Below, piece after piece: positions 1 through 64,000 of a DNA stretch of 64,000 nt. This DNA is from Vicinamibacterales bacterium. GTDB taxonomy: Bacteria; Acidobacteriota; Vicinamibacteria; Vicinamibacterales; JAENWD01. The stretch spans positions 73,755 through 137,754 of the forward strand of contig DASVDJ010000035.1 of the NCBI GenBank assembly GCA_036381155.1, in the 5' to 3' direction. How positions within the stretch are numbered: the stretch's first letter is position 1; each line of letters begins with the position of its first letter. A program made the translations under genes and the position numbers. The notes beneath the pieces were generated by a model. It did no database searches. It saw nothing but the letters and a program-made list of their open reading frames with translations, and had not been told where the DNA came from.

Positions 1-126
1 AAGGGGCGCCAGGGCAGCCCGGTCGGGCGCACGCTGCTGATGTCGCCGGCCATGGTGGCGGCCGCCGCCATCGCGGGCGAGGTCGTCGACGTGCGCACGC
101 TCCTGCGCGAGGAGGTGACGGCATGA
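1..126 (+). CDS. leuC: 3-isopropylmalate dehydratase large subunit, 3' end (5' part outside window)
   Basis: Frame 1 reads ...[33 protein letters not shown] to TGA 124-126, a typical LeuC C-terminus. ATGA overlap with the leuD start. Confidence 0.8.
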
Positions 127-716
127 GCGCGAGCCGCATCGAACGGGTGACCGGACGGGCGCTGCCGCTGCGCGGCGACGACATCGACACCGATCGCATC
201 ATCCCGGCGCGCTACCTGAAGGCGGTGTCGTTCGAAGGGCTCGAGCAGCACGTCTTCGCCGACGACCGGAGCGACCCGGCGCACCCGTTCAACCAGCCGC
301 AGTATCAGGGCGCGCGCGTGCTGATCGTCAACCGCAACTTCGGGTGTGGCAGCTCGCGGGAACACGCGCCCCAGGCACTCCAGCGCTGGGGCATCCAGGC
401 GGTCGTCGGCGAGGGGTTCTCCGAGATCTTCTTCGGCAACAGCGTCTCGCTGGGACTGCCGTGCCTGACGATCACGCCCGAGGACGCCGACCGCCTTCAG
501 GCCGCTGTCGAAGCCGAACCGTCGCTCGAGGTCGTCGTCGACGTCGCGGCCCTGACCGTCACGGCCGGGTCGTTGTCGGTGAAGGCATCCATGCCGGCCG
601 CGGCACGCGACGCGCTCGTCTCCGGGCTCTGGGACGGCACGGGCCTGCTGCTCGCCGACTTCGACCAGGTCCACGCGCTGAGCCAGACACTGCCGTACGT
701 GACCGGCCGCTGGTAG
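123..716 (+). CDS. leuD: 3-isopropylmalate dehydratase small subunit
   Basis: 197 aa. The N-terminus [25 protein letters not shown] and [11 protein letters not shown] are classic LeuD motifs. Coupled to leuC. Confidence 0.95.
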
Positions 717-765
717 CGCGGCCGGTCTCTCGCGCACCGATGCACCGGATCGGCGCGCGTCCCCC

Positions 766-888
766 CTATTCCTGCGACAGCGCGATGACGGGATTCACGC
801 GAGTGGCCCGTCTCGCCGGACCGAAACAGGCGACAAGCGCCGTCATCGCGAGCACGCCGAGCGCGATCAGCAGCACGGCCGGCTCGAG
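766..888 (-). pseudogene. Orphan C-terminal remnant of an FtsX/MacB-type (ADOP-like) permease
   Basis: The minus frame reads LEPAVLLIALGVLAMTALVACFGPARRATRVNPVIALSQE then stop (766-768). This is the last TM helix plus the conserved permease tail. An in-frame stop lies 55 codons upstream, and there is no start or upstream domain. Confidence 0.4.
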
Positions 889-954
889 CGTGCCGACGCC
901 GCCACGGCGCCTGCGAACCCCACGGCCAGTCTACCCGGCCCGGCCGCGGCGGGT

Positions 955-1857
955 TCAGGCCCGCTCGACGGCACCGTCCGGCGTGTGCTGCTTCGCGATG
1001 TGTAGGAACGCCGACGCGGCGTGGCTCATCTCGCCGCTGCGGCGGTACACCAGCCGGAGCTGGCGCTGGAGGCGGACCTGCTGGACCTTGACCGCCGCCA
1101 GGCTGCCGCGCGCGATCTCGGCCAGCGCGCAGCGCCGCGGGAGCATCGCGACCCCGAGCTTCATCTCGACCGCGCGCTTGATCGCCTCGAGGCTGGGCAG
1201 CGCGAGCTGGATGTTGATCGGCGCGTGCTTCTGCTCGAACGTCCGGAGGACGCGCTCGCGCGCGGGCGACGGGTCGTTGTGCGCGATGACCGTCTCGCGG
1301 CCGAACTCGGCGAGCGACACCTCCTTGCGGCTGGCCAGCGGATGCTGCGGGTGCACGAGCATCACGAGGTCGTCGGGGCCGAGCGCGACCGTCATCAGCC
1401 CGCGCTCGGCCGGCTGGAACGTGATCACGCCGAAGTCGAGGCTGCCCTGCGCGACCTCCACCCCCACCTGCCGCGACGGGACGCGCCGCACGTCGACCTG
1501 GATCTCGGGGTGGGCGTGGCGGAAGCGGGCGATGAGCGGCAGCAGTGCGTGGACGGCCGCTTCGTTGGCGCCGATGAGCACCCGGCCGCGACGCAGATCG
1601 CGGAGCTCACGGACGGCGGTCTCGGCCTCCTCCGACAGGCGCATCAGCCGCTGCGCATAGTCGCGCAGCACCCGCCCCGCCTCGGTGAGGGCTCCCTGTT
1701 TGGACGACCGGTCGAAGAGCCGCTCCCCCAGTTCGTCCTCGAGCCGGCGGATGGCCTGGCTGACGGCGGGCTGGGTGCGGTGCAGCTTGGCGGCCGCCCG
1801 CGAGAAGCTCCGCTCGGCGGCGACGGTCAGAAAAACCTGGAGCTCGGACAGTTCCAT
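955..1857 (-). CDS. LysR-family transcriptional regulator
   Basis: 300 aa. HTH MELSELQVFLTVAAERSFSRAAAKLHRTQPAVSQAIRRLEDELG followed by a LysR substrate-binding region. Divergent from leuA. Confidence 0.9.
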   Translation of the reverse strand: MELSELQVFLTVAAERSFSRAAAKLHRTQPAVSQAIRRLEDELGERLFDRSSKQGALTEAGRVLRDYAQRLMRLSEEAETAVRELRDLRRGRVLIGANEAAVHALLPLIARFRHAHPEIQVDVRRVPSRQVGVEVAQGSLDFGVITFQPAERGLMTVALGPDDLVMLVHPQHPLASRKEVSLAEFGRETVIAHNDPSPARERVLRTFEQKHAPINIQLALPSLEAIKRAVEMKLGVAMLPRRCALAEIARGSLAAVKVQQVRLQRQLRLVYRRSGEMSHAASAFLHIAKQHTPDGAVERA

Positions 1858-1890
1858 GCGGCGTTCCCGGGCTGCGGAGGCGTGAACGGC

Positions 1891-1916
1891 TGCGGACCGG
1901 CATAATCCGCAGTTAT
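1891..1916. promoter_or_regulatory. Candidate LysR-type operator in the LysR/leuA divergent spacer
   Basis: ATAATCCGCAGTTAT (1902-1916; ATAA-N7-TTAT, fits a T-N11-A box) overlaps the inverted repeat TGCGGA-N9-TCCGCA (1891-1911). It lies at the edge of the only clearly AT-rich stretch I noticed in the window. Confidence 0.35.
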
Positions 1917-1987
1917 CAAAGGGTAAAAACTATAGACTTGACTGTATACTGACCGCAACCCCAGAATCGAGGGGGTCCGGAGGACAC

Positions 1988-3226
1988 ATGGGAGTCGACC
2001 GCGTCACGATCTTCGACACGACCCTGCGCGATGGCGAACAGGCGCCGGGGTTCTCGCTGCGCGTTTCCGAGAAGCTGCAGCTGGCGCGGCAGCTCGACGC
2101 GCTCGGGGTCGACCTGATCGAAGCGGGCTTCCCGATTGCCTCGGAGGCGGATGCCGAAGCGGTGTCGCTCATCGCGAGCGAGGTGCGCCGTCCCGTGACG
2201 GCGGCGCTCGCCCGCTGCCGCCCGGAGGACGTCGATTGCGCCGGCCGCGCCCTCGCGCGCGGCGAGCGGGTCCGCATCCACACGTTCATCGCGACGTCGG
2301 ACCTCCACCTCGAGAAGAAGCTGCACATCACGCGCGAGGCCTGCATCGACGCGGCGGTCGCCGCGGTCAGGCAGGCGCGGCAGTACACGGACGACGTCCA
2401 GTTCTCCGCCGAAGACGCCACGCGCAGCGACCTCGAGTTCCTCTGTCGGGTCGTCGAGGCGGTCATCAAGGCCGGCGCGACGACGGTCAATCTGCCCGAC
2501 ACCGTCGGCTACTCGACCCCGGACGAAATCTACGAGTTCTTCCACGCCATCCTCACCCGCGTTCCCAACTCCGACAAGGCCGTCTTCAGCGCGCACTGCC
2601 ACGACGATCTCGGGCTGGCGGTCGCCAACACCCTGGCCGCACTGCGCGCCGGCGCGCGGCAGGTCGAGTGCACGGTCAACGGCATCGGCGAGCGTGCGGG
2701 CAACGCGTCGCTCGAGGAGGTCGTGATGGCGACGCGGGTGCGCCAGGATCGACTGCCCTTCCAGACGGGCATCAACACCCAGCAGATCTACGCGGCGAGC
2801 CAGCTCCTCACCCGTCTCACCGGCGAGCCCGTGCAGGCCAACAAGGCCATCGTCGGGCGCAACGCCTTCGCGCACGAGGCCGGCATCCACCAGGACGGGA
2901 TGCTGAAGGACCGCCGGACGTACGAGATCATGCGGCCGGAGGACGTCGGCGTGCCGTCGACGACGCTGGTGCTGGGCAAGCATTCCGGCCGGCATGCCGT
3001 CCAGCACCGTGTCAAGGAGCTGGGCCTCGAGATCTCGCGGCTCGAGCTCGATCGGCTGTACCGCCGGATGGTCGCGCTCGCCGACCAGCAGAAGACGGTC
3101 TCCGACGAAGAGCTCATCCGCATGGTCGAGCAGCTCCGCACGGAGGCCGAACCGGCCGCCGCGCACGCCGGCGGGCCTCGCCACGGGGCCGGAACCGAAG
3201 AGGTCGGCTACGGTCACGGCGTCTGA
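1988..3226 (+). CDS. leuA: 2-isopropylmalate synthase-family enzyme (short form, catalytic core only)
   Basis: 412 aa. [17 protein letters not shown] and [14 protein letters not shown] are motifs of the HMGL-like barrel. Positioned between leuD and leuB. Confidence 0.88.
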
Positions 3227-3256
3227 GCCGGGGCCACCCCGCCCGCACACACACCC

Positions 3257-3280
3257 GCGGCCGGCCCATGCGCCGGCCGC
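3257..3280 (+). other. Intercistronic hairpin between leuA and leuB
   Basis: A 9-bp perfect stem GCGGCCGGC/GCCGGCCGC with a 6-nt loop, 12 nt before the leuB ATG. Confidence 0.35.
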
Positions 3281-3292
3281 ATCCGGATTCCG

Positions 3293-4360
3293 ATGCAGAT
3301 TGCACTCGCCGTCATCCCCGGGGACGGGGTCGGCCCCGAAGTGATCGCGGCCGCCTCCGACGTCCTCGACGCGGTCGCCGATCGGTTCGGCCACACCGTC
3401 ACCCGTGAAACGCTGCTGATGGGCGGCGCGGCCCTTCGCGCCGGCCGCCCGGCCCTGCCGCCGGAAACGCTCGACGCCTGCCGTCGCGCCGGTGCGACCC
3501 TGATGGGCGCGGTCGGCGACCCCGCGTTCGACCACCTGCCGTCGAAGGAACGTCCCGAAGGCGGGTTGCTCGCGCTGCGGAAGGGGCTCGGCGTCTACGC
3601 GAATCTCCGGCCGACGCGCATCTGGCCGGGCCTGGAGTCGGCGGCTCCCCTGCGCCCCGAGATCGCGGCCGGCGCAGATCTGCTGATCGTCCGCGAGCTG
3701 ACCGGCGGGCTGTACTTCGGCGAGCCGCGCCAGATCGACCGCGCGGCCGGTGAGGCCTTCAACACGATGCGCTACACGCGGCCGGAGATCGAGCGGATCG
3801 CGCGCGTGGCGTTCGAGGCGGCGCGGCGGCGCCGCCGCCATCTCACGTCGGTCGACAAGGCCAACGTGCTCGAGACCTCGCAGCTGTGGCGGGCGGTGGT
3901 GGACGAGGTCGCGGCCGGCTATCCCGACGTGACGGTCCAGCACATGTACGTCGACGCCTGCGCGATGGCGCTGGTGACCAACCCCACGCGGTTCGACGTG
4001 ATCCTCACCGAGAACCTGTTCGGCGACATCCTTTCCGACGAGGCCGCGGTGATCGCCGGGTCGATCGGCCTGCTGCCGTCGGCCAGCCTCGGCGACGGCC
4101 CGGGGCTGTACGAGCCGGTCCACGGCTCGGCGCCCGACATCGCCGGCCAGGACCGCGCGAACCCGCTGGGCACGATTGCGTCGCTCGCGATGCTGCTGCG
4201 CTACAGCTTCGGGCTCGAGGCCGAAGCGGCGGCCGTGGAGCGCGCGATCGAGGCCACGCTGCAGGCCGGCGAGCGCACGGCCGATCTGCCTGGCACGAGC
4301 GCGCCGATCGGCTGCCGCGAGATGGGCGCCCGCGTCGCCGCCCGCGTCCGCGCGTCCTGA
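3293..4360 (+). CDS. leuB: 3-isopropylmalate dehydrogenase
   Basis: 355 aa. IAVIPGDGVGPEV and NLFGDILSDEAAVIAGSIGLLPSASLG are signatures of isopropylmalate/isocitrate dehydrogenases. Confidence 0.95.
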   Translation: MQIALAVIPGDGVGPEVIAAASDVLDAVADRFGHTVTRETLLMGGAALRAGRPALPPETLDACRRAGATLMGAVGDPAFDHLPSKERPEGGLLALRKGLGVYANLRPTRIWPGLESAAPLRPEIAAGADLLIVRELTGGLYFGEPRQIDRAAGEAFNTMRYTRPEIERIARVAFEAARRRRRHLTSVDKANVLETSQLWRAVVDEVAAGYPDVTVQHMYVDACAMALVTNPTRFDVILTENLFGDILSDEAAVIAGSIGLLPSASLGDGPGLYEPVHGSAPDIAGQDRANPLGTIASLAMLLRYSFGLEAEAAAVERAIEATLQAGERTADLPGTSAPIGCREMGARVAARVRAS

Positions 4361-4387
4361 TTCGCCGCGTCGCAATTCCGTACGGGT

Positions 4388-4425
4388 GGTGTCTGACACC
4401 GGTACCGGTACGGGTGTCAGACACC
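4388..4425 (+). terminator. Stem-loop after leuB (putative intrinsic terminator, no T-tract)
   Basis: A perfect 13-bp inverted repeat GGTGTCTGACACC / GGTGTCAGACACC with a 12-nt loop, 28 nt after the leuB stop. Confidence 0.5.
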
Positions 4426-4590
4426 CGGACCGGCATCGCGCGGAGCATGACGGCGAGGCGTCAGCCGGCGTGACGCACTGGCGGGCACTGCCGTGCACAT
4501 CGCGGCAGGCGCGGCTCTCATCGACCCGGGCATCGGACTTGCGGACGTCTCGCCAGGCGGCGCCTGCGCCGCCGGGAGGTGTTCGCACGC

Positions 4591-4941
4591 ATGTCGATCA
4601 ACCCGCTCCAGACGGCGAGCCCGATCGAGCAGCTCGCGCGCTCGCTCGTCGATCGCTTCGACGTCAACCGTGACGGCCAGCTGACGACGGACGAGTTCAC
4701 GACGGTCCTCTCGTCGCTCGCCGACCGTGCGCGTTCGGCGGCGGCCGGCGTGGCCGGGGCCGAGGGCGCGCGCCCGCAGGATCTCCCGCCCGCGTTCGCC
4801 GACGGGCGCAAGGCGCTCGAGCCGCTGCTGGCCGGCAACCTGTCGGAACCCGCTCTGCAGCACGCGAAGTCGTGGCTGGTCGAGATGGTCCGGCGGTACG
4901 CCGACGTGGCCAGCCTGCCGGAGCCTGGCGGCACGCGCTGA
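4591..4941 (+). CDS. Small EF-hand calcium-binding-motif protein (hypothetical)
   Basis: 116 aa from ATG 4591, with GGGAGG 11 nt upstream (an alternative GTG lies at 4579). DVNRDGQLTTDEF fits the canonical 12-residue EF-hand loop. GC3 is high in this frame. Confidence 0.6.
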   Translation: MSINPLQTASPIEQLARSLVDRFDVNRDGQLTTDEFTTVLSSLADRARSAAAGVAGAEGARPQDLPPAFADGRKALEPLLAGNLSEPALQHAKSWLVEMVRRYADVASLPEPGGTR

Positions 4942-4957
4942 CGCCGTTCGGCCCCGC

Positions 4958-6037
4958 TCAACAGGCGCGTGCCTGCACCGTCGAGGGCGCACGGACGTCC
5001 AGCGCCTCGAACGCCTCGACGATGGCGGCCGGCATGCCGAGCAGCGAGACGACGCGGCCGGCCGCTCCCCGGCGGATCGCCTCGCGCGGCATGCCGAAGA
5101 CGACGCAGGAGTGCTCGTCCTGGACGATGGTCTGCGCCCCCTGCATGCGCAGCGCGAGCAGGCCGTCGGCGCCGTCGGCGCCCATCCCCGTCAGCAGGCA
5201 CGCGACGACCGGCACCCCGTGCAGCCTGGCCAGCGAGTGGAACAGCACGTCCACCGACGGCCGCTGGTGATGCACCGGCGGCCCCTGCCGCACCGAGACC
5301 CGCAGCTTCACACCGGTCGCCTCCACCACCATGTGAAAGTCACCGGGCGCCACGAGCGCCTGGCCGCGCCGCAGCGGCGTGCCGTCCTGCGCTTCGACGA
5401 CCCGCATCGGACACGAGGCATCGAGCCGTTCGGCGTACGCGCGGGTGAAGCCCGCCGGCATGTGCTGCACGATCACGATTGGCGGACAGTCCGCGGGCAG
5501 GCGTGTCAGCAGTGCTTCCGTCGCGCGCGTGCCGCCGGTGGAGGCGCCGATCGCCAGCACGCCGCGCAGCCGGCGCCGGGCCGGGCGGGCCGGCGCGACG
5601 TCGACGGGGACCGTGGCGCGGTCGAAGCGGAACGTGCCGGCACGTGCGGCGCGGATGGCGGTCTTCAGGCGTTCCGCGACCTGCGAGACGGTATAGGGAC
5701 CACCCGGCTTCGGGATGACGTCGATGGCGCCGGCACGGAGCGCCTCGACGCTCGCCGCCGACCCGGACCGTGTGAGGGAGCTGACGACGATCACCGGCAG
5801 CGGATGGTGCGCCATCAGCCGCCGCAGGAACGTCAGGCCGTCCATGCGCGGCATCTCGAGATCCAGCGTGATGACGTGCGGTTCGTGCTGGAGGATCAGG
5901 TCGCGCGCGATGAACGGATCGGCGGCGGCGCCGACGACCTCGAAGTCGTCCTCCGCGGCGAGTGACTCCGCCAGCATGGTCCGCACGACGGCCGAGTCGT
6001 CGACGATCAGCACGCGTCTCGGCTGCCGCGCGGTCAT
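4958..6037 (-). CDS. cheB: Chemotaxis response regulator protein-glutamate methylesterase
   Basis: 359 aa from ATG 6037. REC domain (RVLIVDDSAVVR, DLEMPRMDG) plus CheB esterase motifs (GASTGG, QHMPAGFT, GMGADG). The ATG overlaps the cheX stop (ATGA). Confidence 0.93.
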   Translation of the reverse strand: MTARQPRRVLIVDDSAVVRTMLAESLAAEDDFEVVGAAADPFIARDLILQHEPHVITLDLEMPRMDGLTFLRRLMAHHPLPVIVVSSLTRSGSAASVEALRAGAIDVIPKPGGPYTVSQVAERLKTAIRAARAGTFRFDRATVPVDVAPARPARRRLRGVLAIGASTGGTRATEALLTRLPADCPPIVIVQHMPAGFTRAYAERLDASCPMRVVEAQDGTPLRRGQALVAPGDFHMVVEATGVKLRVSVRQGPPVHHQRPSVDVLFHSLARLHGVPVVACLLTGMGADGADGLLALRMQGAQTIVQDEHSCVVFGMPREAIRRGAAGRVVSLLGMPAAIVEAFEALDVRAPSTVQARAC

Positions 6038-6513
6038 GCGTCGTCCTCGAACCGGAGCCGCAGCCACGCCGGCTGCCCGTTGATCGCCACGCACAGCGCG
6101 TCGGCATCGACGGCCGGCGACCCGTCGCGCCGGACGGCCGGCGCGCGCAGCTGGAACTGCCGCCGCCCGCACGTGCGGGTGAGCCAGCGGCCGCAGACCA
6201 TGTTGCCGAACTCGCCGACCAGGTCGAACAGCTCCCGCTCGAGCGGCACCGCGTCGGGCTCGCAGCCGAGGAAGGCGCAGTAGAGATCGCGCGCCAGCGG
6301 CTCTGGCAGCACGACGCGCAGCTCGCCGCCGAACGCGCCGCCGAACCCGACGTCCACGCACAGCCACGCGCCCGCGTCGCCGGAGGCGTCCTCGCCTGGC
6401 GACTCGACGCAGGCGAAGAAGCTCTCGGCCGCGACCTCGTCCAGCGCGGCGGCGAGCGACTCGCGATGCTCGGCGGGCTCAGGGGTGCGCCGCCGCAATC
6501 TCGGCGAGGACAT
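6034..6513 (-). CDS. cheX: CheX/CheC-family CheY-P phosphatase
   Basis: 159 aa. It carries the E-x2-N motif of the CheC/CheX/FliY family (DLVGEFGNMVCG). GGAGG lies 9 nt before the ATG, and the start overlaps the cheY 3' end. Confidence 0.72.
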   Translation of the reverse strand: MSSPRLRRRTPEPAEHRESLAAALDEVAAESFFACVESPGEDASGDAGAWLCVDVGFGGAFGGELRVVLPEPLARDLYCAFLGCEPDAVPLERELFDLVGEFGNMVCGRWLTRTCGRRQFQLRAPAVRRDGSPAVDADALCVAINGQPAWLRLRFEDDA

Positions 6514-6889
6514 CGCGCATCACCTCCGGTCTGAGCGGCTTCTCCAGGTACAGCTGCACGTCGAGGCCGCCGGCTTCCGCGCGCCGCGAGGCGGAACCGT
6601 CGGTGGAGATGACGACGCGGCGCAGGTGGGGCCAGCGCCCATCGCGCGCGATCCGGCGCAGCAGGTCGATGCCCGTCATCCCGGGCATGTTGAGGTCCGT
6701 GAACAGCGCGTCGATCCGTTCCCGCTCGAGCACCGCCATGGCCTCCAGGCCGTTTGCGGCTTCGTGCACGGCGGCGACCTCGATCCCGGAGAGCTCGACC
6801 ACCCGCTTCAGCATCGCCCGCATCGTGGACGAGTCGTCCACGATGAGGAGGCTGATCGGCCGCCCCGTTCCCGGCTCCCGTTCGCTCAT
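6479..6889 (-). CDS. cheY: Chemotaxis response regulator CheY
   Basis: 136 aa single REC domain: LLIVDDSSTMR, FTDLNMPGMTG, ISTDGS, YLEKP. ATGA overlap with the cheD stop. Confidence 0.9.
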   Translation of the reverse strand: MSEREPGTGRPISLLIVDDSSTMRAMLKRVVELSGIEVAAVHEAANGLEAMAVLERERIDALFTDLNMPGMTGIDLLRRIARDGRWPHLRRVVISTDGSASRRAEAGGLDVQLYLEKPLRPEVMRDVLAEIAAAHP

Positions 6890-7446
6890 GGCCTCCGCCC
6901 CCTCAGCATCACCCGCCGGTCACCAACCGCCACGACGATCCGCCCGTCCGCGCCGGCCAGGTAGACCGTCCGCACCGCCGTTCCCCCGACGTCTTCTGCG
7001 CTGACGAGCACGCCGTTGCGCCAGAGCACGTTCTTGATCGCCAGCACGTTGCGCCGGCCGATGCTGAACGGCTGCGTCTCGCCGCGCTCGCCGCACGGGC
7101 TCTCGCCGCCGCCCACGAGCGACACGCGCAGGCGCCGCTTCTCGGCTCCCAACGCGTAGGCGGCCCGGAACAGCAGCGGCATCCCCGTGTCGGCAAACGC
7201 CGCCGGCTGCTCCGCCGCGCGCTGCGGGCTGATGCGCGAGTCGGGCAGCAGCACGTGCAGCAGCCCCGCCACCTCGGCGACGGGGTCCCAGAGACAGACC
7301 GCCACGCAGCTGCCGAGCGCGTGCGTGACGATGACATCCGTGCCCCCGCGCGAAATCGCGAACTCGCCGATCCCGACGACGCGGCGGGAACCCCCGGCGC
7401 CGGGCACGGGAACCGACACATCGACGTCTTCCGACGAGGGCGTCAT
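6886..7446 (-). CDS. cheD: Chemoreceptor glutamine deamidase CheD
   Basis: 186 aa from ATG 7446. GIGEFAIS and THALGSCVAVCLWD are CheD motifs. ATGA overlap with the cheR stop. The 415-aa ORF-track extension is rejected. Confidence 0.9.
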   Translation of the reverse strand: MTPSSEDVDVSVPVPGAGGSRRVVGIGEFAISRGGTDVIVTHALGSCVAVCLWDPVAEVAGLLHVLLPDSRISPQRAAEQPAAFADTGMPLLFRAAYALGAEKRRLRVSLVGGGESPCGERGETQPFSIGRRNVLAIKNVLWRNGVLVSAEDVGGTAVRTVYLAGADGRIVVAVGDRRVMLRGRRP

Positions 7447-8279
7447 GACACGCCGTTCCGCTGGTAGATGGCCGGTGCCACCCACCGGAGGCCGTGGCGC
7501 AGGCCATTGAGGCTCTCCGCGTGCGAGATGAACAGCCACCCGCCCGGCCGGAGGTGCCGCTCGAGCGCCGTGACCACCCGCTGCTGCACCGCCCGATCGA
7601 AGTAGATCATGACGTTGCGGCAGAAGATCACGTCGAACTGGCGGCCCGTCTCGCCGAGCGTCGCGAGGTTCACGCGCTCGAACCGGACCAGCGACCGCGC
7701 CCGGCGGTTCACGCGTGCGAGCCCCTCGTGTGCGCCGAGCCCGCGCTCGAAGTGCCGCCGTCGGAGGTCGTGATCGAGCGCCGACAGCCGCCGTATGGGA
7801 TAGACGCCCGCGGCCGCCGTCCGCAGCGCCCGCGTCGACAGATCGGACGCGAGCACCCGCACCTGCCCGAGCCGCTCCGCCGGGAGCGCGTCGGCCAGCG
7901 TCATCGCGATGCTGTACGGCTCCTCTCCCGTCGCACACGCAGCGCTCCAGATGTCCGGGACCCGATGCGCGAAGGCGGGCAGGACGACGTCGGCGAGAAA
8001 CCGGAAGTGCTGCGGCTCGCGGAAGAACGCGGTGTGGTTGGTCGCGATCGCGTCGAGCAGCGCGACGACCTCCTCGCCGTCCGGATCGGCGACGACGTGG
8101 GCGACGTACTCCCGCAGGCTGCGGAAGCCGCACGCGCGCACCCGGCGCTGCAGCCGCGAGGTCACCAGCGCCCGCTTGCCGTCGTGCAGCGCGATGCCGG
8201 CGCGCTCGTGCACCAGCCGGACGATGGCACGCAGATCGCGGTCGCTGAGCACCTCCGGCTCGATTCGTGTCGCCGGCAT
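7443..8279 (-). CDS. cheR: Chemotaxis protein methyltransferase CheR
   Basis: 278 aa. CheR N-terminal helical domain plus a SAM methyltransferase domain (IWSAACATGEEPYSIAM, FDVIFCRNVMIYFD). Confidence 0.93.
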   Translation of the reverse strand: MPATRIEPEVLSDRDLRAIVRLVHERAGIALHDGKRALVTSRLQRRVRACGFRSLREYVAHVVADPDGEEVVALLDAIATNHTAFFREPQHFRFLADVVLPAFAHRVPDIWSAACATGEEPYSIAMTLADALPAERLGQVRVLASDLSTRALRTAAAGVYPIRRLSALDHDLRRRHFERGLGAHEGLARVNRRARSLVRFERVNLATLGETGRQFDVIFCRNVMIYFDRAVQQRVVTALERHLRPGGWLFISHAESLNGLRHGLRWVAPAIYQRNGVS

Positions 8280-8283
8280 CGGC

Positions 8284-8799
8284 CTAGGCTCCGGGCGTCA
8301 GGGCCGCGTCGGCGCCGAGCACACGATCGAGGTCGAGCAGGATCTTCACGCGCCCTTTCACGGTCGCCACACCCAGGATGTAGTCCGCGCTGGCGCGTGC
8401 CCCGAATTCCGGCGGCGCCTCGAGGTCCGCAGCCGAGAGCGTGAGCACGTCCGACACCGAGTCGACGACGATGCCCATGAGCGCGGTCGACGAGGGCATC
8501 GCCACTTCCACGACGACGATGCAGGTGCGGTCGGTGTAGGCCTGCTCCTCGAAGCCGAACTTCAGGCGCAGGTCGACGACCGGGATCACCTTCCCCCGCA
8601 GGTTCACGACGCCTTTCACGTGGCGTGGCACCTGCGGCACGCTGGTGATGTCCAGCAGCTTGATGATCTCGCGGACCTTCAGCACGCCGACGGCGTAGTC
8701 CTCGCCGGCCAGCGTGAACGTCAGGTACTTGCCCGCCAGCCCTGCGGTGTCCCTGACGTCCGCAGGTGCGGTGACGACGACGGCCTGCTCAGCGCCCAT
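8284..8799 (-). CDS. cheW: Chemotaxis coupling protein CheW
   Basis: 171 aa from ATG 8799, with GGAGGAG upstream. YLTFTLAGEDYAVGVLKVREI and VVNLRGKVIPVVDLR are CheW motifs. Confidence 0.9.
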   Translation of the reverse strand: MGAEQAVVVTAPADVRDTAGLAGKYLTFTLAGEDYAVGVLKVREIIKLLDITSVPQVPRHVKGVVNLRGKVIPVVDLRLKFGFEEQAYTDRTCIVVVEVAMPSSTALMGIVVDSVSDVLTLSAADLEAPPEFGARASADYILGVATVKGRVKILLDLDRVLGADAALTPGA

Positions 8800-8818
8800 C
8801 GAACTTCTCCTCCCCCGT

Positions 8819-10975
8819 TCAGGCCGCACACGCCAGCGGCCGATCGAGCAGATCCACCAGGCCACCGGCATCGAGGATCAGGCCGACACGTCCGTCGCCG
8901 AGGATCGCACCCCCGGCGATGCCGCGCACGCGGGCGAACGCCTCGCCGAGCGACTTGATGACGACCTCCTGCTTGCCGAGCAGCTCGTCGACGACGATCC
9001 CGACCCGCCGCCCGTTGTCCTCGATCACGACGACCGTGGCGTCGGCGGGATCCGGCAACGATCCGTCGATGCCGAACAGCGCGGCGAGATGGACGAGCGG
9101 CAGGACGCTGTCGCGCACCTGGATGACCTGCTGCCCCTGAAATCCGTGCACCTGGTTCCGTGCCGGACGCAGCGACTCGCGCACGCAGAACGTCGGCAGC
9201 ACGAAGCGTTCGCTGCCCGCGCGCAGCAGCAGCCCTTCGAGGATTGCCAGCGTGAGCGGGAGCCTGATGGTGAACCGCGTGCCGACGCCGCGGGTGGTCT
9301 GGATCTCGACCCGGCCACGCAGCGACTCGATGTTCCGGCGCACGACGTCCATGCCGACGCCCCGGCCCGAGAGCTCGGTGACCTGGTCGGCCGTCGAGAA
9401 GCCGGGACGGAAGATCAGCTCGTGGATCTCCGCCGGCGAGAGCGCCGCGTCCTCGCGGATGAGGCCCAGCGACACCGCCCTCGCGCGTATCCGCTCCGTA
9501 TCCAGCCCCGCCCCATCGTCGGCGATGCCGATCACGATCGATCCGCCTTCGTGCAATGCGCTCAGCGTGACCCGGGCCGGGAGCGGCTTGCCGGCCGCGC
9601 GCCGCACGTCGGGCGGCTCGATCCCGTGGTCGATGCTGTTGCGCACCATGTGCATGAGCGGATCGGTGATCTCCTCGACCACCTTGCGATCGAGCTCGGT
9701 GTCCTCGCCCGACATGACCAGCTCGACCGACTTGCCGGCACGCCGGCCGAGGTCCCGGACCAGCCGTGCCATCTTCTGGAACGTCGGCCGGATCGGCATC
9801 ATGCGCATCGACATCGCGCTGCGCTGGAGGTCGCTGGTGATGCGCCGGAGCTGCCCCAGGTTGCGCGCCAGCCGTTCGTCCATGCACTGCTGCAGCGCCG
9901 GGTCGGCGAAGATGATGGACTGCACGATCACGAGCTCGCCGACGATGTCGACGAGAGCATCGAGCTTGCGCGTGTCGACCCGGACCGCCGTCAACGAGCC
10001 GTCGGTGCGGGCCGCCCGCGCGTCCGGCACCGCTGCGGGAACCGGCGGCGCGGCAGTATCGGTGGTGCCGGGCTGCGCCGGCGCGGAGTGCGCTGGCGCC
10101 GTTGCGGCGGTGTCGGCGGGTGTACCGCCGCGTACGAGCGCATCGACCTCTGCGACGAGCGCGCCACACGCCCGCCCGACGTCGGGCGCGGAACCGCCTG
10201 CCAGCCGCACGGGCAGGCTCTTCACCATCGTCGCGAGCAGATCGACGCCGCGGAGAATGATCTCGATCTCGGCGCTGCCGATCGTGTGCCGGCCGTCACG
10301 CGCCAGGTCGAGCAGATTCTCGATGCTGTGCGCGACTTCCTGGATGCTCGTGATGCCGAGCGCGCCGGCATTGCCCTTGATGGTGTGGAACGGCCGGAAG
10401 ATGTCGTTCAGCAGCCGTACGTCCCCGGGGTGGGCTTCGACCTGCAGGACCAGCGTCTCGATGGTGGCGAGATGGTCCAGGGCTTCGGCCATGAACATCG
10501 CCGCCAGCTCGCGGTCCCCGGCCAGCATCGCCAACTCGGGGTCGGCCGGATCGGTCGCCGTGGCTGAGGCGTCGGTGCGTTCGCCGGCGGCAGCGGGGTC
10601 TGGTGCGCTCGCCTTCCAGGCGTTCCAGGCCGCCTGGATGTCCGCGAAGCTGCCAGCCAGCACGTCGATGGGCGCGGTACGCGCGGCGTCGATGCGCGCC
10701 GCCAGCGCGGCAAGCCGATCGATCCCTGTGCCCGCGAGCGTGGCCGAGACGCGCGCGAGCATCGGACCGATTCCCGCATCGTGCCCGCCCGGTTCGAGGA
10801 CGAGCTCGCAGGCCGCGCGGCTCAGCAGGTCGTCGACCTCGCTGACCCACGCCGGGACCTCCGCCGCCGGGTCGGTTCCGGGTGTTCCCGGCTGCGCAGT
10901 GGCAGCCGGCTCCTCCGCGGGCCCGGGCTGGCGCCGCGATCGGCGGCGGCCGTCGTTCCCCGCGGGCCGCGTCAC
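8819..10975 (-). CDS. cheA: Chemotaxis histidine kinase CheA
   Basis: 718 aa. The GTG start overlaps the motB stop (GTGA). It has an HPt domain (FRPFHTIKGNAGALG), a dimerisation domain, a HATPase domain (DDGAGLD, GRGVGMDVV) and a C-terminal CheW-like domain. Confidence 0.93.
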   Translation of the reverse strand: MTRPAGNDGRRRSRRQPGPAEEPAATAQPGTPGTDPAAEVPAWVSEVDDLLSRAACELVLEPGGHDAGIGPMLARVSATLAGTGIDRLAALAARIDAARTAPIDVLAGSFADIQAAWNAWKASAPDPAAAGERTDASATATDPADPELAMLAGDRELAAMFMAEALDHLATIETLVLQVEAHPGDVRLLNDIFRPFHTIKGNAGALGITSIQEVAHSIENLLDLARDGRHTIGSAEIEIILRGVDLLATMVKSLPVRLAGGSAPDVGRACGALVAEVDALVRGGTPADTAATAPAHSAPAQPGTTDTAAPPVPAAVPDARAARTDGSLTAVRVDTRKLDALVDIVGELVIVQSIIFADPALQQCMDERLARNLGQLRRITSDLQRSAMSMRMMPIRPTFQKMARLVRDLGRRAGKSVELVMSGEDTELDRKVVEEITDPLMHMVRNSIDHGIEPPDVRRAAGKPLPARVTLSALHEGGSIVIGIADDGAGLDTERIRARAVSLGLIREDAALSPAEIHELIFRPGFSTADQVTELSGRGVGMDVVRRNIESLRGRVEIQTTRGVGTRFTIRLPLTLAILEGLLLRAGSERFVLPTFCVRESLRPARNQVHGFQGQQVIQVRDSVLPLVHLAALFGIDGSLPDPADATVVVIEDNGRRVGIVVDELLGKQEVVIKSLGEAFARVRGIAGGAILGDGRVGLILDAGGLVDLLDRPLACAA

Positions 10976-11769
10976 GATGCGCCCTCCCCTTCGCTGTCGG
11001 CGATCAGGAAGTTGGTCACGATGATCGACACGCGGCGGTTGCGCGAGTCGTAGGGATCCTCGGGCACACGCAGCCGCGTGTCCGCGTACCCGCGTACCTC
11101 GCTCACCTGCCCGGGCTGCAGCTCCGGCTGCATCACGCGCCGCGCGGCGTTCGCGCGGTCGGACGAAAGCTCCCAGTTGGAATAGCTGCCGGACGTCGAG
11201 TAGCGCCGGCTGTCGCTGTGCCCCTCGACGACCACCAGGTTCCGCAGCGTCCGGATCTCCTCGGCGATGGCGGTGAGCAGCCGGACCGTCTGGGGTTTCA
11301 GGACGGCGCTGCCGGTGTCGAAGAACAGCGAGTCGTTCCTCTCGATGAGCTCGATGCGAAGACCATCGCGCGTCATCGTGATCTCGACCTGGTCCTGCAG
11401 CGACCGGAACTCCGGCCGCCGCGCCAGCATCTCCTTCAGGACCGTGGCCTTCTGTTCGAGTGCGGCGCGGTCTGCCGCTGACGCCTCGATGCCGTCACGG
11501 CGCAGCGCCGGCGGCCCTTCGGGCGCCACGCCGGTGGTTGCGCCCGGCAGGATGCCGGTGGAGTGCTCGTAGTCGAGCACGCCCGGATCCCGGAAGTAGC
11601 CGGCCACGCCGGCGCGAACCGCCTGGCTCTGCCCCACGATCCACAGCACGAGGAAGAAGGCCATCATCGCCGTGACGAAATCGGCGTACGCCACCTTCCA
11701 TGCGCCGCCGTGCGCGCCATGCCCGTGGCGGCGGGGCTTGCGGACGATGATGATGGGCGCGTTCTTCAT
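10972..11769 (-). CDS. motB: Flagellar stator protein MotB (set 1)
   Basis: 265 aa. TM/plug region AWKVAYADFVTAMMAFFLVLW and an OmpA-like C-terminus (NRRVSIIV). Confidence 0.9.
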   Translation of the reverse strand: MKNAPIIIVRKPRRHGHGAHGGAWKVAYADFVTAMMAFFLVLWIVGQSQAVRAGVAGYFRDPGVLDYEHSTGILPGATTGVAPEGPPALRRDGIEASAADRAALEQKATVLKEMLARRPEFRSLQDQVEITMTRDGLRIELIERNDSLFFDTGSAVLKPQTVRLLTAIAEEIRTLRNLVVVEGHSDSRRYSTSGSYSNWELSSDRANAARRVMQPELQPGQVSEVRGYADTRLRVPEDPYDSRNRRVSIIVTNFLIADSEGEGAS

Positions 11770-11775
11770 GACCGT

Positions 11776-12657
11776 TCAGGCGGCCTGCGCGGCCGTCTCC
11801 GTGCCTCCGCGCTGGCCCTTGCAGTACTGCTCCGTCTCCTCGAACGTGGGCCGCACGTCGGGCGGGAGCACGCGCCGCGCGAACTCCACCGCGATCGCCG
11901 GCGGGAACCCCTTGTAAACCGCGAGCAGGCCGGTCTTCAGGCACCGGGTGTAGTGCTCCTGGTCGTGCACGACGTGCTCCAGGTAGGCGCCCATCGGGTT
12001 GAAGAAGCCGTAGCAGAGCAGGATGCCGAGGAAGGTCCCGACGAGGGCCGCGGCGACCTTGTGGCCGATTTCCGACGGAGGGCCATCGATCGCGCCCATC
12101 GTGATCACGACGCCGAGCACGGCGGCGACGATGCCGAGTCCGGGCATGGAGTCGCCGAGGCGCGTCAGCGTCGACGCCGGCTTCAGCCCCTCCGCCTGGT
12201 GCACCTCGAGGTCTTCATCCATCAGCGCCTCGAGGTCGTGCGGCGAGATGCCGCCGATGATGATCACCTTCACCGAGTCCGAGAGGAAGTCGACCGCGTG
12301 GGGCCGCGCGAGGAAGCGCGGATACTTCGAGAGCAGGGGGCTCGTCTTCGGATCCTCGAAGTGCGACTCCAGCGCCATGACGCCGGACTGCTGCACCAGC
12401 TTGAAGAGCTGGTACTGCATCCCGAGGAGCTCGAGATAGTCCTCCTTCGGCACCGCCGGGCGGAAGAACCACGCGACCTGCGAGACGATGCGTTTCAGCA
12501 GCGGCAGCGGCGTGCTGATCAGCATCGCCCCCAGCCCCGCACCGCCGATGATGACCAGCTCGGATGGCTGCCAGAGGACGCCGAGGTGGCCGCCATGCAT
12601 CATGTAGCCACCCGCGACGGATCCGAGAACGACCAGCACACCCAGAATCAACAGCAT
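11776..12657 (-). CDS. motA: Flagellar stator protein MotA (set 1)
   Basis: 293 aa. MotA/TolQ/ExbB-family channel whose N-terminus MLLILGVLVVLGSVAGGYMMHGG resembles proteobacterial MotA. Confidence 0.9.
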   Translation of the reverse strand: MLLILGVLVVLGSVAGGYMMHGGHLGVLWQPSELVIIGGAGLGAMLISTPLPLLKRIVSQVAWFFRPAVPKEDYLELLGMQYQLFKLVQQSGVMALESHFEDPKTSPLLSKYPRFLARPHAVDFLSDSVKVIIIGGISPHDLEALMDEDLEVHQAEGLKPASTLTRLGDSMPGLGIVAAVLGVVITMGAIDGPPSEIGHKVAAALVGTFLGILLCYGFFNPMGAYLEHVVHDQEHYTRCLKTGLLAVYKGFPPAIAVEFARRVLPPDVRPTFEETEQYCKGQRGGTETAAQAA

Positions 12658-12682
12658 GACGCCCCCGGTCTCAGTCGCCGTT

Positions 12683-12709
12683 CAATCGGCATCCGGCCGC
12701 CAATCTTGA
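12683..12709 (-). promoter_or_regulatory. Sigma-28 (FliA)-type promoter for motA-motB-che operon
   Basis: The minus strand reads TCAA-N15-GCCGATTG (consensus TAAA-N15-GCCGATAA), ending 26 nt upstream of the motA ATG. Confidence 0.55.
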
Positions 12710-12822
12710 GCAGCGCCGTGCCGGATTGCGCGCCACGGCTCGCACACACCGGCCCCCGGCGGACCGGTTGACGTGCCGGACGACGCCGCGGCGGGACCGC
12801 CGCAGCCGTCCGATCGCCCCCG

Positions 12823-13053
12823 TCACCGACGGCCTGCCAGCTGGCGGATCCGGTTCGCGGCCGTCTCCGCGTTGCGGGCGGCGTCCACGATCCGCGACAG
12901 GTCGCTGCGAAGCGGCTCCGGAAGGTCCGGCGTCGTGAGATGCCAGTCGGCAAGGCCCAGAATCGTCGTGAGCGCGTTGTTCAGCGCATGCACCTGCTCG
13001 AGGATGCGCGGTCGCACCGCATCGTCAGGTCCGGGATCTCCCCCGCTGCTCAC
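12823..13053 (-). CDS. Stand-alone histidine-kinase DHp (HisKA-like) mini-protein, hypothetical
   Basis: 76 aa from GTG 13053, which overlaps the TGA of the HD-GYP gene (GTGA) with AGGTG 5 nt upstream. It has an H-box-like EQVHALNNALTTILGLADWHL followed by a second helix. There is no ATP-binding domain. Confidence 0.45.
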   Translation of the reverse strand: MSSGGDPGPDDAVRPRILEQVHALNNALTTILGLADWHLTTPDLPEPLRSDLSRIVDAARNAETAANRIRQLAGRR

Positions 13054-14120
13054 GACGTCACCTGGAGAGGCGCCGGATGGCTGCCGGCGTCCGGGTCGCT
13101 CGCGCCCGGCCGCCAGGACTCCGCGATACGGAGCCAGGCGTGGACGATGGCCGGGTTGAATCGCGATCCCGCACAGCGCACGAGCTCGGCCGCGGCGCGG
13201 ATCGACGCCAGCGTGTCGTCGGGCCGCTCGGAGGTCAGCGCGTCGAACGTATCGACGACCGCCACGATGCGCGCGCCGACGGGAATGGCTTCGCCGGCGA
13301 GTCCGAAGGGATGCCCGCTGCCGTCCCACGCCTCGTGCGACGCGGCGACGATCGCGGCGGCGCGTTCGAGACCGGGCACGGCGCGCACGACGTCGGCGCC
13401 GAGCTGCACGTGCGTGCGGATGAGCGCGATCTCCTCGTCGGTCAGCGGTCCGCGCCTCCTCATGAGCCCGTCAGGCAGCAGCGCCTTGCCGACGTCGTGC
13501 AGCAGCGCGCCGCGCGTGACGTCGGCCGTCTGCGCGGCGTCGAGTCCAAGTGCGCGGGCGAGCTCCGTTGCCATGCGGCTCACGCGCCACGCATGCTCCA
13601 CGGCTTCCGGCGCGCGCTCGCCGATGGCACGCACCAGCGACATCGTCGCCGACCCGGGGTCCGGCTGCGCGGCTGCGACTGCCGTCAACTCGTCGCGGCG
13701 GCGGGCGATCGCGTCGCGGGTCGCCTGCTCGGCCTCCCGATCGCGACGAACGCTCTCGCACCACTGCACGGCACGCCGCACCGCCTGCATCAGCTCGCGG
13801 CGCGAGAACGGCTTCAGCAGGAAATCGAGAACCCCCAGTCGGAGTCCTTCGGCCGCGACGTCGCATCCCTGATGCCCGGTGACCAGTACCACGCCGATGT
13901 CGGGATACTGTTCGCGCACCAGCCCGGCGAGCCACAGCCCGTCCCGGCCCGGCAGGATGAAGTCCAGCAGCACGACGTCGATGCCACCGGCCGACAGCCG
14001 GTCCAGTGCCGACACGGCGTCGCCGGCAACGGCACAGCGGTACCCCGCCGCCTCCAGCCACGACGACAGCAGGTCCCGAACGGCCGGATCGTCGTCCACG
14101 ATGAGAATCGATGCGTTCAT
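13050..14120 (-). CDS. Response regulator with HD-GYP-type domain (variant motifs)
   Basis: 356 aa from ATG 14120. REC domain (ILIVDDDPAVR, LLDFILPGRDG, FLLKP) plus an HD-GYP family domain (LLHDVGK, SHEAWDGSGHPFG). Confidence 0.88.
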   Translation of the reverse strand: MNASILIVDDDPAVRDLLSSWLEAAGYRCAVAGDAVSALDRLSAGGIDVVLLDFILPGRDGLWLAGLVREQYPDIGVVLVTGHQGCDVAAEGLRLGVLDFLLKPFSRRELMQAVRRAVQWCESVRRDREAEQATRDAIARRRDELTAVAAAQPDPGSATMSLVRAIGERAPEAVEHAWRVSRMATELARALGLDAAQTADVTRGALLHDVGKALLPDGLMRRRGPLTDEEIALIRTHVQLGADVVRAVPGLERAAAIVAASHEAWDGSGHPFGLAGEAIPVGARIVAVVDTFDALTSERPDDTLASIRAAAELVRCAGSRFNPAIVHAWLRIAESWRPGASDPDAGSHPAPLQVTS

Positions 14121-14186
14121 GTGCTGCGGTCCGCTCCTGCTCCTGCGCACCACGGGCGGAGTGAACCCGTGACGCGCTTCAGCGTG

Positions 14187-14214
14187 GGAATCGACGCGGG
14201 GAGCGGGATCTTGA
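14187..14214 (-). promoter_or_regulatory. Sigma-28-type promoter upstream of the REC-HD-GYP gene
   Basis: The minus strand reads TCAAG-N15-tCGATTCC, the same architecture as the fliC1 promoter (TCAAG-N15-aCGATTAC). It lies about 65 nt upstream of ATG 14120. Confidence 0.5.
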
Positions 14215-14237
14215 GCAGCTCGTGCGCTGTCTGGAGA

Positions 14238-15413
14238 TCAGCGATTCAGGCGGGGGCGGCGATCGGACGGCGAGTGCGCGTGCGCCAGGAGTCCGGCCGC
14301 AGCCGCTTCGCGAGCCTCCCGGCTGGGGGTGTACTCCGGTACGCCGGCCTGGAGATCGGCGAGCGCGGTCAGCGCGTCGTTGCGGCGGATATCGTCACGC
14401 AGGGCGCGCAGGACACGCCGGACCATCCGGACATCCGGTCGCGGCTGCCGGGCCGTCCAGATCCGGGGGTGCGACGTCCTGGCCAGGGACAGGCCGATGG
14501 TCGTCAGCTCTTCCCGCAGCTTCTCGCCCGGGCGCAGGCCGATATACCGGACCGGCACGCGTCGCAGGCCGATCGACTCCCCCCAGTTCTGGACGCGCTC
14601 GGCCAGATCGGCGATCCGCACCGGCTGCCCCATGTCGAGCCAGAGGATCTCCCCCGTCCGGCCCAGCAGGTCGGCCTTCACGATCAGCGACACCGCTTCC
14701 CGCGGCGTCATGAAATAGCGTGTGGCCCGCGGGTCGGTGAGCTCGATCGGCCGGCCGTCCCGCATCTGCTCGAGCATCAGCTCGAGCACGCTTCCGCTGC
14801 TCCCGAGCACGTTGCCGAAGCGGACGGCCACGACACGCGCGGAACGGCCCGCGGCCGTCAGCGCGACGAGCTCCGCCAGGCGCTTGGTCGCGCCCATCAC
14901 GCTGAGCGGCTGTGCCGCCTTGTCGGTGGAGACCTGGACGAACCGCGCGCCGCAGCCGGCCGCGGCGCGTGCGGCATGCCAGGTGCCGAACACGTTGGTG
15001 CGGACCGCACTCAGCACCGCGCGCTCGGCCATGGTGACGTGCTTGTACGCGGCGGCATGGTAGACGACGTCGGGCATCGTCCGCTCGCAGGCGTCGTCGA
15101 TGTCTCCCGCGCGACTGACGTCGCCGAGCACCGGCACGATGGGCACGTCCGGGCGCGACGCGCGCAGCTCGCGTTCGATGCGGAACAGGTTGTATTCCGA
15201 CTGATCGAAGAGCACGAGTCGCGCCGGCGCGCATTCGGCCAGCAGCCGCGCGAGCGCCGAGCCGATCGACCCGCCGGCGCCGGTCACGAGGAGACGGCTG
15301 CCCCGGAGCGCGCGGCGATCCGCGGCGCGCAGCAGGCCGCGCTCGCGCCGTCCGAGCAGCAGCTCCTGCAGGGAGACGCGCTCGTCGCTAGCGGGCTGCT
15401 TCAGCGGCTGCAC
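14238..15413 (-). CDS. NDP-sugar 4,6-dehydratase/epimerase, CapD/PglF/PseB family
   Basis: 391 aa. GTG start with AGGAGG 6 nt upstream. Rossmann motif LLVTGAGGSIGS, then YHAAAYKHV and FGNVLGSSGSV. Confidence 0.85.
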   Translation of the reverse strand: MQPLKQPASDERVSLQELLLGRRERGLLRAADRRALRGSRLLVTGAGGSIGSALARLLAECAPARLVLFDQSEYNLFRIERELRASRPDVPIVPVLGDVSRAGDIDDACERTMPDVVYHAAAYKHVTMAERAVLSAVRTNVFGTWHAARAAAGCGARFVQVSTDKAAQPLSVMGATKRLAELVALTAAGRSARVVAVRFGNVLGSSGSVLELMLEQMRDGRPIELTDPRATRYFMTPREAVSLIVKADLLGRTGEILWLDMGQPVRIADLAERVQNWGESIGLRRVPVRYIGLRPGEKLREELTTIGLSLARTSHPRIWTARQPRPDVRMVRRVLRALRDDIRRNDALTALADLQAGVPEYTPSREAREAAAAGLLAHAHSPSDRRPRLNR

Positions 15414-16092
15414 GCGGCTCCTCCTGCACGCTGACCTGCGGGTTCAGGACGACGATGTCGACGCGGCGGTTGCGGGCGCGATTCGCGTCCGAATCGTTCG
15501 GTACCCGCGGATGGAACTCCCCGTATCCCGCTGCCGACAGGCGGTCCGGGCTGATGCCGATCTGCTCGATGAAGAAGGCGACGACCGTCGTCGCGCGCGC
15601 GGTCGACAGCTCCCAGTTGGAGGCAAAGCGCGGGGTGTGGATCGGCACGTCGTCGGTGTGCCCCTCGACGCGGATTGCATGGGGGATGTCGATCAGCGTC
15701 ACGCCGATCTCGTGGAACACGCGGCGGGCGTCCTCGTCGAGGTCGGCGCGCCCGGTCTCGAAGCTGCCGGCCTCCCGTACCGTGATGACGAGACCGCGGC
15801 GGTCCTCCGACAGCTCGACCCTGTGTTCGCCGAGCTGGGCCAGCCGCCGCGCGAGCCGCTCGCGGACGTCGGCGAGCGAGCCGGCCGGTTCCGTCACGGT
15901 GTGGATCTCGGGCAGGACCGCCATGAGGGTCGCGTCCGTCACCTGGTGCTCCGCGAACGCCTGCTGGAAGGCGGCGACGGCCTTCTCCAGCTTTCGCTGA
16001 TCGACCGTCGAGATCGCGTACATCGTCACGAAGAACGCAAAGAGCAGGGTGATGAAGTCGGCGTACGAGATGAGCCACCGCTCGTGGTTCAC
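15388..16092 (-). CDS. motB: Flagellar stator protein MotB (set 2)
   Basis: 234 aa from GTG 16092, with GGAGG 7 nt upstream (a longer alternative starts at 16125). NHERWLISYADFITLLFAFFV and an OmpA-like C-terminus (NRRVDIVV). Confidence 0.85.
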   Translation of the reverse strand: MNHERWLISYADFITLLFAFFVTMYAISTVDQRKLEKAVAAFQQAFAEHQVTDATLMAVLPEIHTVTEPAGSLADVRERLARRLAQLGEHRVELSEDRRGLVITVREAGSFETGRADLDEDARRVFHEIGVTLIDIPHAIRVEGHTDDVPIHTPRFASNWELSTARATTVVAFFIEQIGISPDRLSAAGYGEFHPRVPNDSDANRARNRRVDIVVLNPQVSVQEEPRAAAEAAR

Positions 16093-16121
16093 CGCTTCGC
16101 CTCCGCGTTGCCGGCGCCGTC

Positions 16122-16934
16122 TCACGCCACCCTCCGGCGCGGCTGCCCCGGCTCCGCCGGGGTGTGGGCCAGCATGGCGCGCAGCTTCTCGTCGACCAGT
16201 CGCGGGTTCAGGCCGTCCTGGATGGCGAGGATGCCCTCCATCATCAGCTCGCGATGCCGTGCCGCCTCGCGGGCGCGGCCGCGCAGGCGCGCCGCGATCG
16301 GCAGGCAGAACAGGTTGGCCGCGCCGACGCCGTACACCGTCGCGACGAACGCGACGGCAATCCCTCCGCCGATGTGCTCGGGCTCGCTCAGGTGCTGCAT
16401 GGTCTGGATGAGACCGAGCACCGCGCCGAGGATGCCGAGGGTCGGCAGATACCCGCCGGCCGCCTCGAACACGCGCGCCGGCGCCTCGTCGTGTTCTTCC
16501 TGATGCTGAATCTCGAGCTCCATCATGTCGCGCAGCACCTGCGGCCGGGCGCCGTCCACGGCGTGCATCAGGTACTTGCGCAGGAACGGATCGGCGTGGT
16601 CATCCACCACGTTCTCCAGAGACATCAGGCCGTTCCGGCGCGCCTGTCCGGCGAGCCGGACGATCTCCTGCACGAGCGCGTCGGCGTTGACGGGACGCTC
16701 GAGGACGAGCGCGCGCAGGCTCCGGGCGGCCTGACGGATTTCGGCCCACGATGACCCGAGCAGCACGGCCCCGGCGGTGCCGCCGAAGACGATCAGCGCG
16801 GCCGCCGGCTGCAGGATCGACGAGAGCGTGCCCCCTTCGAGCGCCTGGCCGGCGCCCACGAGCGCCAGCCCGAGCGGCAGACCCAGGACCGCGGTCCACT
16901 GGAACCGCGTGCGCGCACGCCGCGTCACCGCCAC
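16122..16934 (-). CDS. motA: Flagellar stator protein MotA (set 2)
   Basis: 270 aa. GTG start with GGAGG 6 nt upstream. MotA family motifs (GGYLPTLGILGAVLGLI, AFVATVYGVGAANL). Confidence 0.88.
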   Translation of the reverse strand: MAVTRRARTRFQWTAVLGLPLGLALVGAGQALEGGTLSSILQPAAALIVFGGTAGAVLLGSSWAEIRQAARSLRALVLERPVNADALVQEIVRLAGQARRNGLMSLENVVDDHADPFLRKYLMHAVDGARPQVLRDMMELEIQHQEEHDEAPARVFEAAGGYLPTLGILGAVLGLIQTMQHLSEPEHIGGGIAVAFVATVYGVGAANLFCLPIAARLRGRAREAARHRELMMEGILAIQDGLNPRLVDEKLRAMLAHTPAEPGQPRRRVA

Positions 16935-17131
16935 GACTCGCCTCCCCGGCCGTCGAGCACGGCATGCTTGAAGCGGATGATGCGCTCGAGGATTTCGTCG
17001 GGCGTCTCCCGCACCATCAGCGTCTCGCCGTTCGCCAGCGAGATGAGGGTGTCGGGCGTCCGCTCGACGCTGTAGATCACGTCGACGTTCAGCAGCATGG
17101 CGGATCCATCGAGCCGCGTGACGGCAATCAT
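16925..17131 (-). CDS. flbD: Flagellar protein FlbD
   Basis: 68 aa. MIAVTRLDGSAMLLNVDVIYSVERTPDTLISLANGETLMVRETPDEILERI is the FlbD pattern. It lies immediately upstream of motA2, as in Firmicutes and spirochaetes. Confidence 0.8.
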   Translation of the reverse strand: MIAVTRLDGSAMLLNVDVIYSVERTPDTLISLANGETLMVRETPDEILERIIRFKHAVLDGRGGESWR

Positions 17132-17832
17132 GCGACCTCCCGCTGTTCGCGCACGCGATCCGCGGCGCGGATGATGCCCTGCAGCGGCACGCGTGTGGCC
17201 GTGCCGCCGGCTCGCCGAAGGACGGCGTCCATGTAGGCGAGGTCCTCGGGGGTGTCGATCGTCAGCCTGAGGTCCGGGCGGCAGAGGGCACGCGGCGCCC
17301 AGGGTTCGAGCGTGCGGAACCGGTTCTCCGGGCGTTTCAGGTACGGGGTGACGTGCTCGCGGTCGTAGGCGGAGGTCGCACGCTCCGCGGCCAGCAGCAG
17401 CGCCTGCGCCCGCATGCCTTCCACGGCGGCGCCAACCGGCAGACCGCGCTCGACGACGTAGTCGAGCGGCGCCGATCGCAGATGGGCCAGCACGCGGGCG
17501 GGCGCGTCGATGTCGACGCACGGGTTGTCGGCCGTCGCGCGGATCACGTAGACGGGCCGGAGGGCTTCGACAACCTCCACGAAGCGGCCGAGGACATCGG
17601 CATCCGGCCCGCGCAGGCACGGCACGCCGTGCGCGAGCGCCTCGTCCTCGAGGCCGTCGTCCTCCGCCCGCGTCGTCGTGGCCAGTACCAGCGGTGCGGC
17701 ACCTCCCGCGAGCAGACGGTCGAGGCACCGCGACAGCACGGACCGCCCTGCCACCGGGCGCAGCGCCTTGCCGGCCAGCCGGACCGAACCGAGCCGGGCC
17801 TGCAGGATGATGAGCGCGTCGGCCGCTCTCAT
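17128..17832 (-). CDS. Cytidylyltransferase (SpsF/PseF-like, CMP-nonulosonate synthetase candidate)
   Basis: 234 aa from ATG 17832 (ATGA overlaps at both ends). ALIILQARLGSVRLAGKALRPVAGRSVL is the N-terminal nucleotidyltransferase motif. Confidence 0.78.
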   Translation of the reverse strand: MRAADALIILQARLGSVRLAGKALRPVAGRSVLSRCLDRLLAGGAAPLVLATTTRAEDDGLEDEALAHGVPCLRGPDADVLGRFVEVVEALRPVYVIRATADNPCVDIDAPARVLAHLRSAPLDYVVERGLPVGAAVEGMRAQALLLAAERATSAYDREHVTPYLKRPENRFRTLEPWAPRALCRPDLRLTIDTPEDLAYMDAVLRRAGGTATRVPLQGIIRAADRVREQREVA

Positions 17833-18833
17833 GCGACGTCCTCCAGCCGCTGTGCCCCGGCGCGCAGCGCCGCCACGCGATCGTCGTCCAGGAAGATCGC
17901 TGCCTCGTAGCTCGTCATCCAGAACCCCGGTTCGAACCGGCCGATGGCGGGAGACACGCGCTCGCCGCTGGCCATGGCGACGAGCATCCCGGGAAAGTCG
18001 GCGCCGGCCGCCATCGTCAGCGGGATGCCGCCCGAGAACCGCGGGTTGATCTCGAAGACGACGGGCACGCCGTTGACGACGCGGCACTGGATGTTGACGG
18101 CGCCTGCGAAGCGCAGCGTCCGCGCACAGGAAAGCGCCAGCTCGATGAGCGCCGGGTCGTCCGCCGTGCGCCCGCGGTCGATGACGCCGGCCCGGATGAC
18201 CACGCGCTCGCGCGGGACGACGCTGATCGGCCGGCCGTCGAAGTCGCACAGCAGGTCGATGGTGAACTCCGGTCCGTCGAGGAACTCCTGCACGATCGGA
18301 TTCCGGACGTATTCGAGGAAGAACGCGAGCTCTCGCGGCGAACGTGCCCGAAACGCGCCGACGCCGCCCCGCCCGACGCGCGGCTTGACGAACAGCGGAA
18401 ACGTCGGCCTGGCGGGCAGGTCGTCCGGCAGCCACGTCGCGGCCGCGGCCAGTCCTTCGGCGCGCAGGTGCGTGCAGGTGGCGAGCTTGTCATTGCAGAT
18501 CGCCGCGGTCTCCGCCGGTGATACCGCGACGACGATGCCGCGTGCGGCGAAGGCATCGCGCGCGGACGCGAACCGCTCGAGCTCGTCGTCGATCGTCGGC
18601 ACCACGAGCCGGACCCGCTCCGCTTCGCAGATCCCGGCGATCACGTCGAGGTACTCCGGATCGTCCGACAGCGGGACCAGATACGAGCGATCCGCGACGT
18701 GCACCGCCGGCGAGAGCGGGTTGATGTCGGTGACGACCACTCGCCCACCACCCCGCGCGGCGAGGGCACGCTGGAAGCCCTGCACGAGCGCGACGCGGCG
18801 CGACGCCGCGGTGACGAGCACGTTACACGGCAC
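17829..18833 (-). CDS. ATP-grasp domain protein
   Basis: 334 aa, GTG start. ATP-grasp pattern: LFVKPRVGRGGVG, VQEFLDGPEFTIDLL, FEINPRFSGG. Confidence 0.8.
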   Translation of the reverse strand: MPCNVLVTAASRRVALVQGFQRALAARGGGRVVVTDINPLSPAVHVADRSYLVPLSDDPEYLDVIAGICEAERVRLVVPTIDDELERFASARDAFAARGIVVAVSPAETAAICNDKLATCTHLRAEGLAAAATWLPDDLPARPTFPLFVKPRVGRGGVGAFRARSPRELAFFLEYVRNPIVQEFLDGPEFTIDLLCDFDGRPISVVPRERVVIRAGVIDRGRTADDPALIELALSCARTLRFAGAVNIQCRVVNGVPVVFEINPRFSGGIPLTMAAGADFPGMLVAMASGERVSPAIGRFEPGFWMTSYEAAIFLDDDRVAALRAGAQRLEDVA

Positions 18834-19878
18834 GGCGCATCTCCGAATCGGCCACGGCGTCCCACTGAATGGCCTCGCCGGCTGCGATATCGCGCAGAAG
18901 GACGCAGCCGATCAGCCGGTCGATGTCCGAAGCCGGAACGCCACGCGCAGGCCGCAACGCGACCAGGTCGGTTTCCCGGAGCACGTCGCCGCGGGCGAGC
19001 GCGCGCACGGCGTGCAGCGCGCGGCGGCTGGGGACGAGATTCGGCGACTCCGCGTCCAGGCACGTCTTCGTGCCATCCCCCAGGGCCAGCCGGGTGCGCT
19101 CGGCAGCGGCGATGGCGGCGCGCAGCTCGTCGGGAGTCGACGACACCGCGCGGTCGATGGCCGTGCTGTCCGCCTGGTCGACGATGTGACGCTCGTAGAT
19201 CGAGGCGCCGAGAGCGGCCGCGACGACGATCGCGGGGCTGAACGTGCCGTGGTCCGACAGGCCGACGGGACGGCTGGTCGCACGCGCGAGCGTGGCGATC
19301 GCGGCGAGGTTCTCCTGGCCCTCGGGCACGGGATAGGCGGACACGCAGTGCAGTACCGCGATGTCGCGCGCGCCCGCGTCGGCTGCCCAGTCCACGGCGC
19401 GCCGGACTTCGTCGAGGGAGCTCATCCCCGTCGAGAGCACGAGCGGCACGCCGGTGCGCGCCACGCGCTCGATCAGGCGGCGGTGCGTCAGGTCGCCGCT
19501 CGCAATCTTCCAGGCATCCACGCCGACGCGCTCGAGCAGGTCGACGGCGCGATCGTCGAAAGGCGTCGACATGAACGCCAGGCCGTGCGCCCGCGCGCGC
19601 GCCGCGACGATCCGGTGCGCCTCCTCGTCGAGCTCGAACGTCCGGAAGAAGTCGCGCAGCGAGCCCGCGGCCACATGGGCGGGGGCCGGACAGTTCGCGG
19701 CGACGAGTCCGTCGGCGTGCAGCGTCTGGAGCTTCACCGCGGACGCGCCGGCGGCAGCGGCCGCGTCGACGAGCGCGCACGCGAGATCGGGCGACCCGCC
19801 GTGGTTCAGCCCGATCTCGGCGATGACGAACATCGGCTGTCCGGGGCCGACACGGCGTCCGGCAATCTCACACGTCAT
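18823..19878 (-). CDS. pseI: Nonulosonic acid synthase (PseI/NeuB family)
   Basis: 351 aa from ATG 19878. MFVIAEIGLNHGGS, WKIASGDLTH, and a C-terminal SAF-like domain. Confidence 0.9.
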   Translation of the reverse strand: MTCEIAGRRVGPGQPMFVIAEIGLNHGGSPDLACALVDAAAAAGASAVKLQTLHADGLVAANCPAPAHVAAGSLRDFFRTFELDEEAHRIVAARARAHGLAFMSTPFDDRAVDLLERVGVDAWKIASGDLTHRRLIERVARTGVPLVLSTGMSSLDEVRRAVDWAADAGARDIAVLHCVSAYPVPEGQENLAAIATLARATSRPVGLSDHGTFSPAIVVAAALGASIYERHIVDQADSTAIDRAVSSTPDELRAAIAAAERTRLALGDGTKTCLDAESPNLVPSRRALHAVRALARGDVLRETDLVALRPARGVPASDIDRLIGCVLLRDIAAGEAIQWDAVADSEMRRAV

Positions 19879-20557
19879 GAACGACCTCCGCATCGAGCAG
19901 CCGCGCAACCGCCGCCGGCACGTCGGCGACGGATACGACGGTTTCGTCGGCCGGCCCGGTAACACCCGCCGCAACGGACCGGTGCGCGCCGCGGCGCACG
20001 CGAACGGTCCGCAGACCGGCCGCCCGTGCGCCGTCGATGTCGCACCAGGGGTCGTCACCGGCCATCACCGCACGCGCCGGCGTCACGCCGAGCGTCCGGC
20101 AGACCTCGTGAAACGCTGCCGGGTCGGGCTTCCCTTCGCTGACCTCGTGGGCATACACGACGACGTCGACGAGCGGGACGAGCCCGAGCGCGGCGACCTT
20201 CGCCCGCTGGACCTGCGGCAGTCCGTTCGTCAGCACGCCGACCCGCCAGCGCTCCCGCGCAGCGCCCAGCGCACGCCGGGCGGCGCCGGGCAGCCGCAGT
20301 TCCGGCCGGTGTGTGCGGTAGACGGCAAGCAGCTCGTGGACCATCTCGGGCCCTCCGCCGAGCGCCGCGGCCAGCCGCTGGAGCGCCGCCGCCCGCGCGC
20401 CGCGACGGAGCGCCGCCCGCAGATGGCCGAACGCTTCCCGGTGGTCCATCCCGTACCGGGTCTCGACGTGGCGCGCGATGGCGGCGTACCCGCTCCACGC
20501 AAACCGGCGCTCCGGATAGAGCGTGTCGTCGAGATCGAAAATCACGGCGCCGGTCAT
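19868..20557 (-). CDS. HAD-superfamily hydrolase
   Basis: 229 aa from ATG 20557. HAD motifs: VIFDLDDTLY, LTNG, GKPDP, MAGDDPWCDIDGA. Confidence 0.8.
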   Translation of the reverse strand: MTGAVIFDLDDTLYPERRFAWSGYAAIARHVETRYGMDHREAFGHLRAALRRGARAAALQRLAAALGGGPEMVHELLAVYRTHRPELRLPGAARRALGAARERWRVGVLTNGLPQVQRAKVAALGLVPLVDVVVYAHEVSEGKPDPAAFHEVCRTLGVTPARAVMAGDDPWCDIDGARAAGLRTVRVRRGAHRSVAAGVTGPADETVVSVADVPAAVARLLDAEVVHDV

Positions 20558-21495
20558 ACGCGCCCGCTCCCGGCCAGGCGCATCAGCGCCGACGCCACAC
20601 GCTCTGCTCCGCGGCCATCCACCAGCCGGCGGCCGCTGCGGCCCAACCGCTCGGCCGTCGACGGATCGCCGAGCAACGCCGCGGCAGCCCGCGCAATCCC
20701 CCGCGGCGATCGGGGCGATGCCGCGATCGCGGCCCCTGCTCTTTCGAACGCGGCGACCGCGGCTCGCTGACCCGCGACGACCGGCACGGCGACGACAGGC
20801 ACCCCGAGAGCGGCCGCTTCGTAGAGCGTCACGCCGCCCGCGACGACGGCGACGTCGGCCCGCGCGAGTGTGGGAGCCAGGCTGCGCCGTGGACCGAGCA
20901 GCTCGACGCCGGCCGCCGTGCGGTCGCTCGATGCGGCAAACCCCGCGGCGATCTGCACCTGAACCGCTGGACACGCCGCGCGGAGCGCCGTTGCGATCGA
21001 CCGCGCCAGCCCGACCCGTGGACCGCCGCCAAGCGCAATGACGACGCGCTCGCGACAGCGGACACGGCGGGTTCGGGCAATCGCCGGGTCGACGATCATG
21101 AATCGCGGGCCGAGCAGGGTGCGCCGCGCCCCGGCGATCGGACGCCGCGCGGCCAGGCTCCCGTCGATCGCGAGGTCGGAGGCGACCGGCGCGATGCCGG
21201 CGTCGTGCACGCTCGCGACCGGCACACCTCGCCGGCGCGCCGCGCCCAGCCAGCGCGCGGCGTCGCTGGCGACCGGCGTGTCGAGCACGACGAGGTCCGG
21301 GCCGAGTGCGTCGACCAGCGACGGGCCGCCGTGCACGACGCGAACGCGGCGGCGCGAGAGTCCGGGCAGGGGCCCGCCGAGCACGCTGATCCACACTCGT
21401 GCGTCGAGGGCGTTGCCGAGGCGGGCCGCACGGACGATGTGTCCGAAGCCGCGGCCCGGCCCGCATGCCACGCGAAACAGAACGCGAGGTTTCAT
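20554..21495 (-). CDS. pseG: PseG-like UDP-sugar hydrolase / GT28-type protein
   Basis: 313 aa from ATG 21495. The N-terminus VLFRVACGPGRGFGHIVRAARLGNAL and a C-terminal GT-B half (VVAGGVTLYEAAALGVP) match the family. Confidence 0.68.
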   Translation of the reverse strand: MKPRVLFRVACGPGRGFGHIVRAARLGNALDARVWISVLGGPLPGLSRRRVRVVHGGPSLVDALGPDLVVLDTPVASDAARWLGAARRRGVPVASVHDAGIAPVASDLAIDGSLAARRPIAGARRTLLGPRFMIVDPAIARTRRVRCRERVVIALGGGPRVGLARSIATALRAACPAVQVQIAAGFAASSDRTAAGVELLGPRRSLAPTLARADVAVVAGGVTLYEAAALGVPVVAVPVVAGQRAAVAAFERAGAAIAASPRSPRGIARAAAALLGDPSTAERLGRSGRRLVDGRGAERVASALMRLAGSGRV

Positions 21496-22664
21496 GCGCG
21501 GCCGGCGATCTCCGTCCGCACCGCCTCGATCACCTGATCGACCTCGGTGTCGGTCAGGGCCGCGGACAACGGAAGCGACAACGTCGTGTCCGAGACGCGC
21601 TCGGCGTGCGGGAACATGCCCCGGGCAAGGCCGAACCGCCCGGCATAGAACGAATGGAGGTGCAGCGCGCGGAAGTGGATGCTGGTGCCGATGCCGCGTG
21701 CGGCGAGGGCCTGCTGCAGCGCGTCGCGCGACCGCCCGCACGCCGCCTCCTCGATCAGCACGGCATACAGGTGATGCGCGTGGCGCTCGCCGGGGCCGAC
21801 CGGCGGCGGCGTGACGATCGGCAGATCGGCAAAGGCCTCGTCGTACCGGGCGGCAATCGCGGCGCGGCGCCGGTAGAGCGCCTCGAGCCGTTCGAGCTGC
21901 CGCAGGCCGATCGCCGCCTGCAGATCCATCATGTTGTACTTGAAGCCGGCCAGCAGGACGTCGTAGTGCGGCGACCCGTTCTGCGCGTACCGGCTCCAGC
22001 CGTTGCGGCTCAGGCCGTGCAGCGCCGCCGTCCGCACGAACGCCTCGGCGTCGGCGTGCGGCGTCGTCAACATCCCCCCTTCGCCCGTCGTGAGGTTCTT
22101 CGTCGAGTAGAAGCTGAAGCAGGTGAAGTCGGCCGTCGTGCCGACCTTGCCCGCGTTCGACACCGCCTCGATCGCATGGGCCGCGTCCTCGATGAGCGTC
22201 AGCCCGCGTTCGGCGGCGAGGCGGCGGAGCGCCGCGATGTCGGCCGGGTGGCCGCCCAGATGCACCGCCACGATCGCGCGGGTGCGCGGCGACATCGCCT
22301 GGCGCACGGCCTGCGGATCGAGATTGCGCGTGACCGGGTCGACGTCGGCGAAGACCGGCGTGGCGCCGGCATGGATGATCGCGTTCGCGGTCGCACAGAA
22401 CGTGAGCGGTGTGGTGATGACCTCGTCGCCCGGACCGATGCCGGCGGCGAGCAGCGCCAGGTGCAGCGCGGCGGTGCACGAGTTGAGCGCCACCGCGCGC
22501 GGAGCGCCGATCCAGGCCGCGAAGGCCGTCTCGAACGCCGCCACCCGCGGACCGGTCGTCAGCCAGCCCGACTCCAGCGTCGCGATCACCTCGGTGATCT
22601 CGGCCTCGCTCAGCGCCGGACGCGCCAGGGCCACGTACGCGCCGCTGCTCGTCGTCACGGACAT
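21492..22664 (-). CDS. pseC: DegT/DnrJ/EryC1/StrS-family sugar aminotransferase (PseC-like)
   Basis: 390 aa. CTAALHLAL, a FSFYSTKNLTTGEGG PLP-lysine region, and the typical family length. Confidence 0.9.
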   Translation of the reverse strand: MSVTTSSGAYVALARPALSEAEITEVIATLESGWLTTGPRVAAFETAFAAWIGAPRAVALNSCTAALHLALLAAGIGPGDEVITTPLTFCATANAIIHAGATPVFADVDPVTRNLDPQAVRQAMSPRTRAIVAVHLGGHPADIAALRRLAAERGLTLIEDAAHAIEAVSNAGKVGTTADFTCFSFYSTKNLTTGEGGMLTTPHADAEAFVRTAALHGLSRNGWSRYAQNGSPHYDVLLAGFKYNMMDLQAAIGLRQLERLEALYRRRAAIAARYDEAFADLPIVTPPPVGPGERHAHHLYAVLIEEAACGRSRDALQQALAARGIGTSIHFRALHLHSFYAGRFGLARGMFPHAERVSDTTLSLPLSAALTDTEVDQVIEAVRTEIAGRA

Positions 22665-22665
22665 G

Positions 22666-23295
22666 TCAGTGCGCGTCGGCCGCGCGCCGCGCGAGTGCGG
22701 CCAGGGCGGAGAAGAACGGCTCGCACCGGCCGAGCGCCGGCTCGAGATCGAACTCGAGGATGTCGGCGACGGTCACCCAGTCCTGCTGCGCCTGCGCCTC
22801 GGACAGGGCCGCCAGCGGCGTGCCGAGCCCCTCGAGCACCTCGATGGCCGTCTGCCCGTCGCATTCGGCCGCTTCGAGCGGCACGCCCATGGCGGTGCCC
22901 AGTGCATCGAGGAGCGACACCAGCGTCCGCAGGCCTCCGGTGAGCTCCGCGAGCCCCTCGTTCGCGTACACGGCGTCGGCACGCCGGAATCGTTGCGCGA
23001 TCTCGAGCGTGTGCTGCCGGAGCCCGGCGAGTCCGCGGAGCGCCTCGTCGAGCGAGGTCGCGACGAGCGTGGCCGGCGTGGCCACCTCCATCTCCACGAC
23101 CGCGAAGTCATCCAGCGTGCGCGCGGCGAACGCGGCATCGCGGAATGACGGCTCCTCGACGCCGTCGAGTCGAACCGCCGTCACCACTTCGCCGGCCGAC
23201 GCGCTGGTCCGATCCGCCCACGCGAGCAAATCGCCCAGCGTTTTCAGGCCCGGTTCGAGATCGCGCGCCTGGCTGTTCACGAGCACCCTGGTCAT
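22666..23295 (-). CDS. Hypothetical protein, first gene of the sugar operon
   Basis: 209 aa from ATG 23295, with GGAGG 9 nt upstream. GC3 is high. I recognise no family by eye. Confidence 0.6.
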   Translation of the reverse strand: MTRVLVNSQARDLEPGLKTLGDLLAWADRTSASAGEVVTAVRLDGVEEPSFRDAAFAARTLDDFAVVEMEVATPATLVATSLDEALRGLAGLRQHTLEIAQRFRRADAVYANEGLAELTGGLRTLVSLLDALGTAMGVPLEAAECDGQTAIEVLEGLGTPLAALSEAQAQQDWVTVADILEFDLEPALGRCEPFFSALAALARRAADAH

Positions 23296-23323
23296 CACCG
23301 CAGTCCTCCGCGGGGACTCTCCG

Positions 23324-23339
23324 GCCAGAACCGTGCCAT
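23324..23339 (-). promoter_or_regulatory. Sigma-54-type -24/-12 promoter for the sugar/flbD/motAB2 operon
   Basis: The minus strand reads aTGGCAC-ggttc-TGGCc with exact GG-N10-GC spacing. The predicted start lies just upstream of the GGAGG of the first gene. Confidence 0.5.
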
Positions 23340-23445
23340 GTTCCGCGGTGATCTGTGCGCCACGGATCGGCGCGCGCGTCCGCTCGTGCGTGAGTGCCGT
23401 GAGGAGGTTGGCTGCTGCGTGTCGTGCCGTGCAGTGGTGCGCGAA

Positions 23446-25035
23446 TCAGCTCGCTGCGGTTGCCGCGGCCCGTCCGGAGAAGATGCGCGCGAGCAGCCGC
23501 GCACGCCTGGCGGCCATCGCCCACTCCTCCCGGTAGAAGTGCGCCAGCGACCGTACGTCATGTCCGGCAGCCGACTCGAGGCGGGTGCGCAGGTACGCGA
23601 CGACCGGCAGCAGGATTGGAGTGACGGTAGCCGCCGTGTGCGCCACCTCGAACGCGCGCCCCAGTTCGGTGGCATGCGTCTCTGCGGCCCGGTTCGCGCC
23701 ATCGATGCGCCGGGCGATCGCCGCCGCCCGATCTGCTCGTACGGCGAACCGCTCCAGCGCCCCGATCAGATCCCGATCGTCCAGCGCGAGCTCCTCGAGC
23801 GCGAGGCCGTCGGGCGCCGGCACGCCGGGCACCGGCATCGTCGTCTCCCACATCCGCGCGAGCGCGCGGCGCTCGATGCTCTGGCGCCGGCCGGCGGGCT
23901 CCCACACCGGCCGGTACTCAATCCGTCCGGTAGCGGTCCGTTCCGCCACGAGGACCCTGGCCCGAGCCGGCCGCACGAGCGGACCGTCGCCGAGCGCGAA
24001 GCGCGCGAGACCGGCAATCTCGGCTTCGTTCAGATCGTCACGGCACGTCAGCTGATGGCAGGACGCGCCGGCGGCGCACGGGAAGCAGGCCGCCGTCGGC
24101 TCCACCGCGACGGAGCCGGCCGCATACGGACCGGTCTCGTGCACGAACACCGGTCCCGTGGACAGGTCGAGCACCCGCGTGCCGACGGCCACCGCGACGT
24201 GCATCGTCCCGGTGTCGTTCGTGACCAGGAGCCGCGCGTGCCCGAGCAGCGCCGCCAGCTCCGGCACCGACGTCTCGCCCGCCGCGTCGATGGCCGGCCG
24301 GTCGAGCCGGGCGAGCGCACGACCCACGAGCGGACGCTCCGACGCGGATCCGACGAACACCATCGTGCCTGCGGATGCGGGCAGCAGATTCGCCATGGCG
24401 GCAACCCGCTCCGGCGGCCAGCGCTTGCGCTCGTCGCTGGCACCGAGCTGCAACGCGATCAGCGGTTCCCCTGTCCATCCCCGCGTGCGGAGCCAGGCCT
24501 CCATCTTCGTCCGGGCCTCGACCGGCACGTCGATCTCGAGCCTGCCGTCGTCGATCGGCACGCCGGCGGTCCATTGGAAGAGGTCGACGAGGTTGATGCA
24601 GCCGTACGTCCGCGCCAGCTGGCTCGCCCAGAAGTACGCCATCCAGGGATGGCGGACCACACGCGTGCGATCGGGCGCGATCAGGGCGCCGCGGACCTCG
24701 CGGGCCCGCACCCGCGCGCTGAGCAGGTTCGCCGTCGGGCTGCCGGTCAGATTGAGCACGAGGTCGAACGGCTCGGTGCCGAGCGAGTCGAGGAACGCAC
24801 GCAGTTCGCGCCTCGCCGCCGTCCAGTCGGTCCTGACGGATTCGCCCAGGCTCCTGAGGGGGAAGACTGCCAGCTCGTCGTAGAGCGCACGCGGTACCGG
24901 TGTGTGGCTGAAGCCGTCGAACACCATCAGCGTGATGCGCGCCCCCGGATGCGCACGACGCAGGCCACGCAACATCGGCGTGGTCTGCAGCATGTCGCCG
25001 AGCCGGCAGAGCTGGATGACGAGGATGCGGGTCAT
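23446..25035 (-). CDS. GT9 (heptosyltransferase-like) glycosyltransferase with long C-terminal extension
   Basis: 529 aa. MTRILVIQLCRLGDMLQTTPMLRGLR and LLVTNDTGTMHVAVAVG are GT9 hallmarks. A Cys cluster (CFPCAAGASCHQLTC) and about 190 extra residues follow. Confidence 0.8.
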   Translation of the reverse strand: MTRILVIQLCRLGDMLQTTPMLRGLRRAHPGARITLMVFDGFSHTPVPRALYDELAVFPLRSLGESVRTDWTAARRELRAFLDSLGTEPFDLVLNLTGSPTANLLSARVRAREVRGALIAPDRTRVVRHPWMAYFWASQLARTYGCINLVDLFQWTAGVPIDDGRLEIDVPVEARTKMEAWLRTRGWTGEPLIALQLGASDERKRWPPERVAAMANLLPASAGTMVFVGSASERPLVGRALARLDRPAIDAAGETSVPELAALLGHARLLVTNDTGTMHVAVAVGTRVLDLSTGPVFVHETGPYAAGSVAVEPTAACFPCAAGASCHQLTCRDDLNEAEIAGLARFALGDGPLVRPARARVLVAERTATGRIEYRPVWEPAGRRQSIERRALARMWETTMPVPGVPAPDGLALEELALDDRDLIGALERFAVRADRAAAIARRIDGANRAAETHATELGRAFEVAHTAATVTPILLPVVAYLRTRLESAAGHDVRSLAHFYREEWAMAARRARLLARIFSGRAAATAAS

Positions 25036-26721
25036 CGTGCCCTCACGACTTCCCTCACGTCGGCGAGGATGCGCAGCTCGATCTCCTCGTCGTCGAGCCG
25101 GGGCGCCTGCGCCGCGCGCGCCAGCGCGTCATCGAGTGATTCCTGCGGGGCCGGCGTCGCACCGGGCTGCAGGTGAGGCGGCAGCGCCTGACGCAGCAGT
25201 TCGGTCACGCGGTGCTCGCAGGTGTGCTCGCGCAACACACGCTCGCGGGCTCGTGCGGCAATCGCGACCGCGTCCTCGGCCCGATCCAGGTAGTGCTCTG
25301 CCAGCGCGCGCATCTCCGCGGCGCTGCGGAACGTGACCATCTCGCCGGCATCGAACAGGGCCGGCAGCGGCTCGCGGTGATCGACCAGCTGAAATGCGCC
25401 ACACGCGGCCAGCGCGAACGTCCGCGCGTTGACGAAATCGGGCTGCGGATCCAGTCCCATGACATGGGCCGCGGCGTGCATGTTCAGGTTGACGCGTGTG
25501 GCCGCGACGATCCGGCGCGTCGCTTCCGTATCGACCCGCCCGGGCTCACCCCGGCAGGGAGCCAGCGGCGTGGTCTCCCCCCCCATCGCCCCACACACGG
25601 AGACCGAGGTCGCGTACCGCTTCGAGCAGATGACGGCGATTCAGGTGTGGCGCACCCACGAAGCTCACCGAGGCCCCAAGGCGCTGCCGCTCGGCGTCGT
25701 CGAGCGCAACAGGCAGGTGGACTGCGGGGTCGCACGCCAGCGGCAGGTAGTGGACGCGCACGGCGCCGGCTGCCGCAATCTGGTCGAGAGCGGCCCCGGG
25801 CTGAATCGCGAAGAAGGTGTCGTAGAAGCGCGCGACCTCGCGCCAGGACGGATGCGCGCGCACGTTCTCGACGAACCAGCACGCGGTCCGGATGCCGGCT
25901 TTCCGCAGCGCTTCGAGCGGAGTGACGCTGAGCGGCGCCCGCCCGACCGTCAGCACGAGGTCGGCCGGCCACTCACACGCGAGCCGGACGATGGCGTCGC
26001 CGAGCAGGAGCGTGAACTGCTCCTGAAGCCCGGTACGTGTGCCATCTCCTACGGGAAGAGTCCGGAATGCCTCCTGCGTGCCTGCGAACGCGCGTCCGTC
26101 GAATCGCCGGACCTCGCAGCCGGTCTGCCGCGCCGCCCGTTCGACAGAGTCCGCCACGTCCGGCGAGCGACCGGCCGTCCCACCGACGACGAGCACGCGG
26201 GGCGCTCGCGCGACCGGCAGTGAGGCCCAGCGTTCGGCCAGCGCCTGCAACGCAGGAGTCACGGCGGCGCTGGGCGTGTGCACGACGACAGCCGGTGCCG
26301 CCGCCCGCAGCCGGGCGAGCGCACCCGGCGCGGCGAGATCCTCCAGCGCGATGAGCGGCACCTGCTCGATCAGGTCGGACAGGTCCCGCGCCCGGAGGAC
26401 GCCGGCGATCACGGCGGCGCGCTCGACGACGGCCGCGACGACGACACCACGCCGGCGGAGAGCTTCGGCGAAATAGCCCGTCCCCAGGCCGAGGAGGACC
26501 ACGCGCGCGGCGGTCACATCGGCGGCGGCCGCTTCGGCCACCTCACGGGGGCGGCGGCGGCTGTCGAGCGGCCGACCGTGCAGTTCGAGCACCGGCTCCC
26601 CTGTTGCGGCCGGCGCGGTCGACGGGACGTCACCCCCGGCGATGATCTCCAGCACGCGCGCGGCCGTGTCCGGCACACGGCTGCGCAGGATCGCCAGGTT
26701 CCAGTCGAACAGCGCGCTCAT
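25032..26721 (-). pseudogene. CgeB-like/DUF3880-type glycosyltransferase split by a frameshift (two ORFs, 25546-26721 and 25032-25598)
   Basis: The upstream ORF ends ...LGLRVWGDGGGDH. The downstream frame continues ...GETTPLAPCRGEPGRVDTEATRRIVAATRVNLNMH...NARTFALAACGAFQLVD...REHTCEHRV, the C-terminal half of the CgeB-type GT fold. Removing one G from the G8 run fuses them. Confidence 0.7.
25577..25584 (-). repeat. Homopolymeric G8 (C8 on the plus strand) at the frameshift point
   Basis: The plus strand reads tggtctCCCCCCCCatcg. The frame change between the two half-ORFs maps exactly here. Confidence 0.9.
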
Positions 26722-26853
26722 GCGGGCAGCGCAGGCGGGCGGACGGCCGACGCCGCCATCCGGACGAGCGCCGGTGTGCCGACAGCACCAGCCGTGGTTC
26801 CGGGAACGCCGACACCGGCGTGATCGGCGGGTCGAACGCGCCGCGCCGGACGC

Positions 26854-26881
26854 TCAAGGCCCCTCACCCTCCGACGATTAC
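26854..26881 (+). promoter_or_regulatory. Sigma-28-type promoter of flagellin gene 1
   Basis: TCAAG-N15-aCGATTAC, collinear with the fliC2 promoter. Confidence 0.55.
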
Positions 26882-26919
26882 CCGCGCGTCCTGCCACGGG
26901 CCCGACTCCCGCGGCGGCG

Positions 26920-26955
26920 GACCGGCTGGGATGCCGGTCGCGACTCTCAAGGAGG
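26920..26955 (+). promoter_or_regulatory. Flagellin-1 leader: GGA-loop hairpin plus AAGGAGG SD (candidate CsrA sites)
   Basis: Stem GACCGGC/GCCGGTC (26920-26926 / 26933-26939) with loop UGGGAU. The SD GGAGG lies at 26951-26955, about 20 nt downstream. Confidence 0.45.
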
Positions 26956-26961
26956 AATGAC

Positions 26962-27765
26962 ATGGCTTCGTTTTCGGTCGTCAGCAACATCTCGTCGGCG
27001 AACGCGCAGGCGAACCTGATCGCCACGAACATCGGGCTGAACAAGGCGCTGACGCGTCTCTCGAGCGGGTTCCGCATCAACTACGCCGGCGACGATGCGG
27101 CGGGCCTCGCGGTCGCGAACGCGTATCGCAACGACCTCGCGATCATCAACCAGGGGATCCGGAACGCCAACGACGGCCTTTCGACTCTCCAGATCAAGGA
27201 CGGTGCGCTGAACAACATCTCCACGCTGCTCGACCGCCTGGCCACCCTGGCCACGCAGGCGGCCTCCGGTGAGACGAGCGACGCGAGCCGCGCGACGCTG
27301 GACCAGGAGTACCAGGACGTCCTCGCCGAGATCACCCGCGAGTCCACCGTCGCGGGGCTCCAGTCCGACGCGGGCTTCTCGGTCTTCGTGAGCAACAACG
27401 GGGCCAATGGCAAGATCACCGGCACCATCTCGGGCGCCTCGGTGGCCAGCCTCAATCTGACCGGCACGGCGCTGACGACGCAGGGCGGCGCGGAAGCGGC
27501 CGTCGCGGCCGTCGCCTCGGCGGTGACGCTGCTCGGCCAGGCGCAGAGCACGATCGGTGTGCTGCAGAACCGCCTGCAGTTCGCGATTTCGCTCGCGCAG
27601 TCGCAGGTCGTCAACAACAAGGCGGCCGAGAGCCGCATCCGCGACGCCAACATCGCGGAGGAGACGGCCAACATGACCCGGTTCAACATCCTGAGCCAGA
27701 GCGGCATCGCGGCACTGGCGCAGGCGAACCAGACGTCGGCGTCGGTGCTGTCGCTGCTGCGGTAA
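26962..27765 (+). CDS. fliC: Flagellin (short, 267 aa), copy 1
   Basis: MASFSVVSNISSANAQANL...LSSGFRINYAGDDAAGLAVANAYR at the N-terminus and ...AESRIRDANIAEETANMTRFNILSQSGIAALAQANQ..LSLLR at the C-terminus are the conserved flagellin D0/D1 termini. Confidence 0.95.
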   Translation: MASFSVVSNISSANAQANLIATNIGLNKALTRLSSGFRINYAGDDAAGLAVANAYRNDLAIINQGIRNANDGLSTLQIKDGALNNISTLLDRLATLATQAASGETSDASRATLDQEYQDVLAEITRESTVAGLQSDAGFSVFVSNNGANGKITGTISGASVASLNLTGTALTTQGGAEAAVAAVASAVTLLGQAQSTIGVLQNRLQFAISLAQSQVVNNKAAESRIRDANIAEETANMTRFNILSQSGIAALAQANQTSASVLSLLR

Positions 27766-27770
27766 CCCTG

Positions 27771-27799
27771 ACGGGGGCGCCCGCAGCGGGCGTCCCCGT
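27771..27799 (+). terminator. Stem-loop after flagellin gene 1
   Basis: A 13-bp stem (one G-U pair) ACGGGGGCGCCCG / CGGGCGTCCCCGT with a 3-nt loop, 5 nt after the TAA. Confidence 0.5.
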
Positions 27800-27920
27800 T
27801 CCCGCTGTCTCCGGACGGCGGGGCGACAACCGCTGACGGAACGGCGGCGCCGCGCGCCGCCAGTCAGGAGGGCCGGACCGGGTTCCCGGGGGCACGTGGA
27901 CCCCGGGGCCCGGGTCCGAT

Positions 27921-27948
27921 TAAAGCCGTACGTCCGTTCTCCGATTAC
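27921..27948 (+). promoter_or_regulatory. Sigma-28-type promoter of flagellin gene 2
   Basis: TAAAG-N15-CCGATTAC, a close match to TAAA-N15-GCCGATAA. Confidence 0.65.
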
Positions 27949-27984
27949 CTGGCCGCCAGAGAGACCGGGCCCGCACGGGTCCGG

Positions 27985-28020
27985 CGGCCGGCATGGATGC
28001 CGGCCGGGCAGTCAAGGAGG
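27985..28020 (+). promoter_or_regulatory. Flagellin-2 leader: GGA-loop hairpin plus AAGGAGG SD (candidate CsrA sites)
   Basis: A 9-bp stem CGGCCGGCA/TGCCGGCCG (27985-27993 / 27998-28006) with the 4-nt loop UGGA. The SD AAGGAGG lies at 28014-28020. Confidence 0.5.
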
Positions 28021-28026
28021 ATCGGT

Positions 28027-28830
28027 ATGGCTTCGTTCTCTGTCGTCAGCAACATCTCGTCCGCGAATGCGCAGGCCAACCTGGTGCAGACCAACCTCGG
28101 TCTGAACCGGGCCCTCACCCGTCTGTCCAGCGGATTCCGCATCAACTACGCCGGCGACGATGCCGCGGGCCTCGCGGTTGCCAACGCGTACCGCAACGAC
28201 ATCGCGATCATCAATCAGGGCATCCGCAACGCGAACGACGGGCTGTCCGGTCTGCAGATCAAGGACGGCGCGCTCGCGAACATCTCGACGCTGCTCGACC
28301 GCCTGGCCACCCTGGCCACGCAGGCGGCCTCCGGAGAGACGAGCGACGCCAGCCGCGCGACACTGGACCTCGAGTACCAGGACGTCCTGCGCGAAATCGA
28401 CCGCGAGGCGACGGTGGCCGGGCTGACGGCCGACCATGGCTTCTCGGTCTTCGTGAGCAACAACGGCGCAAACGGGAAAATCACGGGCACGATTGCCGGC
28501 ACGTCAACGGCCGCCCTCAACCTGACCGGCACGGCGCTGACGACGCAGGCCGGCGCGGAAGCAGCCGTCGCGGCCGTCGCCTCGGCGGTGACGCTGCTCG
28601 GTGAGGCACAGGGCACGATCGGCGTGCTGCAGAACCGCCTGCAGTTCGCCATCGCGCTCGGACAGTCGCAGGTCGTCAACAACAAGGCGGCGGAGAGCCG
28701 CATCCGCGACGCCAACATCGCGGAGGAGACGGCCAACATGACGCGCTACAACATCCTGAGCCAGAGCGGCATCGCGGCCCTGGCGCAGGCGAACCAGTCC
28801 TCGTCGATGGTCCTGTCGCTGCTGCGATAG
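28027..28830 (+). CDS. fliC: Flagellin (short, 267 aa), copy 2
   Basis: It starts at ATG 28027 (MASFSVVSNISS), matching copy 1 with an SD 6 nt upstream. The 27997 ORF-track start is rejected. About 90% identical to copy 1 by eye. Confidence 0.95.
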   Translation: MASFSVVSNISSANAQANLVQTNLGLNRALTRLSSGFRINYAGDDAAGLAVANAYRNDIAIINQGIRNANDGLSGLQIKDGALANISTLLDRLATLATQAASGETSDASRATLDLEYQDVLREIDREATVAGLTADHGFSVFVSNNGANGKITGTIAGTSTAALNLTGTALTTQAGAEAAVAAVASAVTLLGEAQGTIGVLQNRLQFAIALGQSQVVNNKAAESRIRDANIAEETANMTRYNILSQSGIAALAQANQSSSMVLSLLR

Positions 28831-28871
28831 GCCGACGTCCGCGGGCCGCCACACATCGGCGGCCCGTCGGC
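28831..28871 (+). terminator. Stem-loop after flagellin gene 2
   Basis: Inner 8-bp stem GGGCCGCC/GGCGGCCC with a 7-nt loop, and an outer 6-bp stem GCCGAC/GTCGGC. It begins directly after the TAG. Confidence 0.5.
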
Positions 28872-28900
28872 CAGACGGCCGGACCGAGCGGATGACGGCG

Positions 28901-28916
28901 TGGCCCGGTTCTCGCA
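28901..28916 (+). promoter_or_regulatory. Sigma-54-type promoter upstream of fliD
   Basis: TGGCCC-ggttc-TCGCA with exact GG-N10-GC spacing, about 55 nt before the fliD ATG and downstream of the fliC2 terminator. Confidence 0.5.
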
Positions 28917-28970
28917 TGGGCGAGAGGGGCCGCGCCGGCTCGAGTCCCGGCCGGGCAGGAGAACGTGAGC

Positions 28971-30347
28971 ATGGGGTCCGCCATCACATTCAGCGGGTTC
29001 AACAACATCGACTGGACCGCCATCCTCGACGCCATCATGGCGCAGGAGCGGCTGCCGGTCGTCACGTTGCAGGCGCGACAGAGCGCGCTCGAGGGCCAGA
29101 AGCGCGCCTTCGCGACCCTGGCCTCCCGTCTCTCTTCGCTCTCGAGCGCCGCCGAGACGCTGTCGGACCCGGACCGGTTCGGCGGCCGCACGGCCACGAG
29201 CACCGACACCTCGGCGATCGCCATCTCGGCGAGCGGCGGCGCGTCGGCGGGCACCTACGACATCGTCGTCAGCGAGCTCGCCCGGGCGCAGACCACCGCG
29301 TCGACCACGATCCTGCCCGACAAGGACGAGACGATCGTCGCGACGAGCGGGGCGCTGATCATCGACGGCGTCCCGGTGACCGTCACGGTCCCGGCGACGC
29401 TCCAGGACCTCGCCGACGCCATCAACGCCAACGACCAGATCGCCGCGCGGGCCAGCGTGGTCTCCCCCGCCCCGGGCAGCTACCAGCTCGTGCTGACCGG
29501 ACGGGCGACCGGGGTCGACCACGCCTTCACCGTCGAGTCCACGCTCAGCGGCGGCGTCGGGGTGGCGTTCACGGACACGGACGGCGACGGCATCAGCGGC
29601 GATGACGCCGCCGACAACGCGCAGAACGCGACCAACGCCGCGTTCACGGTCAACGGCGTGCCGATTACCAGTGCGGGCAACCGCGTTGAAGGCGTGATCC
29701 CCGGCGTGACGCTGCAGCTGCTCAGGAAGGACCCGGACGCCACCGTGACGGTGACCGTCGCGGCCGACCAGGGCGCGGCGAAGACCCAGATCAAGGCCTT
29801 CGTGACGGCGTTCAACGACCTGATGACGTTCGTGCGCGAGCAGTCGCAGCTGGCGGGCACGGGACGCACGGACACGATCGGCCGCGACGCCGTGCTGCGG
29901 GGGCTCTCGAACGAGCTCCGGTCGGCGATCAACACTGCGTACAGCACGGGCGGCACGTACTCCTATCTGAGCCAGATCGGGCTGCGCTTCGACCGGTCCG
30001 GCACGCTGAAATTCGACGAGGCGGCATTCGACGAGGCGACCGCCGACGGCAACACCGAAGTGCTGAAGCTGTTCGCCGGTGCCAACGGCGTGGACGGTGT
30101 CTTCACGCGACTGGTCGACCGGATCTCCACGTACACCGTGACCGGCGGGCTGATCCCCGGCGCCAGCGAGCGCCTGGACGACCAGCTCAAGTCCGTCGCC
30201 GACCGCATCGCGCTCATGGAATCCCGCCTCGCCATCCGGCGCGAGGCGCTGCACCGCGAGTTCATCGCGACCGACAACGCGATCACGGCGCTCAACGCCT
30301 CGGTGCAGTCGCTGTCCACGCTCGGCAACCAGTTCCGGCTGTTCTGA
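28971..30347 (+). CDS. fliD: Flagellar filament cap protein FliD
   Basis: 458 aa from ATG 28971, with AGGAGA 8 nt upstream. The N-terminus ITFSGFNNIDWTAILDAIMAQERLPV and C-terminus LHREFIATDNAITALNASVQSLS are the FliD pattern. Confidence 0.9.
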   Translation: MGSAITFSGFNNIDWTAILDAIMAQERLPVVTLQARQSALEGQKRAFATLASRLSSLSSAAETLSDPDRFGGRTATSTDTSAIAISASGGASAGTYDIVVSELARAQTTASTTILPDKDETIVATSGALIIDGVPVTVTVPATLQDLADAINANDQIAARASVVSPAPGSYQLVLTGRATGVDHAFTVESTLSGGVGVAFTDTDGDGISGDDAADNAQNATNAAFTVNGVPITSAGNRVEGVIPGVTLQLLRKDPDATVTVTVAADQGAAKTQIKAFVTAFNDLMTFVREQSQLAGTGRTDTIGRDAVLRGLSNELRSAINTAYSTGGTYSYLSQIGLRFDRSGTLKFDEAAFDEATADGNTEVLKLFAGANGVDGVFTRLVDRISTYTVTGGLIPGASERLDDQLKSVADRIALMESRLAIRREALHREFIATDNAITALNASVQSLSTLGNQFRLF

Positions 30348-30350
30348 CGC

Positions 30351-30764
30351 ATGATCACGACGCAGGCACTCTCCGCCCGGGCCGCACAGGCCTATGCCCG
30401 AACCCACGTGCAGTCGCGCTCGCCGCTCGAGCTCGTCGTCATGCTGTACGACGCCCTGATCCGGCACGTGGGAGACGCGCGCGCCGCACTGGCCGCCGGC
30501 GATCTGCCCCGCAAGGGAACGGCCGTCTCGCGCGCGCTCGCCATCCTCTCGGAGCTGCAGACCACGCTGAACCTGGAACAGGGCGGCGAGATCGCCCGCT
30601 CGCTCGACGAGCTCTACACCTGGGTGAACAGCCGGCTGCTCGACGGCAACGCCCGGAACGACGAGTCCCCCTTCGAGGAAGCAGCGCGGGTCCTCCGTCC
30701 GCTGCGTGACGCCTGGGCCGAGATCGCCGCGCGCGAGACGGCCGCGGGAGCTCCCGCGCGGTGA
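30351..30764 (+). CDS. fliS: Flagellin-specific export chaperone FliS
   Basis: 137 aa. AYARTHVQSRSPLELVVMLYDALIRHV and LDELYTWVNSRL are the FliS four-helix pattern. Confidence 0.9.
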   Translation: MITTQALSARAAQAYARTHVQSRSPLELVVMLYDALIRHVGDARAALAAGDLPRKGTAVSRALAILSELQTTLNLEQGGEIARSLDELYTWVNSRLLDGNARNDESPFEEAARVLRPLRDAWAEIAARETAAGAPAR

Positions 30765-31243
30765 CCATGACCGACGCCGGCGCGCTCGACGCGGCCATCA
30801 GCGCGTACGCCGCCGGACTGGAAGCGGAGATGGAGCTGCTGCGGCAACTCGCGCAGCTCTCCGCGGCGCAGCGGTCGACGTCCGGCACGGCGGATCCGCC
30901 GGCGCTCGCCCGCTTCTCCGACGAGCGCACCCGCCTGCTGAACGCCATCGTCACGGTCGAGCACGAGCTGAAGCCGCTGCGGCAGCAGCTCGCCGACGCG
31001 GCCGCCCGCGCCGCCAGCCTGCCTGCCTTCCGGGCCGTCGTCGCCCGTCACCGCGAGGCGGCGCGCCTGGTGAACGAGATCATCGCCTCCGACCAGCAGA
31101 CGCTCGCCGCGCTGCGGGAGGCCGAAGCCGCACGCCGCTTCGCCGCTCAGACGATCGAAGCCGGCGAGACGACGCTGGCCGCCTATCGGCGCGTCGTCGC
31201 GCCGCCTCCGTCGACGGCAGCGATCTTCGACGAGCGAGGCTGA
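30761..31243 (+). CDS. Hypothetical helical protein after fliS (FliT/FlgN-like position)
   Basis: 160 aa. The GTG at 30761 overlaps the fliS TGA, and an alternative ATG lies at 30767. It is Ala/Leu/Glu/Arg-rich and helical, with high GC3. The assignment rests on gene order only. Confidence 0.5.
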   Translation: MTMTDAGALDAAISAYAAGLEAEMELLRQLAQLSAAQRSTSGTADPPALARFSDERTRLLNAIVTVEHELKPLRQQLADAAARAASLPAFRAVVARHREAARLVNEIIASDQQTLAALREAEAARRFAAQTIEAGETTLAAYRRVVAPPPSTAAIFDERG

Positions 31244-31355
31244 CGGGACACGTCGAACGGGAAGCCGTAAACGGGAAGCTGGAAGGGCGCGGTCGCTCGC
31301 CGGAGATCGGTCTCGCGGTCGCGCCTTCTTGCCGTTTCCCGCTTCCCGCTTCCTT

Positions 31356-32318
31356 CTACGCCGCCCGTTTCCGCGACGCACGGACGACGACGCCGCCGAT
31401 GCGGCGCGGGACAGGGCCGCGGGTCGCGTGAATCCAGCGGCCGAGCGGCGCGAACCCGAGCGACGCGTAGAGGTCGCGCGCCGGCGTGTTGGCTTCGTCC
31501 ACGACGAGCGTCAGGCGCTTCATGCCTTCGGCGGCAGCCGCCGCTCCGGCGGCAAGCAGCAGCCGCCTGGCGAGGCCGCGGCGGCGCGCGTCGGGGTCGA
31601 CGGCAATCTGCGCGACGTGCGACACCTGGCGCGCGATCTCGGTCGTCAGGACGGCGGCCTGCAGGATGCCGCCTGGAGCATCGACACCGAACGACTGGGA
31701 CGGCCGCCAGGTCCCGAGGCTCGGCCCCGTGAGGATCTGCCCGACGTACTGCGCCCATTCCTCGATGCGTCCGGTGGGGGCGAACGTCCGGGCGGACCGC
31801 TCGCCGGCGTACGCGCGCGCGAGCAGCCGGACGATCGCCGGCGCGTCGGTCTCGCGCAGCAGCCGGAGGGGCGTGCCGTCGGCCGGCGCACCCGGCCAGG
31901 AAGCCAGCGACACTTCCAGGCAGTCGTGGACCCGAATCTCGAACCGGAGCCGGCCGAGCGCGCTCACGAGCGACGGGGACGCCGCGGGCAGGAAGCACGA
32001 GACGCCCTGGGCAAGCTCCGCTTCCGGGGAGGCGAGCACGCGATCGAGCAGCAGCCGCAGACCGGCAGCCGTGCGCGCCTGCAGGCCGCCCAGCTGCAGG
32101 GTGCGATGGGCCAGCAGGTAGAAGGCCCAGCCGATCGGCTCCCCCTTCCGATCGTGAAGAATCAGGCCGGGCACGTCGCCGCGCTGCCGGGCCTGCTCGA
32201 CCAGGCGAAGGGCCGGCGCGAGGTCCCAGTGCAGCGCATCCAGGACGCGCGCGCGTTCCGAGAGCAGCAGCGGCTGCACGACGTCGGAGGGCGCATCGCG
32301 CCAGTCAGTGAGCGTCAT
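31356..32318 (-). CDS. GNAT-family N-acetyltransferase (two-lobed, 320 aa)
   Basis: C-terminal acetyl-CoA motif region VAQIAVDPDARRRGLARRLL...RLTLVVDEANTPARDLYASLGF. The start overlaps the csrA 3' end by 14 nt. Confidence 0.8.
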   Translation of the reverse strand: MTLTDWRDAPSDVVQPLLLSERARVLDALHWDLAPALRLVEQARQRGDVPGLILHDRKGEPIGWAFYLLAHRTLQLGGLQARTAAGLRLLLDRVLASPEAELAQGVSCFLPAASPSLVSALGRLRFEIRVHDCLEVSLASWPGAPADGTPLRLLRETDAPAIVRLLARAYAGERSARTFAPTGRIEEWAQYVGQILTGPSLGTWRPSQSFGVDAPGGILQAAVLTTEIARQVSHVAQIAVDPDARRRGLARRLLLAAGAAAAAEGMKRLTLVVDEANTPARDLYASLGFAPLGRWIHATRGPVPRRIGGVVVRASRKRAA

Positions 32319-32586
32319 CTCCGGGATCGCTCGCCGGCGCGTCCGACGCGGCGGTGCTCAGCCGGCCGCGGAGCTCCGCGGCAATCGCATCGGCGCTGCC
32401 GACGGCGCGCGCGGCGATGCGGTTCTCCTCGCGGATCTGCTCGTAGATCTCGCGCCGATGGACGGCCACCTGCGGCGGCGCCGTCACGCCCAGGCGTACG
32501 CCGTCACGTCCGACCCGCAGCACGCGGATCTCGACGCCGTCGCCGATCATGATGGCTTCGTGCCGCTTGCGCGTGAAGACCAGCAT
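32305..32586 (-). CDS. csrA: Carbon storage regulator CsrA (flagellar type, extended C-terminus)
   Basis: 93 aa. MLVFTRKRHEAIMIGDGVEIRVLRVGRDGVRLGVTAPPQVAVHRREIYEQI is the canonical CsrA core. About 40 extra C-terminal residues follow. Confidence 0.93.
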   Translation of the reverse strand: MLVFTRKRHEAIMIGDGVEIRVLRVGRDGVRLGVTAPPQVAVHRREIYEQIREENRIAARAVGSADAIAAELRGRLSTAASDAPASDPGDDAH

Positions 32587-32589
32587 CGC

Positions 32590-33045
32590 TCACCGCAGTG
32601 CCAGCGGGTGCCGCAGCGGATACAGGCTGTTGTGCGGCATCGTCTGGAAGCCAATCATCCGATCGGGATTGATGACGATCGGCGCTCGCAGGTTGACCGT
32701 GGGGCCCTGCTCGGGGTCGAGTGTGACGAGCGCGAGCCAGACGAGGGCCGTCCTGTCCCCGGCGCCGAGCCGTCGTTCGTCCGCGGCCGACAGCACGGCG
32801 CGGTACCCGGGCAGCACCAGCCGCGGGTCGATGGCGAGGAACGACGCCGCCGGGCCGCTGACGTGGTGCAGCAGGTGCAGCGGCGCAATCGCCGGCGAGG
32901 ACAGCAGCACGAAGGCGCGCGTCGACTCGAAACCGGGCAGCCCCTCGTGGAAGTGGATGACGCTCTGCGGATCGATCTCGAAGGTGCCGACGGGCGTCTC
33001 GATGCGGCGCGGCTCGACGCAGGCCGCCTGATCCGGCGCAATCAT
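32590..33045 (-). CDS. fliW: Flagellar assembly factor FliW
   Basis: 151 aa. IHFHEGLPGFES, FLAIDP and NLRAPIVINP are FliW motifs. It lies directly upstream of csrA. Confidence 0.9.
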   Translation of the reverse strand: MIAPDQAACVEPRRIETPVGTFEIDPQSVIHFHEGLPGFESTRAFVLLSSPAIAPLHLLHHVSGPAASFLAIDPRLVLPGYRAVLSAADERRLGAGDRTALVWLALVTLDPEQGPTVNLRAPIVINPDRMIGFQTMPHNSLYPLRHPLALR

Positions 33046-33941
33046 TTCAGGTAGTCCATCAGCGACGGCCGCGTCAGGCGGGCCGCCGCGCCAAGGGCCG
33101 CGTTGTACGCCGTTTCGGCGCGGCTCATCGCGGAGATCGCTTCGGCCATGTTCGCGTCCTCGAGCTTCGAGAGCCGGCTGCGGGCGGCCAGCTTCTCCGA
33201 GGTCAGCCTGATGGCGCCGGTCTCGAGCGCCTTCTGGTCGGCACCGACCTCGGACTGCAGCTGCACGGCGCGGTCGAAGACGCGCTTGAGCGCCGCGATG
33301 CCCTGCTCGATCGCCGGCGTGTCCCCCGCGAGCACGTCGGCGCGCAGCGTCTCGATGATCTGGAAGACGTCCTGCGGATCGCCGCCCTGCACGAGCGCGC
33401 CGCCGTCGAAGGTCACCTGCGCCTCGCGGCCGCGATCGATGTCGACGGCGATGGTCGAGCTGTTCCCCTGGTAGGCGCTCACCGTGCCGTCCGCGTTGCG
33501 CACGAACGGCGCGGTCGTCGAGGCGGTGCCGGCGAAAACGTAGACGCCGCGGAAGCTGGTGTTCAGGTCGCCGAAGAGCGCGTCGCGGATGGCGGCCAGC
33601 TCCATCGCGGCGGCCTCGCGCTGCGCGGGGGTCGGGGTGTCACCGAGCGCCCCGGTGGCCACGGCCTGCGCCTGGGTCAGCTGCTCGATGATGTCGCCGA
33701 GCACGGTGTCGACGAGCCGCAGCCGCGCCTCCACCGAGCTGGCGGCCTGCGCGTACCGGTCGAGCGCGCCGATGGCCGCGTGCTCCGTCACCGCGCCGGC
33801 GGCGGCCGTGGGGTCGTCGCTCGGCGCCTGGAGCCTGCGGCCGGAGCTCACCTCCCGCTGCCGGCGCATCAGATCGGCGGCCGTCCGTTCGATGTCCGCC
33901 AGCGCGTGCCTGAACTCGGTCTGAAAGCTGATGCGTGTCAT
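33042..33941 (-). CDS. flgL: Flagellar hook-associated protein 3 FlgL
   Basis: 299 aa from ATG 33941 (ATGA overlap with flgK). Flagellin-like termini (MTRISFQ..., LSKLEDANMAEAISAMSRAETAYNAAL). Confidence 0.88.
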   Translation of the reverse strand: MTRISFQTEFRHALADIERTAADLMRRQREVSSGRRLQAPSDDPTAAAGAVTEHAAIGALDRYAQAASSVEARLRLVDTVLGDIIEQLTQAQAVATGALGDTPTPAQREAAAMELAAIRDALFGDLNTSFRGVYVFAGTASTTAPFVRNADGTVSAYQGNSSTIAVDIDRGREAQVTFDGGALVQGGDPQDVFQIIETLRADVLAGDTPAIEQGIAALKRVFDRAVQLQSEVGADQKALETGAIRLTSEKLAARSRLSKLEDANMAEAISAMSRAETAYNAALGAAARLTRPSLMDYLK

Positions 33942-35320
33942 CGACCCACCATCGTCAGCAGCGTCTGCAGCACGCTGTCGACCGTCGTGAAGAAGCGCGC
34001 GTTGGCCTCGTAGGCGCGCTGGAACCGGATCAGCCCGGCCGCTTCCTCGTCCAGCGAGACGCCGGAGACGCTGTCGCGCAGCGCCTCGACCTGCATGACG
34101 ATCTCCCGGCGCGTGCGCTCCTCCTGCCGGGCGACCTGCGTGTCGGTGCCGGCCTGATACACGAGCCGTCCCCACGCCTCGTGCAGCGTCGCCGTGCCGC
34201 CGAACATCACGCGGCTGTCGCGCAGCGCGGCCAGATCCCGCGCGGCGCTGTTGTCGCCGGGATCGGGCGTTGCCGCCGCCGCCACGAGCGCGGGATCCGC
34301 CGCGACCACCGCGTTCACCGCGAGCGCGGCCGCCGCGCCGGCCGTCGCGGCCGGCGGATCGAAGAACGCGAGCCCCGCCGCGCCGTTCGCGTCGAAGGCC
34401 GCCTGATGCCGTGTGTTGACCTCCGTCGCGACGGCATAGGCGATCTCGTCCAGGCGACTGATGTAGCCGGGAATGAGGGTGTCGCGCACCTGCAGCAGGC
34501 CGCCGAGCACGCCCGACGTGATCTCCCCGCCGACGTCGACGCCGTTGGCGCTGAGCGTGACGAGCCCCGACGGCCCGACCGGCGTCGCCGTGATCTGGAA
34601 GTCCGACGCGCCGATGACGAGCGGCCGCCCGAGCCCGAACGTCACGTCGTAGCCGCCGTCCTCCCGCGCGATCACGTCGACGGCGACGAGCTCGGAGAGC
34701 GACTTGATGGCCTCGCCCTGGCGATCGCGCAGCACCTGCACGTCGGTGCCCATCGCCACGCCCTTGGCGATCGACTCGTTCAGGCTGGCGATCTCCGACG
34801 CCAGCGCGTTGATCTGATCGACCACCCCGCGGATGCGTGTGTCGGTGTCGCGCTGCGCGAGCGTCAGCCGCCCGGTCATGTCAGCGAAGCTGGTGGCGAG
34901 CGCCTCGCCCTTGAGGATGACCTGCTGCCGCGCGGTGGTCGACGTCGGATCCTCGGACAGGCGACCCCAGGCGTCGAAGAACTCGGTCAGCGCCGCGTCG
35001 AGCGATGCGCCGGGATCCCCGAGCGCGACCTCGACGATGCTGAGCGCATCGGCGATGGCGCCCTGCATGGCGGCGGCGGGCCGCTCCTGCCAGAGCCGGC
35101 GGTCGAGCAGCGCGTCGCGAATCGCGCGGACGCCCTGCACCTCGACGCCGCCGCCGGCGTTGAGCGGGCTGGTGGGCGGCAGCGCGGCGAAGTCGACCGT
35201 GCGCCGCGAATACCCGGCGGTGTTGACGTTGGCGATGTTCTGGCCGACGACGTCGAGCCCGAAGCGCTGGGCTTCGAGCGACCGTGCGGCCACCGAGAGC
35301 ATGCCGAAGAGTCCGGACAT
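33938..35320 (-). CDS. flgK: Flagellar hook-associated protein 1 FlgK
   Basis: 460 aa. SLEAQRFGLDVVGQNIANVNTAGYSRR at the N-terminus and a C-terminal SGVSLDEEAAGLIRFQRAYEANARF. Confidence 0.92.
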   Translation of the reverse strand: MSGLFGMLSVAARSLEAQRFGLDVVGQNIANVNTAGYSRRTVDFAALPPTSPLNAGGGVEVQGVRAIRDALLDRRLWQERPAAAMQGAIADALSIVEVALGDPGASLDAALTEFFDAWGRLSEDPTSTTARQQVILKGEALATSFADMTGRLTLAQRDTDTRIRGVVDQINALASEIASLNESIAKGVAMGTDVQVLRDRQGEAIKSLSELVAVDVIAREDGGYDVTFGLGRPLVIGASDFQITATPVGPSGLVTLSANGVDVGGEITSGVLGGLLQVRDTLIPGYISRLDEIAYAVATEVNTRHQAAFDANGAAGLAFFDPPAATAGAAAALAVNAVVAADPALVAAAATPDPGDNSAARDLAALRDSRVMFGGTATLHEAWGRLVYQAGTDTQVARQEERTRREIVMQVEALRDSVSGVSLDEEAAGLIRFQRAYEANARFFTTVDSVLQTLLTMVGR

Positions 35321-35682
35321 CAGCCCCTCGCGTCGAACGAGCCGGCCCGTACCGGATCGGACGGACGTCCGTCCCGATCGTAGGGAGCGACCAGGCCGCG
35401 CGCGGCGCGGGTGGCCGCGGCGAACTGCGTCAGCCCCTCGCCGAGCTGCCGGGCGCGGCGCAATGCCAGCAGCGCCGCCATGGCCGCGGGCGGCAGGGTG
35501 TCACGATCGAACGGCCCGTCCAGATCCGGCAGCAGGCGCGCGAGCTCGTCGAGGTGCGACTGCTGCGCGAGGACGCCGTCGAGATCGGCCTTCGCCAGCG
35601 CGTCTCCCAGGTCCGTCAGCACGCTGGCCAGCCGGTTGACCGTGTCGGTCGGGTCCGGGCGACCGGTTGCCGTCACGCCCAT
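35320..35682 (-). CDS. flgN: Putative FlgN-like export chaperone
   Basis: 120 aa from ATG 35682. Helical, and located between flgM and flgK as in enterics and Bacillus. The stop shares 1 nt with the flgK ATG. Confidence 0.55.
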   Translation of the reverse strand: MGVTATGRPDPTDTVNRLASVLTDLGDALAKADLDGVLAQQSHLDELARLLPDLDGPFDRDTLPPAAMAALLALRRARQLGEGLTQFAAATRAARGLVAPYDRDGRPSDPVRAGSFDARG

Positions 35683-35686
35683 GTCG

Positions 35687-35983
35687 CTAGCGCTCGAGCA
35701 GCGTGTCGATGATGCGATCGGCCAGCGCCAGCGGATCGGCGCCAATCCGGCCGGCTTCGAGGGCCTTGCGCGCAGCCTCGACGCGGTCCTGACGGATCTC
35801 GGGGGACGCGGCCGCCTCGCGAGCTGCGGCGGTCGCCAGCGCGGCGTCCGGGGACAGGCGCACGGAATCGCTGCCGGTGTCGGCGGGACGTCCGGTATGC
35901 GTCGGGCGGTTGACGCCGTGCTGCGGCTCGACGCGATGGGTCCCGACGGCCTCGGCGCCGGTCTGCCCGGGTTCGATCTTCAT
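35687..35983 (-). CDS. flgM: Anti-sigma-28 factor FlgM
   Basis: 98 aa from ATG 35983, with GGAGGA 8 nt upstream. The C-terminus RVEAARKALEAGRIGADPLALADRIIDTLL is the FlgM sigma-binding helix pattern. Confidence 0.75.
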   Translation of the reverse strand: MKIEPGQTGAEAVGTHRVEPQHGVNRPTHTGRPADTGSDSVRLSPDAALATAAAREAAASPEIRQDRVEAARKALEAGRIGADPLALADRIIDTLLER

Positions 35984-35986
35984 CAC

Positions 35987-36832
35987 CTATTCCTCCAGCA
36001 CCGGGTCGGGAGAAGGCCCGGCACCCGACCAATCGGCATCCGTCCTCACCGGCTTTAACCCGGCCGCTTGCGCGTATCGCCGGGCGGCCACGACGGGGTC
36101 GACGGCCTGTCCCGACGCCAGCACCTCGAAGTGCAGATGCGCGCCGGTGGCGCGCCCTGTCGCGCCCGCCTTGCCGACCTCCTGCCCCTGCCGCACCTCC
36201 TGCCCGGCGGCTACGTGCAGCTCCGACAGGTGCGCGTACCGGGTCCGTATGCCAGAACCGTGCTCAACCACCACGGTCAGCCCGTACCCGCCCTGCGGAC
36301 CCGCGAAGACGACCCGGCCGTCGGCGGCGGCCGGAATCGGGTCGCCGTGGGCGGCGGCGATGTCGACGCCGCGGTGTTGCCGTCCGTGGCCATCGAGCGG
36401 GTCGCGCCGCCAGCCGAACGGCGACGTGATGCGATCGGCGAGCGGCAGCGGAATCGCCGGCGCCGGCACACCCGTGGGCGCGGCCGGCGGCACGGGCGCG
36501 CCGGCCGCCGGCGCTGGCGCCGTGAAAGGCTGCGCAATCCCGTGCTGGCGCTCGTAGGCCTCCACGATCACCGACGCGATCCCGATCCCGCCGCCGGCGG
36601 CCAGATGCCGTCCGAGCTCGACGTCGAACGTCTCCGCGAACGGCGTCCGGCCAAGCCCCGGCTCGTCGTCTTCCCCGCCTGCCAGCGCCATCGACTCGCG
36701 CATCTGCCGGAGCATCAACGCGAGGAACATCGCCTCGAACTCGGCGGCGAGCTCGCGCACGCGCGCCGGGTTCTCCGCCTGACCGGCGGCGCTCACACCT
36801 GCGGGCAGCCCGGGCAGCAGGGTCGGTGTCAT
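35987..36832 (-). CDS. flgJ: FlgJ-like rod-binding domain fused to M23 (LytM) peptidase domain
   Basis: 281 aa. The N-terminus ELAAEFEAMFLALMLRQMRES is the rod-binding motif. The C-terminus has HRGVDIAA, GYGLTVVVEHG and GRATGAHLHFEV (M23 HxxxD/HxH). Confidence 0.85.
   Translation of the reverse strand: MTPTLLPGLPAGVSAAGQAENPARVRELAAEFEAMFLALMLRQMRESMALAGGEDDEPGLGRTPFAETFDVELGRHLAAGGGIGIASVIVEAYERQHGIAQPFTAPAPAAGAPVPPAAPTGVPAPAIPLPLADRITSPFGWRRDPLDGHGRQHRGVDIAAAHGDPIPAAADGRVVFAGPQGGYGLTVVVEHGSGIRTRYAHLSELHVAAGQEVRQGQEVGKAGATGRATGAHLHFEVLASGQAVDPVVAARRYAQAAGLKPVRTDADWSGAGPSPDPVLEE
36030..36058 (-). promoter_or_regulatory. Sigma-28-type promoter inside the flgJ 3' end, facing flgM
   Basis: The minus strand reads TTAAAGCCG-N13-CCGATTG. 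The -35 nonamer is identical to that of fliC2, and the spacer is 1 nt longer. It lies about 45 nt upstream of the flgM ATG. Confidence 0.45.
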
Positions 36833-37992
36833 CAGAGGATCACGATCTCGGCCGCCAGCGCGCCGGCCGACTTGAGCGCCTGGAGGATTGCGATGATGTC
36901 GCGCGGCGTCGCGCCGAGCGCGTTCAGCGCGCGCACGACCTCGTCGAGCGTCGAGCCGCTCCCCAGGTTGACGAGCCGCGCGTCCCCTTCCGAGACCTCG
37001 ACGCGCTCGTCGGGCACCACGACCGTCTCGCCGGTGCGGGAGAACGCCGACGGCTGCGAGACGACGTACTGCGTCGAGATGCGGACGGAGAGGTTCCCGT
37101 GCGCGACTGCGGCCGGCCCCAGGCGTACGCCGCCGCCGATCACGACGGTGCCGGTCCGCTCGTTGATCGCCACGCGCGCCGGCTGATCGACGGCAAGCGG
37201 CAGCGACTCGAGCCGCGCCAGCAGATCGGGCACGGCCTGCCGGTACGCCGGCGGCACGGCGACGGCCACCGTGGCGGCGTCGATCGCGCGCGCAGCCGAT
37301 CCGCCAAGGGCGTCGTTGATGGTGTCGGCCAGCCGGTGCGCGTTGCCGAAGTCGGGCGATGTCAGGGCCAGCCGGAGTTCCGGCACCGGTCCCATCTCGA
37401 TGCGCTGCCCGACCTGGACCAGCGCGCCGCCGGGCACGCGGCCGACGGTGAGATGGTTCACCGTGACGCCGTTGGCCGAGCGGCCGCCACCGAATCCGCC
37501 GATCGACAGCGGCCCCTGGGCGAGCGCGTGGACGGTGCCGTCGGGACCGCGCAGCGGCGTCGGAATCAGCGTGCCTCCCTGCAGGCTCCGGGCGTCGCCG
37601 ATCGACGACGCGGTGACGTCGAGCCGGGCGCCCTGCCGCACGAAGGGCGGCAGTTCCGCGGTGACCAGCACCGCGGCGACGTTCTCGATCTTGATCTCAC
37701 CGGCAGGCACGGCGACCCCGAACCGCTCGAGCATGTTCGCCAGGGTCTGCGCCGGGAAGATCGTCTGCCGCCGGTCGCCGGTCTTGTTGAGCCCCACGAC
37801 GAGCCCGTAGCCGACGAGCGGAATGGGCGCCGCCCCCTGGAGCCGCGCCACGTCGCCGACGCGCACGGTGGTGACGGTGGATTCCGCCGCGTGCTCCGCG
37901 GCCGGCGAGTCCGGCAACGGCTGCGCCGCGACGTGCGGGGCCGAGCCCGCGAGAACGGCGGCACACGAGAGGACCGCGACTGCGTACGTCAT
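36832..37992 (-). CDS. flgI: Flagellar P-ring protein FlgI
   Basis: 386 aa from ATG 37992 (signal peptide MTYAVAVLSCAAVLAGS). LVGYGLVVGLNKTGD and ATPRDIIAILQALKSAGAL are FlgI motifs. Confidence 0.93.
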   Translation of the reverse strand: MTYAVAVLSCAAVLAGSAPHVAAQPLPDSPAAEHAAESTVTTVRVGDVARLQGAAPIPLVGYGLVVGLNKTGDRRQTIFPAQTLANMLERFGVAVPAGEIKIENVAAVLVTAELPPFVRQGARLDVTASSIGDARSLQGGTLIPTPLRGPDGTVHALAQGPLSIGGFGGGRSANGVTVNHLTVGRVPGGALVQVGQRIEMGPVPELRLALTSPDFGNAHRLADTINDALGGSAARAIDAATVAVAVPPAYRQAVPDLLARLESLPLAVDQPARVAINERTGTVVIGGGVRLGPAAVAHGNLSVRISTQYVVSQPSAFSRTGETVVVPDERVEVSEGDARLVNLGSGSTLDEVVRALNALGATPRDIIAILQALKSAGALAAEIVIL

Positions 37993-37994
37993 GG

Positions 37995-38708
37995 CTAGAA
38001 GATCTTGTTGAACAGCCGGACGAGCCATCCGGGCTGGAGGTTGTCGCGGATCAGCCCGCGCCCGAAGTACCGGATCCGCAGCTGGCCGATCTCCGGCGAC
38101 GGCACGACGTTGCCCGGACGGATGCTGCTCGGCCGGACGACTCCGGTCAGCACGACGATCTGGCGATCGCCGTTGATGTCGATCTCACGCGCGCCCTCGA
38201 GGACCAGGTCGCCGTTCGGCAGCACTTCCGTCACGCGCGCGGTGATCCGCGCCGTGAGCGTGCCGGCGCGCCGCGTGGTGCCACCGCCTTCGAAGTCGCT
38301 CTCCGTCTCGGCCAGCCGCGTCGGATCGAGCCAGCTCGGGAACTTCGACTCGAGCCCCAGCAGGCTGCCCACCGACGCGCGGCTCTTCTTGTCCAGCGAC
38401 GAGTCGGCCGTGCCGGTCCCGACGATGCTCTCGATCACCTGCACGGTGACGAGGTCGTTGACGTTGCGGGCGCGCAGATCCGCGCCGAGCCCCGCCATCC
38501 AGGTGATGTCCGGCGCCGGCGTCTGCGGCGTCGAGCGCGCGGCGTCCAGGTACCGGACGAACAGCTCCTCGTAGTTGTCGGTCGAGACCGCGGCCGGCGG
38601 CGGCGCAGGCTCCCCCGCCTCGAACCACCACTCGTCCGGTTGCGCACCCGCGACGCCGGGCCACAGCGCCACGAGCGCGGCCAGCGTCAGCACCAGGCTA
38701 CGACCCAT
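37995..38708 (-). CDS. flgH: Flagellar L-ring protein FlgH
   Basis: 237 aa. NVNDLVTVQVIE and NGDLVLEGAREIDINGDRQIVVLTGVVRP are FlgH core motifs. Confidence 0.9.
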   Translation of the reverse strand: MGRSLVLTLAALVALWPGVAGAQPDEWWFEAGEPAPPPAAVSTDNYEELFVRYLDAARSTPQTPAPDITWMAGLGADLRARNVNDLVTVQVIESIVGTGTADSSLDKKSRASVGSLLGLESKFPSWLDPTRLAETESDFEGGGTTRRAGTLTARITARVTEVLPNGDLVLEGAREIDINGDRQIVVLTGVVRPSSIRPGNVVPSPEIGQLRIRYFGRGLIRDNLQPGWLVRLFNKIF

Positions 38709-39381
38709 GCATCACCTCGACTTCTCCAGGTCCCGTCACGCGCGCACGCAGCCGACGGCGCGTTTCGGGATTGACGACGACCACGACGTCGCCGGCGCGT
38801 CCGTTCTGGACGGCGATCGCGCGTCCCCGCGCGACCACCGCGCCGACCACCGCGCTGACCGTGACCGGCTGTCCCGACTGGACGAGCGGCACGAGCCGCA
38901 CGGCGTCGGCGGTGACGACCGTACCGGCGGGCAGCGCGCGCCGCGCGGTCGCACCCAGGACTTCCGCTGCCGCGGGCAGCGGCTGCAGCGGCACGCCCTC
39001 GAGCCGCACGTGCCGGGGCGCGACGTCCTCGCCCGTCAGCACCCGCCCGCGCGGGATGTCGCGCAGCGTGCGCAGCGCGACGGCCTCCACCTGCACGACG
39101 GCCTGTGCCGAGCCGACGCGCCGGGGCCCGTCGGGTGTGAGCGCAGTCAGCGCGAAGCGGCCCGGCGCTCCCGTGCGCACATCCGGCGCCGGTCTCGCCA
39201 TGAGCCGTCCCTCGCTCGGCACGGCGCTCACCTGCAGGTCCTCGACGGTCACACCGGCGACCTGCAGCCGCGCCGCCACCGCACGCCGGATCGCGTCGGC
39301 CGCGCGCGCTTCGAGCGACGCGTCGACCGGAGCAGCCGGCGCGGAAGCGAGCACGCCGAGCAGGAGCAGCGCGGCCGGCAT
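38698..39381 (-). CDS. flgA: Flagellar P-ring assembly chaperone FlgA
   Basis: 227 aa. Signal peptide, SAF-like region (RDIPRGRVLTGEDV), and VQSGQPVTV, with the expected position upstream of flgH. Confidence 0.8.
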   Translation of the reverse strand: MPAALLLLGVLASAPAAPVDASLEARAADAIRRAVAARLQVAGVTVEDLQVSAVPSEGRLMARPAPDVRTGAPGRFALTALTPDGPRRVGSAQAVVQVEAVALRTLRDIPRGRVLTGEDVAPRHVRLEGVPLQPLPAAAEVLGATARRALPAGTVVTADAVRLVPLVQSGQPVTVSAVVGAVVARGRAIAVQNGRAGDVVVVVNPETRRRLRARVTGPGEVEVMHGS

Positions 39382-40169
39382 CAGCGGACCAGGTTATTGA
39401 CCTGCGTCAGCATCTCGTCCGACGCGCGCACGACCTTCGAGTTGGCCTCGTAGGCGCGCTGCGCGAGGATCATGTTGACCATCTCCTCGACGACGCTGAC
39501 GTTGGAGTTCTCGAGGAAGCCCTGGACGATCGTCCCGATGCCGTCCTGGCCGGGCGCGCCGGTGGTCGGCTCCCCCGACGCCGTCGTCGCGACGAAGATG
39601 TTGCCGCCGAGCGCCTGCAGCCCCGCCGGGTTCTGGAAGATCGCCAGCTCGATCGTGCCCAGCTCCTGAACGGCGCTCTGGCCCGCGATCTGCGCCGAGA
39701 CGATGCCCGCGCGGGAGATCGTCACGGAAATCGCCTCCGGCGGAATCGTGATCTGCGGCTCGAGCGGATAGCCGTCGGCGGTCACGAGCGTGCCGTCGGC
39801 GCTCAGATGGAGCGAGCCGGCGCGCGTGTAGCCGATCTCGCCGCTCGGCAGCGAGACCTGGAAGAACCCGCGCCCCTCGATTGCGAGATCGAACGGCGCG
39901 TTCGTCGCTCGCAGGTTGCCGTTGGCGAAGTCGCGCGCGGTGGCCGCCGGCATGGTGCCCAGGCCGATTTCGAGCCCGACCGGGCTCTCGCTGGAGGTGC
40001 TGGTCGGGCTGCCCGCCGCCTGCATCTGCTGATAGACGAGGTCCTGGAACTCCATCCGGCTCTTCTTGAAGCCGGCCGTGTTGACGTTCGCGAGGTTGTT
40101 CGCGATGACGTCGATGTTGGACTGCTGCGCGTCCATCCCGCTGGCTGCCGTGTAAAGCGCTCGAATCAT
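39381..40169 (-). CDS. flgG: Flagellar distal rod protein FlgG
   Basis: 262 aa from ATG 40169, with GGAG 6 nt upstream. MIRALYTAASGMDAQQSNIDVIANNLANVNTAGFK and a C-terminal ILAQRAYEANSKV. Confidence 0.93.
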   Translation of the reverse strand: MIRALYTAASGMDAQQSNIDVIANNLANVNTAGFKKSRMEFQDLVYQQMQAAGSPTSTSSESPVGLEIGLGTMPAATARDFANGNLRATNAPFDLAIEGRGFFQVSLPSGEIGYTRAGSLHLSADGTLVTADGYPLEPQITIPPEAISVTISRAGIVSAQIAGQSAVQELGTIELAIFQNPAGLQALGGNIFVATTASGEPTTGAPGQDGIGTIVQGFLENSNVSVVEEMVNMILAQRAYEANSKVVRASDEMLTQVNNLVR

Positions 40170-40300
40170 CACTCGCTCCGTTCAACCCGTCGGCGGCTCA
40201 CGCGCTGGCGCGCGCTGCCGATTCTCCGAGTGGCCGTGTCCCGGGCTCGTTCGAACCCGCCTCTTCCCTGGCCCCTGGCTCCTGACCCTTGGCCCTGACC

Positions 40301-41023
40301 CTACCGTCGACCCAACTCGGTGATCGCCCGTCCGTCGAGGTCGTTCATCAGGACGCTGACGCCCTTCTGCAGCGCCTCGAACGTGCGGGTCACCTCGGTC
40401 AGCTCCGCAATCCGCTCCACCATCGAGACGTTCGATCGCTCGATGGCGCCGCTCTGCAGGCGGGCTTCCGCAGCGGCTGTCGGCTGGACGCCAACGGGCG
40501 CCCGGAACCGCGAGCCGCTCTCGCGCACCAGGCCGTTGTAGTCGTCGAAGTCCACGATGCGCAGCCGGCCCGCAATCGCCGCGCCCGTGCGGATCGTGCC
40601 GTCGGGCTCGACGCTCAACTCCCCCTCGCCGAGCCGGATCGGCCCGTCGACGCCGAGCACCGCGTGGCCGTCCTCGGTGACGAGCGTGCCGTCGCCGGCC
40701 CGCGTGAAGTGGCCGTTGCGCGTGTAGCGCGGTCCCGCCGGCGTGTCGACGACGAAGAAGCCGCGCCCTTCGAGCGCGAAGTCGAGATCGCGCCCGGTGG
40801 GTGCGATGGCGCCGGCGCGGAAGTCATAGCGTGCAGGGCCTGGCGCCACGTCGACGGCCGCCTGCAGCGCGCGGTCGAACATCGGACGCTCCGCTTCGGT
40901 CGTGGTGCCGCGCCGGGCCTTGTAGCCGGACGTCGATCCGTTGGCGATGTCGGCGGCGAGGCGGTCCAGATGATCCGCCCGCGCCCGCAGTCCGCTCAGT
41001 GCGACGTAAGCACCGCCTGCCAT
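40301..41023 (-). CDS. flgF: Flagellar proximal rod protein FlgF
   Basis: 240 aa from ATG 41023, with AGGAGG 7 nt upstream. YVALSGLRARADHLDRLAADIANGSTSGYK, FTRAGDGTLVTEDGHAV and a C-terminal TRTFEALQK. Confidence 0.85.
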   Translation of the reverse strand: MAGGAYVALSGLRARADHLDRLAADIANGSTSGYKARRGTTTEAERPMFDRALQAAVDVAPGPARYDFRAGAIAPTGRDLDFALEGRGFFVVDTPAGPRYTRNGHFTRAGDGTLVTEDGHAVLGVDGPIRLGEGELSVEPDGTIRTGAAIAGRLRIVDFDDYNGLVRESGSRFRAPVGVQPTAAAEARLQSGAIERSNVSMVERIAELTEVTRTFEALQKGVSVLMNDLDGRAITELGRR

Positions 41024-41808
41024 GACGGGTCCTCCTGCGTGGCGACGAACAGGTTCCGGCCGACGCGGCCGTCGGAGACCCGGACCCACAGCCACGGATC
41101 GATGCGGGCCTGGCTCACGACCGCACCCGGCAGCGCTGATGCCGCCTCGGCGATGCGCGGGCCGGCGGCCTCGCGCGAGACGACACACTCATCGGCGCCG
41201 GCCTCGGTCGCCAGGGCGGCGTACTCGTCGACGAGCTCCGGCAGCACCTCGTCGGGTACCAGGAACACGTCGGCATGCCAGCCGGTCAGCTCGCGCAGCG
41301 CGCCGACGGCCAGCCGCGGCACGGGGGCGGCGCAGGCGACCTTCATCGCGCGCCGCTCCTGATCCACCGCGAACGGCACCAGCCCCAGCGCCTGCACGGC
41401 GTGCGCGCCCAGCTCGGGACAGAGCCGCACGGCGCTGCGATCGAGCGTGGTGAGACACGGCACGCCGGCCTGTGCCGCGAGCGCCTTGACGACGGCGGCC
41501 GGATCGGTCGCGCCGCGGGCCACGAGTTCCGCGCCGAGACGCCGCCCGGTGGACTGCTGCGCGGCGAGCGCCTCACGCAGCTGCACCGGCGTGACGGCGC
41601 CGTGATGCACCAGCAGCAGCCCGACCTTCAATCGCGGCAGCGCGCGGCTCCGCACCTGCTCCAGTGCGGCCGCCCGCGCCACGTCGTCGCTGGCCTGCCG
41701 GCCGGCGCACTCGGCGGAGCAGTACCAGTCGCCGTTCATCACGAGGCCGCCGCGCGCCAGCAGACCGGGCCGCCAGCGCCCGCAGTCAGCCCAGCTGCAC
41801 CGCGGCAT
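40996..41808 (-). CDS. Stand-alone MshEN (T2SSE_N)-like domain protein with N-terminal Cys4 motif; putative c-di-GMP receptor
   Basis: 270 aa. Residues 61-113 read KVGLLLVHHGAVTPVQLREALAAQ-QSTGR-RLGAELVARGATDPAAVVKALAAQ, which is two 24-residue MshEN-type motifs with a 5-residue spacer. Cys4, 9, 30 and 34 form the N-terminal motif. There is no ATPase domain. Confidence 0.7.
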   Translation of the reverse strand: MPRCSWADCGRWRPGLLARGGLVMNGDWYCSAECAGRQASDDVARAAALEQVRSRALPRLKVGLLLVHHGAVTPVQLREALAAQQSTGRRLGAELVARGATDPAAVVKALAAQAGVPCLTTLDRSAVRLCPELGAHAVQALGLVPFAVDQERRAMKVACAAPVPRLAVGALRELTGWHADVFLVPDEVLPELVDEYAALATEAGADECVVSREAAGPRIAEAASALPGAVVSQARIDPWLWVRVSDGRVGRNLFVATQEDPSWQAVLTSH

Positions 41809-42286
41809 CGCTGCTCCCGTTCGTCTTGATCGCCTTGATCGTCCGGCGCACCTTGTGCCCGTTCACGGCCGGCGTCTTCTTCGCGGCCTTGCGCGCGGGC
41901 TGGCGCGTCTTCCCGTCGTTGGCGACATGGAGACGCAGACGCACCTCGCCTTCGGCCATCTCCTCGGCCGCGGCGATCTCGGCGACCGACTTGCCCTTCT
42001 GTGCGGCGCGCGCCACGCGGCGGGTGCGCGCCGCCGACGCGGCGCGTGCCACGGCCGGCGACGGCGCGGGCACCCGCGTCATCTCCGCGGCGACGGCCCG
42101 GAACGCGGACTCGGTCGTGTCCGTGAGCAGCGTGAGCGCGTCGCTCATCTTGTCGAGGCGTGATTCGAGCGCGCCCACCCGCGTCAGCGCCCGCGTGGCG
42201 CGCAGCAGCAGCGCCCCCTGCACCAGTACGAGCACCGTCGCGGCCAGTCCCACCATCCAGGTCGTCGTCACCATGTCCATCTGCAT
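41786..42286 (-). CDS. Membrane-anchored hypothetical protein (DUF2802-like)
   Basis: 166 aa from ATG 42286 (ATGA overlap with the fliY stop). One N-terminal TM helix, a coiled segment and a C-terminal KGKSVAEIAAAEEMAEGEVRLRL HTH-like motif. Confidence 0.55.
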   Translation of the reverse strand: MQMDMVTTTWMVGLAATVLVLVQGALLLRATRALTRVGALESRLDKMSDALTLLTDTTESAFRAVAAEMTRVPAPSPAVARAASAARTRRVARAAQKGKSVAEIAAAEEMAEGEVRLRLHVANDGKTRQPARKAAKKTPAVNGHKVRRTIKAIKTNGSSDAAVQLG

Positions 42287-43071
42287 CACGCTCCCAGCGA
42301 TCGAATGCGATCGGCGGTGCTGACCACTTCCGTCACGCGCACGCCGTAGTTGCCGTCCACCACCACCACCTCACCGCGCGCCACGACCTTGCCGCTCACG
42401 AGCACCTCGACGGGCTCGTCGAGCGAGCGATGCAGGTCGATGACGGCGCCCGGCGCCAGGCGCGACAGCGCCTGGACCGTGAGCTGCGTCTGCCCGAAGC
42501 GGACCGACAGCGGGAGGTCCAGATCGAGCAGCAGATCGAGATTCACGCCGCCGGCCGGCTGCGCCGTTCCCTCCGCGCGCCCGTTCGCCGCCGGCGCTTC
42601 CGCGCCGGCGCTCTCCTCCGAGAGCTCGCCGCCGAGGACGATGGCCGCGTCGCTGCCGCCCGGCAGCGTGAAGCGCCAGGCGCGCACGCCGGTCGACTCC
42701 GGTGCGGCGCGCCAGACGTCCTCGATGACCACCGTCACCCCGGCAGTCCGGTCGTTCTGCGCGAGCGCGCCGATCGCCTGCTGGCAGATCTCGCGCACGG
42801 TGTCGAGCACCGCGTCGTCGGCCGGCACGCTGTCCTCCTCGAGGCCGAGAACCAGGCGGGACACGCGCCGGCCATCCTCCTCCGTCAGCCCGACCCGCGC
42901 CCGGCCGGACAGCGCGCCGGCCACGCGAAGCGCGGCCGTCCAGACCGGCTGTGGCACGACGGTCTGCGGGACCACCTCGGTCGACTCGCCGAGCAGCGAG
43001 ACCACCGCGTTGGCGACCTCGCGCGCAATCGCCTCGAACAGCTGCTCCTGGGTCACTCCGGCGCCGCTCAT
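42286..43071 (-). CDS. fliY: Flagellar switch protein FliY/FliN-type (CheC-like N-terminal part + SpoA domain)
   Basis: 261 aa. The C-terminus LDLPLSVRFGQTQLTVQALSRLAPGAVIDL...VLVSGKVVARGEVVVVDGNYGVRVTEV is a SpoA/FliN domain. The N-terminus has one E-x2-N motif (AREVANAVVSLLG). Confidence 0.8.
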   Translation of the reverse strand: MSGAGVTQEQLFEAIAREVANAVVSLLGESTEVVPQTVVPQPVWTAALRVAGALSGRARVGLTEEDGRRVSRLVLGLEEDSVPADDAVLDTVREICQQAIGALAQNDRTAGVTVVIEDVWRAAPESTGVRAWRFTLPGGSDAAIVLGGELSEESAGAEAPAANGRAEGTAQPAGGVNLDLLLDLDLPLSVRFGQTQLTVQALSRLAPGAVIDLHRSLDEPVEVLVSGKVVARGEVVVVDGNYGVRVTEVVSTADRIRSLGA

Positions 43072-44054
43072 GCCACCTCCTCCAGCGCCGCCGGCTCCTC
43101 GACGGGCTCGATTTCGATCGCGGCGGAGTGCGCCAGCCTGGTGAGCCGGCCGGTGAACTTGGGCAGGCCGCCGACCTTGACATCGAGCGGCTTCGCGACG
43201 GATCGATCGAGCGCGATGACGTCGCCAGGCGCGAGCTGCAGCAGGTCACGCGCCGTCAGAGTGGCGTCGAGCGTCGCCGCGACCGGGAGCGGAATGCGAC
43301 CGATGTTCTCGAACAGCCGCGCGCGGTCCTGCTCGGTCTGATCGCGGCGGGTCCGCTGCCAGCCCTGCGAGAACGACGCGCCCAGCGACTCGATGACCGA
43401 GGCGGGCAGTGCGAGGTTCAGCATTCCCCGCGCCTCGCCCACCCGGATGGCGAAGACCAGCAGGATGAAGATCTCGTTCGGCGCCGAGACCTGCACCATC
43501 TGCGGCCGGGTCTCGCGCGCGTGGATGACGAACTTCAGCCCGCCCACCGGCTTCCAGAGCTCGGTCAGGTTCTCGAGGAGCAGCCGCACGACCGCGTCGA
43601 TGACGTTCTGCTCGATCTCGGTCAGGCCGCGCGCGGGCATCGTCGTCGAGCCGTTGCCGCCGAGCATCCGGTCGATCATCGTGAAGGCGACCGACGGGCT
43701 GAGCTCGAGCGCGCCCAGCGCGTCGAACGGCGGAAGCGCAATCGCGTAGAACGCGGTCGGGTCGGGGAGCGACATCAGGAACTCGGAGTAGTTGAACTGC
43801 TCCACCGAGACGATGGTGACGTCGGTGACCGCGCGCAGGTACGCCGAGAGCGACTGCGCCATGTTGCGGGCGAACCGGTCGTGCATGAAGTGCATCGACC
43901 GGATCTGGTCCTTCGAAACGCGATCGGGGCGGCGGAAGTTGTACGTGATGTACGGCTTCGACGGCGCCGGCTCGTCGTCGGCCTCGAGCGCCTCGAGCGC
44001 CGCGGCCGAGCCGAGCAGCGCGTCGATTTCCTGCTGGGAGAGGATCTTGCCCAT
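43068..44054 (-). CDS. fliM: Flagellar switch protein FliM
   Basis: 328 aa from ATG 44054. The N-terminal CheY-P docking motif LSQQEIDALL, YNFRRPDRVSKDQ and a C-terminal SpoA-like domain. Confidence 0.92.
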   Translation of the reverse strand: MGKILSQQEIDALLGSAAALEALEADDEPAPSKPYITYNFRRPDRVSKDQIRSMHFMHDRFARNMAQSLSAYLRAVTDVTIVSVEQFNYSEFLMSLPDPTAFYAIALPPFDALGALELSPSVAFTMIDRMLGGNGSTTMPARGLTEIEQNVIDAVVRLLLENLTELWKPVGGLKFVIHARETRPQMVQVSAPNEIFILLVFAIRVGEARGMLNLALPASVIESLGASFSQGWQRTRRDQTEQDRARLFENIGRIPLPVAATLDATLTARDLLQLAPGDVIALDRSVAKPLDVKVGGLPKFTGRLTRLAHSAAIEIEPVEEPAALEEVA

Positions 44055-44800
44055 CAGCCCTTCACCGGGAGGTTGAGCGAGGCGCGGAGGCTCACGCGCA
44101 GCCGCGACAGCGCCAGCGACCGGAGCTGCGAGACACGCGACTCGCACACGCCGATCACCGCGCCGATCTCGGCCATCGTCAGTTCTTCCTCGTAGTAGAG
44201 CGCCAGGATCTGCCGTTCGCGCTCCGGCAGCTCCGCGATTGCGCGCGCGAGGTGCTCACGCAGCTCGGAACGCTCGAGCCTGACGTCCGGTCCCTCCTCG
44301 GGGTCGATGCACAGCTCGAGGATGGACATGCCGTCCTGGTTGGGCGCCTCGAGCTGGCGCAGCGCGCCGAGCTCGAGCGACCGCACCTGCTCCAGCGCGC
44401 GCTCGTACTCGGTCTCCGACAGGCTCATCGCGTCGGCGATCTCGGCGTCCGTCGGCTCGCGGCCGAGATCGTGGCGCAGGCGCGCGATGGCCGTGTCGAG
44501 ATCGCGCCGCAGCTTCCGCAGCGACCGGGGGGCCCAGTCGAGATCCCGCAGCGCGTCGAGCATCGCCCCCTGGACGCGGCGCCGCGCGAACGCGTCGAAC
44601 GGCACGCCGGTGGACGGCCGGTAGCGCGTGGCGGCATCCATGAGGCCCAGGATGCCGACGCTGATCAGATCCGTGACCTCGACCTGCGACGGAAGGCGCT
44701 GGACGAGGCGCTGCGCAAGCGCCTTGACCAGCCCCACGTGCTCGAGCACGAGCTGATCGCGATCCATGACCGGCTCGGCGGTCTTCGCGGCTACGCGCAC
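44054..44800 (-). CDS. fliA: Flagellar sigma factor FliA (sigma-28)
   Basis: Sigma-70 regions 2, 3 and 4 are present (DLISVGILGLMDAATRY, LYYEEELTMAEIGAVIGVCESRVSQL). The GTG at 44800 has GGAGG 4 nt upstream. An alternative ATG lies at 44767. Confidence 0.9.
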   Translation of the reverse strand: MRVAAKTAEPVMDRDQLVLEHVGLVKALAQRLVQRLPSQVEVTDLISVGILGLMDAATRYRPSTGVPFDAFARRRVQGAMLDALRDLDWAPRSLRKLRRDLDTAIARLRHDLGREPTDAEIADAMSLSETEYERALEQVRSLELGALRQLEAPNQDGMSILELCIDPEEGPDVRLERSELREHLARAIAELPERERQILALYYEEELTMAEIGAVIGVCESRVSQLRSLALSRLRVSLRASLNLPVKG

Positions 44801-45822
44801 GGGACCTCCGCAGGATGCGAGTCGGCGGTCACCGGCTCGCCGAGAACGGCGGCGGCCAGCAGCCGCCCGGTTGCCCGCCGCAGGTCTTCCGGCACCATCT
44901 GCCCGCATCCGATCCAGGACACGGGCAGCGCGCGGGCGCGGAGCACCGCGATGACCGCGGCGGCCGATTCGGTTTCGTCGACCTTGGAGAGCACGACGCG
45001 GCGGAACGCGGCGGGCGCATACCGATCGAGGACGCGCTCGGCGTCGCGCGTGCTCAGACCCGCCGGCAGCACGAGGTGCGTCCGGACGCCGGGACGGCCG
45101 CTTAGCGCGTCGAACAGATCGCGGATGCCGCGGTCGGCCGGCGAGCGGCCCGCGGTGTCGACCAGCATCGGGCGGCCCGCCGTGCCCACCGCGCGTTCCA
45201 GGTCGAGCGCGGTGCGGGCGACGACGAACGGGAGGCCGAGAATCTCGGCGTAGAGCCGGAGCTGTTCGACCGCGCCGACGCGGTACCCGTCCGCCGCGAC
45301 GAGCGTCGGCCGGGCGTGCCCGCGCGCGCGCGCCTGTGCGGCGATCTTGGCGATGGTCGTGGTCTTCCCCGCGCCCGGCGGGCCGACGAACACTTCGACG
45401 GGCGCGGCCGGCTCCGGACCCGCCACGAGCGGCTCCAGCCGGCGCGCCAGCGTCTCCGCGATCACGCGCGCCGACGGGTCGCGTCGCGACGCCGGCGGCA
45501 ACGCGGCCGCGACCTCGGTCGCCAGACCGCGATCGACCCCGGCGGCGACGAGGCGCGCGACGACGGTGTCGCCACCCGTCCGTTCGGCGCGATCGACGAC
45601 AGGCGCCACAGGTGTCGTGACCGGCGTCTCCTCGGGTCGGCTTTCCGACAGCCTGGCCGCCCGGGCGGCCGTGACTTCGACCTCACGCCGTCCGGTGATC
45701 CGGCGCCATCCGCGCATCGGAACCATCAGCGTGGACAGCACGAGCGCGTCGGGGCCGAGCGTCTCGCGCGCTTCGGCGAGCGCTTCACGAACGGTAGGCT
45801 TGCGGAATCGCTGCACCTGCAT
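44791..45822 (-). CDS. flhF: Flagellar biosynthesis GTPase FlhF
   Basis: 343 aa. SRP-type GTPase motifs: GPPGAGKTTTIAKIAA, LVDTAGRS, SKVDET. Confidence 0.88.
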   Translation of the reverse strand: MQVQRFRKPTVREALAEARETLGPDALVLSTLMVPMRGWRRITGRREVEVTAARAARLSESRPEETPVTTPVAPVVDRAERTGGDTVVARLVAAGVDRGLATEVAAALPPASRRDPSARVIAETLARRLEPLVAGPEPAAPVEVFVGPPGAGKTTTIAKIAAQARARGHARPTLVAADGYRVGAVEQLRLYAEILGLPFVVARTALDLERAVGTAGRPMLVDTAGRSPADRGIRDLFDALSGRPGVRTHLVLPAGLSTRDAERVLDRYAPAAFRRVVLSKVDETESAAAVIAVLRARALPVSWIGCGQMVPEDLRRATGRLLAAAVLGEPVTADSHPAEVPCA

Positions 45823-45823
45823 G

Positions 45824-47872
45824 TCAATCGATGACGGCCACCGGCGTGAGCTTCACGTGTGGCGGCACTTCGTTGTGCGACAGCACGCCGATGTGCGGCA
45901 GCACGCGCGAGAACAGACGCCAGAGATGCGGCCGGAGCGTCGGCGAGCAGAGAAGCACAGGCTGTGCCACTGCGCCTTCGATCGCGCGCGCGATGCGGGC
46001 CGCGAGATTCTGTGCATCCGAGGGATCGAGCGCCAGCACCGTCCCCTGATCGGTCCGCACGATCGCGGAGACGAGCCGCTGCTCCAGCGCGGGCGCGAGT
46101 CCGATCGCCGGCAGCTCGCCGTTGTCGCTCTGGTACTGGCGGCAGATCGCACGGCCCAGCGCCGCGCGCACGGCCTCGGTGAGCGCGTCGGGGTCGCGGC
46201 TCTGGCCCGCCGCATCCGCCAGCGCTTCGAGAATCGAGGTCAGGTCCTTCACCGGCACGCGCTCGCGCAGCAGCTGCCGCAGGACGCGCTGCACCTCGCC
46301 GAGGCTCAGCACCTTCGGCACGAGGTCCTCGACCAGCTTCGGCGCGATCGCCGCCACGCGATCGACCATCTCCTTCGTCTGCTGCCGGGACAGCAGGTCC
46401 GGCAGGAACGTGCGGATCACCTCCGAGAGATGCGTCGACAGCGCGGTCGTCGGATCCACGACCGTGTAGCCGGCGCTGGCCGCGCGGTCGCGCTGGTCGG
46501 CGGCAATCCACCAGGCCGGCAGCCCGAACGCCGGCTCGCGCGTCGCCGTGCCGTCGATCGATCCGGAGGCCGTGCCGGGATTGATGGCGAGCAGGCGTTC
46601 CGGGTACAGCTCGCCGCGCGCGACCTCGACCCCCTTGAGCAGAATCGTGTAGGTGCGCGGCGGCAGCTGCAGGTTGTCCGCGACGTGCACCGGCGGCACC
46701 ACGATGCCCGTGTCGGCCGCAATCTGCTTGCGGATGGAGCGCACGCGGGACAGCAGCGTGCCTCCCTGCCGCTCGTCGACGAGCGCGATGAGCGCGTAGC
46801 CGACCTCCACGCTGAGCGGGTCGACGGTCATCGCGGCTTCGAAGGGATCGGTCTGCGTCGCGGCCGGCGTCGCGGCGGCCGCAGCCTCCCGATCGGAGCG
46901 GGCCGCGCGGGTCTGCGACCAGGCAAAGGCGCCGAGTCCCAGTCCCACCGCGATGAACGGCAGCTTCGGCAGCCCCGGCACCAGCGCCAGCGCGCCGAGC
47001 ACGCCGCAGGCAATGGCCAGGCTGCGCGGCTGGGCGAACAGCTGCCCCGCCATCTCCTCGCCGAGGTTCGTCTCCGACGCGGCGCGCGTCATGATGAGCG
47101 CGCCAGACATCGAGACGAGCAGCGCCGGGATCGCGGTGACCAGCCCCTCGCCGATGGTGAGGATGGTGTAGGTCGTCGCGGCGGTCGCGACGTCCATGTC
47201 GTGCATCAGCACGCCGATCACGAAGCCCGCGACGATGTTGACGCCGGTGATGATCAGCGCGGCGACGGCGTCGCGCTGGGTGAAGCGGATGGCGCCGTCC
47301 ATCGCGCCGTAGAAGTCCGCCTCGCGCCGGATGCGGGCCCGCCGCTCGCGCGCCTCCTTGTCGTCGATGAGCCCGGCGTTCAGGTCGGCGTCGATGGCCA
47401 TCTGCTTGCCCGGCATCGCGTCGAGCGTGAACCGTGCGGTGACTTCCGAGATGCGCACGGCGCCGTGGTTGATGACGACGTACTGGATGGCGATGAGGAC
47501 GAGGAACACGACGATGCCGACGACGTAGTTGCCGCCGACGACGAACTGGCCGAAGGCCATGATCACGTGCCCGGCCGCGTCGATCCCCTCGCCGCCATTG
47601 AGCAGCACGAGCCGCGTGGAGGCGACGTTCAACGCCAGCCTGAACATCGTGAGGACCAGCAGCAGCGACGGGAACACCGAGAACTCGATCGGCTCGCGCA
47701 CGTAGACCGCGGTGAGCAGCAGCACCACCGCCAGGCCGATGTCCACCGACAGGAGGACGTCGAGCAGCAGCGGCGGCAGCGGCAGCACCATCAGCAGGAC
47801 CACCGAGATCGCGGCGGCCGGCGCGAGCAGGTGCGAGGAACGGGGCAGCGGAACGGCGTGGCTGGTGGCCAT
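45824..47872 (-). CDS. flhA: Flagellar export gate protein FlhA
   Basis: 682 aa. FPSLLLVLTMFRLALNVASTRLVL, the FHIPEP region and the cytoplasmic domain are present. Confidence 0.95.
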   Translation of the reverse strand: MATSHAVPLPRSSHLLAPAAAISVVLLMVLPLPPLLLDVLLSVDIGLAVVLLLTAVYVREPIEFSVFPSLLLVLTMFRLALNVASTRLVLLNGGEGIDAAGHVIMAFGQFVVGGNYVVGIVVFLVLIAIQYVVINHGAVRISEVTARFTLDAMPGKQMAIDADLNAGLIDDKEARERRARIRREADFYGAMDGAIRFTQRDAVAALIITGVNIVAGFVIGVLMHDMDVATAATTYTILTIGEGLVTAIPALLVSMSGALIMTRAASETNLGEEMAGQLFAQPRSLAIACGVLGALALVPGLPKLPFIAVGLGLGAFAWSQTRAARSDREAAAAATPAATQTDPFEAAMTVDPLSVEVGYALIALVDERQGGTLLSRVRSIRKQIAADTGIVVPPVHVADNLQLPPRTYTILLKGVEVARGELYPERLLAINPGTASGSIDGTATREPAFGLPAWWIAADQRDRAASAGYTVVDPTTALSTHLSEVIRTFLPDLLSRQQTKEMVDRVAAIAPKLVEDLVPKVLSLGEVQRVLRQLLRERVPVKDLTSILEALADAAGQSRDPDALTEAVRAALGRAICRQYQSDNGELPAIGLAPALEQRLVSAIVRTDQGTVLALDPSDAQNLAARIARAIEGAVAQPVLLCSPTLRPHLWRLFSRVLPHIGVLSHNEVPPHVKLTPVAVID

Positions 47873-47879
47873 GAGCGGA

Positions 47880-48950
47880 TCAGTGCAGCGTCAGTTGGCG
47901 GAGCCGGATGAGATGCGCGAGCACCTCGGCCACGGCTTCGAACAGGTTCGCGGGGATCGCCTGGCCGACCTCCACGTGCTTGTAGAGGGCCTGCGCCAGC
48001 GGGACGTTCTCCACCATCGGCACGCCGTGCTCGCGTGCGATGGCCTTGATGCGCTGCGCCAGGTGCCCCTGGCCCTTGGCGACCACGACCGGGGCGCTCA
48101 TGCGCGAGCGCTCGTACTGGAGCGCGACGGCGTAGTGGGTCGGGTTGGTGACGACGACCGTGGCCTTCGGCACCGCCGCCATCATGCGGCGGCGGACCGT
48201 CTCGACCATGACGCGGCGAATCCGGTTCTTGATCTCCGGACTCCCCTCCGTCATCTTCAGGTCGTCCTTCACCTCCTGCTTCGTCATCTTCAGGCCGTCC
48301 AGCCAGAGATGCTTCTGCCAGAAGTAGTCCGCCGTGCCGAGCACCGCGAACAGGATGGTGATCTTCACGGCCACGCCGCGCACTTCGCCCCACATGAAGG
48401 CGAACGCGCCGACCGGCGTCATCCGCGTGAGGTGCGGGCCGGCCTCGACGGCCCGCTCGATGAACGGATAGGCGAGGTAGACGACGATCGCGACCACCGC
48501 GAGCGCCTTCAGCGCCTGCACGCCACCGCGCTTGAGCCCGAGGCGCTTCAGCCCCTCGATCGGATTCAGGCGGGTCAACTTCGGCTGCAGCGCCTCGCTG
48601 GCCACGTTCCAGCCCCCCTGGGCCACCTGCGCCGCGACGACGGCCGCTGCCGCGGCGAGCGCCACGGGTCCGACGACCAACCCCAGCGTCGCGGCGTTGC
48701 GGACGGCAATCGACGTGACCTCTCCCGCCGTCGGGTCGTGGCCCGCAGCGGCACCGACGTCGGCAAGCCCGCGCGCGAGCGCGGAGGCCAGTCTCGTGAA
48801 GCCGTAAACGCCGGCGACACTCAGCGCCAGCACGGCTCCCGCCAGACCTGCCGCGTGTCCGAGATCCTGGCTGCGCGCGATCTGGCCGCGGCGGCGTGCC
48901 TCCTGGAGGCGCCGCGCTGTGGGACGTTCGGTGCGGTCCTGGCCGGCCAT
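47880..48950 (-). CDS. flhB: Flagellar export switch protein FlhB
   Basis: 356 aa. RTERPTARRLQEARRRGQIARSQD and the NPTH autocleavage motif (VVVTNPTHYAVAL). Confidence 0.93.
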   Translation of the reverse strand: MAGQDRTERPTARRLQEARRRGQIARSQDLGHAAGLAGAVLALSVAGVYGFTRLASALARGLADVGAAAGHDPTAGEVTSIAVRNAATLGLVVGPVALAAAAAVVAAQVAQGGWNVASEALQPKLTRLNPIEGLKRLGLKRGGVQALKALAVVAIVVYLAYPFIERAVEAGPHLTRMTPVGAFAFMWGEVRGVAVKITILFAVLGTADYFWQKHLWLDGLKMTKQEVKDDLKMTEGSPEIKNRIRRVMVETVRRRMMAAVPKATVVVTNPTHYAVALQYERSRMSAPVVVAKGQGHLAQRIKAIAREHGVPMVENVPLAQALYKHVEVGQAIPANLFEAVAEVLAHLIRLRQLTLH

Positions 48951-48952
48951 GA

Positions 48953-49711
48953 CTAGCGGAACGCTCCCGCGAGATGCGAGCCCAGCTCCATCGCCCAGTC
49001 CGATGTGCGGACGATCAGGCCCGGCACGACCTGCACTCCCGCCGCCAGCGTGACGAGGCCGACCAGCAGGCGGAGCGGCGCGCCGATCACCATGAGGTTC
49101 AGCGACGGCGCCGCCCGGGTCATCAGGCCGAGGACGAACTCCACCAGCAGCAGCACCAGCACGACCGGCACGGCCAGCTGCATCCCGACGGTGACGATGA
49201 GCCCGAACGTCCGCGCAACGGATTCGGCCAGCGATCCGTCCGCCCGCGCGAACGCCGCCACGGGCACCGCCTCGTAGCTCGCCAGGAGGAGCCGGATCAG
49301 CGCGTGGTGCACGTTCGCGCCGAGCAGCGCCAGCAGCGCGAGCATCCCGTAGAGGACCGCCAGCACGTTGTTGCGGACGCCGCTCTGCGGGTCGACGATG
49401 CCGGCGTAGGCGAATCCGAGCTGAAAGCCGGCGAGATAGCCGCCGAGCTCCGCCGCGCCGATCACGATCCGGATGCTGAACCCGATGGCGATGCCGACGA
49501 GCGCCTCGTGGACGACCACGAGCGCCAGCGAGGCGGGCGTCACAATCTCCGGCAGCCGCACGAGCGGCAGCAGCAGCACGGCGAAGATGGCCGTCAGACC
49601 GGCCTTGACGGTGGGCGGCGCCCAGGTGCTGCCGAAGATGGGCGCCGTCGCCACCATCATCCCCACCCGCACGAGCAGGACCCCGAACACCACCAGCGCG
49701 CTGAAGTCCAT
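48953..49711 (-). CDS. fliR: Flagellar export gate protein FliR
   Basis: 252 aa polytopic membrane protein in the conserved fliPQR order. Confidence 0.9.
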   Translation of the reverse strand: MDFSALVVFGVLLVRVGMMVATAPIFGSTWAPPTVKAGLTAIFAVLLLPLVRLPEIVTPASLALVVVHEALVGIAIGFSIRIVIGAAELGGYLAGFQLGFAYAGIVDPQSGVRNNVLAVLYGMLALLALLGANVHHALIRLLLASYEAVPVAAFARADGSLAESVARTFGLIVTVGMQLAVPVVLVLLLVEFVLGLMTRAAPSLNLMVIGAPLRLLVGLVTLAAGVQVVPGLIVRTSDWAMELGSHLAGAFR

Positions 49712-49980
49712 CAGCGCACGAACTCCGGCAGCCGGCCGATCAGATCCGAGGCGAACCCGGTCATCAGCCGGAGCATCCAGGGGAACGTCAGCGCGAAGAC
49801 GACGAAGATCGCCGCCGCGCGCGGGATGAACCCGAGCACGTGGTCCTGGATGGAGGTCACCGTCTGGAAGATGCTGACCAGGACGCCCGCCAGCAGGCCG
49901 GCGGCGAGCATCGGCAGGCTGACGATGACCGCGACCTCGATGCCCTGACGGAGCACACCGACGGCGAGCGCTTCGGACAT
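49711..49980 (-). CDS. fliQ: Flagellar export gate protein FliQ
   Basis: 89 aa. SLPMLAAGLLAGVLVSIFQTVTSIQDHVLGFIPR is the FliQ pattern. Confidence 0.9.
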   Translation of the reverse strand: MSEALAVGVLRQGIEVAVIVSLPMLAAGLLAGVLVSIFQTVTSIQDHVLGFIPRAAAIFVVFALTFPWMLRLMTGFASDLIGRLPEFVR

Positions 49981-49987
49981 GACACCC

Positions 49988-50749
49988 TCAGAGGAAGCTC
50001 CGGACGAGCGAGCCCACCAGCAGGTTCCAGCCGTCGATCATCACGAACAGCAGCAGCTTGAACGGCAGCGAGATCATCGCGGGCGGCAGCTGCAGCATGC
50101 CCATCGACAGCAGCGTCGTCGACACGACGAGGTCGATGAGCATGAAGGGCACGAACAGGAAGAAGCCCATCTGGAAGCCGGTCTTCAGCTCCGAGATGAC
50201 GTAGGCCGGGATCACGACGCGCATCGGCAGGTCCGCCGGCGTCTGGGGCCGCTCGACGCCGCCCAGCTCGACGAAGAGCGCCAGGTCCTTCTCCCGCGTC
50301 TGCTTCAACATGAAGTCGCGCAGCGGAGGCGCCGCGCGGCGCATGGCCTCGGCGAGGTCGACCTTCCCCTCGAGCGCCGGTGCGACCGCCGCGTCGTAGA
50401 CCCGATCGCCGGTCGGCGCCATCACGAACATCGTCAGGAAGAGCGCCAGACCGATCAGGATCTGGTTCGACGGCATCTCCTGCGTGCCGAGCGCCTGCCG
50501 CAGGAAGTGGAAGACGATCACGATCCGCGTGAAGCAGGTCATCGTCACGAGGATCGCCGGCAGGAACGAGAGGAGCGTGAGGAGGAGGACGATCTGCAGC
50601 GGCGCGGAGATGCTGCCGACCCCCTCGATCCGCAGGTCCAGCTGCTGCGGCGCCTGCGCTTCGGCCGCCCCGGCGCCGGCGAGCAGCAGGAACACTGCCA
50701 CGACGACGGGCGCCAGACGCCTGACGTTGAACCCGTTTCGCGCGATCAC
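49988..50749 (-). CDS. fliP: Flagellar export gate protein FliP
   Basis: 253 aa from GTG 50749 (GTGA overlap with the fliO stop, GGAGG 6 nt upstream). FTRIVIVFHFLRQALGTQ and ELKTGFQMGFFLFVPFMLIDLVV are FliP motifs. Confidence 0.92.
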   Translation of the reverse strand: MIARNGFNVRRLAPVVVAVFLLLAGAGAAEAQAPQQLDLRIEGVGSISAPLQIVLLLTLLSFLPAILVTMTCFTRIVIVFHFLRQALGTQEMPSNQILIGLALFLTMFVMAPTGDRVYDAAVAPALEGKVDLAEAMRRAAPPLRDFMLKQTREKDLALFVELGGVERPQTPADLPMRVVIPAYVISELKTGFQMGFFLFVPFMLIDLVVSTTLLSMGMLQLPPAMISLPFKLLLFVMIDGWNLLVGSLVRSFL

Positions 50750-51129
50750 GCCGGACCTCCGCCGGCCACCGCATCGAGACGGCCCGCGAGCGCCTGGTCG
50801 AACCGTGGCGCCGAATCCGTCGCGACGGCGGGAACCGGCTCGAGCTCCGTTACCAGCGAGACCTGCGTCGGCGTCAGACCGAGCAGCAGACGCCGGTTGT
50901 CGACCGTGACGACGACCAGCGACCGCCGGTCGCCGAGCGGCACTGCCGTTTCCACCCGTACCGCGTCCGTGGCACGCCGGCCCGGCAGCGCGATCGTCCC
51001 GCGCCGCAGCAGCCACGCGAGCAGCACGAGCAGCCCGAGTACGAAGATCGTCCCGACCACTCCGCGCAGCGCACCATCCGGGACGGCGTCGGTGACGACC
51101 GGAGTCTGCGCGAGCGCAACCAGCAGCAT
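50746..51129 (-). CDS. fliO: Flagellar protein FliO
   Basis: 127 aa from ATG 51129. One TM helix, then RSLVVVTVDNRRLLLGLTPTQVSLV, the FliO pattern. Positioned upstream of fliP. Confidence 0.62.
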   Translation of the reverse strand: MLLVALAQTPVVTDAVPDGALRGVVGTIFVLGLLVLLAWLLRRGTIALPGRRATDAVRVETAVPLGDRRSLVVVTVDNRRLLLGLTPTQVSLVTELEPVPAVATDSAPRFDQALAGRLDAVAGGGPA

Positions 51130-51131
51130 CC

Positions 51132-51428
51132 CTACTCCGTGGCCGCCGGCGCGGCGATCTCGGTGATGCGCAGGGCCGCGCTGTCCTCGATGATCACGAC
51201 CTCGCCGCGCGCGAGGAGCACGCCGTTGACGACGAGCTGCAGGTCTTCCCCCGCCGATTGCGACAGCTCGATGATGCTGTTGCGGGCGAGCCCCAGACAC
51301 TGGCGGACCGACATCACGCCGGTGCCGAGCAGGACGTTCACCGGGCAGGGGACGTCCAGCACGCGGGAGAACGGCTGCGCCGCCGCCGGCGCCTCAGAAC
51401 TGGACGACGAAGTCTGAGAAGAGGACAT
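51132..51428 (-). CDS. fliN: Flagellar switch protein FliN (short SpoA-only form)
   Basis: 98 aa. VPCPVNVLLGTGVMSVRQCLGLARNSIIELSQSAGEDLQLVVNGVLLARGEVVIIEDSAALRITEI is a SpoA domain. Confidence 0.85.
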   Translation of the reverse strand: MSSSQTSSSSSEAPAAAQPFSRVLDVPCPVNVLLGTGVMSVRQCLGLARNSIIELSQSAGEDLQLVVNGVLLARGEVVIIEDSAALRITEIAAPAATE

Positions 51429-51846
51429 CGATCACCTTCGCGTCGCCGATGACGGCCGCGACCCGCTCGGAGATTCCCTTCCTGAGCTCGTCCTTTCCTT
51501 CGGGCGTGACGAGCGTCTTCGAGCGCTGGGTCGTCAGCAGCTCGAGCACCGTCGAGCGGATGCGAGCCATGACGACGGGATCCTTCGCCAGGTCCTCCGC
51601 CCGGGCCTTCGGCCCGATGACGAGGTTCACCGTCGCGCGCAGGAAGCGCGGTGCCTCCGTGTCCGCGAGATTCACCAGGAACGGATCGAGCGGGACCATG
51701 GCCGAATCCGCCGGATCGACCGCCGGCGCCGCGGCGTGGCCCTCCGCGGCCGCTGCCCGCGCGCCGCGCGTCCAGAACCAGACTCCGCCTCCCCCGGCCG
51801 CCATCAGCAGGATGCCGACTACCCCGTGCACCAACAGCTTCTTCAC
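51394..51846 (-). CDS. fliL: Flagellar basal-body-associated protein FliL
   Basis: 150 aa from GTG 51846, downstream of the predicted sigma-54 transcription start. One TM helix, then PLDPFLVNLAD...RFLRATVNL and a C-terminal VIDVLFSDFVVQ. Confidence 0.8.
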   Translation of the reverse strand: MKKLLVHGVVGILLMAAGGGGVWFWTRGARAAAAEGHAAAPAVDPADSAMVPLDPFLVNLADTEAPRFLRATVNLVIGPKARAEDLAKDPVVMARIRSTVLELLTTQRSKTLVTPEGKDELRKGISERVAAVIGDAKVIDVLFSDFVVQF

Positions 51847-51923
51847 GCGATGCGCCTCGACTTCCTCCGGGATCCCACGCGGGATTGCGCCGGGAGTACA
51901 GGGACATGCCCGCGGCTGCTCTC

Positions 51924-51938
51924 GCAACCGGGGTGCCG
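51924..51938 (-). promoter_or_regulatory. Sigma-54-type promoter upstream of fliL
   Basis: The minus strand reads cGGCAC-cccgg-TTGCg, matching TGGCAC-N5-TTGC with exact spacing. Confidence 0.55.
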
Positions 51939-52096
51939 CACGGGACGTTCGCATCACGTGCACGGACTGCACGCCGTTGCCGCGCGCAGGCACGGTCAGG
52001 GTCCGGTGAGCCGACGGCTGGCGACGTCACGCCGACACCGCCGGGACGCGTGTTACGCTGTGGCGCGATTCGCCGCCGTGCCCACGGCGCCGGGCG

Positions 52097-52131
52097 ATCC
52101 GGCCCGTTCCGGATCCGGCAGCTCGCCGGAT
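52097..52131. promoter_or_regulatory. Overlapping ATCCGG/CCGGAT palindromes (candidate activator or operator sites)
   Basis: ATCCGG-N6-CCGGAT (52097-52114) and ATCCGG-N7-CCGGAT (52113-52131) share a central CCGGATCCGG. They lie 160-195 bp upstream of the fliL -24 element and 35-70 bp upstream of the plus-strand gene. Confidence 0.35.
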
Positions 52132-52165
52132 CGACACCGCCATGCGCATGGCCTGACGCGACCGC

Positions 52166-54433
52166 ATGCCACTGACGCCCCTGTCCGCTGGACATCTCCT
52201 CTTCTCGGGATGGTTGGCTGCCCAGCCCGCGCCGTCAGGTCCACCCGCCATCCTGCTTCACGGCCCGCCGGCTCCGGAGCCGCCGGCTGTCCTTGCCCGG
52301 GACGACCAGGGGCGGGCGACGGTGCGTGCCGTGCGAATCGACACGCCGCTGCGCATCGACGGCGTGCTCGACGAAGGGGTGTACCGGGAGGTGCCGTCGA
52401 TCGCCGACTTCCGGCAGATCGAGCCGGAGGAAGGGGCGCCCGTGTCGGAGCCGACGGAGATCTGGGTGCTCTTCGACCGGGAGCACCTCTACATCGTCGC
52501 CCGCTGCGCCGACAGCCAGCCGGATCGCATCGTCGCGAACGACATGCGCCGCGACGGCGCCAACATCACGCAGAACGACAACATCAGCATCGTCATCGAC
52601 ACGTTCTTCGACCGGCGCAACGGCTACGAGTTCCTCGTCACGCCCGTCGGCGGCATGATGGACAGCCAGGTCACCGACGAGCGCGACGTCAACCGGGACT
52701 GGAACACCGTCTGGAGCGCGCGCAGCCGGCTGACCGACGAAGGCTGGACCACCGAGGTGCGGATTCCGTTCCGGTCGCTGCGCTATCAGGGCGCCGGCCC
52801 GCAGGTCTGGGGGCTGAACGTCCGCCGGACGATCCGCTGGAAGAACGAGTACGCCTACCTGAATCCGGTGCCGCGCTCCGAAGGGGCGCGCGGGATCCTG
52901 CGCTTCTCGATGGCGGCGCCGCTCGTCGGACTCGACATCGACGTCGAGTCCATCGGCCTCGACGTCAAGCCCTACGCGCTCGGCGCGGCGCGCGCGGATC
53001 GGGTGCTCGACCCGCTGTTCCGCACGGAGGGAGACGCCGATGCGGGGTTCGACGTGAAGTACGGGATCACCCGGAGCCTGACCGCCGACTTCACGCTCAA
53101 CACCGATTTCGCCCAGGTCGAAGACGACGACCAGCAGGTGAACCTGACGCGCTTCAGCCTGCTCTACCCCGAGAAGCGCGAGTTCTTCCTGGAAGGCCAG
53201 GGGATCTTCGGATTCGGAGGCGTCGAGAGCTCGCCACGCCGCGCCGCCACGGCCCCGACCAACACACCGGTGCTGTTCTTCAGCCGCGCCATCGGGCTGG
53301 CCGGCGACCGGGCGGTGCCGATCAATGCCGGAGGCCGCCTCACGGGCCGTGTCGGCAAGTACAGCGTCGGGTTACTCCAGATCCGCACCGGCGACGAGGA
53401 AGTGGCCGGGTTGCCGGAGACGGACTTCTCCGTCGTGCGCGTCAAGCGCGACATCCTGCGCCGCAGCTCCGTCGGCGTGATCGGCACGCGCCGCTCGGCC
53501 GCCGGCGCCGGAACCAATACCGCGTTCGGCATCGACACGGGCCTGAACTTCTTCCAGTTCCTCAACATCGTCGGGTACTACGCCGAGACACGCACACCGG
53601 GTCTGGAGGGTGAGAACCGCAGCTACCGGGGCCGGCTGGCGTACGACGCCGATCTGTTCGGGCTCACGCTCGAGCACCTGGCGGTCGGACGGAACTTCGA
53701 TCCGCAGATCGGCTTCCTGCGGCGCGACGGGTTCGTGGAGAGCCTCGCGCAGATGCGCGTGAGCCGCCGGCCGCAGTCACTGGAGTCGGTGCGGAAGATC
53801 AGCGTCGAGACGGGCTTCGACTACATCACCGACCCGGACGGCCGGGTCGAGAACCGGCAGGTGCGGGCGGCGCTCAGGACCGAGCTTCAGAGCAGCGACT
53901 CCTGGACGATCGAATACCTGCACGACTACGAGTTCGTGCCCGAGCCGTTCACGATCCCCGGCGGCATCGTCGTCCCGGTCGGCGCGTACCGCTTCTCGAG
54001 CCTGATCGGCCGCTACACCATCGGCGCCCAGCATCGCGTCGCCGGCGACGTCACGCTCGCCTACTCGGGGTTCTACGGCGGCACGCGCGCGGAGGCGGGC
54101 TATCGCGGCCGCGTGGAGGTGACGCGTCGCCTGGCCGTGGAGCCCGGCCTCTCCGTGTTCAAGCTCGATCTGCCGAACGACGAGACCACCGCGGCGCTCG
54201 TCAGCGTGCGCACGACCTACAGCTTCAGGCCGAACATGTGGCTGGCCGCGCTCATCCAGCACAACTCGGCCAACCATCTGTCGACGGCGAACGTGCGCTT
54301 CCGGTGGGAGTACTGGCCCGGCAGCGATCTCTTCGTCGTGTACAGCGACGGCCGCAACACGCTGCTCCGCGGCCCGGAGCGGCTGCAGAACCGTGGCTTC
54401 ACGGTGAAGATGACCCGCCTGTTCCGGTTCTAG
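52166..54433 (+). CDS. CBM9-like/DUF5916-family protein (putative outer-membrane or secreted)
   Basis: 755 aa. RIDGVLDEGVYREVPSIADFRQIEPEEGAPVSEPTEIWVLFDREHLYIVARC and WTTEVRIPFRSLRY form the CBM9-like module. A long beta-rich C-terminus ends in F. Confidence 0.8.
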   Translation: MPLTPLSAGHLLFSGWLAAQPAPSGPPAILLHGPPAPEPPAVLARDDQGRATVRAVRIDTPLRIDGVLDEGVYREVPSIADFRQIEPEEGAPVSEPTEIWVLFDREHLYIVARCADSQPDRIVANDMRRDGANITQNDNISIVIDTFFDRRNGYEFLVTPVGGMMDSQVTDERDVNRDWNTVWSARSRLTDEGWTTEVRIPFRSLRYQGAGPQVWGLNVRRTIRWKNEYAYLNPVPRSEGARGILRFSMAAPLVGLDIDVESIGLDVKPYALGAARADRVLDPLFRTEGDADAGFDVKYGITRSLTADFTLNTDFAQVEDDDQQVNLTRFSLLYPEKREFFLEGQGIFGFGGVESSPRRAATAPTNTPVLFFSRAIGLAGDRAVPINAGGRLTGRVGKYSVGLLQIRTGDEEVAGLPETDFSVVRVKRDILRRSSVGVIGTRRSAAGAGTNTAFGIDTGLNFFQFLNIVGYYAETRTPGLEGENRSYRGRLAYDADLFGLTLEHLAVGRNFDPQIGFLRRDGFVESLAQMRVSRRPQSLESVRKISVETGFDYITDPDGRVENRQVRAALRTELQSSDSWTIEYLHDYEFVPEPFTIPGGIVVPVGAYRFSSLIGRYTIGAQHRVAGDVTLAYSGFYGGTRAEAGYRGRVEVTRRLAVEPGLSVFKLDLPNDETTAALVSVRTTYSFRPNMWLAALIQHNSANHLSTANVRFRWEYWPGSDLFVVYSDGRNTLLRGPERLQNRGFTVKMTRLFRF

Positions 54434-54445
54434 TGCATGGTCCGC

Positions 54446-54469
54446 GGGGAGCGGTGGCTCCCGCTCCCC
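54446..54469. terminator. Bidirectional stem-loop between convergent DUF5916 gene and fliK
   Basis: A 9-bp perfect stem GGGGAGCGG/CCGCTCCCC with a 6-nt loop, abutting the fliK stop codon. Confidence 0.5.
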
Positions 54470-56053
54470 TCAGACCCGAATCTCGAACACCGGTTCCGCG
54501 CCCGACCGGCGCTTCGGAGCCCGTGGCCGCTCGTGCTCCCGGGCCTGCTGCCGTTCGCGCTGCGTGTCCTCGTCCCGGACCACGAGCTCCTCGAGCGTCA
54601 GGCCGAGCTCGGAGAGCCCGGTTCGAAGATCCTGTTCATGCGCGGTGAGCCAGCCGCGAACCGCCGCGGTGTCGGCTCCGAGTACGGCCGTGACCTGGCG
54701 CCCGTCCACCCTCAGGTCGACCGTGACCGTTCCCAGGTGTTCGGGAGAGAGCGTGAGGCGCACCTGCCCGCCGCCCTCGCGGACCTGCATGTGCAGCGTG
54801 CGAATCAGCTGCGGGCCGACCGTCGACAGCTCGGCCTCGGAGGGCATCGGCAGCCCGCTTCCGGCCGTGAGGCGCGCGAACGTGTCGGACGCCACGGGGT
54901 CGGGAGCAGGCCCGGCCGCGACCGGCCAGAAGACGTGCGGCGCGGCGAAGGTGCCCGGACGCTGATCCTGCCCGCGATCAGCGCCGCCCGAATGGCCCTG
55001 GCTCGCATGCGCGACGCGGAGCACGGCCGGCGAGACCGCCTGCTCCGTCTGAGCGTTCGACGGCTCGACGTCGATCGTGTCGTCGATCCGCGGTGCCGGC
55101 ACGCCAACGGCCGGGGCCTGCCGCTCCGCAACAGCTTGAGCCGCGGCGGGAGGCCCCTCTGCCGGTCGCGGTGTGACGTCCGCGTTCTGCGGCTCGGCCA
55201 CGGGCTGGCCGCCGGACCGTTCCGCCGCTGCGAGGGATCCACGATGTGCCGCGGCGACGGCGGCCGACAACACCGCCGCTGCCTCTGCCCGAACACCGGA
55301 CCTGATCGGCGGAGCCGTGTCGGCCATCGCCTTCGTTGCAGGCAGCGTGGGGCTCGCCGGCGTCGTCGCAGCCGGCGCCGCGTTTGCCACCGGCTCCCGG
55401 TCAGCGACCTGCGGAAGCGCGGTATCGCGATCGGCCTTCGATCCATCCGCGGGTGCCGGCGTCGCGTCCAGCGCGAGGTCCAGGGCTCCGCCAGCCTTCT
55501 CGCCGGCCTCGATCGACGCCTGTTCGATCGAATCGGTCGCCGCCACTGACACGAGATCATCCGCCCCTGCGGTCTCGATCGACCCGTCGTGCGCCGGTGC
55601 CAGCCCCGGCGCTGGAATGTCCGGGAGGATCCACGCCTGTTCAGGCGGGACGGGCACGTCGGAGGAGACGGGAACGACCTCTCCGCGCTCCTGCTCTCTG
55701 TCCACACCATCGCTCATATCGGGCGCGTCGGACGCTGACTTGTCCCGACGAGCGGCGACTGCGGCCGTGTGGTCCTCCGGCGAGCGCGTCTCGTCGACGT
55801 GTCCCCGTGTCTCCGCGGCGTGCTCCTTTCGATCTGCGGGACGCCCGTCCCGCGCACGGGACGGGGCGCGCGACTCCGCCGCGCGCCCATCCAGGGCCGC
55901 CGTGGTCCCTCCGGACGCCTCTTCCGCGCCCACACGGCCCGTGGCCGACGCCAGAGCCGTGTCGAACGACGATGCCGGAGCGGCTGTGCCGCGCGGGCCG
56001 GCGGCCGGCGCCGGCGCGGATCCGACGATCGGAAGCAGCGTGCCTGCTGTCAC
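54470..56053 (-). CDS. fliK: Flagellar hook-length control protein FliK
   Basis: 527 aa, GTG start. Pro/Ala-rich ruler region plus the C-terminal Flg_hook domain (LSPEHLGTVTVDLRVDGRQVTAVLGADTAAVRGWL). Confidence 0.8.
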   Translation of the reverse strand: MTAGTLLPIVGSAPAPAAGPRGTAAPASSFDTALASATGRVGAEEASGGTTAALDGRAAESRAPSRARDGRPADRKEHAAETRGHVDETRSPEDHTAAVAARRDKSASDAPDMSDGVDREQERGEVVPVSSDVPVPPEQAWILPDIPAPGLAPAHDGSIETAGADDLVSVAATDSIEQASIEAGEKAGGALDLALDATPAPADGSKADRDTALPQVADREPVANAAPAATTPASPTLPATKAMADTAPPIRSGVRAEAAAVLSAAVAAAHRGSLAAAERSGGQPVAEPQNADVTPRPAEGPPAAAQAVAERQAPAVGVPAPRIDDTIDVEPSNAQTEQAVSPAVLRVAHASQGHSGGADRGQDQRPGTFAAPHVFWPVAAGPAPDPVASDTFARLTAGSGLPMPSEAELSTVGPQLIRTLHMQVREGGGQVRLTLSPEHLGTVTVDLRVDGRQVTAVLGADTAAVRGWLTAHEQDLRTGLSELGLTLEELVVRDEDTQRERQQAREHERPRAPKRRSGAEPVFEIRV

Positions 56054-56057
56054 GGCG

Positions 56058-57356
56058 TTACCGCTTGAGGTTCAGCGTCTCGACCAGCAGCTCGTCGGAC
56101 ACGGTGATGGTCTTGGAGTTCGCCTGATACCCGCGCTGCGCGAGGATCATCTGCGTGAACTCCTGGGCGATGTCGACGTTGCTCGCTTCGAGCGCGCTGC
56201 CGAAGAGGGTGCCCCGTCCGCCGGTGCCGGCGACGCCGACGTTCGGCAGGCCCGACGACTGCGTTTCGCCGTAGCGGTTCCCGCCCAGCTTCTCGAGCCC
56301 CTTCGGGTTGTTGAACATCGCCAGCGCGATCTGACCGAGGTTCACCGACTGTCCCGCCCCGACGCTCGCCTGGATGCGGCCGTCGGGCAGGATGGTGATG
56401 CCGTCCACGGTCCCCGCCATCGATCCGTTCTGATCGAGCGACAGCGTGGCCGACGGGGCGTCGAACCCGGTGAGGGCGGCCGTCCCGTTGTCATCGGTCA
56501 GGTCCCACGTCAACGTGCTGGCAGCCGCGCCGTTGGTCCAGGCCGGCGTGGTGAAGCTGACGTCCATGTCGGGGTCGCCGGGCAGCGCGCCGCCACCCGT
56601 GGCGGGAGCGGTCGGCGTGATGCTGGTGAGCAGGCCGTTGGCGTCGAAGACGACCGATCCGGCCGCCAGCTCGTAGGGCACGCCGGCGGTGCCGCCGGTG
56701 ACCTCGCCGCCGTCCACGGTGATGGAGAAGCTCCATTCGCCGGCGGCCGTCTTGGTGAACGTCACGGTCGACAGGTGCCGCGCCCCCAGCGAGTCGATCA
56801 GCTCCACGGAGCTCGTGAACGTGTCGCCGACGAGCGCCGACGCGCTGAGATTGGTCTTCGTGAAGAACGTCGACGTCGCCACCGGGGCGCGCAGCACGCC
56901 CGGCGGCACCGTGATATCCGTCGGCGCGCCGGTGGTCACCGGCTCGCCGTCCGGCCCGATCTGCGTCCAGCCCTGCACGCGCAGGCCGTCCGGCGTCACC
57001 AGGTTGCCGCTGGCGTCGAAGCTGAAGTTCCCCGCCCGGGTGTACGACACCGCCTGGCCGTCGCTGACGATGAAGAAGCCGTTGCCCTCGATGGCGACGT
57101 TCGTCGCTTCGCGGGTGCTCTCGATGGAGCCTTGGCTGAAGACCGGCGAGATCGATCCAGTGACGACGCCGAGCCCGACCTGCATCGGGTTGATCGACGA
57201 CCCCGCGGCGGACTGGCTGACCAGGTCCATGAAGGTCACCGTGCTCGCCTTGTAGCCGACGGTATTGATGTTCGCGAGATTGTTGCCGATTACGCTGAGG
57301 TAAACGGCGTTGGCGTTCAGCCCCGAGAGGCCCGCCGAGAAAGAGCCGACTGCCAT
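56058..57356 (-). CDS. flgE: Flagellar hook protein FlgE
   Basis: 432 aa. SAGLSGLNANAVYLSVIGNNLANINTVGYK at the N-terminus and a C-terminal EFTQMILAQRGYQANSKTI. Confidence 0.93.
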   Translation of the reverse strand: MAVGSFSAGLSGLNANAVYLSVIGNNLANINTVGYKASTVTFMDLVSQSAAGSSINPMQVGLGVVTGSISPVFSQGSIESTREATNVAIEGNGFFIVSDGQAVSYTRAGNFSFDASGNLVTPDGLRVQGWTQIGPDGEPVTTGAPTDITVPPGVLRAPVATSTFFTKTNLSASALVGDTFTSSVELIDSLGARHLSTVTFTKTAAGEWSFSITVDGGEVTGGTAGVPYELAAGSVVFDANGLLTSITPTAPATGGGALPGDPDMDVSFTTPAWTNGAAASTLTWDLTDDNGTAALTGFDAPSATLSLDQNGSMAGTVDGITILPDGRIQASVGAGQSVNLGQIALAMFNNPKGLEKLGGNRYGETQSSGLPNVGVAGTGGRGTLFGSALEASNVDIAQEFTQMILAQRGYQANSKTITVSDELLVETLNLKR

Positions 57357-57661
57357 TACCAGCCTCCTGCCTGGCCGGACTGCCCGTGCTCGACCTGGAG
57401 GTGATCGAGCAGCAGCTGGCCAAGCGTGTTGAGCGACGCCGAAATCTCGGTGAGCTTCTCGAGCGAGCTGAACGTCGCCAGCTGCTGGAGGAACTCGCCG
57501 TCTTCCTTCGGCTGCGTCGGATCCTGATGCTGCAACTGGGTGACCAGCAGCTTCAGGAACGCGTCGCGGCCCAAACCGTCGGATTTCAGGGCCTGCGCCG
57601 CGCCGGCGCCTGCGCCAGTTGTCGTCTGACCGGCACCACCGGTCGGGTCGATTACGCTCAT
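57356..57661 (-). CDS. flgD: Flagellar hook cap/assembly protein FlgD (short, N-terminal domain only)
   Basis: 101 aa from ATG 57661. LGRDAFLKLLVTQLQHQDPTQPKEDGEFLQQLATFSSLE is the FlgD N-domain. ATGA overlap with fliJ, and the stop shares 1 nt with the flgE ATG. Confidence 0.8.
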   Translation of the reverse strand: MSVIDPTGGAGQTTTGAGAGAAQALKSDGLGRDAFLKLLVTQLQHQDPTQPKEDGEFLQQLATFSSLEKLTEISASLNTLGQLLLDHLQVEHGQSGQAGGW

Positions 57662-58125
57662 CCTCGCTCTCCGTGCGTCGCGCGCATGCGCGCCGCGAAT
57701 CGCAGACCGGCCAGCTCGTCGATCATCCGCTGCTCGGCCCGCGCGGCCTCGAGCTGCCAGGCGCGCAGCCTGCGCGCCTTCAGCCGCTCGAGCACCTTCA
57801 CCTTCTTGCGCGCCTCGCGCGCGATCTCCGCCGCGCGCGCTTCCTCGCTCCGCCGGACGTCCAGCGCCTCCGTGGCGCGCACGACGTCGCGGCGCAACCG
57901 CTCCATCCAATTCCAGTGCCATGCGGCGCCGGCCAGACCGGCCGCCGTGCCCAGCGCCTCGCGTGCACGCGCCTGCGCGGCCCGTACCGCGTCCTCCGCC
58001 GCGTGCACGGCCGCTTCCGCCTCGCGCACCGCCGCGCGCGCGGCCGCGAGCGCCTCTTCGGCGGCGTCGCGTTGCCGGATTCGAAGATCCAGGGCGGCCT
58101 GAGGTCTGAAGTGGAAGGGGCGCAC
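57658..58125 (-). CDS. fliJ: Flagellar export chaperone/stalk protein FliJ
   Basis: 155 aa coiled coil, GTG start. KVLERLKARRLRAWQLEAARAEQRMIDE is the FliJ-like C-terminal pattern. Positioned after fliI. Confidence 0.68.
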   Translation of the reverse strand: MRPFHFRPQAALDLRIRQRDAAEEALAAARAAVREAEAAVHAAEDAVRAAQARAREALGTAAGLAGAAWHWNWMERLRRDVVRATEALDVRRSEEARAAEIAREARKKVKVLERLKARRLRAWQLEAARAEQRMIDELAGLRFAARMRATHGERG

Positions 58126-58146
58126 GCGTCTGCTGGCGTCCAGCGG

Positions 58147-59466
58147 CTACAGGGCCAGGAGCGCGGCGATCGACTCGTCGTACCCGGACGGCTCGTGAAC
58201 CGGCTGGCGCAGGAACGCCTCCACCGCGTCCCGCTTCCCCAGCGCTTCGTCGACGCGCGCGGAGCTGCCGGGCACATAGGCGCCGACGCTCACGAGGTCC
58301 TCGCTGTCGCGCAGTGTCGACAGCCACCCTCGCACCTGTCCGGCCTTCGTCCGGTGCTCGACACCGGTGACGTCGGGCATCGTCCGGCTGACGCTCTGGA
58401 GGATGTCGATGGCCGGGTAGTGATTCCGCGCGGCCAGATCGCGCGAGAGCACGACGTGGCCGTCGAGAATGCCGCGCACCGCGTCGGCGATCGGCTCGTT
58501 GGTGTCGTCGCCGTCGACGAGCACGGTGTAGAGACCCGTGATGCTGCCGCGCCCGCGGACGCCGCCCGCGCGTTCGAGAAGCCCGGGCAGCATGGCGAAG
58601 ACGGAGGGCGGATACCCCTTCGCGGTCGGCGGCTCGCCTGCGGCCAGACCGATTTCACGCTGCGCCATCGCGAAGCGCGTCACCGAGTCCATCATCAGCA
58701 GCACGCTCTTGCCCTGGTCGCGGAAGTACTCGGCGATGGCCGTGGCCGCGTAGGCCGCGCGGATGCGGACGAGCGGCGGGTTGTCGGAGGTCGAGGCGAC
58801 CACCACGGACCGCTTCAGCCCCTCGGGGCCGAGGTCGTGTTCGAGGAAGCCGCGCACCTCGCGCCCGCGCTCGCCGATGAGCCCGATGACGGCGATGTCC
58901 GCCGACGTCGATCGCGCCATCATCCCGAGCAGCGTGCTCTTGCCGACGCCGGATCCGCCGAACAGGCCCAGGCGCTGTCCGCGCCCGCATGTGAGCAGGC
59001 CGTCGATGGCGCGCACGCCCGTCCCGAGCGGTGTGGTCACGCCCTCACGGTCCAGCGGGTTGAGTGGCGGCGGATAGAGCGGGTACTGCTCGCGGACGTC
59101 GATGTCGCCAAGCCCGTCGAGCGGCCGGCCGAGCCCGTCGATCACGCGGCCGAGCAGCCCCGGGCCGACCGGAATCGACGAGACGCGCCCGCGCGAGACG
59201 ATCCGGTCGCCGGGACGGATGCCCGCCGTGGTCCCGAGCGGCACCGTGAGCAGCGTGTTCTCGCGGAAGCCGACGACTTCCAGCGGCAGCGGCGGCGTGT
59301 CGGCGTCGCCCACCAGCTCGCAGATCTCGCCGACGCGGGCGCGCGGCCCGCGCGACTCGACGACCAGCCCCACGGTCCGGATCACCCGGCCCGTGACCGG
59401 GAGCGGGTCGGCGCGCTCCAGGCGCGCGCGGAACCGTTCGAGCGAGATCACGGTCGCCGGGCTCAT
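58147..59466 (-). CDS. fliI: Flagellum-specific ATPase FliI
   Basis: 439 aa from ATG 59466. Walker A GGSGVGKSTLLGMM, Walker B VLLMMDSVTRFA, F1-ATPase-like fold. Confidence 0.95.
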   Translation of the reverse strand: MSPATVISLERFRARLERADPLPVTGRVIRTVGLVVESRGPRARVGEICELVGDADTPPLPLEVVGFRENTLLTVPLGTTAGIRPGDRIVSRGRVSSIPVGPGLLGRVIDGLGRPLDGLGDIDVREQYPLYPPPLNPLDREGVTTPLGTGVRAIDGLLTCGRGQRLGLFGGSGVGKSTLLGMMARSTSADIAVIGLIGERGREVRGFLEHDLGPEGLKRSVVVASTSDNPPLVRIRAAYAATAIAEYFRDQGKSVLLMMDSVTRFAMAQREIGLAAGEPPTAKGYPPSVFAMLPGLLERAGGVRGRGSITGLYTVLVDGDDTNEPIADAVRGILDGHVVLSRDLAARNHYPAIDILQSVSRTMPDVTGVEHRTKAGQVRGWLSTLRDSEDLVSVGAYVPGSSARVDEALGKRDAVEAFLRQPVHEPSGYDESIAALLAL

Positions 59467-60155
59467 GCCGCGTCCCGCGCCTCCTCCTCGCCGAGCAGCG
59501 CCTGCGCGACGTGGTCGAACTGCGCCTCGACGCTCGCGTCCACCTGGCCGAACTCCGACTCGACGATGCAGCCGCCGCGGGGAACGGACGGATCCGCCAG
59601 GACCGCGACGCGCGAGCCGGCCCACTGATCGCCATGCCGCTGCGCCGTCGCGGCGTAGTCCTCGGGATTGAGGCGGATGGTGGCACTGCCCTGCTCGCCC
59701 ACGCGGTCGAGCGCCACGCGGGCCATCGCGACGAGCAGATCCTGATCGAACGACGCTTCGCGGCGCAGAATCTTGCGCGCGATCGCCAGGGCCAGCTCCA
59801 CCATCTGCGTTTCGGTCTGCCGGAGCAGGGTCGTGCGCAGCGATCGCAGCTCGTCGAGAGTCTGGGCCAGGCGCCGGAGCATCGCCTCCGCGCGGGTCTT
59901 GCCCGCTTCGAGCCCGGCGCGCTCGCCCGCTTCATATCCGCGGGCGAACGCCTCGCGCTCGATCGCGGCCAGGCGTTCCTGGTGCGCCGCCCGGAGCTCC
60001 TCGTCGGACACCACCGGCGCCGGTGCGGGCGGTGCCGCTTCCTCGGCGGTCGGGGCCTCGGGCTCGGGCGCTGGAGGCGGCTGGACGGGCGGCACGCTGC
60101 CCCAGACGAACGGCTGCGCGTCGGCGCCCTGGAGCCGTCGCGCGCTAGACGACAT
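59463..60155 (-). CDS. fliH: Flagellar export protein FliH
   Basis: 230 aa. A central charged coiled coil and a C-terminal GGCIVESEFGQVDASVEAQ. ATGA overlap with fliI. Confidence 0.8.
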   Translation of the reverse strand: MSSSARRLQGADAQPFVWGSVPPVQPPPAPEPEAPTAEEAAPPAPAPVVSDEELRAAHQERLAAIEREAFARGYEAGERAGLEAGKTRAEAMLRRLAQTLDELRSLRTTLLRQTETQMVELALAIARKILRREASFDQDLLVAMARVALDRVGEQGSATIRLNPEDYAATAQRHGDQWAGSRVAVLADPSVPRGGCIVESEFGQVDASVEAQFDHVAQALLGEEEARDAA

Positions 60156-61170
60156 ACGTCTCCCCGGCCGCGGCGCCGGTCACGATCAGCCCCTCTTCCT
60201 CGAGCTTGCGCGCAACGGCCACGACCTCCTGCTGCGCCTTCTCGACCTCGCGCAGGCGGATGGCGCCGAGCACCTCCATCTCCTCCTTCAGCATCTCCGT
60301 GGCGCGCTTGGACATGTTGCTGAAGAAGCGCTGGCGGATCTCCTCCGTGGCGCCCTTGAGGGCGATGGTCAGCACCTTCTTGTCGACGCGCTGGATGATC
60401 TCGCGGAGCCCCTGGTCCTCGACGTTGACGAGATCGTCGAACACGAACATCAGGTTGCGGATCGTCACCGCGAGCTCCGGCGACTCCTGCTCGATCGTCT
60501 CGAGCACGGGCTGGCTCACGGCGCGGTCGAGACGGTTGAACAGCTCCGCGACGGCGCGGACGCCGCCGTAGGACTCGCGCTGCGGTCCGCCGAGCGTCTT
60601 CAGCCGCTGGTCGATCACGGAGGAGATGCTGCGGATCACCTCCGGCGAGATCTCCTCCAGGTTGGCCATGCGGGTCAGGACGTCGGCGCGCATGTCCTCC
60701 GGCAGCAGCGTCACGAGCTGCGCCGCGTTGCTGGCGTTCAGGTGCGCCAGGATGAGCGCGATGGTCTGCGGATGCTCGCCGAGGATGAACTTCGACAGCT
60801 GCTGCGGGTCCGCCTTCTCGAGCGCCGAGAAGCCGGCGGTCGACTCGAACGAGCGCAGCACGCGGTCGAGAATCCGGCGTGCCGTGTCCGGGCCGAGCGA
60901 CTTCAGCAGCAGCGCCCGGGCGAACTCGACGCCGCCGCGCATGATGTAGCTGGCGGCCTTGAACATCAGGTGGAACTCCTCGAGCACCTTCTCCCCGATG
61001 TCGGGCTCCACCGACCCGAGCGACGCCACCTCCTTCGTGATGCGCTCGATCTCGTCCTCGCGCAGATGCTTGAAGATCTGCGCCATCTGTTCTTCGCCGA
61101 GCAGCAGCGCGAGCACCGCGGCCTTGCGGGCGCCCGGCAGCGGCGCGTTGGCGACCACCGTTCCCCGCAT
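60145..61170 (-). CDS. fliG: Flagellar motor switch protein FliG
   Basis: 341 aa from ATG 61170, sharing 1 nt with the fliF stop. GARKAAVLALLLGEEQMAQIFKHL, MFVFDDL, EVVAVARKLEEEG. Confidence 0.93.
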   Translation of the reverse strand: MRGTVVANAPLPGARKAAVLALLLGEEQMAQIFKHLREDEIERITKEVASLGSVEPDIGEKVLEEFHLMFKAASYIMRGGVEFARALLLKSLGPDTARRILDRVLRSFESTAGFSALEKADPQQLSKFILGEHPQTIALILAHLNASNAAQLVTLLPEDMRADVLTRMANLEEISPEVIRSISSVIDQRLKTLGGPQRESYGGVRAVAELFNRLDRAVSQPVLETIEQESPELAVTIRNLMFVFDDLVNVEDQGLREIIQRVDKKVLTIALKGATEEIRQRFFSNMSKRATEMLKEEMEVLGAIRLREVEKAQQEVVAVARKLEEEGLIVTGAAAGETYVV

Positions 61171-62828
61171 CAGCGCCTCTCGTCCTCCGCCAGCCACGCG
61201 CGCAGCAGCTTGGCCGCCGATTCCGGTTCCTCCTGCACGAGCGCGTTGGCCTTCTTCGTGAGCAGCGGCACCCTGGCCGTCTCCAGCCGCCGCTGCTCGA
61301 CCGCCGCGTTCAGCTGCGCCTCGAGCTCCCCTTCGAGATCCTCGACGGTCTTCAGCTGCGCGACGCCCTCGCCGGCCGCGGCGGGCAGCACCTGCGGCCC
61401 GCGGGCGGCGAGCACCATCGGCCGCAGCACGAAGAACACCGCCGCGAGCGCCAGCAGCAGCACGCCCAGCACGCGCGCGCCCTCGCCGAGCGCCGGCCCG
61501 TACTGCTCCACAAAGCCCGGCTCGGCCGGCGCCTCGGGGACGGGACTCTCGAACGCGATGTTCTCGACCGTCAGCTGGTCACCGCGCTCCGGATCGAGGC
61601 CGATGGCCGCCGCCACCAGGCCGTGAATCTTCTGCAGCTCGTCGGGCGCGCGCGGCTTCGTGCTCCGCACGACCGTCCCGTCCTCCTGCGTCGTCGTCAC
61701 CACCTCGTCGTCGAGGATGACGGCCACCGAGAGCCGCGCGATGTCGCCCGCCGGCTTCACGGTGTGGCGCGTGACGCGGCTGATCTCGTAGTTGGTCGTC
61801 TCGCTCGTGCGCGTGCCGCCGGCGAGCAGGGCCTGCGCCTGCGGCACCGTCGCGGGAGGCACGCCTTCCTCGTCGGCCGGGGGCGGCAGGTTCGCGCGCG
61901 CGCCCGCCACCGCGCCGACGGCAGGACCGGTCAGGCCTTCGCTGCTCGTCTGCCGGCTGCGCACCACCGGCTCGGGATCCCAGGTCTCCTCGGTCCGTTC
62001 CTCGCTCGCGGCCGACAGCCGCACGGCGACGTTCACGCGCACGCGGCCGGGCCCGGCCACCGGTTCCAGCAGGGAGACCAGCTGCTCGGTCATCTCCCGC
62101 TCGAGCGTGCGGCGGCGTTCACCCTGCAGCCCGCCGAGCGGGCCGTCATCATCATCGGCCGGCGGGCGCGACAGCGGCCGGCCGTAGCTGTCCATCACGA
62201 CCACGGCCTCCGGGCGCAGTCCTTCGACGCTGGCGGCCACGAGGTTCGTGATCCCGGCAATCGTCGCCGGCGACAGCGGCCGGTTCGGATTGCGGAGCTT
62301 CAGGATCACCGACGCCTTCGCGGGTTGCTCGCGCGACCCGAACAGCGACTCGCGGGCCATGGCGATGTGCAGGCGGGCGCCGGCGACCTCCGAGATCGTC
62401 GCGATCGTCCGCGCGATCTCCCCCTCGAGCGCGCGCCGGTAGTTGACCTGTTCGAGGAACTCCGTCTGCCCGAACGCGGTGCGGTCGAAGATCTCGAAGC
62501 CGATCCGCCCCGAGCTCGGCAGGCCGTCGGCGGACAGATCAAGACGGAGGCGATCGACGACCGTCGACGGCACGCGGATGCCCCGGCCGCCGGGATCGAG
62601 GCGGTAGTCGACCTTCTGGGCCTCCAGCCGGGCCACCACTTCGGCGGCAGCGGCCTGGTCCATGTCTTCGAACAACAGCACGTACGTGGGCCGGCTCACC
62701 CACCAGGCGGTTCCGCCCACGAGCGCGACGACGGCCACGAAGGCCGCCGCCAGCGAGATGAGCTGCCGGGTGGTCAGGGAGGCGCCGAGCGCCTTCAACC
62801 GGGTGACGAGAGACTCGAACGTCGGCAT
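61170..62828 (-). CDS. fliF: Flagellar MS-ring protein FliF
   Basis: 552 aa. An N-terminal TM helix, VLLFEDMDQAAAAEVVARLEAQKVDYRL, RRALEGEIARTI and a C-terminal FliG-binding tail. Confidence 0.93.
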   Translation of the reverse strand: MPTFESLVTRLKALGASLTTRQLISLAAAFVAVVALVGGTAWWVSRPTYVLLFEDMDQAAAAEVVARLEAQKVDYRLDPGGRGIRVPSTVVDRLRLDLSADGLPSSGRIGFEIFDRTAFGQTEFLEQVNYRRALEGEIARTIATISEVAGARLHIAMARESLFGSREQPAKASVILKLRNPNRPLSPATIAGITNLVAASVEGLRPEAVVVMDSYGRPLSRPPADDDDGPLGGLQGERRRTLEREMTEQLVSLLEPVAGPGRVRVNVAVRLSAASEERTEETWDPEPVVRSRQTSSEGLTGPAVGAVAGARANLPPPADEEGVPPATVPQAQALLAGGTRTSETTNYEISRVTRHTVKPAGDIARLSVAVILDDEVVTTTQEDGTVVRSTKPRAPDELQKIHGLVAAAIGLDPERGDQLTVENIAFESPVPEAPAEPGFVEQYGPALGEGARVLGVLLLALAAVFFVLRPMVLAARGPQVLPAAAGEGVAQLKTVEDLEGELEAQLNAAVEQRRLETARVPLLTKKANALVQEEPESAAKLLRAWLAEDERR

Positions 62829-62850
62829 GGGTTCCGCGCCGGATCACGTC

Positions 62851-62870
62851 GGGCCCGCCGCGGCGGGCCC
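62851..62870 (-). other. GC palindrome between fliE and fliF
   Basis: GGGCCCGCC-gc-GGCGGGCCC (9 bp arms) in the 46-nt fliE-fliF spacer. Confidence 0.35.
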
Positions 62871-62874
62871 GGCG

Positions 62875-63165
62875 CTACACCGGCATCCGCATCACTTCCT
62901 GGTACGCCTGCAGCAGCTTGTTGCGCACCTGCACCGTGAGCTGCAGCGTCATCTCGGCGCGCTGCAGCGCAATCATCGCGTCGTGCACGTCGCCCTGGCC
63001 GTCGAGCATTGCCGAGACCCTGCTGTTCGCCTCGGCGTTCGAGCGCTCGGTCGACTCGAGCAGCCGCTGCAGCGCCTGCGTGAACCGGCTGCCGGCGGCC
63101 GCCTGGGCGCCGGCGGCCGACGCCGGCAGCGCGGCCGTGATGCCGCTCAGCGGATCGAGTGCCAT
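62875..63165 (-). CDS. fliE: Flagellar hook-basal body protein FliE
   Basis: 96 aa. DVHDAMIALQRAEMTLQLTVQVRNKLLQAYQEVMRM is the FliE C-terminal pattern. Confidence 0.85.
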   Translation of the reverse strand: MALDPLSGITAALPASAAGAQAAAGSRFTQALQRLLESTERSNAEANSRVSAMLDGQGDVHDAMIALQRAEMTLQLTVQVRNKLLQAYQEVMRMPV

Positions 63166-63168
63166 CGG

Positions 63169-63603
63169 TTAGGCCCTCCCGAGATCCAGCGCGCGCTGGA
63201 CCATGTCGCGAATGAGGTTGATTGCCGTGAGGTTCGCCTGGTAGGCGCGCGCGGCGCTGAGCATGTCGACCATCTCTTCGGCCGGATCGACGTTCGGCAG
63301 CGCGACGTAGCCCTCGGCGTCGGCGTCGGGATGTGACGGCTCGTAACGGCGCCGCGGCGCCGTCGTGTCCTCGACGATCGCCGCCACGCGCACGCCCGTC
63401 GCGGTCGCGCGCCCCAGCGCCCGGTCGAAGCTGTCGACGGGCGCCGTCTGCAGCACGACGTCGCGCCGGCGGTACGGCCCGCCGTCCGCGCTGCGCGTCG
63501 ATTCGATGTTGGCGAGGTTCGAGACGGCCACCTCGATGCGCGCACGCTCGGCGGCAAGCGCGCTGGCAGCGGCCTCGACGGCGGCTCGGAGCGGAGATGC
63601 CAT
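63169..63603 (-). CDS. flgC: Flagellar proximal rod protein FlgC
   Basis: 144 aa. RIEVAVSNLANIESTR, YVALPNVDPAEEMVDMLSAARAYQANL. Confidence 0.92.
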   Translation of the reverse strand: MASPLRAAVEAAASALAAERARIEVAVSNLANIESTRSADGGPYRRRDVVLQTAPVDSFDRALGRATATGVRVAAIVEDTTAPRRRYEPSHPDADAEGYVALPNVDPAEEMVDMLSAARAYQANLTAINLIRDMVQRALDLGRA

Positions 63604-63616
63604 CTATGCCTCCGTC

Positions 63617-64000
63617 TCAGCGCCCGTCGTTGAGCGCATAGCGCACCAGCCGGAACTTCGCCGCGAGCGCGGTCTGCGCGGCCGCGAAGTCCCCCGAGGC
63701 GCGCGTCATCGCCAGCAGCTCGCGGTCGACCTGCACGTTGTTGCCGTCGCGCCGCGACGGCAGCCCCCGCGCCTCGGTGACAGTGGCCGGTTCGGCCGGC
63801 GCTCCGGCGAGATGCCCCGGATGCGTCGCGCGCATCGCGGCCGCCGGCGCGAGCTGGCCGTCGAGCGCGTCGGCGAACGACACCTCGCGCGCGCGGTACC
63901 CGGGCGTGTTGAGGTTCGCGAGGTTGCCGGCCGCCACGACCTGCTTCGCCGCCGCCAGCGACAACTGCCGGCGCAGCGCGTCGATGATCGTCGCGTCGTC
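63617..64000 (-). CDS. flgB: Flagellar proximal rod protein FlgB (5' end beyond window)
   Basis: The frame stays open to the window edge: ...IIDALRRQLSLAAAKQVVAAGNLANLNTPGYRAREVSF...DGNNVQVDRELLAMTRAS. The true start lies a few codons outside the window. Confidence 0.88.
   Translation of the reverse strand, partial: DDATIIDALRRQLSLAAAKQVVAAGNLANLNTPGYRAREVSFADALDGQLAPAAAMRATHPGHLAGAPAEPATVTEARGLPSRRDGNNVQVDRELLAMTRASGDFAAAQTALAAKFRLVRYALNDGR

Follow-up and report, generated by a model that had tools for sequence, protein, structure and literature searches.

A 76-codon gene overlapping a REC-HD-GYP regulator gene appears to encode a stand-alone histidine kinase DHp hairpin derived by stepwise domain loss

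In a 64,000-nt window of a Vicinamibacterales genome, an ORF of 76 codons plus TGA (12823..13053, minus strand; protein P0001) lies between a REC-HD-GYP response regulator gene and motA. Homology indicates that it is a real gene for a stand-alone HisKA-type DHp domain, and not for a kinase, a Spo0B/ChpT-type transferase or an Hpt protein. Judged by what occupies the same slot in related soil Acidobacteria, the ORF is by origin the truncated remnant of a cytoplasmic hybrid kinase that went through stepwise domain loss, and comparison of its orthologs shows a DHp core that appears to be under purifying selection in the DHp-only clade and not to be dead DNA. We lean towards a reading in which this stand-alone DHp gene, as the end product of kinase domain loss, provides a hairpin that docks on the HD-GYP receiver and acts as a phosphatase or phospho-shuttle. 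The case for the gene draws on its sequence, a HisKA match, coding-like GC3, selection and the clade to which it belongs.

Results

A short ORF overlaps the stop codon of the REC-HD-GYP gene

We refer to the genome of the window as G000; G002 corresponds to L049 and G001 to L050/L010, L069 is a JGI contig and L043 is a Logan contig. The upstream cistron and presumed partner is a REC-HD-GYP response regulator gene (13050..14153, minus strand) with matches to Response_reg (1.4e-26) and HD_5 (1.1e-35). Its TGA (13052-13050) overlaps the GTG of the ORF (13053-13051) in a GTGA start/stop arrangement (13050..13053, minus strand) suggestive of translational coupling, and the ORF ends with TGA at 12825-12823. 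A Shine–Dalgarno-like AGGTG (13059..13063, minus strand) is located 5 nt 5′ of the GTG, within the 3′ end of the HD-GYP coding region. The first-pass annotation had described the same 76-codon frame, overlap and AGGTG spacing; its coordinates agree with ours, and the peptide that it quoted is the translation. It had placed about 110 nt of noncoding DNA before motA, which we correct to 165 nt.

The 5′ part of this spacer (12658..12822, minus strand) is homologous to DNA that, in G002 and L043, codes for the tail of the ortholog. The spacer also contains, 5′ of motA, a σ28-like TCAAG-N16-CGATT element (12683..12709, minus strand) conserved across seven loci, which come from both the DHp-only and the PAS-DHp-REC clade. 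motA (11776..12657, minus strand) forms the downstream flank of the conserved slot, and motA, motB and cheA follow the ORF in that order. In the ORF core, the GC content by codon position is 0.73/0.48/0.87, which resembles the neighboring genes of the window. At 72% GC, an open frame is by itself uninformative, and the evidence for the gene is therefore its homology to syntenic kinases.

The start codon has been annotated differently between genomes: the window was called from codon 13, giving a 64-aa protein (P0002; 12823-13014, minus strand), whereas for the orthologs the overlapping start was chosen. The codon-13 GTG is missing in the L043 ortholog, and the overlapping start is present in all orthologs, as GTGA three times, as an in-frame ATGA in L069 and as TGATG in G001. 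We therefore rejected the 64-aa start and took the overlapping GTG as the start codon. The AGGTG motif is identical in G002 and L043, and L069 has AGGTGG before the ATG that overlaps the stop codon; because the motif sits in coding sequence, its conservation is not independent evidence.

P0001 is a HisKA-type hairpin without an ATP-binding domain

HisKA was the sole family matched in a Pfam search of P0001 (PF00512, E = 7e-5, profile positions 11-61 of 66), with a score of 23.2 bits that lies below the gathering score of 26.9. The profile search suggested for the first-pass reading thus returned the expected family at a subthreshold score. Syntenic homologs pass the cutoff, with 31.8 bits for P0006 and 33.5 bits for the L062 kinase, and P0001 aligns to these two across the whole H-box. 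Membership of P0001 in HisKA therefore rests on transitive homology. In tblastn, matches to the syntenic kinases had E values of 1e-9 to 1e-14; Pfam gave no match for P0126, the L069 ortholog.

A single-chain AF2 model built from a 9-sequence alignment predicted two helices, residues 9-39 (12937..13029, minus strand) and 46-75 (12829..12918, minus strand), with a mean pLDDT of 87.8. They form the antiparallel two-helix hairpin of a HisKA DHp domain. Kinase DHp domains headed a Foldseek search against the PDB (a LOV-kinase chimera, the ERS1 DHp and the GacS DHp), all with E values of at least 0.3, which are not significant; because a helical hairpin carries too little information, we take this result as a consistency check only. 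No match up to E = 1 was found when the 76-aa protein was searched by phmmer against all PDB chains. The earlier proposal of an H-box helix plus the second helix of a HisKA DHp domain is upheld by the Pfam match, the AF2 hairpin and homology to the syntenic kinases.

No HATPase_c domain was found in the 76-aa protein, and in the orthologous loci of L049 and L069 tblastn with a CA query gave no match. As had been noted from the sequence, no sensor or ATP-binding domain follows the hairpin: HisKA alone is matched, and noncoding DNA comes next. P0001 is therefore not a histidine kinase, and the earlier label of mini histidine kinase is a misnomer. A pseudo-CA second domain of the Spo0B/ChpT type was looked for in the P0001 sequence and in the AF2 model, and none was found. 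The Hpt profile (PF01627) gave no match to P0001 up to E = 10.

The H-box keeps the phosphatase residue and has lost the kinase residue

The putative phospho-accepting residue, His22 (CAT codon, 12988..12990, minus strand), opens the H-box of helix 1, as in HisKA domains. It is invariant across the hairpin-only and CA-less relatives, and aligns with the His of the HDFNN and HDLNN motifs in full kinases. The same alignments show invariant N26, A27-T30, G33 and W37, which include the ALTT..G..W block, and invariant R49, D51, A58 and A62 in helix 2. Conservation of the frame and of its His in relatives had been proposed as a check on the first reading; the frame is intact in four genomes.

Conservation runs from the His down helix 1, through the loop and along the first half of helix 2, and the last third of helix 2 is variable. 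Between the His and the loop, helix 1 is nearly identical in the four DHp-only genomes. In structures of kinase–regulator complexes, the conserved face is the docking surface for receiver domains, and the CA domain of kinases follows on from the last third of helix 2.

The H-box of P0001 reads H-A-L-N-N-A-L-T-T, with Ala at H+1 and Asn (Asn26) at H+4. Ala occupies H+1 in all four hairpin-only proteins and Arg, Lys or Thr does so in the nearest CA-less relatives; in the HisKA-REC proteins P0005-P0010 the position is acidic (Asp or Glu), as it also is in most of the kinases that bear CA (HDFNN and HDCNN motifs, with HQFNN in one). Across four HisKA kinases, Willett and Kirby found that the acidic H+1 residue is needed only for kinase activity and that Thr or Asn at H+4 is needed only for phosphatase activity (PMC3510030). 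Loss of the kinase residue with retention of the phosphatase residue and the His fits a protein that does not autophosphorylate and might still act chemically on a receiver.

These residues also bear on two other readings of the hairpin. It might belong to a split kinase: a separate CA protein would phosphorylate the hairpin in trans, and the hairpin would then phosphorylate the HD-GYP receiver. The invariant His would suit such a role, and the two-domain reconstitution of EnvZ is a precedent, its DHp (domain A) and CA (domain B) being known to complement each other when isolated. We consider it very unlikely: there is no adjacent CA-only gene, the neighbors being the REC-HD-GYP gene and motA; CA was lost long before REC, and the CA-less forms are themselves conserved; and the H+1 acid for autophosphorylation is replaced by Ala (PMC3510030). 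A system recorded with two kinase genes, Rv0600c-Rv0601c-tcrA, provides a further precedent (PMC3544749).

The second reading makes the hairpin an anti-kinase or dominant-negative partner, which heterodimerizes with the DHp domain of another kinase, in the manner of RetS acting on GacS, and does not act on the HD-GYP receiver. DHp domains are dimerization modules, the GacS DHp in the RetS complex (7n0e) is among the best Foldseek matches (at E values that are not significant), and loss of the H+1 acid fits a noncatalytic role. However, the genome has no close DHp paralog that could serve as target (best matches at E of at least 0.07, with 33-45% identity over ~50 residues), it gives no reason for His22 and Asn26 to be strictly invariant, and the coupling of the genes points to the HD-GYP protein. 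This reading is accordingly an unlikely one.

The slot between REC-HD-GYP and motA holds kinases at several stages of reduction

Syntenic loci were gathered by genome search, two collection scans and exact look-ups, and their domains were checked with Pfam. The REC-HD-GYP gene is present in 3 of 14 sampled genomes of the window's genus (G000, G002 and G001). Four classes of protein occupy the slot, with hybrid kinases in basal lineages and forms that lack the ATPase domain in nearer ones. The first consists of hybrid kinases in which PAS_4, GAF or no sensor is joined to HisKA-HATPase_c-REC (L052, L062, L063, L065-L068); the upstream REC-HD-GYP gene was detected in L052, L065, L066 and L068, and was not detected beside L062, L063 or L067. 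PAS_4-HisKA-REC proteins without the ATPase domain make up the second (L056-L061, P0128, P0133). HisKA-REC proteins of 200-240 aa make up the third (L014, L044, L045, L047, G001, P0127, P0129, P0131), with lengths of 200-212 aa in L014, L044, L045 and L047. The fourth is the HisKA hairpin only, with 76 aa in the window, 105 aa in G002, 101 aa in L043 and 94 aa in L069, or 107 aa in the last if translation begins at the in-frame ATG overlapping the stop codon.

L069 shares the gene order of the window over 9 kb (NeuB, ATP-grasp, cytidylyltransferase, FlbD, MotA2, MotB2, epimerase, REC-HD-GYP, hairpin, MotA, MotB). A phmmer search over 1.84 billion representatives gave just 19 matches at E ≤ 1e-3, the nearest being these short proteins, so the DHp family is small and lineage-restricted.

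Several loci show further peculiarities. Three HisKA-REC loci (L044, L045 and L047) have three extra genes between motB and MCP/cheA, encoding a REC protein of 212-219 aa, an Hpt protein of 116-121 aa and a REC protein of 128-130 aa; this trio is absent from the window, where cheA starts at the motB stop codon. The HisKA-REC gene of G001 (L050 4265-4840) carries a +1 frameshift in its receiver, between DFGMRG and MNGEAL, where the intact relative P0143 reads DFGMPGMNGEAL. The motA of G001 is a 33-residue N-terminal stub before cheA, and, in this MAG (1.6-Mb contig), sequencing error and real decay are both possible. Apart from one residue, P0132 (JGI, 106 aa, 39.8-kb contig) agrees along its full length with P0143, a HisKA-REC protein of 226 aa, and ends exactly at the linker–REC boundary; it may be a second, independent DHp-only form made by a stop codon. 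The G002 record CAYUPN010000040.1 is titled 'uncultured Bifidobacteriaceae bacterium', a label that is probably wrong because its flagellar/chemotaxis locus is 84-95% protein-identical to the acidobacterial window.

The DHp core appears to be under purifying selection

We compared the core of the ORF, defined as codons 19-74, among the four DHp-only genomes. Relative to L069, the core dN/dS is 0.37, 0.30 and 0.25 (one-sided Fisher p of 0.0017, 3.5e-4 and 1.5e-5) at a dS of 0.90-1.31, in NG86 estimates that are crude at 87% GC3 and come from pairs that share branches. In the same comparison, the C-terminal tail has a dN/dS of 0.54-0.79, which is not significant, and the N-terminal 18 codons have values of at least 1. 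The hairpin is constrained and the tails are not, and the tails therefore serve as an internal control. The L069 HD-GYP protein is 74% identical to that of the window, with a dS of ~0.67.

Among the three close genomes, the core dN/dS is 0.53, 0.75 and 0.32 and is not significant in two of three pairs; the adjacent HD-GYP C terminus has 0.11-0.16 in these genomes. Constraint on the ORF thus looks weaker than that on its neighbors. When neutral evolution was simulated crudely, a dN/dS of 0.53 or below arose in 4% of trials, and the frame stayed open in 78% of trials at the G000–G002 distance. The frame is intact in all four DHp-only genomes, and the indels preserve it: the N-terminal tail differs by 12 nt in G002 and the loop by 9 nt in L069. 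In two of the three close pairs, substitutions are rarest at codon position 2.

This pattern makes it extremely unlikely that the ORF is untranslated and owes its conservation to a 3′UTR or some other RNA or DNA element that follows the HD-GYP gene and precedes the motA promoter. The region does lie just upstream of the conserved σ28-like promoter. Yet the substitutions are codon-patterned, the indels respect the frame, GC3 in frame is high and homology to kinase DHp domains holds at the protein level. Moreover, an Rfam scan of 12400-13400 at E ≤ 1 gave no match, and neither did a scan of 12500-14400 for σ70 promoters and intrinsic terminators.

The sole serious rival is that the ORF is a nonfunctional relic, a hairpin left after deletion of the REC half and drifting to loss, which persists because the deletion is young and frames are long at 72% GC. 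The gene has indeed been shrinking, with variable tails (76, 101, 105 and 94-107 aa in total) and a CGA-to-TGA nonsense change in this genome. The values of 0.5-0.75 between the closest genomes, the open frame in most neutral trials and the further damage at the G001 locus (the REC frameshift and motA stub) are in keeping with decay. Against it stand the L069 comparison, in which the core is constrained at a dS of 0.9-1.3 and the tails on either side of it look neutral, the near identity of four genomes in the His-to-loop part of helix 1, the in-frame state of every indel and the retained coupling signals. The L069 comparison in particular argues against a relic, and we regard this explanation as rather improbable.

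Flanking genes place the hairpin at the end of a series of domain losses

Maximum-likelihood trees were made of the flanking HD-GYP and MotA proteins, and L043 was left out of both as too short. The DHp-only loci (window, G002 and L069) form one clade with support of 100/100 for HD-GYP and 99/98 for MotA. The MotA tree places this clade within the CA-less group (89/93), itself the sister of the HisKA-REC group; midpoint rooting leaves the CA-bearing loci outside. In the HD-GYP tree this position is less clear: the clade is supported, with the PAS-DHp loci L060 and L061 as its nearest neighbors (82/86), and the deeper order is not resolved.

Because relatives hold a full hybrid kinase and ATPase-less intermediates in the slot, the hairpin originated by truncation, and a three-step loss is the simplest history. 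The first form would have been a sensor-DHp-CA-REC kinase, neighbor and presumed cognate partner of the REC-HD-GYP protein, in a pair resembling RpfC/RpfG. The ATP-binding CA domain would have been lost first, giving the PAS-DHp-REC and DHp-REC forms. PAS and REC would then have been lost once, in the ancestor of G000, G002 and L069 (and of L043, by synteny and sequence), leaving ~60 DHp residues with unconstrained tails. Finally, the CGA-to-TGA change in this genome cut off the remaining 25-29-residue tail; the tail DNA removed in this way is still recognizable in the spacer. When the 3′ ends of PAS-DHp-REC genes were compared with the DHp-only tails for deletion boundaries, the motA promoter alone aligned. 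A search of the window's genome (96% complete) for a relocated receiver gene found generic paralogs alone, at ≤38% identity, and so the receiver was lost and not split off.

The first-pass annotation had weighed a partner role against a relic of a truncated kinase, and had held that full-length kinases at this position in relatives would mark the present copy as a decayed fragment. The origin as a relic of a truncated kinase is borne out, since full-length hybrid kinases and ATPase-less forms do occupy the slot in relatives. Simple decay is not borne out, since the DHp core appears constrained in the DHp-only clade.

The receiver of the presumed partner is canonical

A motif alignment shows that in every lineage the REC-HD-GYP receiver keeps the canonical DD, D, T and K, and it would therefore still need a phosphodonor and a means of reset. 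CheA, three genes downstream, is a candidate phosphodonor for this receiver. His-to-His phosphotransfer requires a receiver Asp in between, and direct phosphorylation of the hairpin His by CheA, as first suggested, is for that reason chemically unlikely.

In the HD-GYP tree, a long branch of 0.6 changes per site leads to the DHp-only clade. The receiver of this clade differs from that of all relatives near the active site, with LLDFILPG in place of LLDLA(M/L)PG and VTG(H/Y)QG in place of VTGLQR or CTGWQS. Receiver positions of this kind, next to the active site, set dephosphorylation rates, and the change may reflect retuning alongside the truncation of the partner. The HD-GYP signature SHE...DGSG(H/Y)P, with Ser for the first His, is common to all syntenic relatives, and so its 'non-canonical' form marks the family and does not mean that this copy is defective. 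The GYP motif reads GHP in the DHp-only clade, as it does in L058 and L061.

Discussion

A phosphatase or phospho-shuttle role on the REC-HD-GYP protein is the most likely function of P0001. The hairpin, unable to autophosphorylate, would be made together with the REC-HD-GYP protein from one message through the start/stop overlap. It would homodimerize into a four-helix bundle, and the dimer would dock on the canonical receiver of the partner. There it could speed dephosphorylation, an effect that the DHp of EnvZ has on OmpR-P when isolated; alternatively, His22 could accept and return the phosphoryl group, making the protein a small Spo0B-like shuttle or sink. Either activity would tune c-di-GMP hydrolysis within the flagellar/chemotaxis regulon.

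More tentatively, the Vicinamibacterales might possess a family of kinase-less DHp modules (PAS-DHp-REC, DHp-REC and DHp alone) that forms an ATP-domain-free phosphorelay or phosphatase node between chemotaxis phosphorylation and a REC-HD-GYP phosphodiesterase at a stator locus. P0001 would then be the smallest natural HisKA-type His-phosphotransfer or phosphatase protein. We regard this broader proposal as possible though doubtful.

A limited literature search yielded no account of a DHp-only protein that is natural and under selection. To our knowledge, isolated DHp domains are active solely as laboratory fragments, and the natural kinase-derived phosphotransferases known to us, Spo0B and ChpT, all keep a dead CA domain. 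If P0001 is indeed a naturally selected DHp-only protein, the hairpin alone would be a sufficient signaling unit. The graded ancestors at one fixed slot, from hybrid kinase through CA-less to DHp-only forms, amount to a natural experiment on which kinase functions survive. The locus links phosphorelay chemistry to c-di-GMP turnover in the flagellar regulon of Acidobacteria, a poorly studied phylum. Were the protein inert, the locus would still be a tidy example of stepwise gene decay.

Among known systems, the closest functional precedent is 'domain A' of EnvZ, described by the Inouye laboratory, a CA-less DHp hairpin of about the size of P0001. This fragment of 67 residues reportedly dimerizes, participates in phosphotransfer and is still able to act as a phosphatase on OmpR-P. 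Domain A is an engineered fragment with the H+1 acid, whereas P0001 is the predicted product of a natural gene with Ala at H+1. Spo0B and ChpT are likewise four-helix-bundle proteins derived from kinases and unable to use ATP. Unlike P0001, they keep a C-terminal pseudo-CA α/β domain and are two to three times larger. ChpT is a DHp-type phosphotransferase that passes phosphate between receiver domains (PMC3433190).

Other parallels concern the arrangement of the genes. In Mycobacterium tuberculosis, the Rv0600c/Rv0601c-TcrA system has its His-bearing and ATP-binding parts on separate polypeptides encoded by adjacent genes, whereas P0001 has no CA partner nearby and has lost the kinase-specific H+1 residue. 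RetS–GacS regulation proceeds through DHp–DHp contacts, and its structure is among the best fold matches of P0001, but RetS is a full-length hybrid kinase and the P0001 genome lacks a close DHp paralog. RpfC/RpfG of Xanthomonas pairs a hybrid kinase with a REC-HD-GYP regulator, and this arrangement of a hybrid kinase gene beside a REC-HD-GYP gene resembles the presumed ancestral state of the present locus. RpfC, a membrane protein, retains CA, REC and Hpt domains; at the P0001 locus, the DHp is left alone.

The direct parent family is found at the locus itself. The HisKA-REC proteins P0005-P0010, annotated 'response regulator', and the PAS-HisKA-REC proteins P0128 and P0133 occupy the same slot, lack an ATP-binding domain and share with P0001 an H-box of the form H-x-L/F-N-N-A-L-T-T..G..W. 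These relatives keep a canonical receiver and some keep PAS, whereas P0001 has lost both.

What the first reader, a model, noticed from the sequence alone, without database searches (positions are those of the whole stretch)
25546..25598. Frameshift at a G8 homopolymer splits a glycosyltransferase beside the flagellin genes
On the coding (minus) strand, ...GTG TGG GGC GAT GGG GGG GGA GAC... runs into a stop 10 codons after the tract. In the neighbouring frame the protein continues for another 180 or so residues (RIVAATRVNLNMH, NARTFALAACGAFQLVD, REHTCEHRV), which are the C-terminal half of a CgeB/DUF3880-type glycosyltransferase. Deleting one G (G8 to G7) gives a continuous protein of about 570 aa (VWGDGGETTPLAP...). 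Three explanations are possible: a homopolymer sequencing or assembly error, a fixed pseudogene, or slipped-strand ON/OFF phase variation. Poly-G phase variation is well known for genes in the Campylobacter flagellin-glycosylation locus. I did not notice another run this long while reading, but I did not count exhaustively. The N-terminus (FDWNLAILRSRVPDTAARV...LELHGRPLDSRRRPREVAEA...VVLLGLGTGYF) also loosely resembles the N-terminal module of Maf-type flagellin glycosyltransferases.
Basis: partly seen in the sequence, partly recalled or inferred. Interest (0 to 1): 0.65.

Follow-up and report, generated by a model that had tools for sequence, protein, structure and literature searches.

The report
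Frameshifted flagellin-locus glycosyltransferase gene at G8
A run of eight G's that replaced an invariant tryptophan codon splits a putative flagellin-sugar-adding enzyme gene in a soil-type Acidobacterium; it looks like a recent gene-killing mutation, not an evolved on/off switch, so it is fairly ordinary.

Summary
A minus-strand G8 lies at 25577-25584 and is the only run of 7 or more in the window. It splits a 562-codon gene into 391-aa and 184-aa ORFs. The gene encodes a Maf-N-terminal-like domain fused to a CgeB-type GT-B glycosyltransferase. It sits between two flagellin genes and a nonulosonic-acid operon in a Vicinamibacterales-like genome.

The tract lies on the codon of a Trp that is invariant in 139/139 homologs. 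Relatives read GGC/GGG-TGG-GAG; here T became GG. So the "G7 repair" encodes W381G, not a wild-type enzyme. The nearest relatives (90% DNA identity and further) lack the tract.

The part downstream of the frameshift still shows purifying selection (dN/dS 0.20, no indels), so the lesion is recent. An independent Logan assembly reproduces G8. No G6, G7, G9, G10 or Trp allele exists in 15 billion public proteins. One contig from another run ends inside the tract after exactly 7 G's. That is the only hint of length heterogeneity.

Best reading: a recent loss-of-function frameshift (about 0.55). Rivals are a homopolymer miscall (about 0.2) and true phase variation (about 0.12). Read pile-ups would decide.

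The parts
25577..25584 (-). G8 homopolymer (C8 on the plus strand). It occupies the place of GGN-TGG-G in homologs, with T replaced by GG at the invariant Trp381 codon, and adds one base to the gene.
25032..26721 (-). The whole disrupted gene (1690 nt; 1689 nt and 562 codons in the nearest relative). It encodes a Maf-N-like domain plus a CgeB-type GT-B glycosyltransferase.
   Evidence: codon alignment to L001 has zero gaps after removing one G; AF2 pLDDT 94.6; GT4-like GT-B matches.
25546..26721 (-). ORF A, 391 aa. It covers the N-terminal Maf-like domain, the N-terminal Rossmann half of the GT-B fold and the first two strands of the C-terminal half. It then reads 12 out-of-frame codons and a TGA at 25546-25548.
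   Evidence: and (secondary structure: E350-355, H360-367, E374-377 precede the break).
25032..25586 (-). ORF B, 184 aa from an ATG that the extra G itself brings into frame (A and T of GAT plus G1). It holds the rest of the C-terminal Rossmann domain with the invariant N411, N413, H415, D428, R433, Q444 and D447.
   Evidence: The GGGG lies only 2 nt before the ATG, so there is no well-spaced Shine-Dalgarno sequence.
26206..26721 (-). Residues 1-172, the Maf N-terminal-like domain.
   Evidence: (pLDDT 96.7; 5MU5 is the top and only significant hit).
25481..25481 (-). The only difference in 6138 nt between the window and the SRR26663136 strain. The window has ATG (Met414) and the other strain GTG (Val). 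The column is L/V/I in all 59 homologs and lies inside ORF B.
23446..25035 (-). Intact 529-aa GT9-like (heptosyltransferase-like) gene. Its ATG overlaps the stop of the split gene (ATGA). It is a conserved downstream partner of this gene family.
26962..27765 (+). Flagellin gene 1, divergently transcribed from the split gene.
28027..28830 (+). Flagellin gene 2, followed by fliD (28965-30347) and fliS (30351-30764).
14238..22664 (-). Nonulosonic-acid (pseudaminic/legionaminic-type) genes downstream in the same orientation: PseC-like, PseG-like, HAD, NeuB, ATP-grasp, cytidylyltransferase and PseB-like, interrupted by motA/motB.

Best explanation
The gene is a recently inactivated copy (young pseudogene, or strain-level loss-of-function allele) of a putative flagellin glycosyltransferase. 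The ancestral sequence GG(G/C)-TGG-GAG (Gly-Trp-Glu) lost the T of an invariant Trp codon to G, which created a G7 run (W381G). The new run then gained one G by replication slippage, or T became GG in one event. The resulting G8 shifts the frame. Translation stops 10 codons later, after strand 2 of the C-terminal Rossmann domain. The 391-aa product therefore lacks most of the nucleotide-sugar-binding half and cannot be catalytic. The 184-aa remainder has no convincing ribosome-binding site. Translational coupling (ATGA) to the conserved GT9-like partner gene is broken. Shown here: the lesion, its position on the invariant codon, its absence from relatives, and its youth. Inferred: the order of the mutations, the loss of activity, and the polarity on downstream genes. 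A G8 run is intrinsically slippage-prone, so rare revertants to G7 are expected. They would still carry W381G.
For: 1. The G8 tract and the split gene are shown.
2. The frameshift lies inside Glyco_trans_1_2 and after E374-377 of a confident GT-B model.
3. About 80 database homologs are single ORFs of 560-600 aa. The nearest is exactly 562 aa.
4. Trp at the tract position is invariant in 59/59 aligned homologs and in 80/80 further genomic homologs from several phyla. The DNA of the two nearest relatives reads GGC TGG GAG and GGG TGG GAG with no tract.
5. The window protein also departs from 8 of 77 columns that are at least 90% conserved, including invariant P181. Most homologs depart from 0-2.
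6. dN/dS against L001 is 0.22 before the frameshift and 0.20 after it, with no indels, so the break is recent.
7. An independent assembler (Logan, SRR25158368) gives the identical G8 over 4836 identical bases. A second run (SRR26663136) also has at least 7 G's and no T.
8. Exact look-ups find only the two G8 products and no G6, G7, G9, G10 or Trp alleles. A local search around the tract finds none either.
9. The only SNP between the two strains is a non-synonymous change inside ORF B.
10. No paralog in the window could substitute. No other split gene was found among the six overlapping same-strand ORF pairs checked.
Against: No reads were available, so the G8 count rests on assemblies that may share reads. 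The relative-rate test shows no significant acceleration in the window lineage (30 versus 24 unique changes), and dN/dS is low, so there is no positive signature of relaxed selection beyond the conserved-site changes. The partner GT9 gene and the whole sugar pathway are intact, which fits a very recent, reversible or spurious break. The SRR26663136 contig ends inside the tract after exactly 7 G's. A G7/G8 mixture would produce that pattern in a de Bruijn graph.
Confidence: 0.55

Rival explanations
1. Homopolymer-length miscall. The true sequence is G7, so the gene is intact but carries W381G. Far less likely, the true sequence is GGGTGGG. The frameshift would be a sequencing or polishing artefact, most plausible if the 222-kb contig came from long reads.
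For: A single-base error in the longest homopolymer of the window is the classic artefact. The downstream half looks fully functional (dN/dS 0.20, no indels). All neighbouring genes are intact. A Logan contig from another run breaks exactly in the tract, as noisy homopolymer calls would cause. Several related Vicinamibacterales MAGs in the genome collection are long-read-style assemblies with megabase contigs.
Against: The Logan k-mer assembly of SRR25158368 reproduces G8 with 0 differences in 4836 nt. Comparisons with three Logan contigs (about 13.6 kb of alignment; L003 and L005 lie within the range L004 covers, so about 7.8 kb of distinct window sequence) show no indel at any other homopolymer. 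Loss of the T is seen in two runs. Even under this rival the invariant Trp is gone, so the gene is still abnormal.
Confidence: 0.2
2. Slipped-strand phase variation. The G tract is a contingency switch, with G7 or G10 as ON and G8 or G9 as OFF. The population would toggle one flagellin-glycosylation step, as poly-G tracts do in the Campylobacter flagellar glycosylation locus.
For: Tract length is in the mutable range. In C. jejuni NCTC11168, 29 poly-G/C tracts of 7 or more are the phase-variable loci (PMC4965091; review PMC8355987). The gene sits in a flagellin-glycosylation island. G7 and G10 restore the frame. The downstream half is conserved. The SRR26663136 contig stops after exactly 7 G's, the point where G7 and G8-or-longer variants diverge in a de Bruijn graph.
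Against: Every in-frame state lacks a Trp that is invariant in 139/139 homologs. The tract is absent from the nearest relatives. It is not a recurrent feature of the family: G/C runs in 80 homologous loci are at or below Markov expectation (43 versus 64.5 for runs of 7 or more; 13 versus 16.9 for runs of 8 or more). No alternative-length allele exists in public assemblies. It is the only tract of 7 or more in 64 kb. At 72% GC such a tract arises by chance at about 0.1-0.5 per 64 kb.
Confidence: 0.12
3. The gene is still expressed despite G8, by one of two routes. One is +1 ribosomal frameshifting or transcriptional slippage on the G run. The other is a two-piece enzyme, with ORF B translated from the ATG at 25586.
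For: GGG-G allows +1 re-pairing of tRNA-Gly. An in-frame ATG begins ORF B. The downstream sequence is intact.
Against: No homolog has a shift site or a split; all are single ORFs. The ATG is a by-product of the insertion and has GGGG only 2 nt upstream. The break lies inside the C-terminal Rossmann domain, not at the inter-domain hinge where known split GT-B enzymes (the Alg13/Alg14 type; from my own knowledge) divide. The product would still lack Trp381.
Confidence: 0.04

Closest known systems
Poly-G/C contingency loci of the Campylobacter jejuni flagellar glycosylation island (maf and related genes; PMC4965091, PMC8355987, PMC13130089)
   Same: Both have an intragenic G run of 7 or more in a gene of a flagellin-glycosylation locus, where a one-base change switches the reading frame.
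   Different: In Campylobacter the tracts are conserved across strains, variable in length, numerous per genome, and sit where in-frame lengths give an active protein. Here the tract is unique to one lineage, replaces an invariant Trp, and is seen only as G8. It occurs in a 72% GC genome, where such runs arise by chance.
Ordinary homopolymer frameshift pseudogenes and homopolymer assembly errors in MAGs
   Same: Both show a single extra base in the longest local homopolymer, intact single-ORF homologs elsewhere, and an otherwise intact neighbourhood.
   Different: The run itself is newly created by a substitution in a critical codon. So two lesions coincide within 4 nt, and the second was probably promoted by the first.
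Maf flagellin nonulosonic-acid transferases (structure 5MU5, Magnetospirillum magneticum)
   Same: The N-terminal domain matches: Pfam Maf_flag10_N hits family members, 5MU5 is the best structural match, and the gene neighbours flagellin and nonulosonic-acid genes.
   Different: The catalytic part is a CgeB-type GT-B (DUF3880 + Glyco_trans_1_2, GT4-like fold), not the Maf MAF_flag10 domain.
FlmG flagellin glycosyltransferases of Caulobacter and Brevundimonas (PMC7591256; bioRxiv 10.1101/2022.03.25.485807)
   Same: Both are bipartite proteins of about 560-600 aa, with a non-catalytic N-terminal module followed by a GT-B domain, encoded with flagellin and Pse/Leg genes. In FlmG the N-terminal module binds flagellin and the GT-B selects the donor.
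   Different: FlmG's N-terminal module is TPR, whereas here it is Maf-N-like. Sequence homology between the two GT-B domains was not tested because no FlmG sequence was at hand.
CgeB/YkvP spore-maturation glycosyltransferase family (Pfam PF13524, PF12996)
   Same: Both Pfam domains are matched above the gathering score, and JGI names the homologs 'spore maturation protein CgeB'.
   Different: The organism is non-sporulating and Gram-negative-type, the context is flagellar, and the protein has an extra Maf-like N-terminal domain.

Membership tests
SSR (homopolymer) phase-variable contingency locus | Intragenic mononucleotide tract long enough to slip (7 or more G/C) | tested here: met
   G8 at 25577-25584.
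SSR (homopolymer) phase-variable contingency locus | Tract length varies within or between populations of the same strain | tested here: inconclusive
   Only G8 products are on record, and G6, G7, G9 and G10 products are absent. L003 is G8. The L004 contig ends after 7 G's, which is compatible with heterogeneity but also with coverage or technical loss. No reads were available.
SSR (homopolymer) phase-variable contingency locus | An in-frame tract length encodes the functional protein | tested here: inconclusive
   G7 and G10 restore the frame, but they replace a Trp that is invariant in 139/139 homologs. Activity of W381G cannot be tested here, and loss of function is likely.
SSR (homopolymer) phase-variable contingency locus | The tract is conserved at the site in related strains or species, or recurs in the family | tested here: not met
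   L001 has GGC TGG GAG and L002 has GGG TGG GAG. There is no excess of G/C runs in 80 homologous loci.
SSR (homopolymer) phase-variable contingency locus | The genome carries many such tracts, beyond compositional expectation | tested here: not met
   There is one run of 7 or more in 64 kb, against 0.1-0.5 runs of 8 or more expected by chance. The rest of the genome was not available.
Frameshift pseudogene | The reading frame is disrupted relative to intact single-ORF homologs, with no compensating indel | tested here: met
   One search shows zero gaps after removing one G, and one search shows a single gap at the tract.
Frameshift pseudogene | Signs of relaxed constraint | tested here: inconclusive
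   There are 8 of 77 conserved-column departures and one strain-level non-synonymous SNP in ORF B. However, dN/dS is 0.20 and the relative-rate test is not significant.
Programmed frameshift (recoding) gene | The shift site and two-frame organisation are conserved among homologs | tested here: not met
   All homologs examined are single ORFs without a tract at this site.
CgeB-type glycosyltransferase (Pfam DUF3880 + Glyco_trans_1_2) | Both Pfam domains above the gathering score, and a GT-B fold | tested here: met
   PF13524 scores 99.8 bits (cut-off 25) and PF12996 scores 29.2 bits (cut-off 25.2) on the G7 repair. They hit 60/60 and 59/60 family members. Foldseek gives GT4 GT-B hits at E 1e-10.
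Maf (motility accessory factor) flagellin glycosyltransferase | Maf N-terminal domain | tested here: met
   PF20157 hits 14 of 60 family members, though not the window protein itself at E<=0.01. The N-domain model has 5MU5 as its best match (E 3.5e-4, TMq 0.61).
Maf (motility accessory factor) flagellin glycosyltransferase | Central MAF_flag10 / MptE-like catalytic domain | tested here: not met
   No such Pfam hit appears in the window protein or in any of the 60 family members. The catalytic part is GT-B.
FlmG-type flagellin glycosyltransferase | N-terminal TPR flagellin-binding domain plus C-terminal GT-B (PMC7591256) | tested here: not met
   There is no TPR hit. The GT-B part is present at fold level. 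Sequence relatedness to FlmG was not tested.
Flagellin glycosyltransferase (functional class) | Transfers a sugar to flagellin | not testable with these tools
   The evidence is context only. The gene is adjacent to 2 flagellins and Pse/Leg-type genes. Flagellin, FliD or FliS lies within 5 kb in 36 of 80 homologous loci.

The most novel reading that the evidence does not exclude
A newborn contingency locus in an environmental Acidobacterium. A single T-to-G change created a slippery G7/G8 tract in a flagellin glycosyltransferase. W381G is tolerated, and natural Vicinamibacterales populations now switch one flagellin-glycan step on and off, perhaps under phage or predator pressure. This would be SSR phase variation of flagellar glycosylation outside host-associated, low-GC pathogens, caught at its origin.
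Probability: 0.1. Interest if true: 0.6.

Novelty: new member of a known kind. Interest (0 to 1): 0.25.

Why it matters
If the G8 is real, this strain has lost, very recently, one of two conserved glycosyltransferases next to its flagellins. In Campylobacter, Helicobacter and Caulobacter (my own knowledge, plus PMC7591256) such a loss would alter or abolish flagellin glycosylation and possibly motility. That is a routine kind of strain-level gene loss.

The practical value is as an annotation caution. "Repairing" the gene by deleting one G gives a protein that lacks an invariant residue.

The wider gene family deserves more attention than the frameshift. It combines a Maf-N-like domain with a CgeB-type GT-B, is almost always followed by a GT9-like gene, and often lies beside flagellin genes in Acidobacteriota, Nitrospirota, Nitrospinota and Bdellovibrionota. 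It is an uncharacterised candidate class of flagellin glycosyltransferase.

Tried and rejected
1. A pattern scan of JGI metagenome contigs for the flanks with a variable gap returned 17 stretches. Only the already known L001 contig was a true relative, so it gave no strain-level tract variants.

2. Exact-protein look-ups of the neighbouring genes found the strain in only three Logan runs: GT9, DUF8042, FliS and ORF B returned contigs, and the flagellin had no record. Only one contig spans the tract.

3. Exact look-up of hypothetical G6, G7, G9, G10 and ancestral-Trp products, each with Met or Val at 414 where relevant, found none on record. A local homology search around the tract found no partial G7-type product.

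4. I tested whether poly-G tracts recur in this gene family or its islands. Several runs were seen (for example G8 in frame in the L034 homolog, and G16 near a contig end in L029). Overall counts are at or below Markov expectation, so I rejected the idea.

5. I looked for long-standing decay. dN/dS of the downstream half is 0.20 and the relative-rate test is not significant, so the gene is not an old pseudogene.

6. tblastn found no paralog in the window.

7. I checked for other split genes as a sign of poor assembly. Six overlapping same-strand ORF pairs turned out to be complete separate genes.

8. The genome-contig scan did not return the window's own genome. FlhA is 74-76% identical to named Vicinamibacterales proteins.

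9. A paper search for the three SRA accessions and for a CgeB-flagellin link found nothing useful.
Full report
**Observation.** On the minus strand the sequence reads GTG TGG GGC GAT GGGGGGGG AGACC, and the G8 occupies window 25577-25584.
- The upstream frame (ORF A, 25546-26721, 391 aa) meets a TGA ten codons after the tract.
- A second frame (ORF B) stays open to 25032. It gives 184 aa from an ATG at 25586 that is formed by the A and T of GAT plus the first G.
- Deleting one G gives 562 aa and adding two gives 563 aa.
- This is the only homopolymer of 7 or more in the 64-kb, 72% GC window. G/C runs number 59 of length 5, 5 of length 6, 0 of length 7 and 1 of length 8.
- Under order-3 or order-5 Markov models, or a log-linear extrapolation, 0.1-0.5 runs of 8 or more are expected per 64 kb. 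Related Vicinamibacterales loci do contain G/C 8-runs. So the tract alone is uncommon, not extraordinary. What matters is where it sits.

**What the gene is.** The repaired protein matches Pfam DUF3880 (residues 281-357) and Glyco_trans_1_2 (362-509), both above the gathering score. The break at about residue 380 falls inside the second domain.
- An AlphaFold model built on 60 homologs is confident (pLDDT 94.6). Its best PDB matches are GT4-type GT-B enzymes such as PimB', BshA and TreT (E about 1e-10).
- The break comes right after strand E374-377, the second strand of the C-terminal Rossmann domain. ORF A therefore lacks most of the donor-binding half, including the invariant N411, N413, H415, D428, R433, Q444 and D447.
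- Residues 1-172 form a separate domain. Pfam Maf_flag10_N hits 14 of 60 family members. A sequence profile weakly hits the Maf structure 5MU5. A confident model of the domain alone (pLDDT 96.7) has 5MU5 as its only significant PDB match (E 3.5e-4, TMq 0.61).
- No MAF_flag10 catalytic domain and no TPR domain is present.
- So the protein joins a Maf-like N-terminal module to a CgeB-type GT-B. The architecture is analogous to the bipartite FlmG (TPR + GT-B; PMC7591256), but it is a member of neither family.

**Context.** The gene is divergent from two flagellin genes, which are followed by fliD and fliS. It heads a same-strand series of genes:
- a 529-aa GT9-like gene, whose start overlaps the split gene's stop as ATGA;
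- DUF8042, PseC-like, PseG-like, HAD, NeuB, ATP-grasp and cytidylyltransferase genes, then motA/motB and a PseB-like gene.

FlhA from the window is 74-76% identical to named Vicinamibacterales proteins, and the named homologs of the split gene are Vicinamibacteria or Acidobacteriota. The organism is therefore probably a Vicinamibacterales acidobacterium. Its own genome was not recovered from the species-representative collection.

**Comparative evidence on the tract.** About 80 database homologs are single ORFs of 560-600 aa. The nearest, P0001, is 81% identical, exactly 562 aa and has the same synteny with two flagellins.
- At the tract position every homolog has Gly-(Asp/Glu/...)-(Gly/Glu)-Trp. 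The Trp is invariant in 59/59 aligned proteins and in 80/80 further homologs from GTDB species representatives of several phyla.
- The DNA of the two nearest relatives reads GAT GGC TGG GAG and GAG GGG TGG GAG, against GAT GGGGGGGG AG in the window.
- The tract therefore arose by replacing the T of the Trp codon with GG. This was either T to G (creating G7 and W381G) followed by +1 slippage, or a single complex event.
- The window protein also departs at 8 of 77 columns that are at least 90% conserved (P181G, G185R, A260G, Q261R, Y359H, W381G, P432A, E436A). Its sister P0001 departs at 5, and the other homologs inspected at 0-2, apart from N-terminally truncated P0003.

**Age of the lesion.** After removing one G, the gene aligns codon for codon with L001 without gaps. 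dN/dS is 0.22 upstream and 0.20 downstream of the tract. The downstream frame keeps a coding GC3 signature. A relative-rate test shows no significant acceleration. So the downstream half has not decayed and the frameshift is young.

**Is G8 real, and does the length vary?**
- A Logan assembly of SRR25158368 (L003) is identical to the window over 4836 nt, including G8.
- A 12.1-kb Logan contig from SRR26663136 (L004) differs at one base in 6138 and ends inside the tract after exactly seven G's. Other Logan contig ends are not at homopolymers.
- Seven G's is where a G7 variant (preceded by T) and a variant of G8 or longer (preceded by G) would branch in a de Bruijn graph. This is a hint of heterogeneity, but coverage loss or platform noise at the run could give the same result.
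- It does show that loss of the Trp T is shared by a second strain.
- The single SNP between the strains is Val414 to Met inside ORF B, at a column that is L/V/I in all homologs.
- Exact look-ups in about 15 billion proteins find only the two G8 products (sources NCBI and Logan). None of the hypothetical G6, G7, G9, G10 or ancestral-Trp products is present. A local search finds no partial G7-type product, and the JGI metagenome scan found no further strain.
- Six overlapping same-strand ORF pairs in the window were checked and none is a split gene.

**Weighing the explanations.**
- Recent loss-of-function frameshift (about 0.55). This fits best. The lesion destroys an invariant codon, it is lineage-specific, it is the only allele assembled, and two coupled mutations within 4 nt are easily explained because the first creates a slippery run.
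- Homopolymer miscall (about 0.2). This cannot be excluded without reads. It would leave an intact gene that still carries W381G.
- Evolved phase variation (about 0.12). Its support is tract length, the locus type and the contig break. Against it are the lost Trp, the absence of the tract in relatives, the lack of recurrent tracts in 80 homologous loci (43 versus 64.5 expected for runs of 7 or more), and the lack of any alternative allele.
- Recoding or a two-piece enzyme (about 0.04). There is no conservation of a shift site, the ATG has no properly spaced Shine-Dalgarno sequence, and the break is not at a domain boundary.

**Comparison with what is known.** The mechanism resembles Campylobacter poly-G contingency genes (PMC4965091, PMC8355987), but it fails the tests for tract conservation and genome-wide excess of tracts, while length polymorphism and a functional in-frame state remain inconclusive. 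It is best filed as an ordinary young frameshift pseudogene, or an assembly error, in a non-ordinary gene family.

**Verdict.** Interest is low (0.25). Read pile-ups from the three named SRA runs are the decisive and inexpensive test.

Noticed in passing
window 23446-26721 (-); loci L023-L102: There is a conserved two-gene module. A homolog of the 529-aa GT9-like (heptosyltransferase-like) gene lies within 5 kb of the CgeB-type gene in 79 of 80 species-representative loci (Vicinamibacterales, Nitrospira, Nitrospina, Thermodesulfovibrionia, Bdellovibrionota and others). In 78 of them it is downstream on the same strand. In the window the two genes overlap by ATGA. Some loci seem to carry extra GT9-like copies upstream.
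   Followed up: partly
window 25032-26721 (-) and homologs P0001-P0080, L023-L102: The family (Maf_flag10_N-like domain + DUF3880/Glyco_trans_1_2 GT-B, about 560-600 aa) is widespread, with at least 570 hits among GTDB species representatives. Flagellin, FliD or FliS lies within 5 kb in 36 of 80 loci. No paper in the library links CgeB-type enzymes to flagellin. It is a candidate uncharacterised class of flagellin glycosyltransferase beside Maf and FlmG.
   Followed up: partly
window 25032-30347 vs L001: Synonymous divergence from the relative L001 is very uneven. dS is 0.48 for the glycosyltransferase, 0.05 and 0.13 for the two orthologous flagellins, and 0.23 for the fliD 5' part. This suggests recombination or gene conversion across the locus.
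   Followed up: no
window 25032-26721 (-) and P0001: Both the window protein and its sister P0001 change residues at columns that are nearly invariant elsewhere, twice at the same columns with different residues (G185 to R or D; P432 to A or S). The whole clade may be under altered or relaxed constraint, predating the frameshift.
   Followed up: partly
L034:5444-5451; L029:237-252; L048:11612-11621: Other loci carry long G runs. L034 has a G8 in frame inside the homolog at the VGPxxGG motif, in a 50% GC genome. L029 has a T8-G16 run 237 nt from a contig start, probably a poly-G sequencing artefact. L048 has a G10 just after a stop codon. Overall there is no enrichment.
   Followed up: partly
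window 11776-16934 (-): Two motA-like genes (11776-12657 and 16122-16934) and a motB (15388-16125) are interleaved with a PseB-like dehydratase (14238-15413) and a response-regulator/HD-domain gene (13050-14153). Stator genes therefore sit inside the sugar-biosynthesis stretch.
   Followed up: no
window 22416-22441: Logan contigs from two different runs (L003 and L005) both end within 25 nt of each other inside the PseC-like gene. No homopolymer is present there. This may mark a strain-variable breakpoint.
   Followed up: no
window 31356-33045 (-); L104: Downstream of fliS lie a 160-aa ORF without Pfam hits, a 320-aa GNAT acetyltransferase, CsrA and FliW, followed by a third flagellin-N-domain gene (299 aa, probably FlgL) and FlgK.
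   Followed up: no

Follow-up and report, generated by a model that had tools for sequence, protein, structure and literature searches.

In the motile-to-sessile switch, a central place belongs to the control of flagella by c-di-GMP. To our knowledge, the direct flagellar c-di-GMP effectors described so far are PilZ proteins, regulators of the FleQ/FlrA type and FliI. The PilZ-type effectors (YcgR, FlgZ, MotI/DgrA and PlzC) use the RxxxR beta-barrel. MshEN, the other widespread receptor module, has so far been tied, as far as we know, to type IV pili, type II secretion and exopolysaccharide synthesis. Here, an MshEN protein is built into the core flagellar operon of an abundant, poorly studied soil phylum, and we found no description in the literature of an MshEN protein tied to flagella. 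The gene lies in the window, the whole 64,000-nt stretch of DNA that was analysed, which was annotated with our own GC3-based gene calls (Table 1).

The MshEN protein was compared with the described MshEN systems. It shares with MshE, PilB, PilF and PA14_29490 the two-subdomain fold, as modelled, and the 24-5-24 motif with its conserved G, L and Q (PMC5013675; PMC11731258). Its identity to MshE-N and PilF GSPII-B in structural alignment is 28-29%. Unlike the MshE, PilB and GspE ATPases, it has no C-terminal T2SSE/AAA+ domain, and the PilB and NfrB models align with it only over residues 59-203. The earlier note had described an MshEN domain free of any secretion ATPase, and indeed neither Pfam nor NCBIfam found an ATPase or other catalytic domain. 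The output of the MshEN protein must run through protein-protein contacts, with no fused motor ATPase to control. In contrast to the secretion ATPases, the domain has a Cys4 finger on one side and a small beta-alpha-beta-beta-beta unit on the other, and it belongs to a flagellar operon, not to a pilus or type II secretion system. The best full-length NCBIfam alignments were to glycosyltransferase-MshEN proteins of the NfrB type (E 1e-12 and 5e-11, residues 59-200; PMC8669469). These relatives also carry MshEN outside secretion ATPases, but the MshEN protein has neither their glycosyltransferase nor their membrane segments and serves another machine.

With the PilZ effectors, the MshEN protein shares an association with motility genes and a proposed role as a small cytoplasmic receptor on the motor or basal body. 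It gave no PilZ or YcgR match in Pfam, however, and its fold matches were exclusively of the MshEN type. MshEN is a leucine-triangle four-helix bundle, and the gene sits inside the structural operon, between the C-ring and rod genes. As precedents for c-di-GMP reaching chemotaxis and switch proteins by way of MshEN, architectures of (MshEN_N)2-CheX (Glov_2742) and of MshEN_N embedded in CheA exist (Wang 2016, Suppl. Table 4). In Terriglobia the MshEN gene precedes CheY and CheX genes. Those forms are uncharacterised fusions with MshEN_N only, whereas here a complete MshEN is made as a separate protein.

Table 1. Coordinates of the features in the window
Feature	Position	Strand	Basis
REC-HD-GYP-type protein (HD...HEAWDGSGHP)	13050..14153	minus	PF13487 HD_5 1e-35 and Response_reg
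FlgF (proximal rod)	40301..41023	minus	Pfam rod domains; ATG 41023 with AGGAGG
MshEN-protein gene	40996..41808	minus	270-aa ORF; Cys4 finger, MshEN and C-terminal domain
Family-specific C-terminal beta-alpha-beta-beta-beta domain, residues 205-256	41041..41196	minus	AF2 secondary structure
MshEN_C / T2SSE_N1 alpha/beta subdomain, residues 114-200	41209..41469	minus	Alignments, Foldseek, PF05157 in relatives
Tandem 24-5-24 MshEN_N c-di-GMP motif, residues 61-113	41470..41628	minus	Translation; NF053729; column conservation
N-terminal Cys4 zinc-finger-like module, residues 1-50	41659..41808	minus	Translation, Cys conservation, AF2 secondary structure
X167 gene	41786..42289	minus	ORF; family alignment; weak DUF2802 matches; hhalign; AF2
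FliN-type C-ring protein, 261 aa, long N-terminal extension	42286..43071	minus	PF01052 E 4e-23; PDB FliN matches; synteny
FliM	43068..44147	minus	PF02154 in synteny tables; tblastn

The MshEN domain is apparently intact in sequence and predicted fold

The window protein is identical to a database record, 'hypothetical protein VF198_03760', from a Vicinamibacterales MAG. Its translation reads KVGLLLVHHGAVTPVQLREALAAQ at residues 61-84, QSTGR at 85-89 and RLGAELVARGATDPAAVVKALAAQ at 90-113. The consensus against which it was tested was (R/K/L)LGxx(L/V/I)(L/V/I)xxG(L/V/I)(L/V/I)xxxxLxxxLxxQ, present twice with a 5-residue spacer. The two motifs and their spacer, as read in the earlier note, were confirmed by the translation and by NCBIfam NF053729 (c-di-GMP_motif, MshE-related), which scored 49.7 bits against a cut-off of 38 (E 2.2e-13, residues 63-113). 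All of the ligand-contacting G, L and Q residues are present. The deviations are V at position 2 of motif 1 (M1-2), A at M1-11, A/T at M2-11/12 and V at M2-17. Like PilF GSPII-B, DgPilB2 and CtPilB, the protein has K at position 1 of motif 1, which falls inside the consensus as widened by experiment and is no defect: those K-bearing domains bind c-di-GMP at 6-53 nM (PMC11731258).

Conservation was followed column by column in 107 relatives. In motif 1, position 1 is R or K in 105 of them, G3, L6 and Q24 are 100% conserved, position 17 is always L, I or V, and L21 is kept in 92%. In motif 2, R or K stands at position 1 in 92/107, with G3, L21 and Q24 at 100%. The spacer has 5 residues in every relative, and the key G/L/Q positions of the tandem motif as a whole are 90-100% conserved. 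Judged from these columns, the ligand-contacting positions are under strong purifying selection. A relaxed tandem regex (Wang's motif) was passed by only 12 of 115 relatives, and the window protein fails the strict version through T at M2-12 and V at M2-17. The relaxed regex was dropped as a criterion, since column analysis placed the failures at non-contact positions, mainly R in position 7 of motif 1 and polar residues in positions 11-12.

Many MshEN domains no longer bind c-di-GMP, and the substitutions that disable XpsE have been listed (PMC5013675). The MshEN protein could likewise be a degenerate form that, as the N-domains of XpsE and GspE, does not bind the nucleotide and has a purely structural job at the basal body, as an adaptor or chaperone. 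The several motif deviations, the failure of most relatives at the relaxed regex and the lack of a PF05157 match in the window protein are in keeping with such a loss. We nevertheless think it quite improbable. The c-di-GMP-contact positions are the most conserved of the protein (G, L and Q 100%), the NF053729 cut-off is passed, the regex failures lie mainly outside the ligand-contacting positions, and none of the XpsE-disabling changes (G11V, I19R, L29R, R38G, G40L, L54H, L58C, Q61V) is found. The PF05157 search, proposed earlier as a check, found no match and nothing at E<=1 in Pfam for the window protein but did find the family in 20/26 relatives (best 2.4e-8; distant orthologues 6e-9 to 4e-4). 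By the yardstick of the earlier note, this one sequence would formally count as a refutation, but the yardstick says little about the motif, since PF05157 models only the C-terminal subdomain of MshEN and not the 53-residue motif.

Structure prediction, also suggested earlier, gave an AF2 model with a pLDDT of 91.4 and a pTM of 0.86. Helices at 62-68, 74-87, 91-97 and 103-114 are followed by an alpha/beta unit to about residue 200, and the model thus has the four-helix MshEN_N bundle and then the alpha/beta MshEN_C. The top Foldseek matches were 5HTL_B, which is MshE-N with c-di-GMP (E 1.2e-8, TM(target) 0.73, 143 columns), and c-di-GMP-bound PilF GSPII-B. Searched against the PDB, the family profile found PilF (6e-37), PilB and MshE, and residues through about 200 align to NfrB, PilB, PilF and MshE. 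The earlier description of some 150 residues of unknown fold behind the motif therefore has to be revised: residues 114-200 are MshEN_C / T2SSE_N1, and only about 205-256 are extra. Taken from sequence and model, the MshEN domain appears to be intact.

A Cys4 finger and a family-specific C-terminal domain flank MshEN

The four cysteines pointed out previously (C4, C9, C30, C34) are present in the translation and conserved in relatives. C4 and C9 lie in a knuckle, and C30 and C34 lie at the start of a helix (32-48) with the signature W-[YF]-C-S-x-x-C. Among relatives that cover these columns, C4 and C9 are conserved in 77/77 and C30 and C34 in 102/102, and all four are invariant across all three clades. 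The Cys4 spacing and the knuckle-plus-helix arrangement of the AF2 model are compatible with a treble-clef-like topology. When the isolated fingers of eight members were searched against curated zinc-finger families, only sub-threshold Pfam matches were returned (zf-FCS 0.052, zf-MYND 0.065, SmtA 0.016). The module is probably a zinc finger.

The C-terminal domain is presumed to be an output surface. W241 is invariant across clades and R243 nearly so. When the whole model was searched with Foldseek, this unit had no significant match in the PDB and drew only weak glyoxalase/MCEE-like half-domains at E>0.5. These C-terminal ~50 residues and the Cys4 finger are the only uncatalogued parts of the protein, and the full-length architecture of finger, MshEN and C-terminal domain is kept across the family.

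The gene is coupled to switch and rod genes, and its position is conserved

The earlier note had the gene overlapped at its 5' end by the upstream gene and overlapping flgF by 28 nt. We measured 23 nt for the first overlap (X167 ends at 41786; the MshEN ATG is at 41808) and 28 nt for the second (flgF ATG at 41023). The MshEN gene has the Shine-Dalgarno sequence GGGAG 5 nt before its ATG, and AGGAGG stands ahead of the flgF start. A promoter and terminator scan of 36-46 kb of the window found no signal above chance. Because of the two overlaps, each with a Shine-Dalgarno sequence, and the lack of a terminator-like signal above chance, the sequence places the MshEN gene as an operon member, translationally coupled and co-transcribed with fliM and fliN (C-ring) and flgF and flgG (rod). 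The FliN of the window has a weak CheX match (Pfam E 0.05); its N-terminal extension has no sequence relative in the PDB, and the CheX-likeness stays weak.

The distribution of the gene next to flgF, a survey suggested in the earlier note, was examined by a genome-contig scan with a single peptide pattern, which reaches relatives of the Vicinamibacterales type. The order FliA-FliM-FliN-X167-MshEN-FlgF-FlgG-FlgA was found in 23/23 loci of Vicinamibacterales GTDB representatives, and metagenome contigs agree with it. In Terriglobia/Acidiferrales, orthologues of ~25-30% identity come after fliN, and downstream of them lie HDOD-like, CheY and CheX genes and then flgF. In a lower-GC lineage (P0298, P0302, P0345), the order is fliN-(HDOD)-DUF2802-MshEN-flgF at ~25% identity. 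In all loci examined, the gene directly before the MshEN gene is fliN or X167, fliM-fliN is its sole constant upstream neighbour, and fliA is two to three genes upstream in every locus. At least three lineages separated by deep divergence keep the MshEN gene in this position. The earlier placement of the gene amid the switch and rod genes of a flagellar operon thus held up, both in the coupling and in its persistence over deep divergence. A split MshEN gene in L030 was considered as a natural loss and rejected as a probable long-read frameshift artefact.

These data bear on whether the gene is a passenger without a flagellar role, for example a remnant of the N-terminus of a type IV pilus or secretion ATPase. 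Its nearest solved relatives are all N-domains of such ATPases. Yet the placement is identical in more than 30 loci at ~22-100% protein identity and 54-72% GC, the protein's own finger and C-terminal domain are conserved at full length, and the gene is translationally coupled to its neighbours. A passenger is scarcely credible.

An overlapping upstream gene looks like a divergent FipA

X167 has a TM helix near its N-terminus, then a long coiled helix, and in its C-terminal part a helical hairpin that carries RGxSVxxIAAAEExxEGEVRLRL. By alignment and AF2, this architecture matches FipA/DUF2802, which has a TM segment, a coiled region and a C-terminal domain. Pfam DUF2802 matches were weak (E 0.017-0.32) and occurred in 8/27 members of the X167 family, and hhalign of X167 against syntenic DUF2802 proteins gave E 5.6e-4 and 2.7e-3 with probabilities of 30% and 11%. 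The AF2 model of X167 (pLDDT 77, pTM 0.29) had no PDB fold match. In L034, the same position is held by a bona fide DUF2802 gene above the Pfam cut-off. From its sequence, X167 looks like a divergent FipA (DUF2802) protein.

FipA/DUF2802 binds FlhF and brings it to the pole (PMC11620751). X167 shares with FipA the short N-terminus, TM segment, coil and C-terminal helical motif, and also its co-occurrence with flhF: in the loci examined, the X167-type gene was seen only in operons with flhF and was absent from Terriglobia operons without flhF. In gamma-proteobacteria, by contrast, fipA lies downstream of the flhF-che operon and has no reported MshEN partner; the MshEN protein itself is unrelated to FipA. 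The conserved, overlapping FipA-like partner, missed by the earlier note, makes FlhF-dependent assembly a serious rival to a motor brake. The MshEN protein could form a complex with the FipA-like protein and act via FlhF (and FlhG), with high c-di-GMP blocking or relocating new flagella and setting their number or position, and with no braking of the existing motor. The overlap of the partner and MshEN genes, seen here (23 nt) and in L001, L034 and L036, suggests stoichiometric co-production with X167, and the DUF2802 gene of L034 and the tracking of flhF also fit such a complex. MshEN_C/N1 units are known docking modules for membrane-platform proteins, and GspE-GspL (2bh1, 4pht) and PilB-PilZ (7lkm) are among the fold matches. 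Fusions of MshEN_N to AAA_31 (ParA/MinD-like) exist, and FlhG is AAA_31-like. We nonetheless regard such a placement regulator as somewhat unlikely. The relationship of X167 to DUF2802 is weak, and Terriglobia loci without flhF and a FipA-like gene still keep the MshEN gene after fliN. Because the gene persists there without either, FipA/FlhF is not the sole partner of the MshEN protein.

Another possible explanation is regulation of sigma-28 or of transcription. Cys4 fingers often bind DNA, RNA or proteins, and this one could mean nucleic-acid or sigma-factor binding, which would speak against a receptor acting on the basal body. The liganded protein would sequester FliA, or its finger would bind nucleic acid, and late flagellar genes would be off. 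RsiG-(c-di-GMP)-WhiG in Streptomyces is the model for such sequestration. The constant presence of fliA nearby would fit, as would the sigma-region-4-like hairpin of X167, some relatives of which are annotated as sigma24 or NarL. Proximity to fliA, however, is common to all genes of the operon, FlgM is already encoded in the cluster, and neither Pfam nor Foldseek found similarity to any anti-sigma or DNA-binding family. We would call this very unlikely.

Possible action on the basal body

The reading we favour, at about even odds, is that the product of the MshEN gene is a c-di-GMP receptor dedicated to the flagellum and acting on its basal body. In such a receptor, the four-helix MshEN_N bundle would bind a single c-di-GMP, and its affinity would be sub-micromolar like that of MshE, PilF and NfrB. 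Binding would re-orient MshEN_N relative to MshEN_C, the finger and the C-terminal domain, and the protein would then dock on, or leave, the basal body at its cytoplasmic face. As its target, the FliM/FliN switch complex would be the most likely; the fliM and fliN genes always precede the MshEN gene. At high c-di-GMP, rotation or further assembly would be curtailed, and the MshEN protein would do the work of the PilZ brakes YcgR, MotI and FlgZ with a receptor fold unrelated to theirs. The brake, clutch or checkpoint put forward in the earlier note is likewise a hypothesis. Where FlhF is present, the MshEN protein is probably tethered or positioned at the site of the new flagellum by the overlapping FipA-like membrane protein.

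Some of the same observations weigh against parts of this receptor reading, among them the missing PF05157 match of the window protein and the regex failures. Known flagellar brakes are usually encoded outside structural operons, and an assembly factor would account for a gene placed amid C-ring and rod genes no less well than a brake. The tight overlap with the FipA-like gene suggests action through FlhF and not through the C-ring. More speculatively, and unlikely as a whole, the Cys4-MshEN protein would be a stoichiometric, c-di-GMP-gated accessory of the basal body, made with FliM and FliN and, in FlhF lineages, tethered by the FipA-like protein. It would act as a checkpoint once the C-ring and export gate are complete and before the rod is begun, and would form a third effector class, independent of PilZ and FleQ, that is ancestral to Acidobacteriota and occurs in at least one further lineage. 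If so, construction of the flagellum itself would depend on c-di-GMP, and not only its rotation or transcription.

For the receptor on the basal body, the sequences suggest that soil Acidobacteriota may control their flagella via a receptor type not previously linked to flagella. If confirmed, this would show that the flagellum has convergently recruited a second receptor fold, and it might link c-di-GMP to FlhF/FipA-dependent flagellar placement. The proposal is directly testable, since the family is small, the model is confident, the targets for point mutation are clear and candidate partners are encoded next door (FliM, FliN, the FipA-like protein and FlgF; CheY, CheX and HDOD proteins in Terriglobia).

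An E. coli-type sigma-28 site, TAAA-N14-17-CCGATA, was found nowhere in the 64,000-nt window. The earlier note had described a sigma-28-controlled HD-GYP protein near the MshEN gene; a REC-HD_5 gene does exist, but 27 kb away, where it heads a motA-motB-cheA-cheW-cheR-cheY-cheX-cheB block. Its sequence makes it a possible c-di-GMP phosphodiesterase in the same motility supercluster, and we treat it as context and not as a proven part. Its presence fits a flagellar c-di-GMP receptor, and so do three links to the switch: fliM-fliN as the sole constant upstream neighbour, the adjacent CheY/CheX genes of Terriglobia and the (MshEN_N)2-CheX fusions elsewhere.

MshEN gene within the flagellar supercluster

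The window is a single large motility supercluster. Its first genes are, in order, cheB, cheX, cheY, cheR, cheW, cheA, motB and motA, followed by the REC-HD-GYP gene, a nonulosonic-acid/glycosylation island, two flagellins, fliD and fliS. The minus strand then carries flgL, flgK, flgM, an M23 peptidase gene, flgI, flgH, flgA, flgG, flgF, the MshEN gene, X167 (the gene directly upstream of it), fliN (261 aa), fliM, fliA, flhF, flhA, flhB, fliR, fliQ, fliP, a short fliN, fliL, flgE, flgD, fliI, fliH, fliG, fliF and rod genes. GC content of the window is 72%. The MshEN gene starts with ATG at 41808, with GGGAG five bases 5' of it. It is embedded in the operon and coupled translationally: it shares 23 nt with X167 and 28 nt with flgF, overlaps that the earlier note had described, and a promoter/terminator scan of 36-46 kb detected no terminator-like signals above chance around it. 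The database record identical to its product is a hypothetical protein from a Vicinamibacterales (Acidobacteriota) MAG.

Features of the MshEN protein and its motility cluster
Feature	Location	Strand	Description
MshEN gene	40996-41808	minus	ORF, 270 codons
Cys4 finger	residues 1-50		AF2 model + conservation
MshEN_N	residues 59-113
MshEN_C / T2SSE_N1	residues 114-200
Family-specific unit	residues 205-256		beta-alpha-beta-beta-beta, predicted structure
X167	41786-42289	minus	167 aa, upstream of MshEN gene
REC-HD-GYP-type gene	13050-14153	minus	head of motA-motB-cheA-cheW-cheR-cheY-cheX-cheB block
Long FliN	42286-43071	minus	261 aa, adjoins fliM
Minimal FliN	51132-51428	minus	98 aa, adjoins fliL/fliP
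MotA	11776-12657	minus
Second MotA	16122-16934	minus	away from motB, within glycosylation island
Sugar-modification island	14238-26721		between mot/che and flagellin genes
Plus-strand gene pair	52166-55549	plus	between fliL and flgE
flhF-fliA	44054-45822	minus	no flhG between

Evidence for an intact MshEN domain

Residues 61-113 translate as KVGLLLVHHGAVTPVQLREALAAQ-QSTGR-RLGAELVARGATDPAAVVKALAAQ, exactly as first quoted, and the four cysteines reported with them (C4, C9, C30, C34) are all present. C4 and C9 lie in an N-terminal knuckle, and C30 and C34 at the start of helix 32-48, with the signature W-[YF]-C-S-x-x-C. All four are invariant across every clade, and Pfam assigns no family to the finger. 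The region after the motifs had been called an unknown fold; residues 114-200 are instead MshEN_C / T2SSE_N1. The 205-256 unit, with its invariant W241, has no significant structural relative in a Foldseek search with the whole model.

The MshEN assignment exceeds pattern-matching, as four independent lines (curated model, profile search, predicted fold and column conservation) agree on it. NCBIfam NF053729 ("c-di-GMP_motif", MshE-related) matches residues 63-113 (E 2e-13; 49.7 bits, cut-off 38), and models of NfrB-type glycosyltransferase and PilB align with residues 59-203. A PDB search with a profile built from 26 relatives found Thermus PilF (E 6e-37, all GSPII repeats), PilB and MshE-N 5HTL (E 2e-13). 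The AlphaFold2 model from a 108-sequence alignment is confident (pLDDT 91.4, pTM 0.86), and its best Foldseek matches are 5HTL, the structure of MshE-N bound to c-di-GMP (E 1e-8, target TM 0.73, 29% identity, 143 columns), and c-di-GMP-bound PilF GSPII-B structures.

Among 107 relatives, the most conserved columns are the ligand-contacting positions. In the first motif, position 1 is R in 65 and K in 40 relatives, G3, L6, L/I/V-17 and Q24 are at 100%, and L21 is at 92%; in the second, position 1 is R in 75 and K in 17, and G3, L21 and Q24 are at 100%. The spacer is five residues throughout. Lysine at position 1 of the first motif also occurs in PilF GSPII-B (K167), DgPilB2 and CtPilB, with c-di-GMP binding at 6-53 nM, which places K61 inside the experimentally extended consensus (PMC11731258). 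None of the binding-abolishing XpsE substitutions listed in PMC5013675 is present. The site is intact and under selection, and an MshEN domain that has lost ligand binding is a less likely reading. Pfam PF05157, proposed earlier as a test, does not match the protein from the window, but it covers the C-terminal subdomain of the MshEN domain and matches 20/26 relatives, so it says little about the motif. The protein belongs to the MshEN domain family, and it is predicted to bind c-di-GMP.

Conservation of gene position

The order FliA-FliM-FliN-X167-MshEN-FlgF-FlgG-FlgA was found in 23/23 GTDB representative genomes, all Acidobacteriota/Vicinamibacterales MAGs from a scan biased to close relatives, and in long metagenome contigs. 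An exhaustive profile search gave 149 family representatives at E<1e-30. Among them, a second tier (full length, ~280-310 aa) keeps the finger-MshEN-CTD architecture, and part of this tier is Terriglobia / 'Ca. Acidiferrales'. There the order is fliR-flhB-flhA-fliA-fliM-fliN-MshEN-(HDOD-like)-(CheY)-(CheX)-flgF-flgG, and the loci examined lack flhF and X167. In a lower-GC lineage (54-60% GC), locus L034 reads fliN-HDOD-DUF2802-MshEN-flgF and L036 reads flhA-flhF-flhG-fliA-fliM-fliN-154aa-MshEN-flgF. The neighbours are conserved, and retention of the place between fliN and flgF down to ~22-25% identity strongly supports a flagellar function; a passenger gene is less likely.

HDOD-domain genes adjoin the MshEN gene repeatedly in L031-L035 (Terriglobia) and L034, either 3' of it (then CheY and CheX in 3/4 Terriglobia loci) or 5' of the DUF2802 gene, and may form a signalling module conserved where the operon passes from C-ring to rod genes. 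Orthologues in L008 and L024 (91% and 40% identical) show the acidobacterial fliN-X167-MshEN-flgF order under GTDB titles of 'uncultured Bifidobacteriaceae bacterium', labels that are almost certainly wrong. In L030 (3600-4830), X167 and MshEN genes are broken across three reading frames, most likely by a long-read assembly indel error, not pseudogenisation.

X167 and FipA

X167 combines a TM helix with a long coiled helix and a C-terminal hairpin; it carries an invariant LLTDTTE and the hairpin motif RGxSVxxIAAxEExxEGEVRLRL (EGEVRLRL invariant). DUF2802 matches its family marginally (8/27 members, best E 0.017). The L034 protein at this position scores 34.3 bits for DUF2802 (cut-off 33.5), the L036 protein shares 28% identity with it, and the X167 profile aligns colinearly with both (E 5.6e-4 and 2.7e-3). 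DUF2802 is FipA, an FlhF-binding membrane protein and an organiser of polar flagellum formation (PMC11620751). At the loci examined, X167-type genes occur only in flhF-containing operons, consistent with FipA-FlhF binding. X167 may be a distant FipA homologue outside gamma-proteobacteria.

Proposed mechanism

The MshEN protein would bind c-di-GMP in the sub-micromolar range, and the ligand would change how MshEN_N sits relative to MshEN_C and both flanking modules; docking on the cytoplasmic basal body would depend on ligand. Three points favour the FliM/FliN switch complex as the target: no other upstream neighbour is constant, CheY/CheX genes adjoin the MshEN gene in Terriglobia, and MshEN_N-CheX fusions are known elsewhere. 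An RsiG-like anti-sigma-28 role is less likely. A strong rival, in FlhF lineages, is control of flagellar assembly or placement by the FipA/FlhF route, which would involve X167; the Terriglobia loci have neither gene.

The protein is neither a secretion ATPase nor a PilZ protein. MshEN partners catalogued in 2016 include ATPase, glycosyltransferase, REC, kinase, HEAT, CheX, CheA and others, with no zinc-finger form or flagellar-operon link (PMC5013675), and our literature searches turned up no flagellar MshEN protein. On these two grounds we regard it as an established receptor module that has a new architecture and is attached to a new machine.

Other features of the cluster

The REC-HD-GYP-type protein carries HEAWDGSGHP, and since GHP replaces GYP its phosphodiesterase activity is uncertain. 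No sigma-28 promoter of E. coli-type consensus was found upstream of its gene, which the earlier note had called sigma-28-controlled. The long FliN has an N-terminal extension and a weak CheX-like signal (E 0.05). The plus-strand pair, a 755-aa DUF5916/CBM9 protein and a 370-aa protein without Pfam match, breaks the minus-strand flagellar cluster. flhF runs directly into fliA, a position occupied by flhG (ParA/MinD-like) in related loci L001 and L036. The second motA suggests a second stator or ExbB-like system. The sugar-modification island encodes a PseB-like dehydratase, an ATP-grasp protein, NeuB, a DegT aminotransferase, GT9 and DUF3880, and probably serves flagellin glycosylation with nonulosonic acid.
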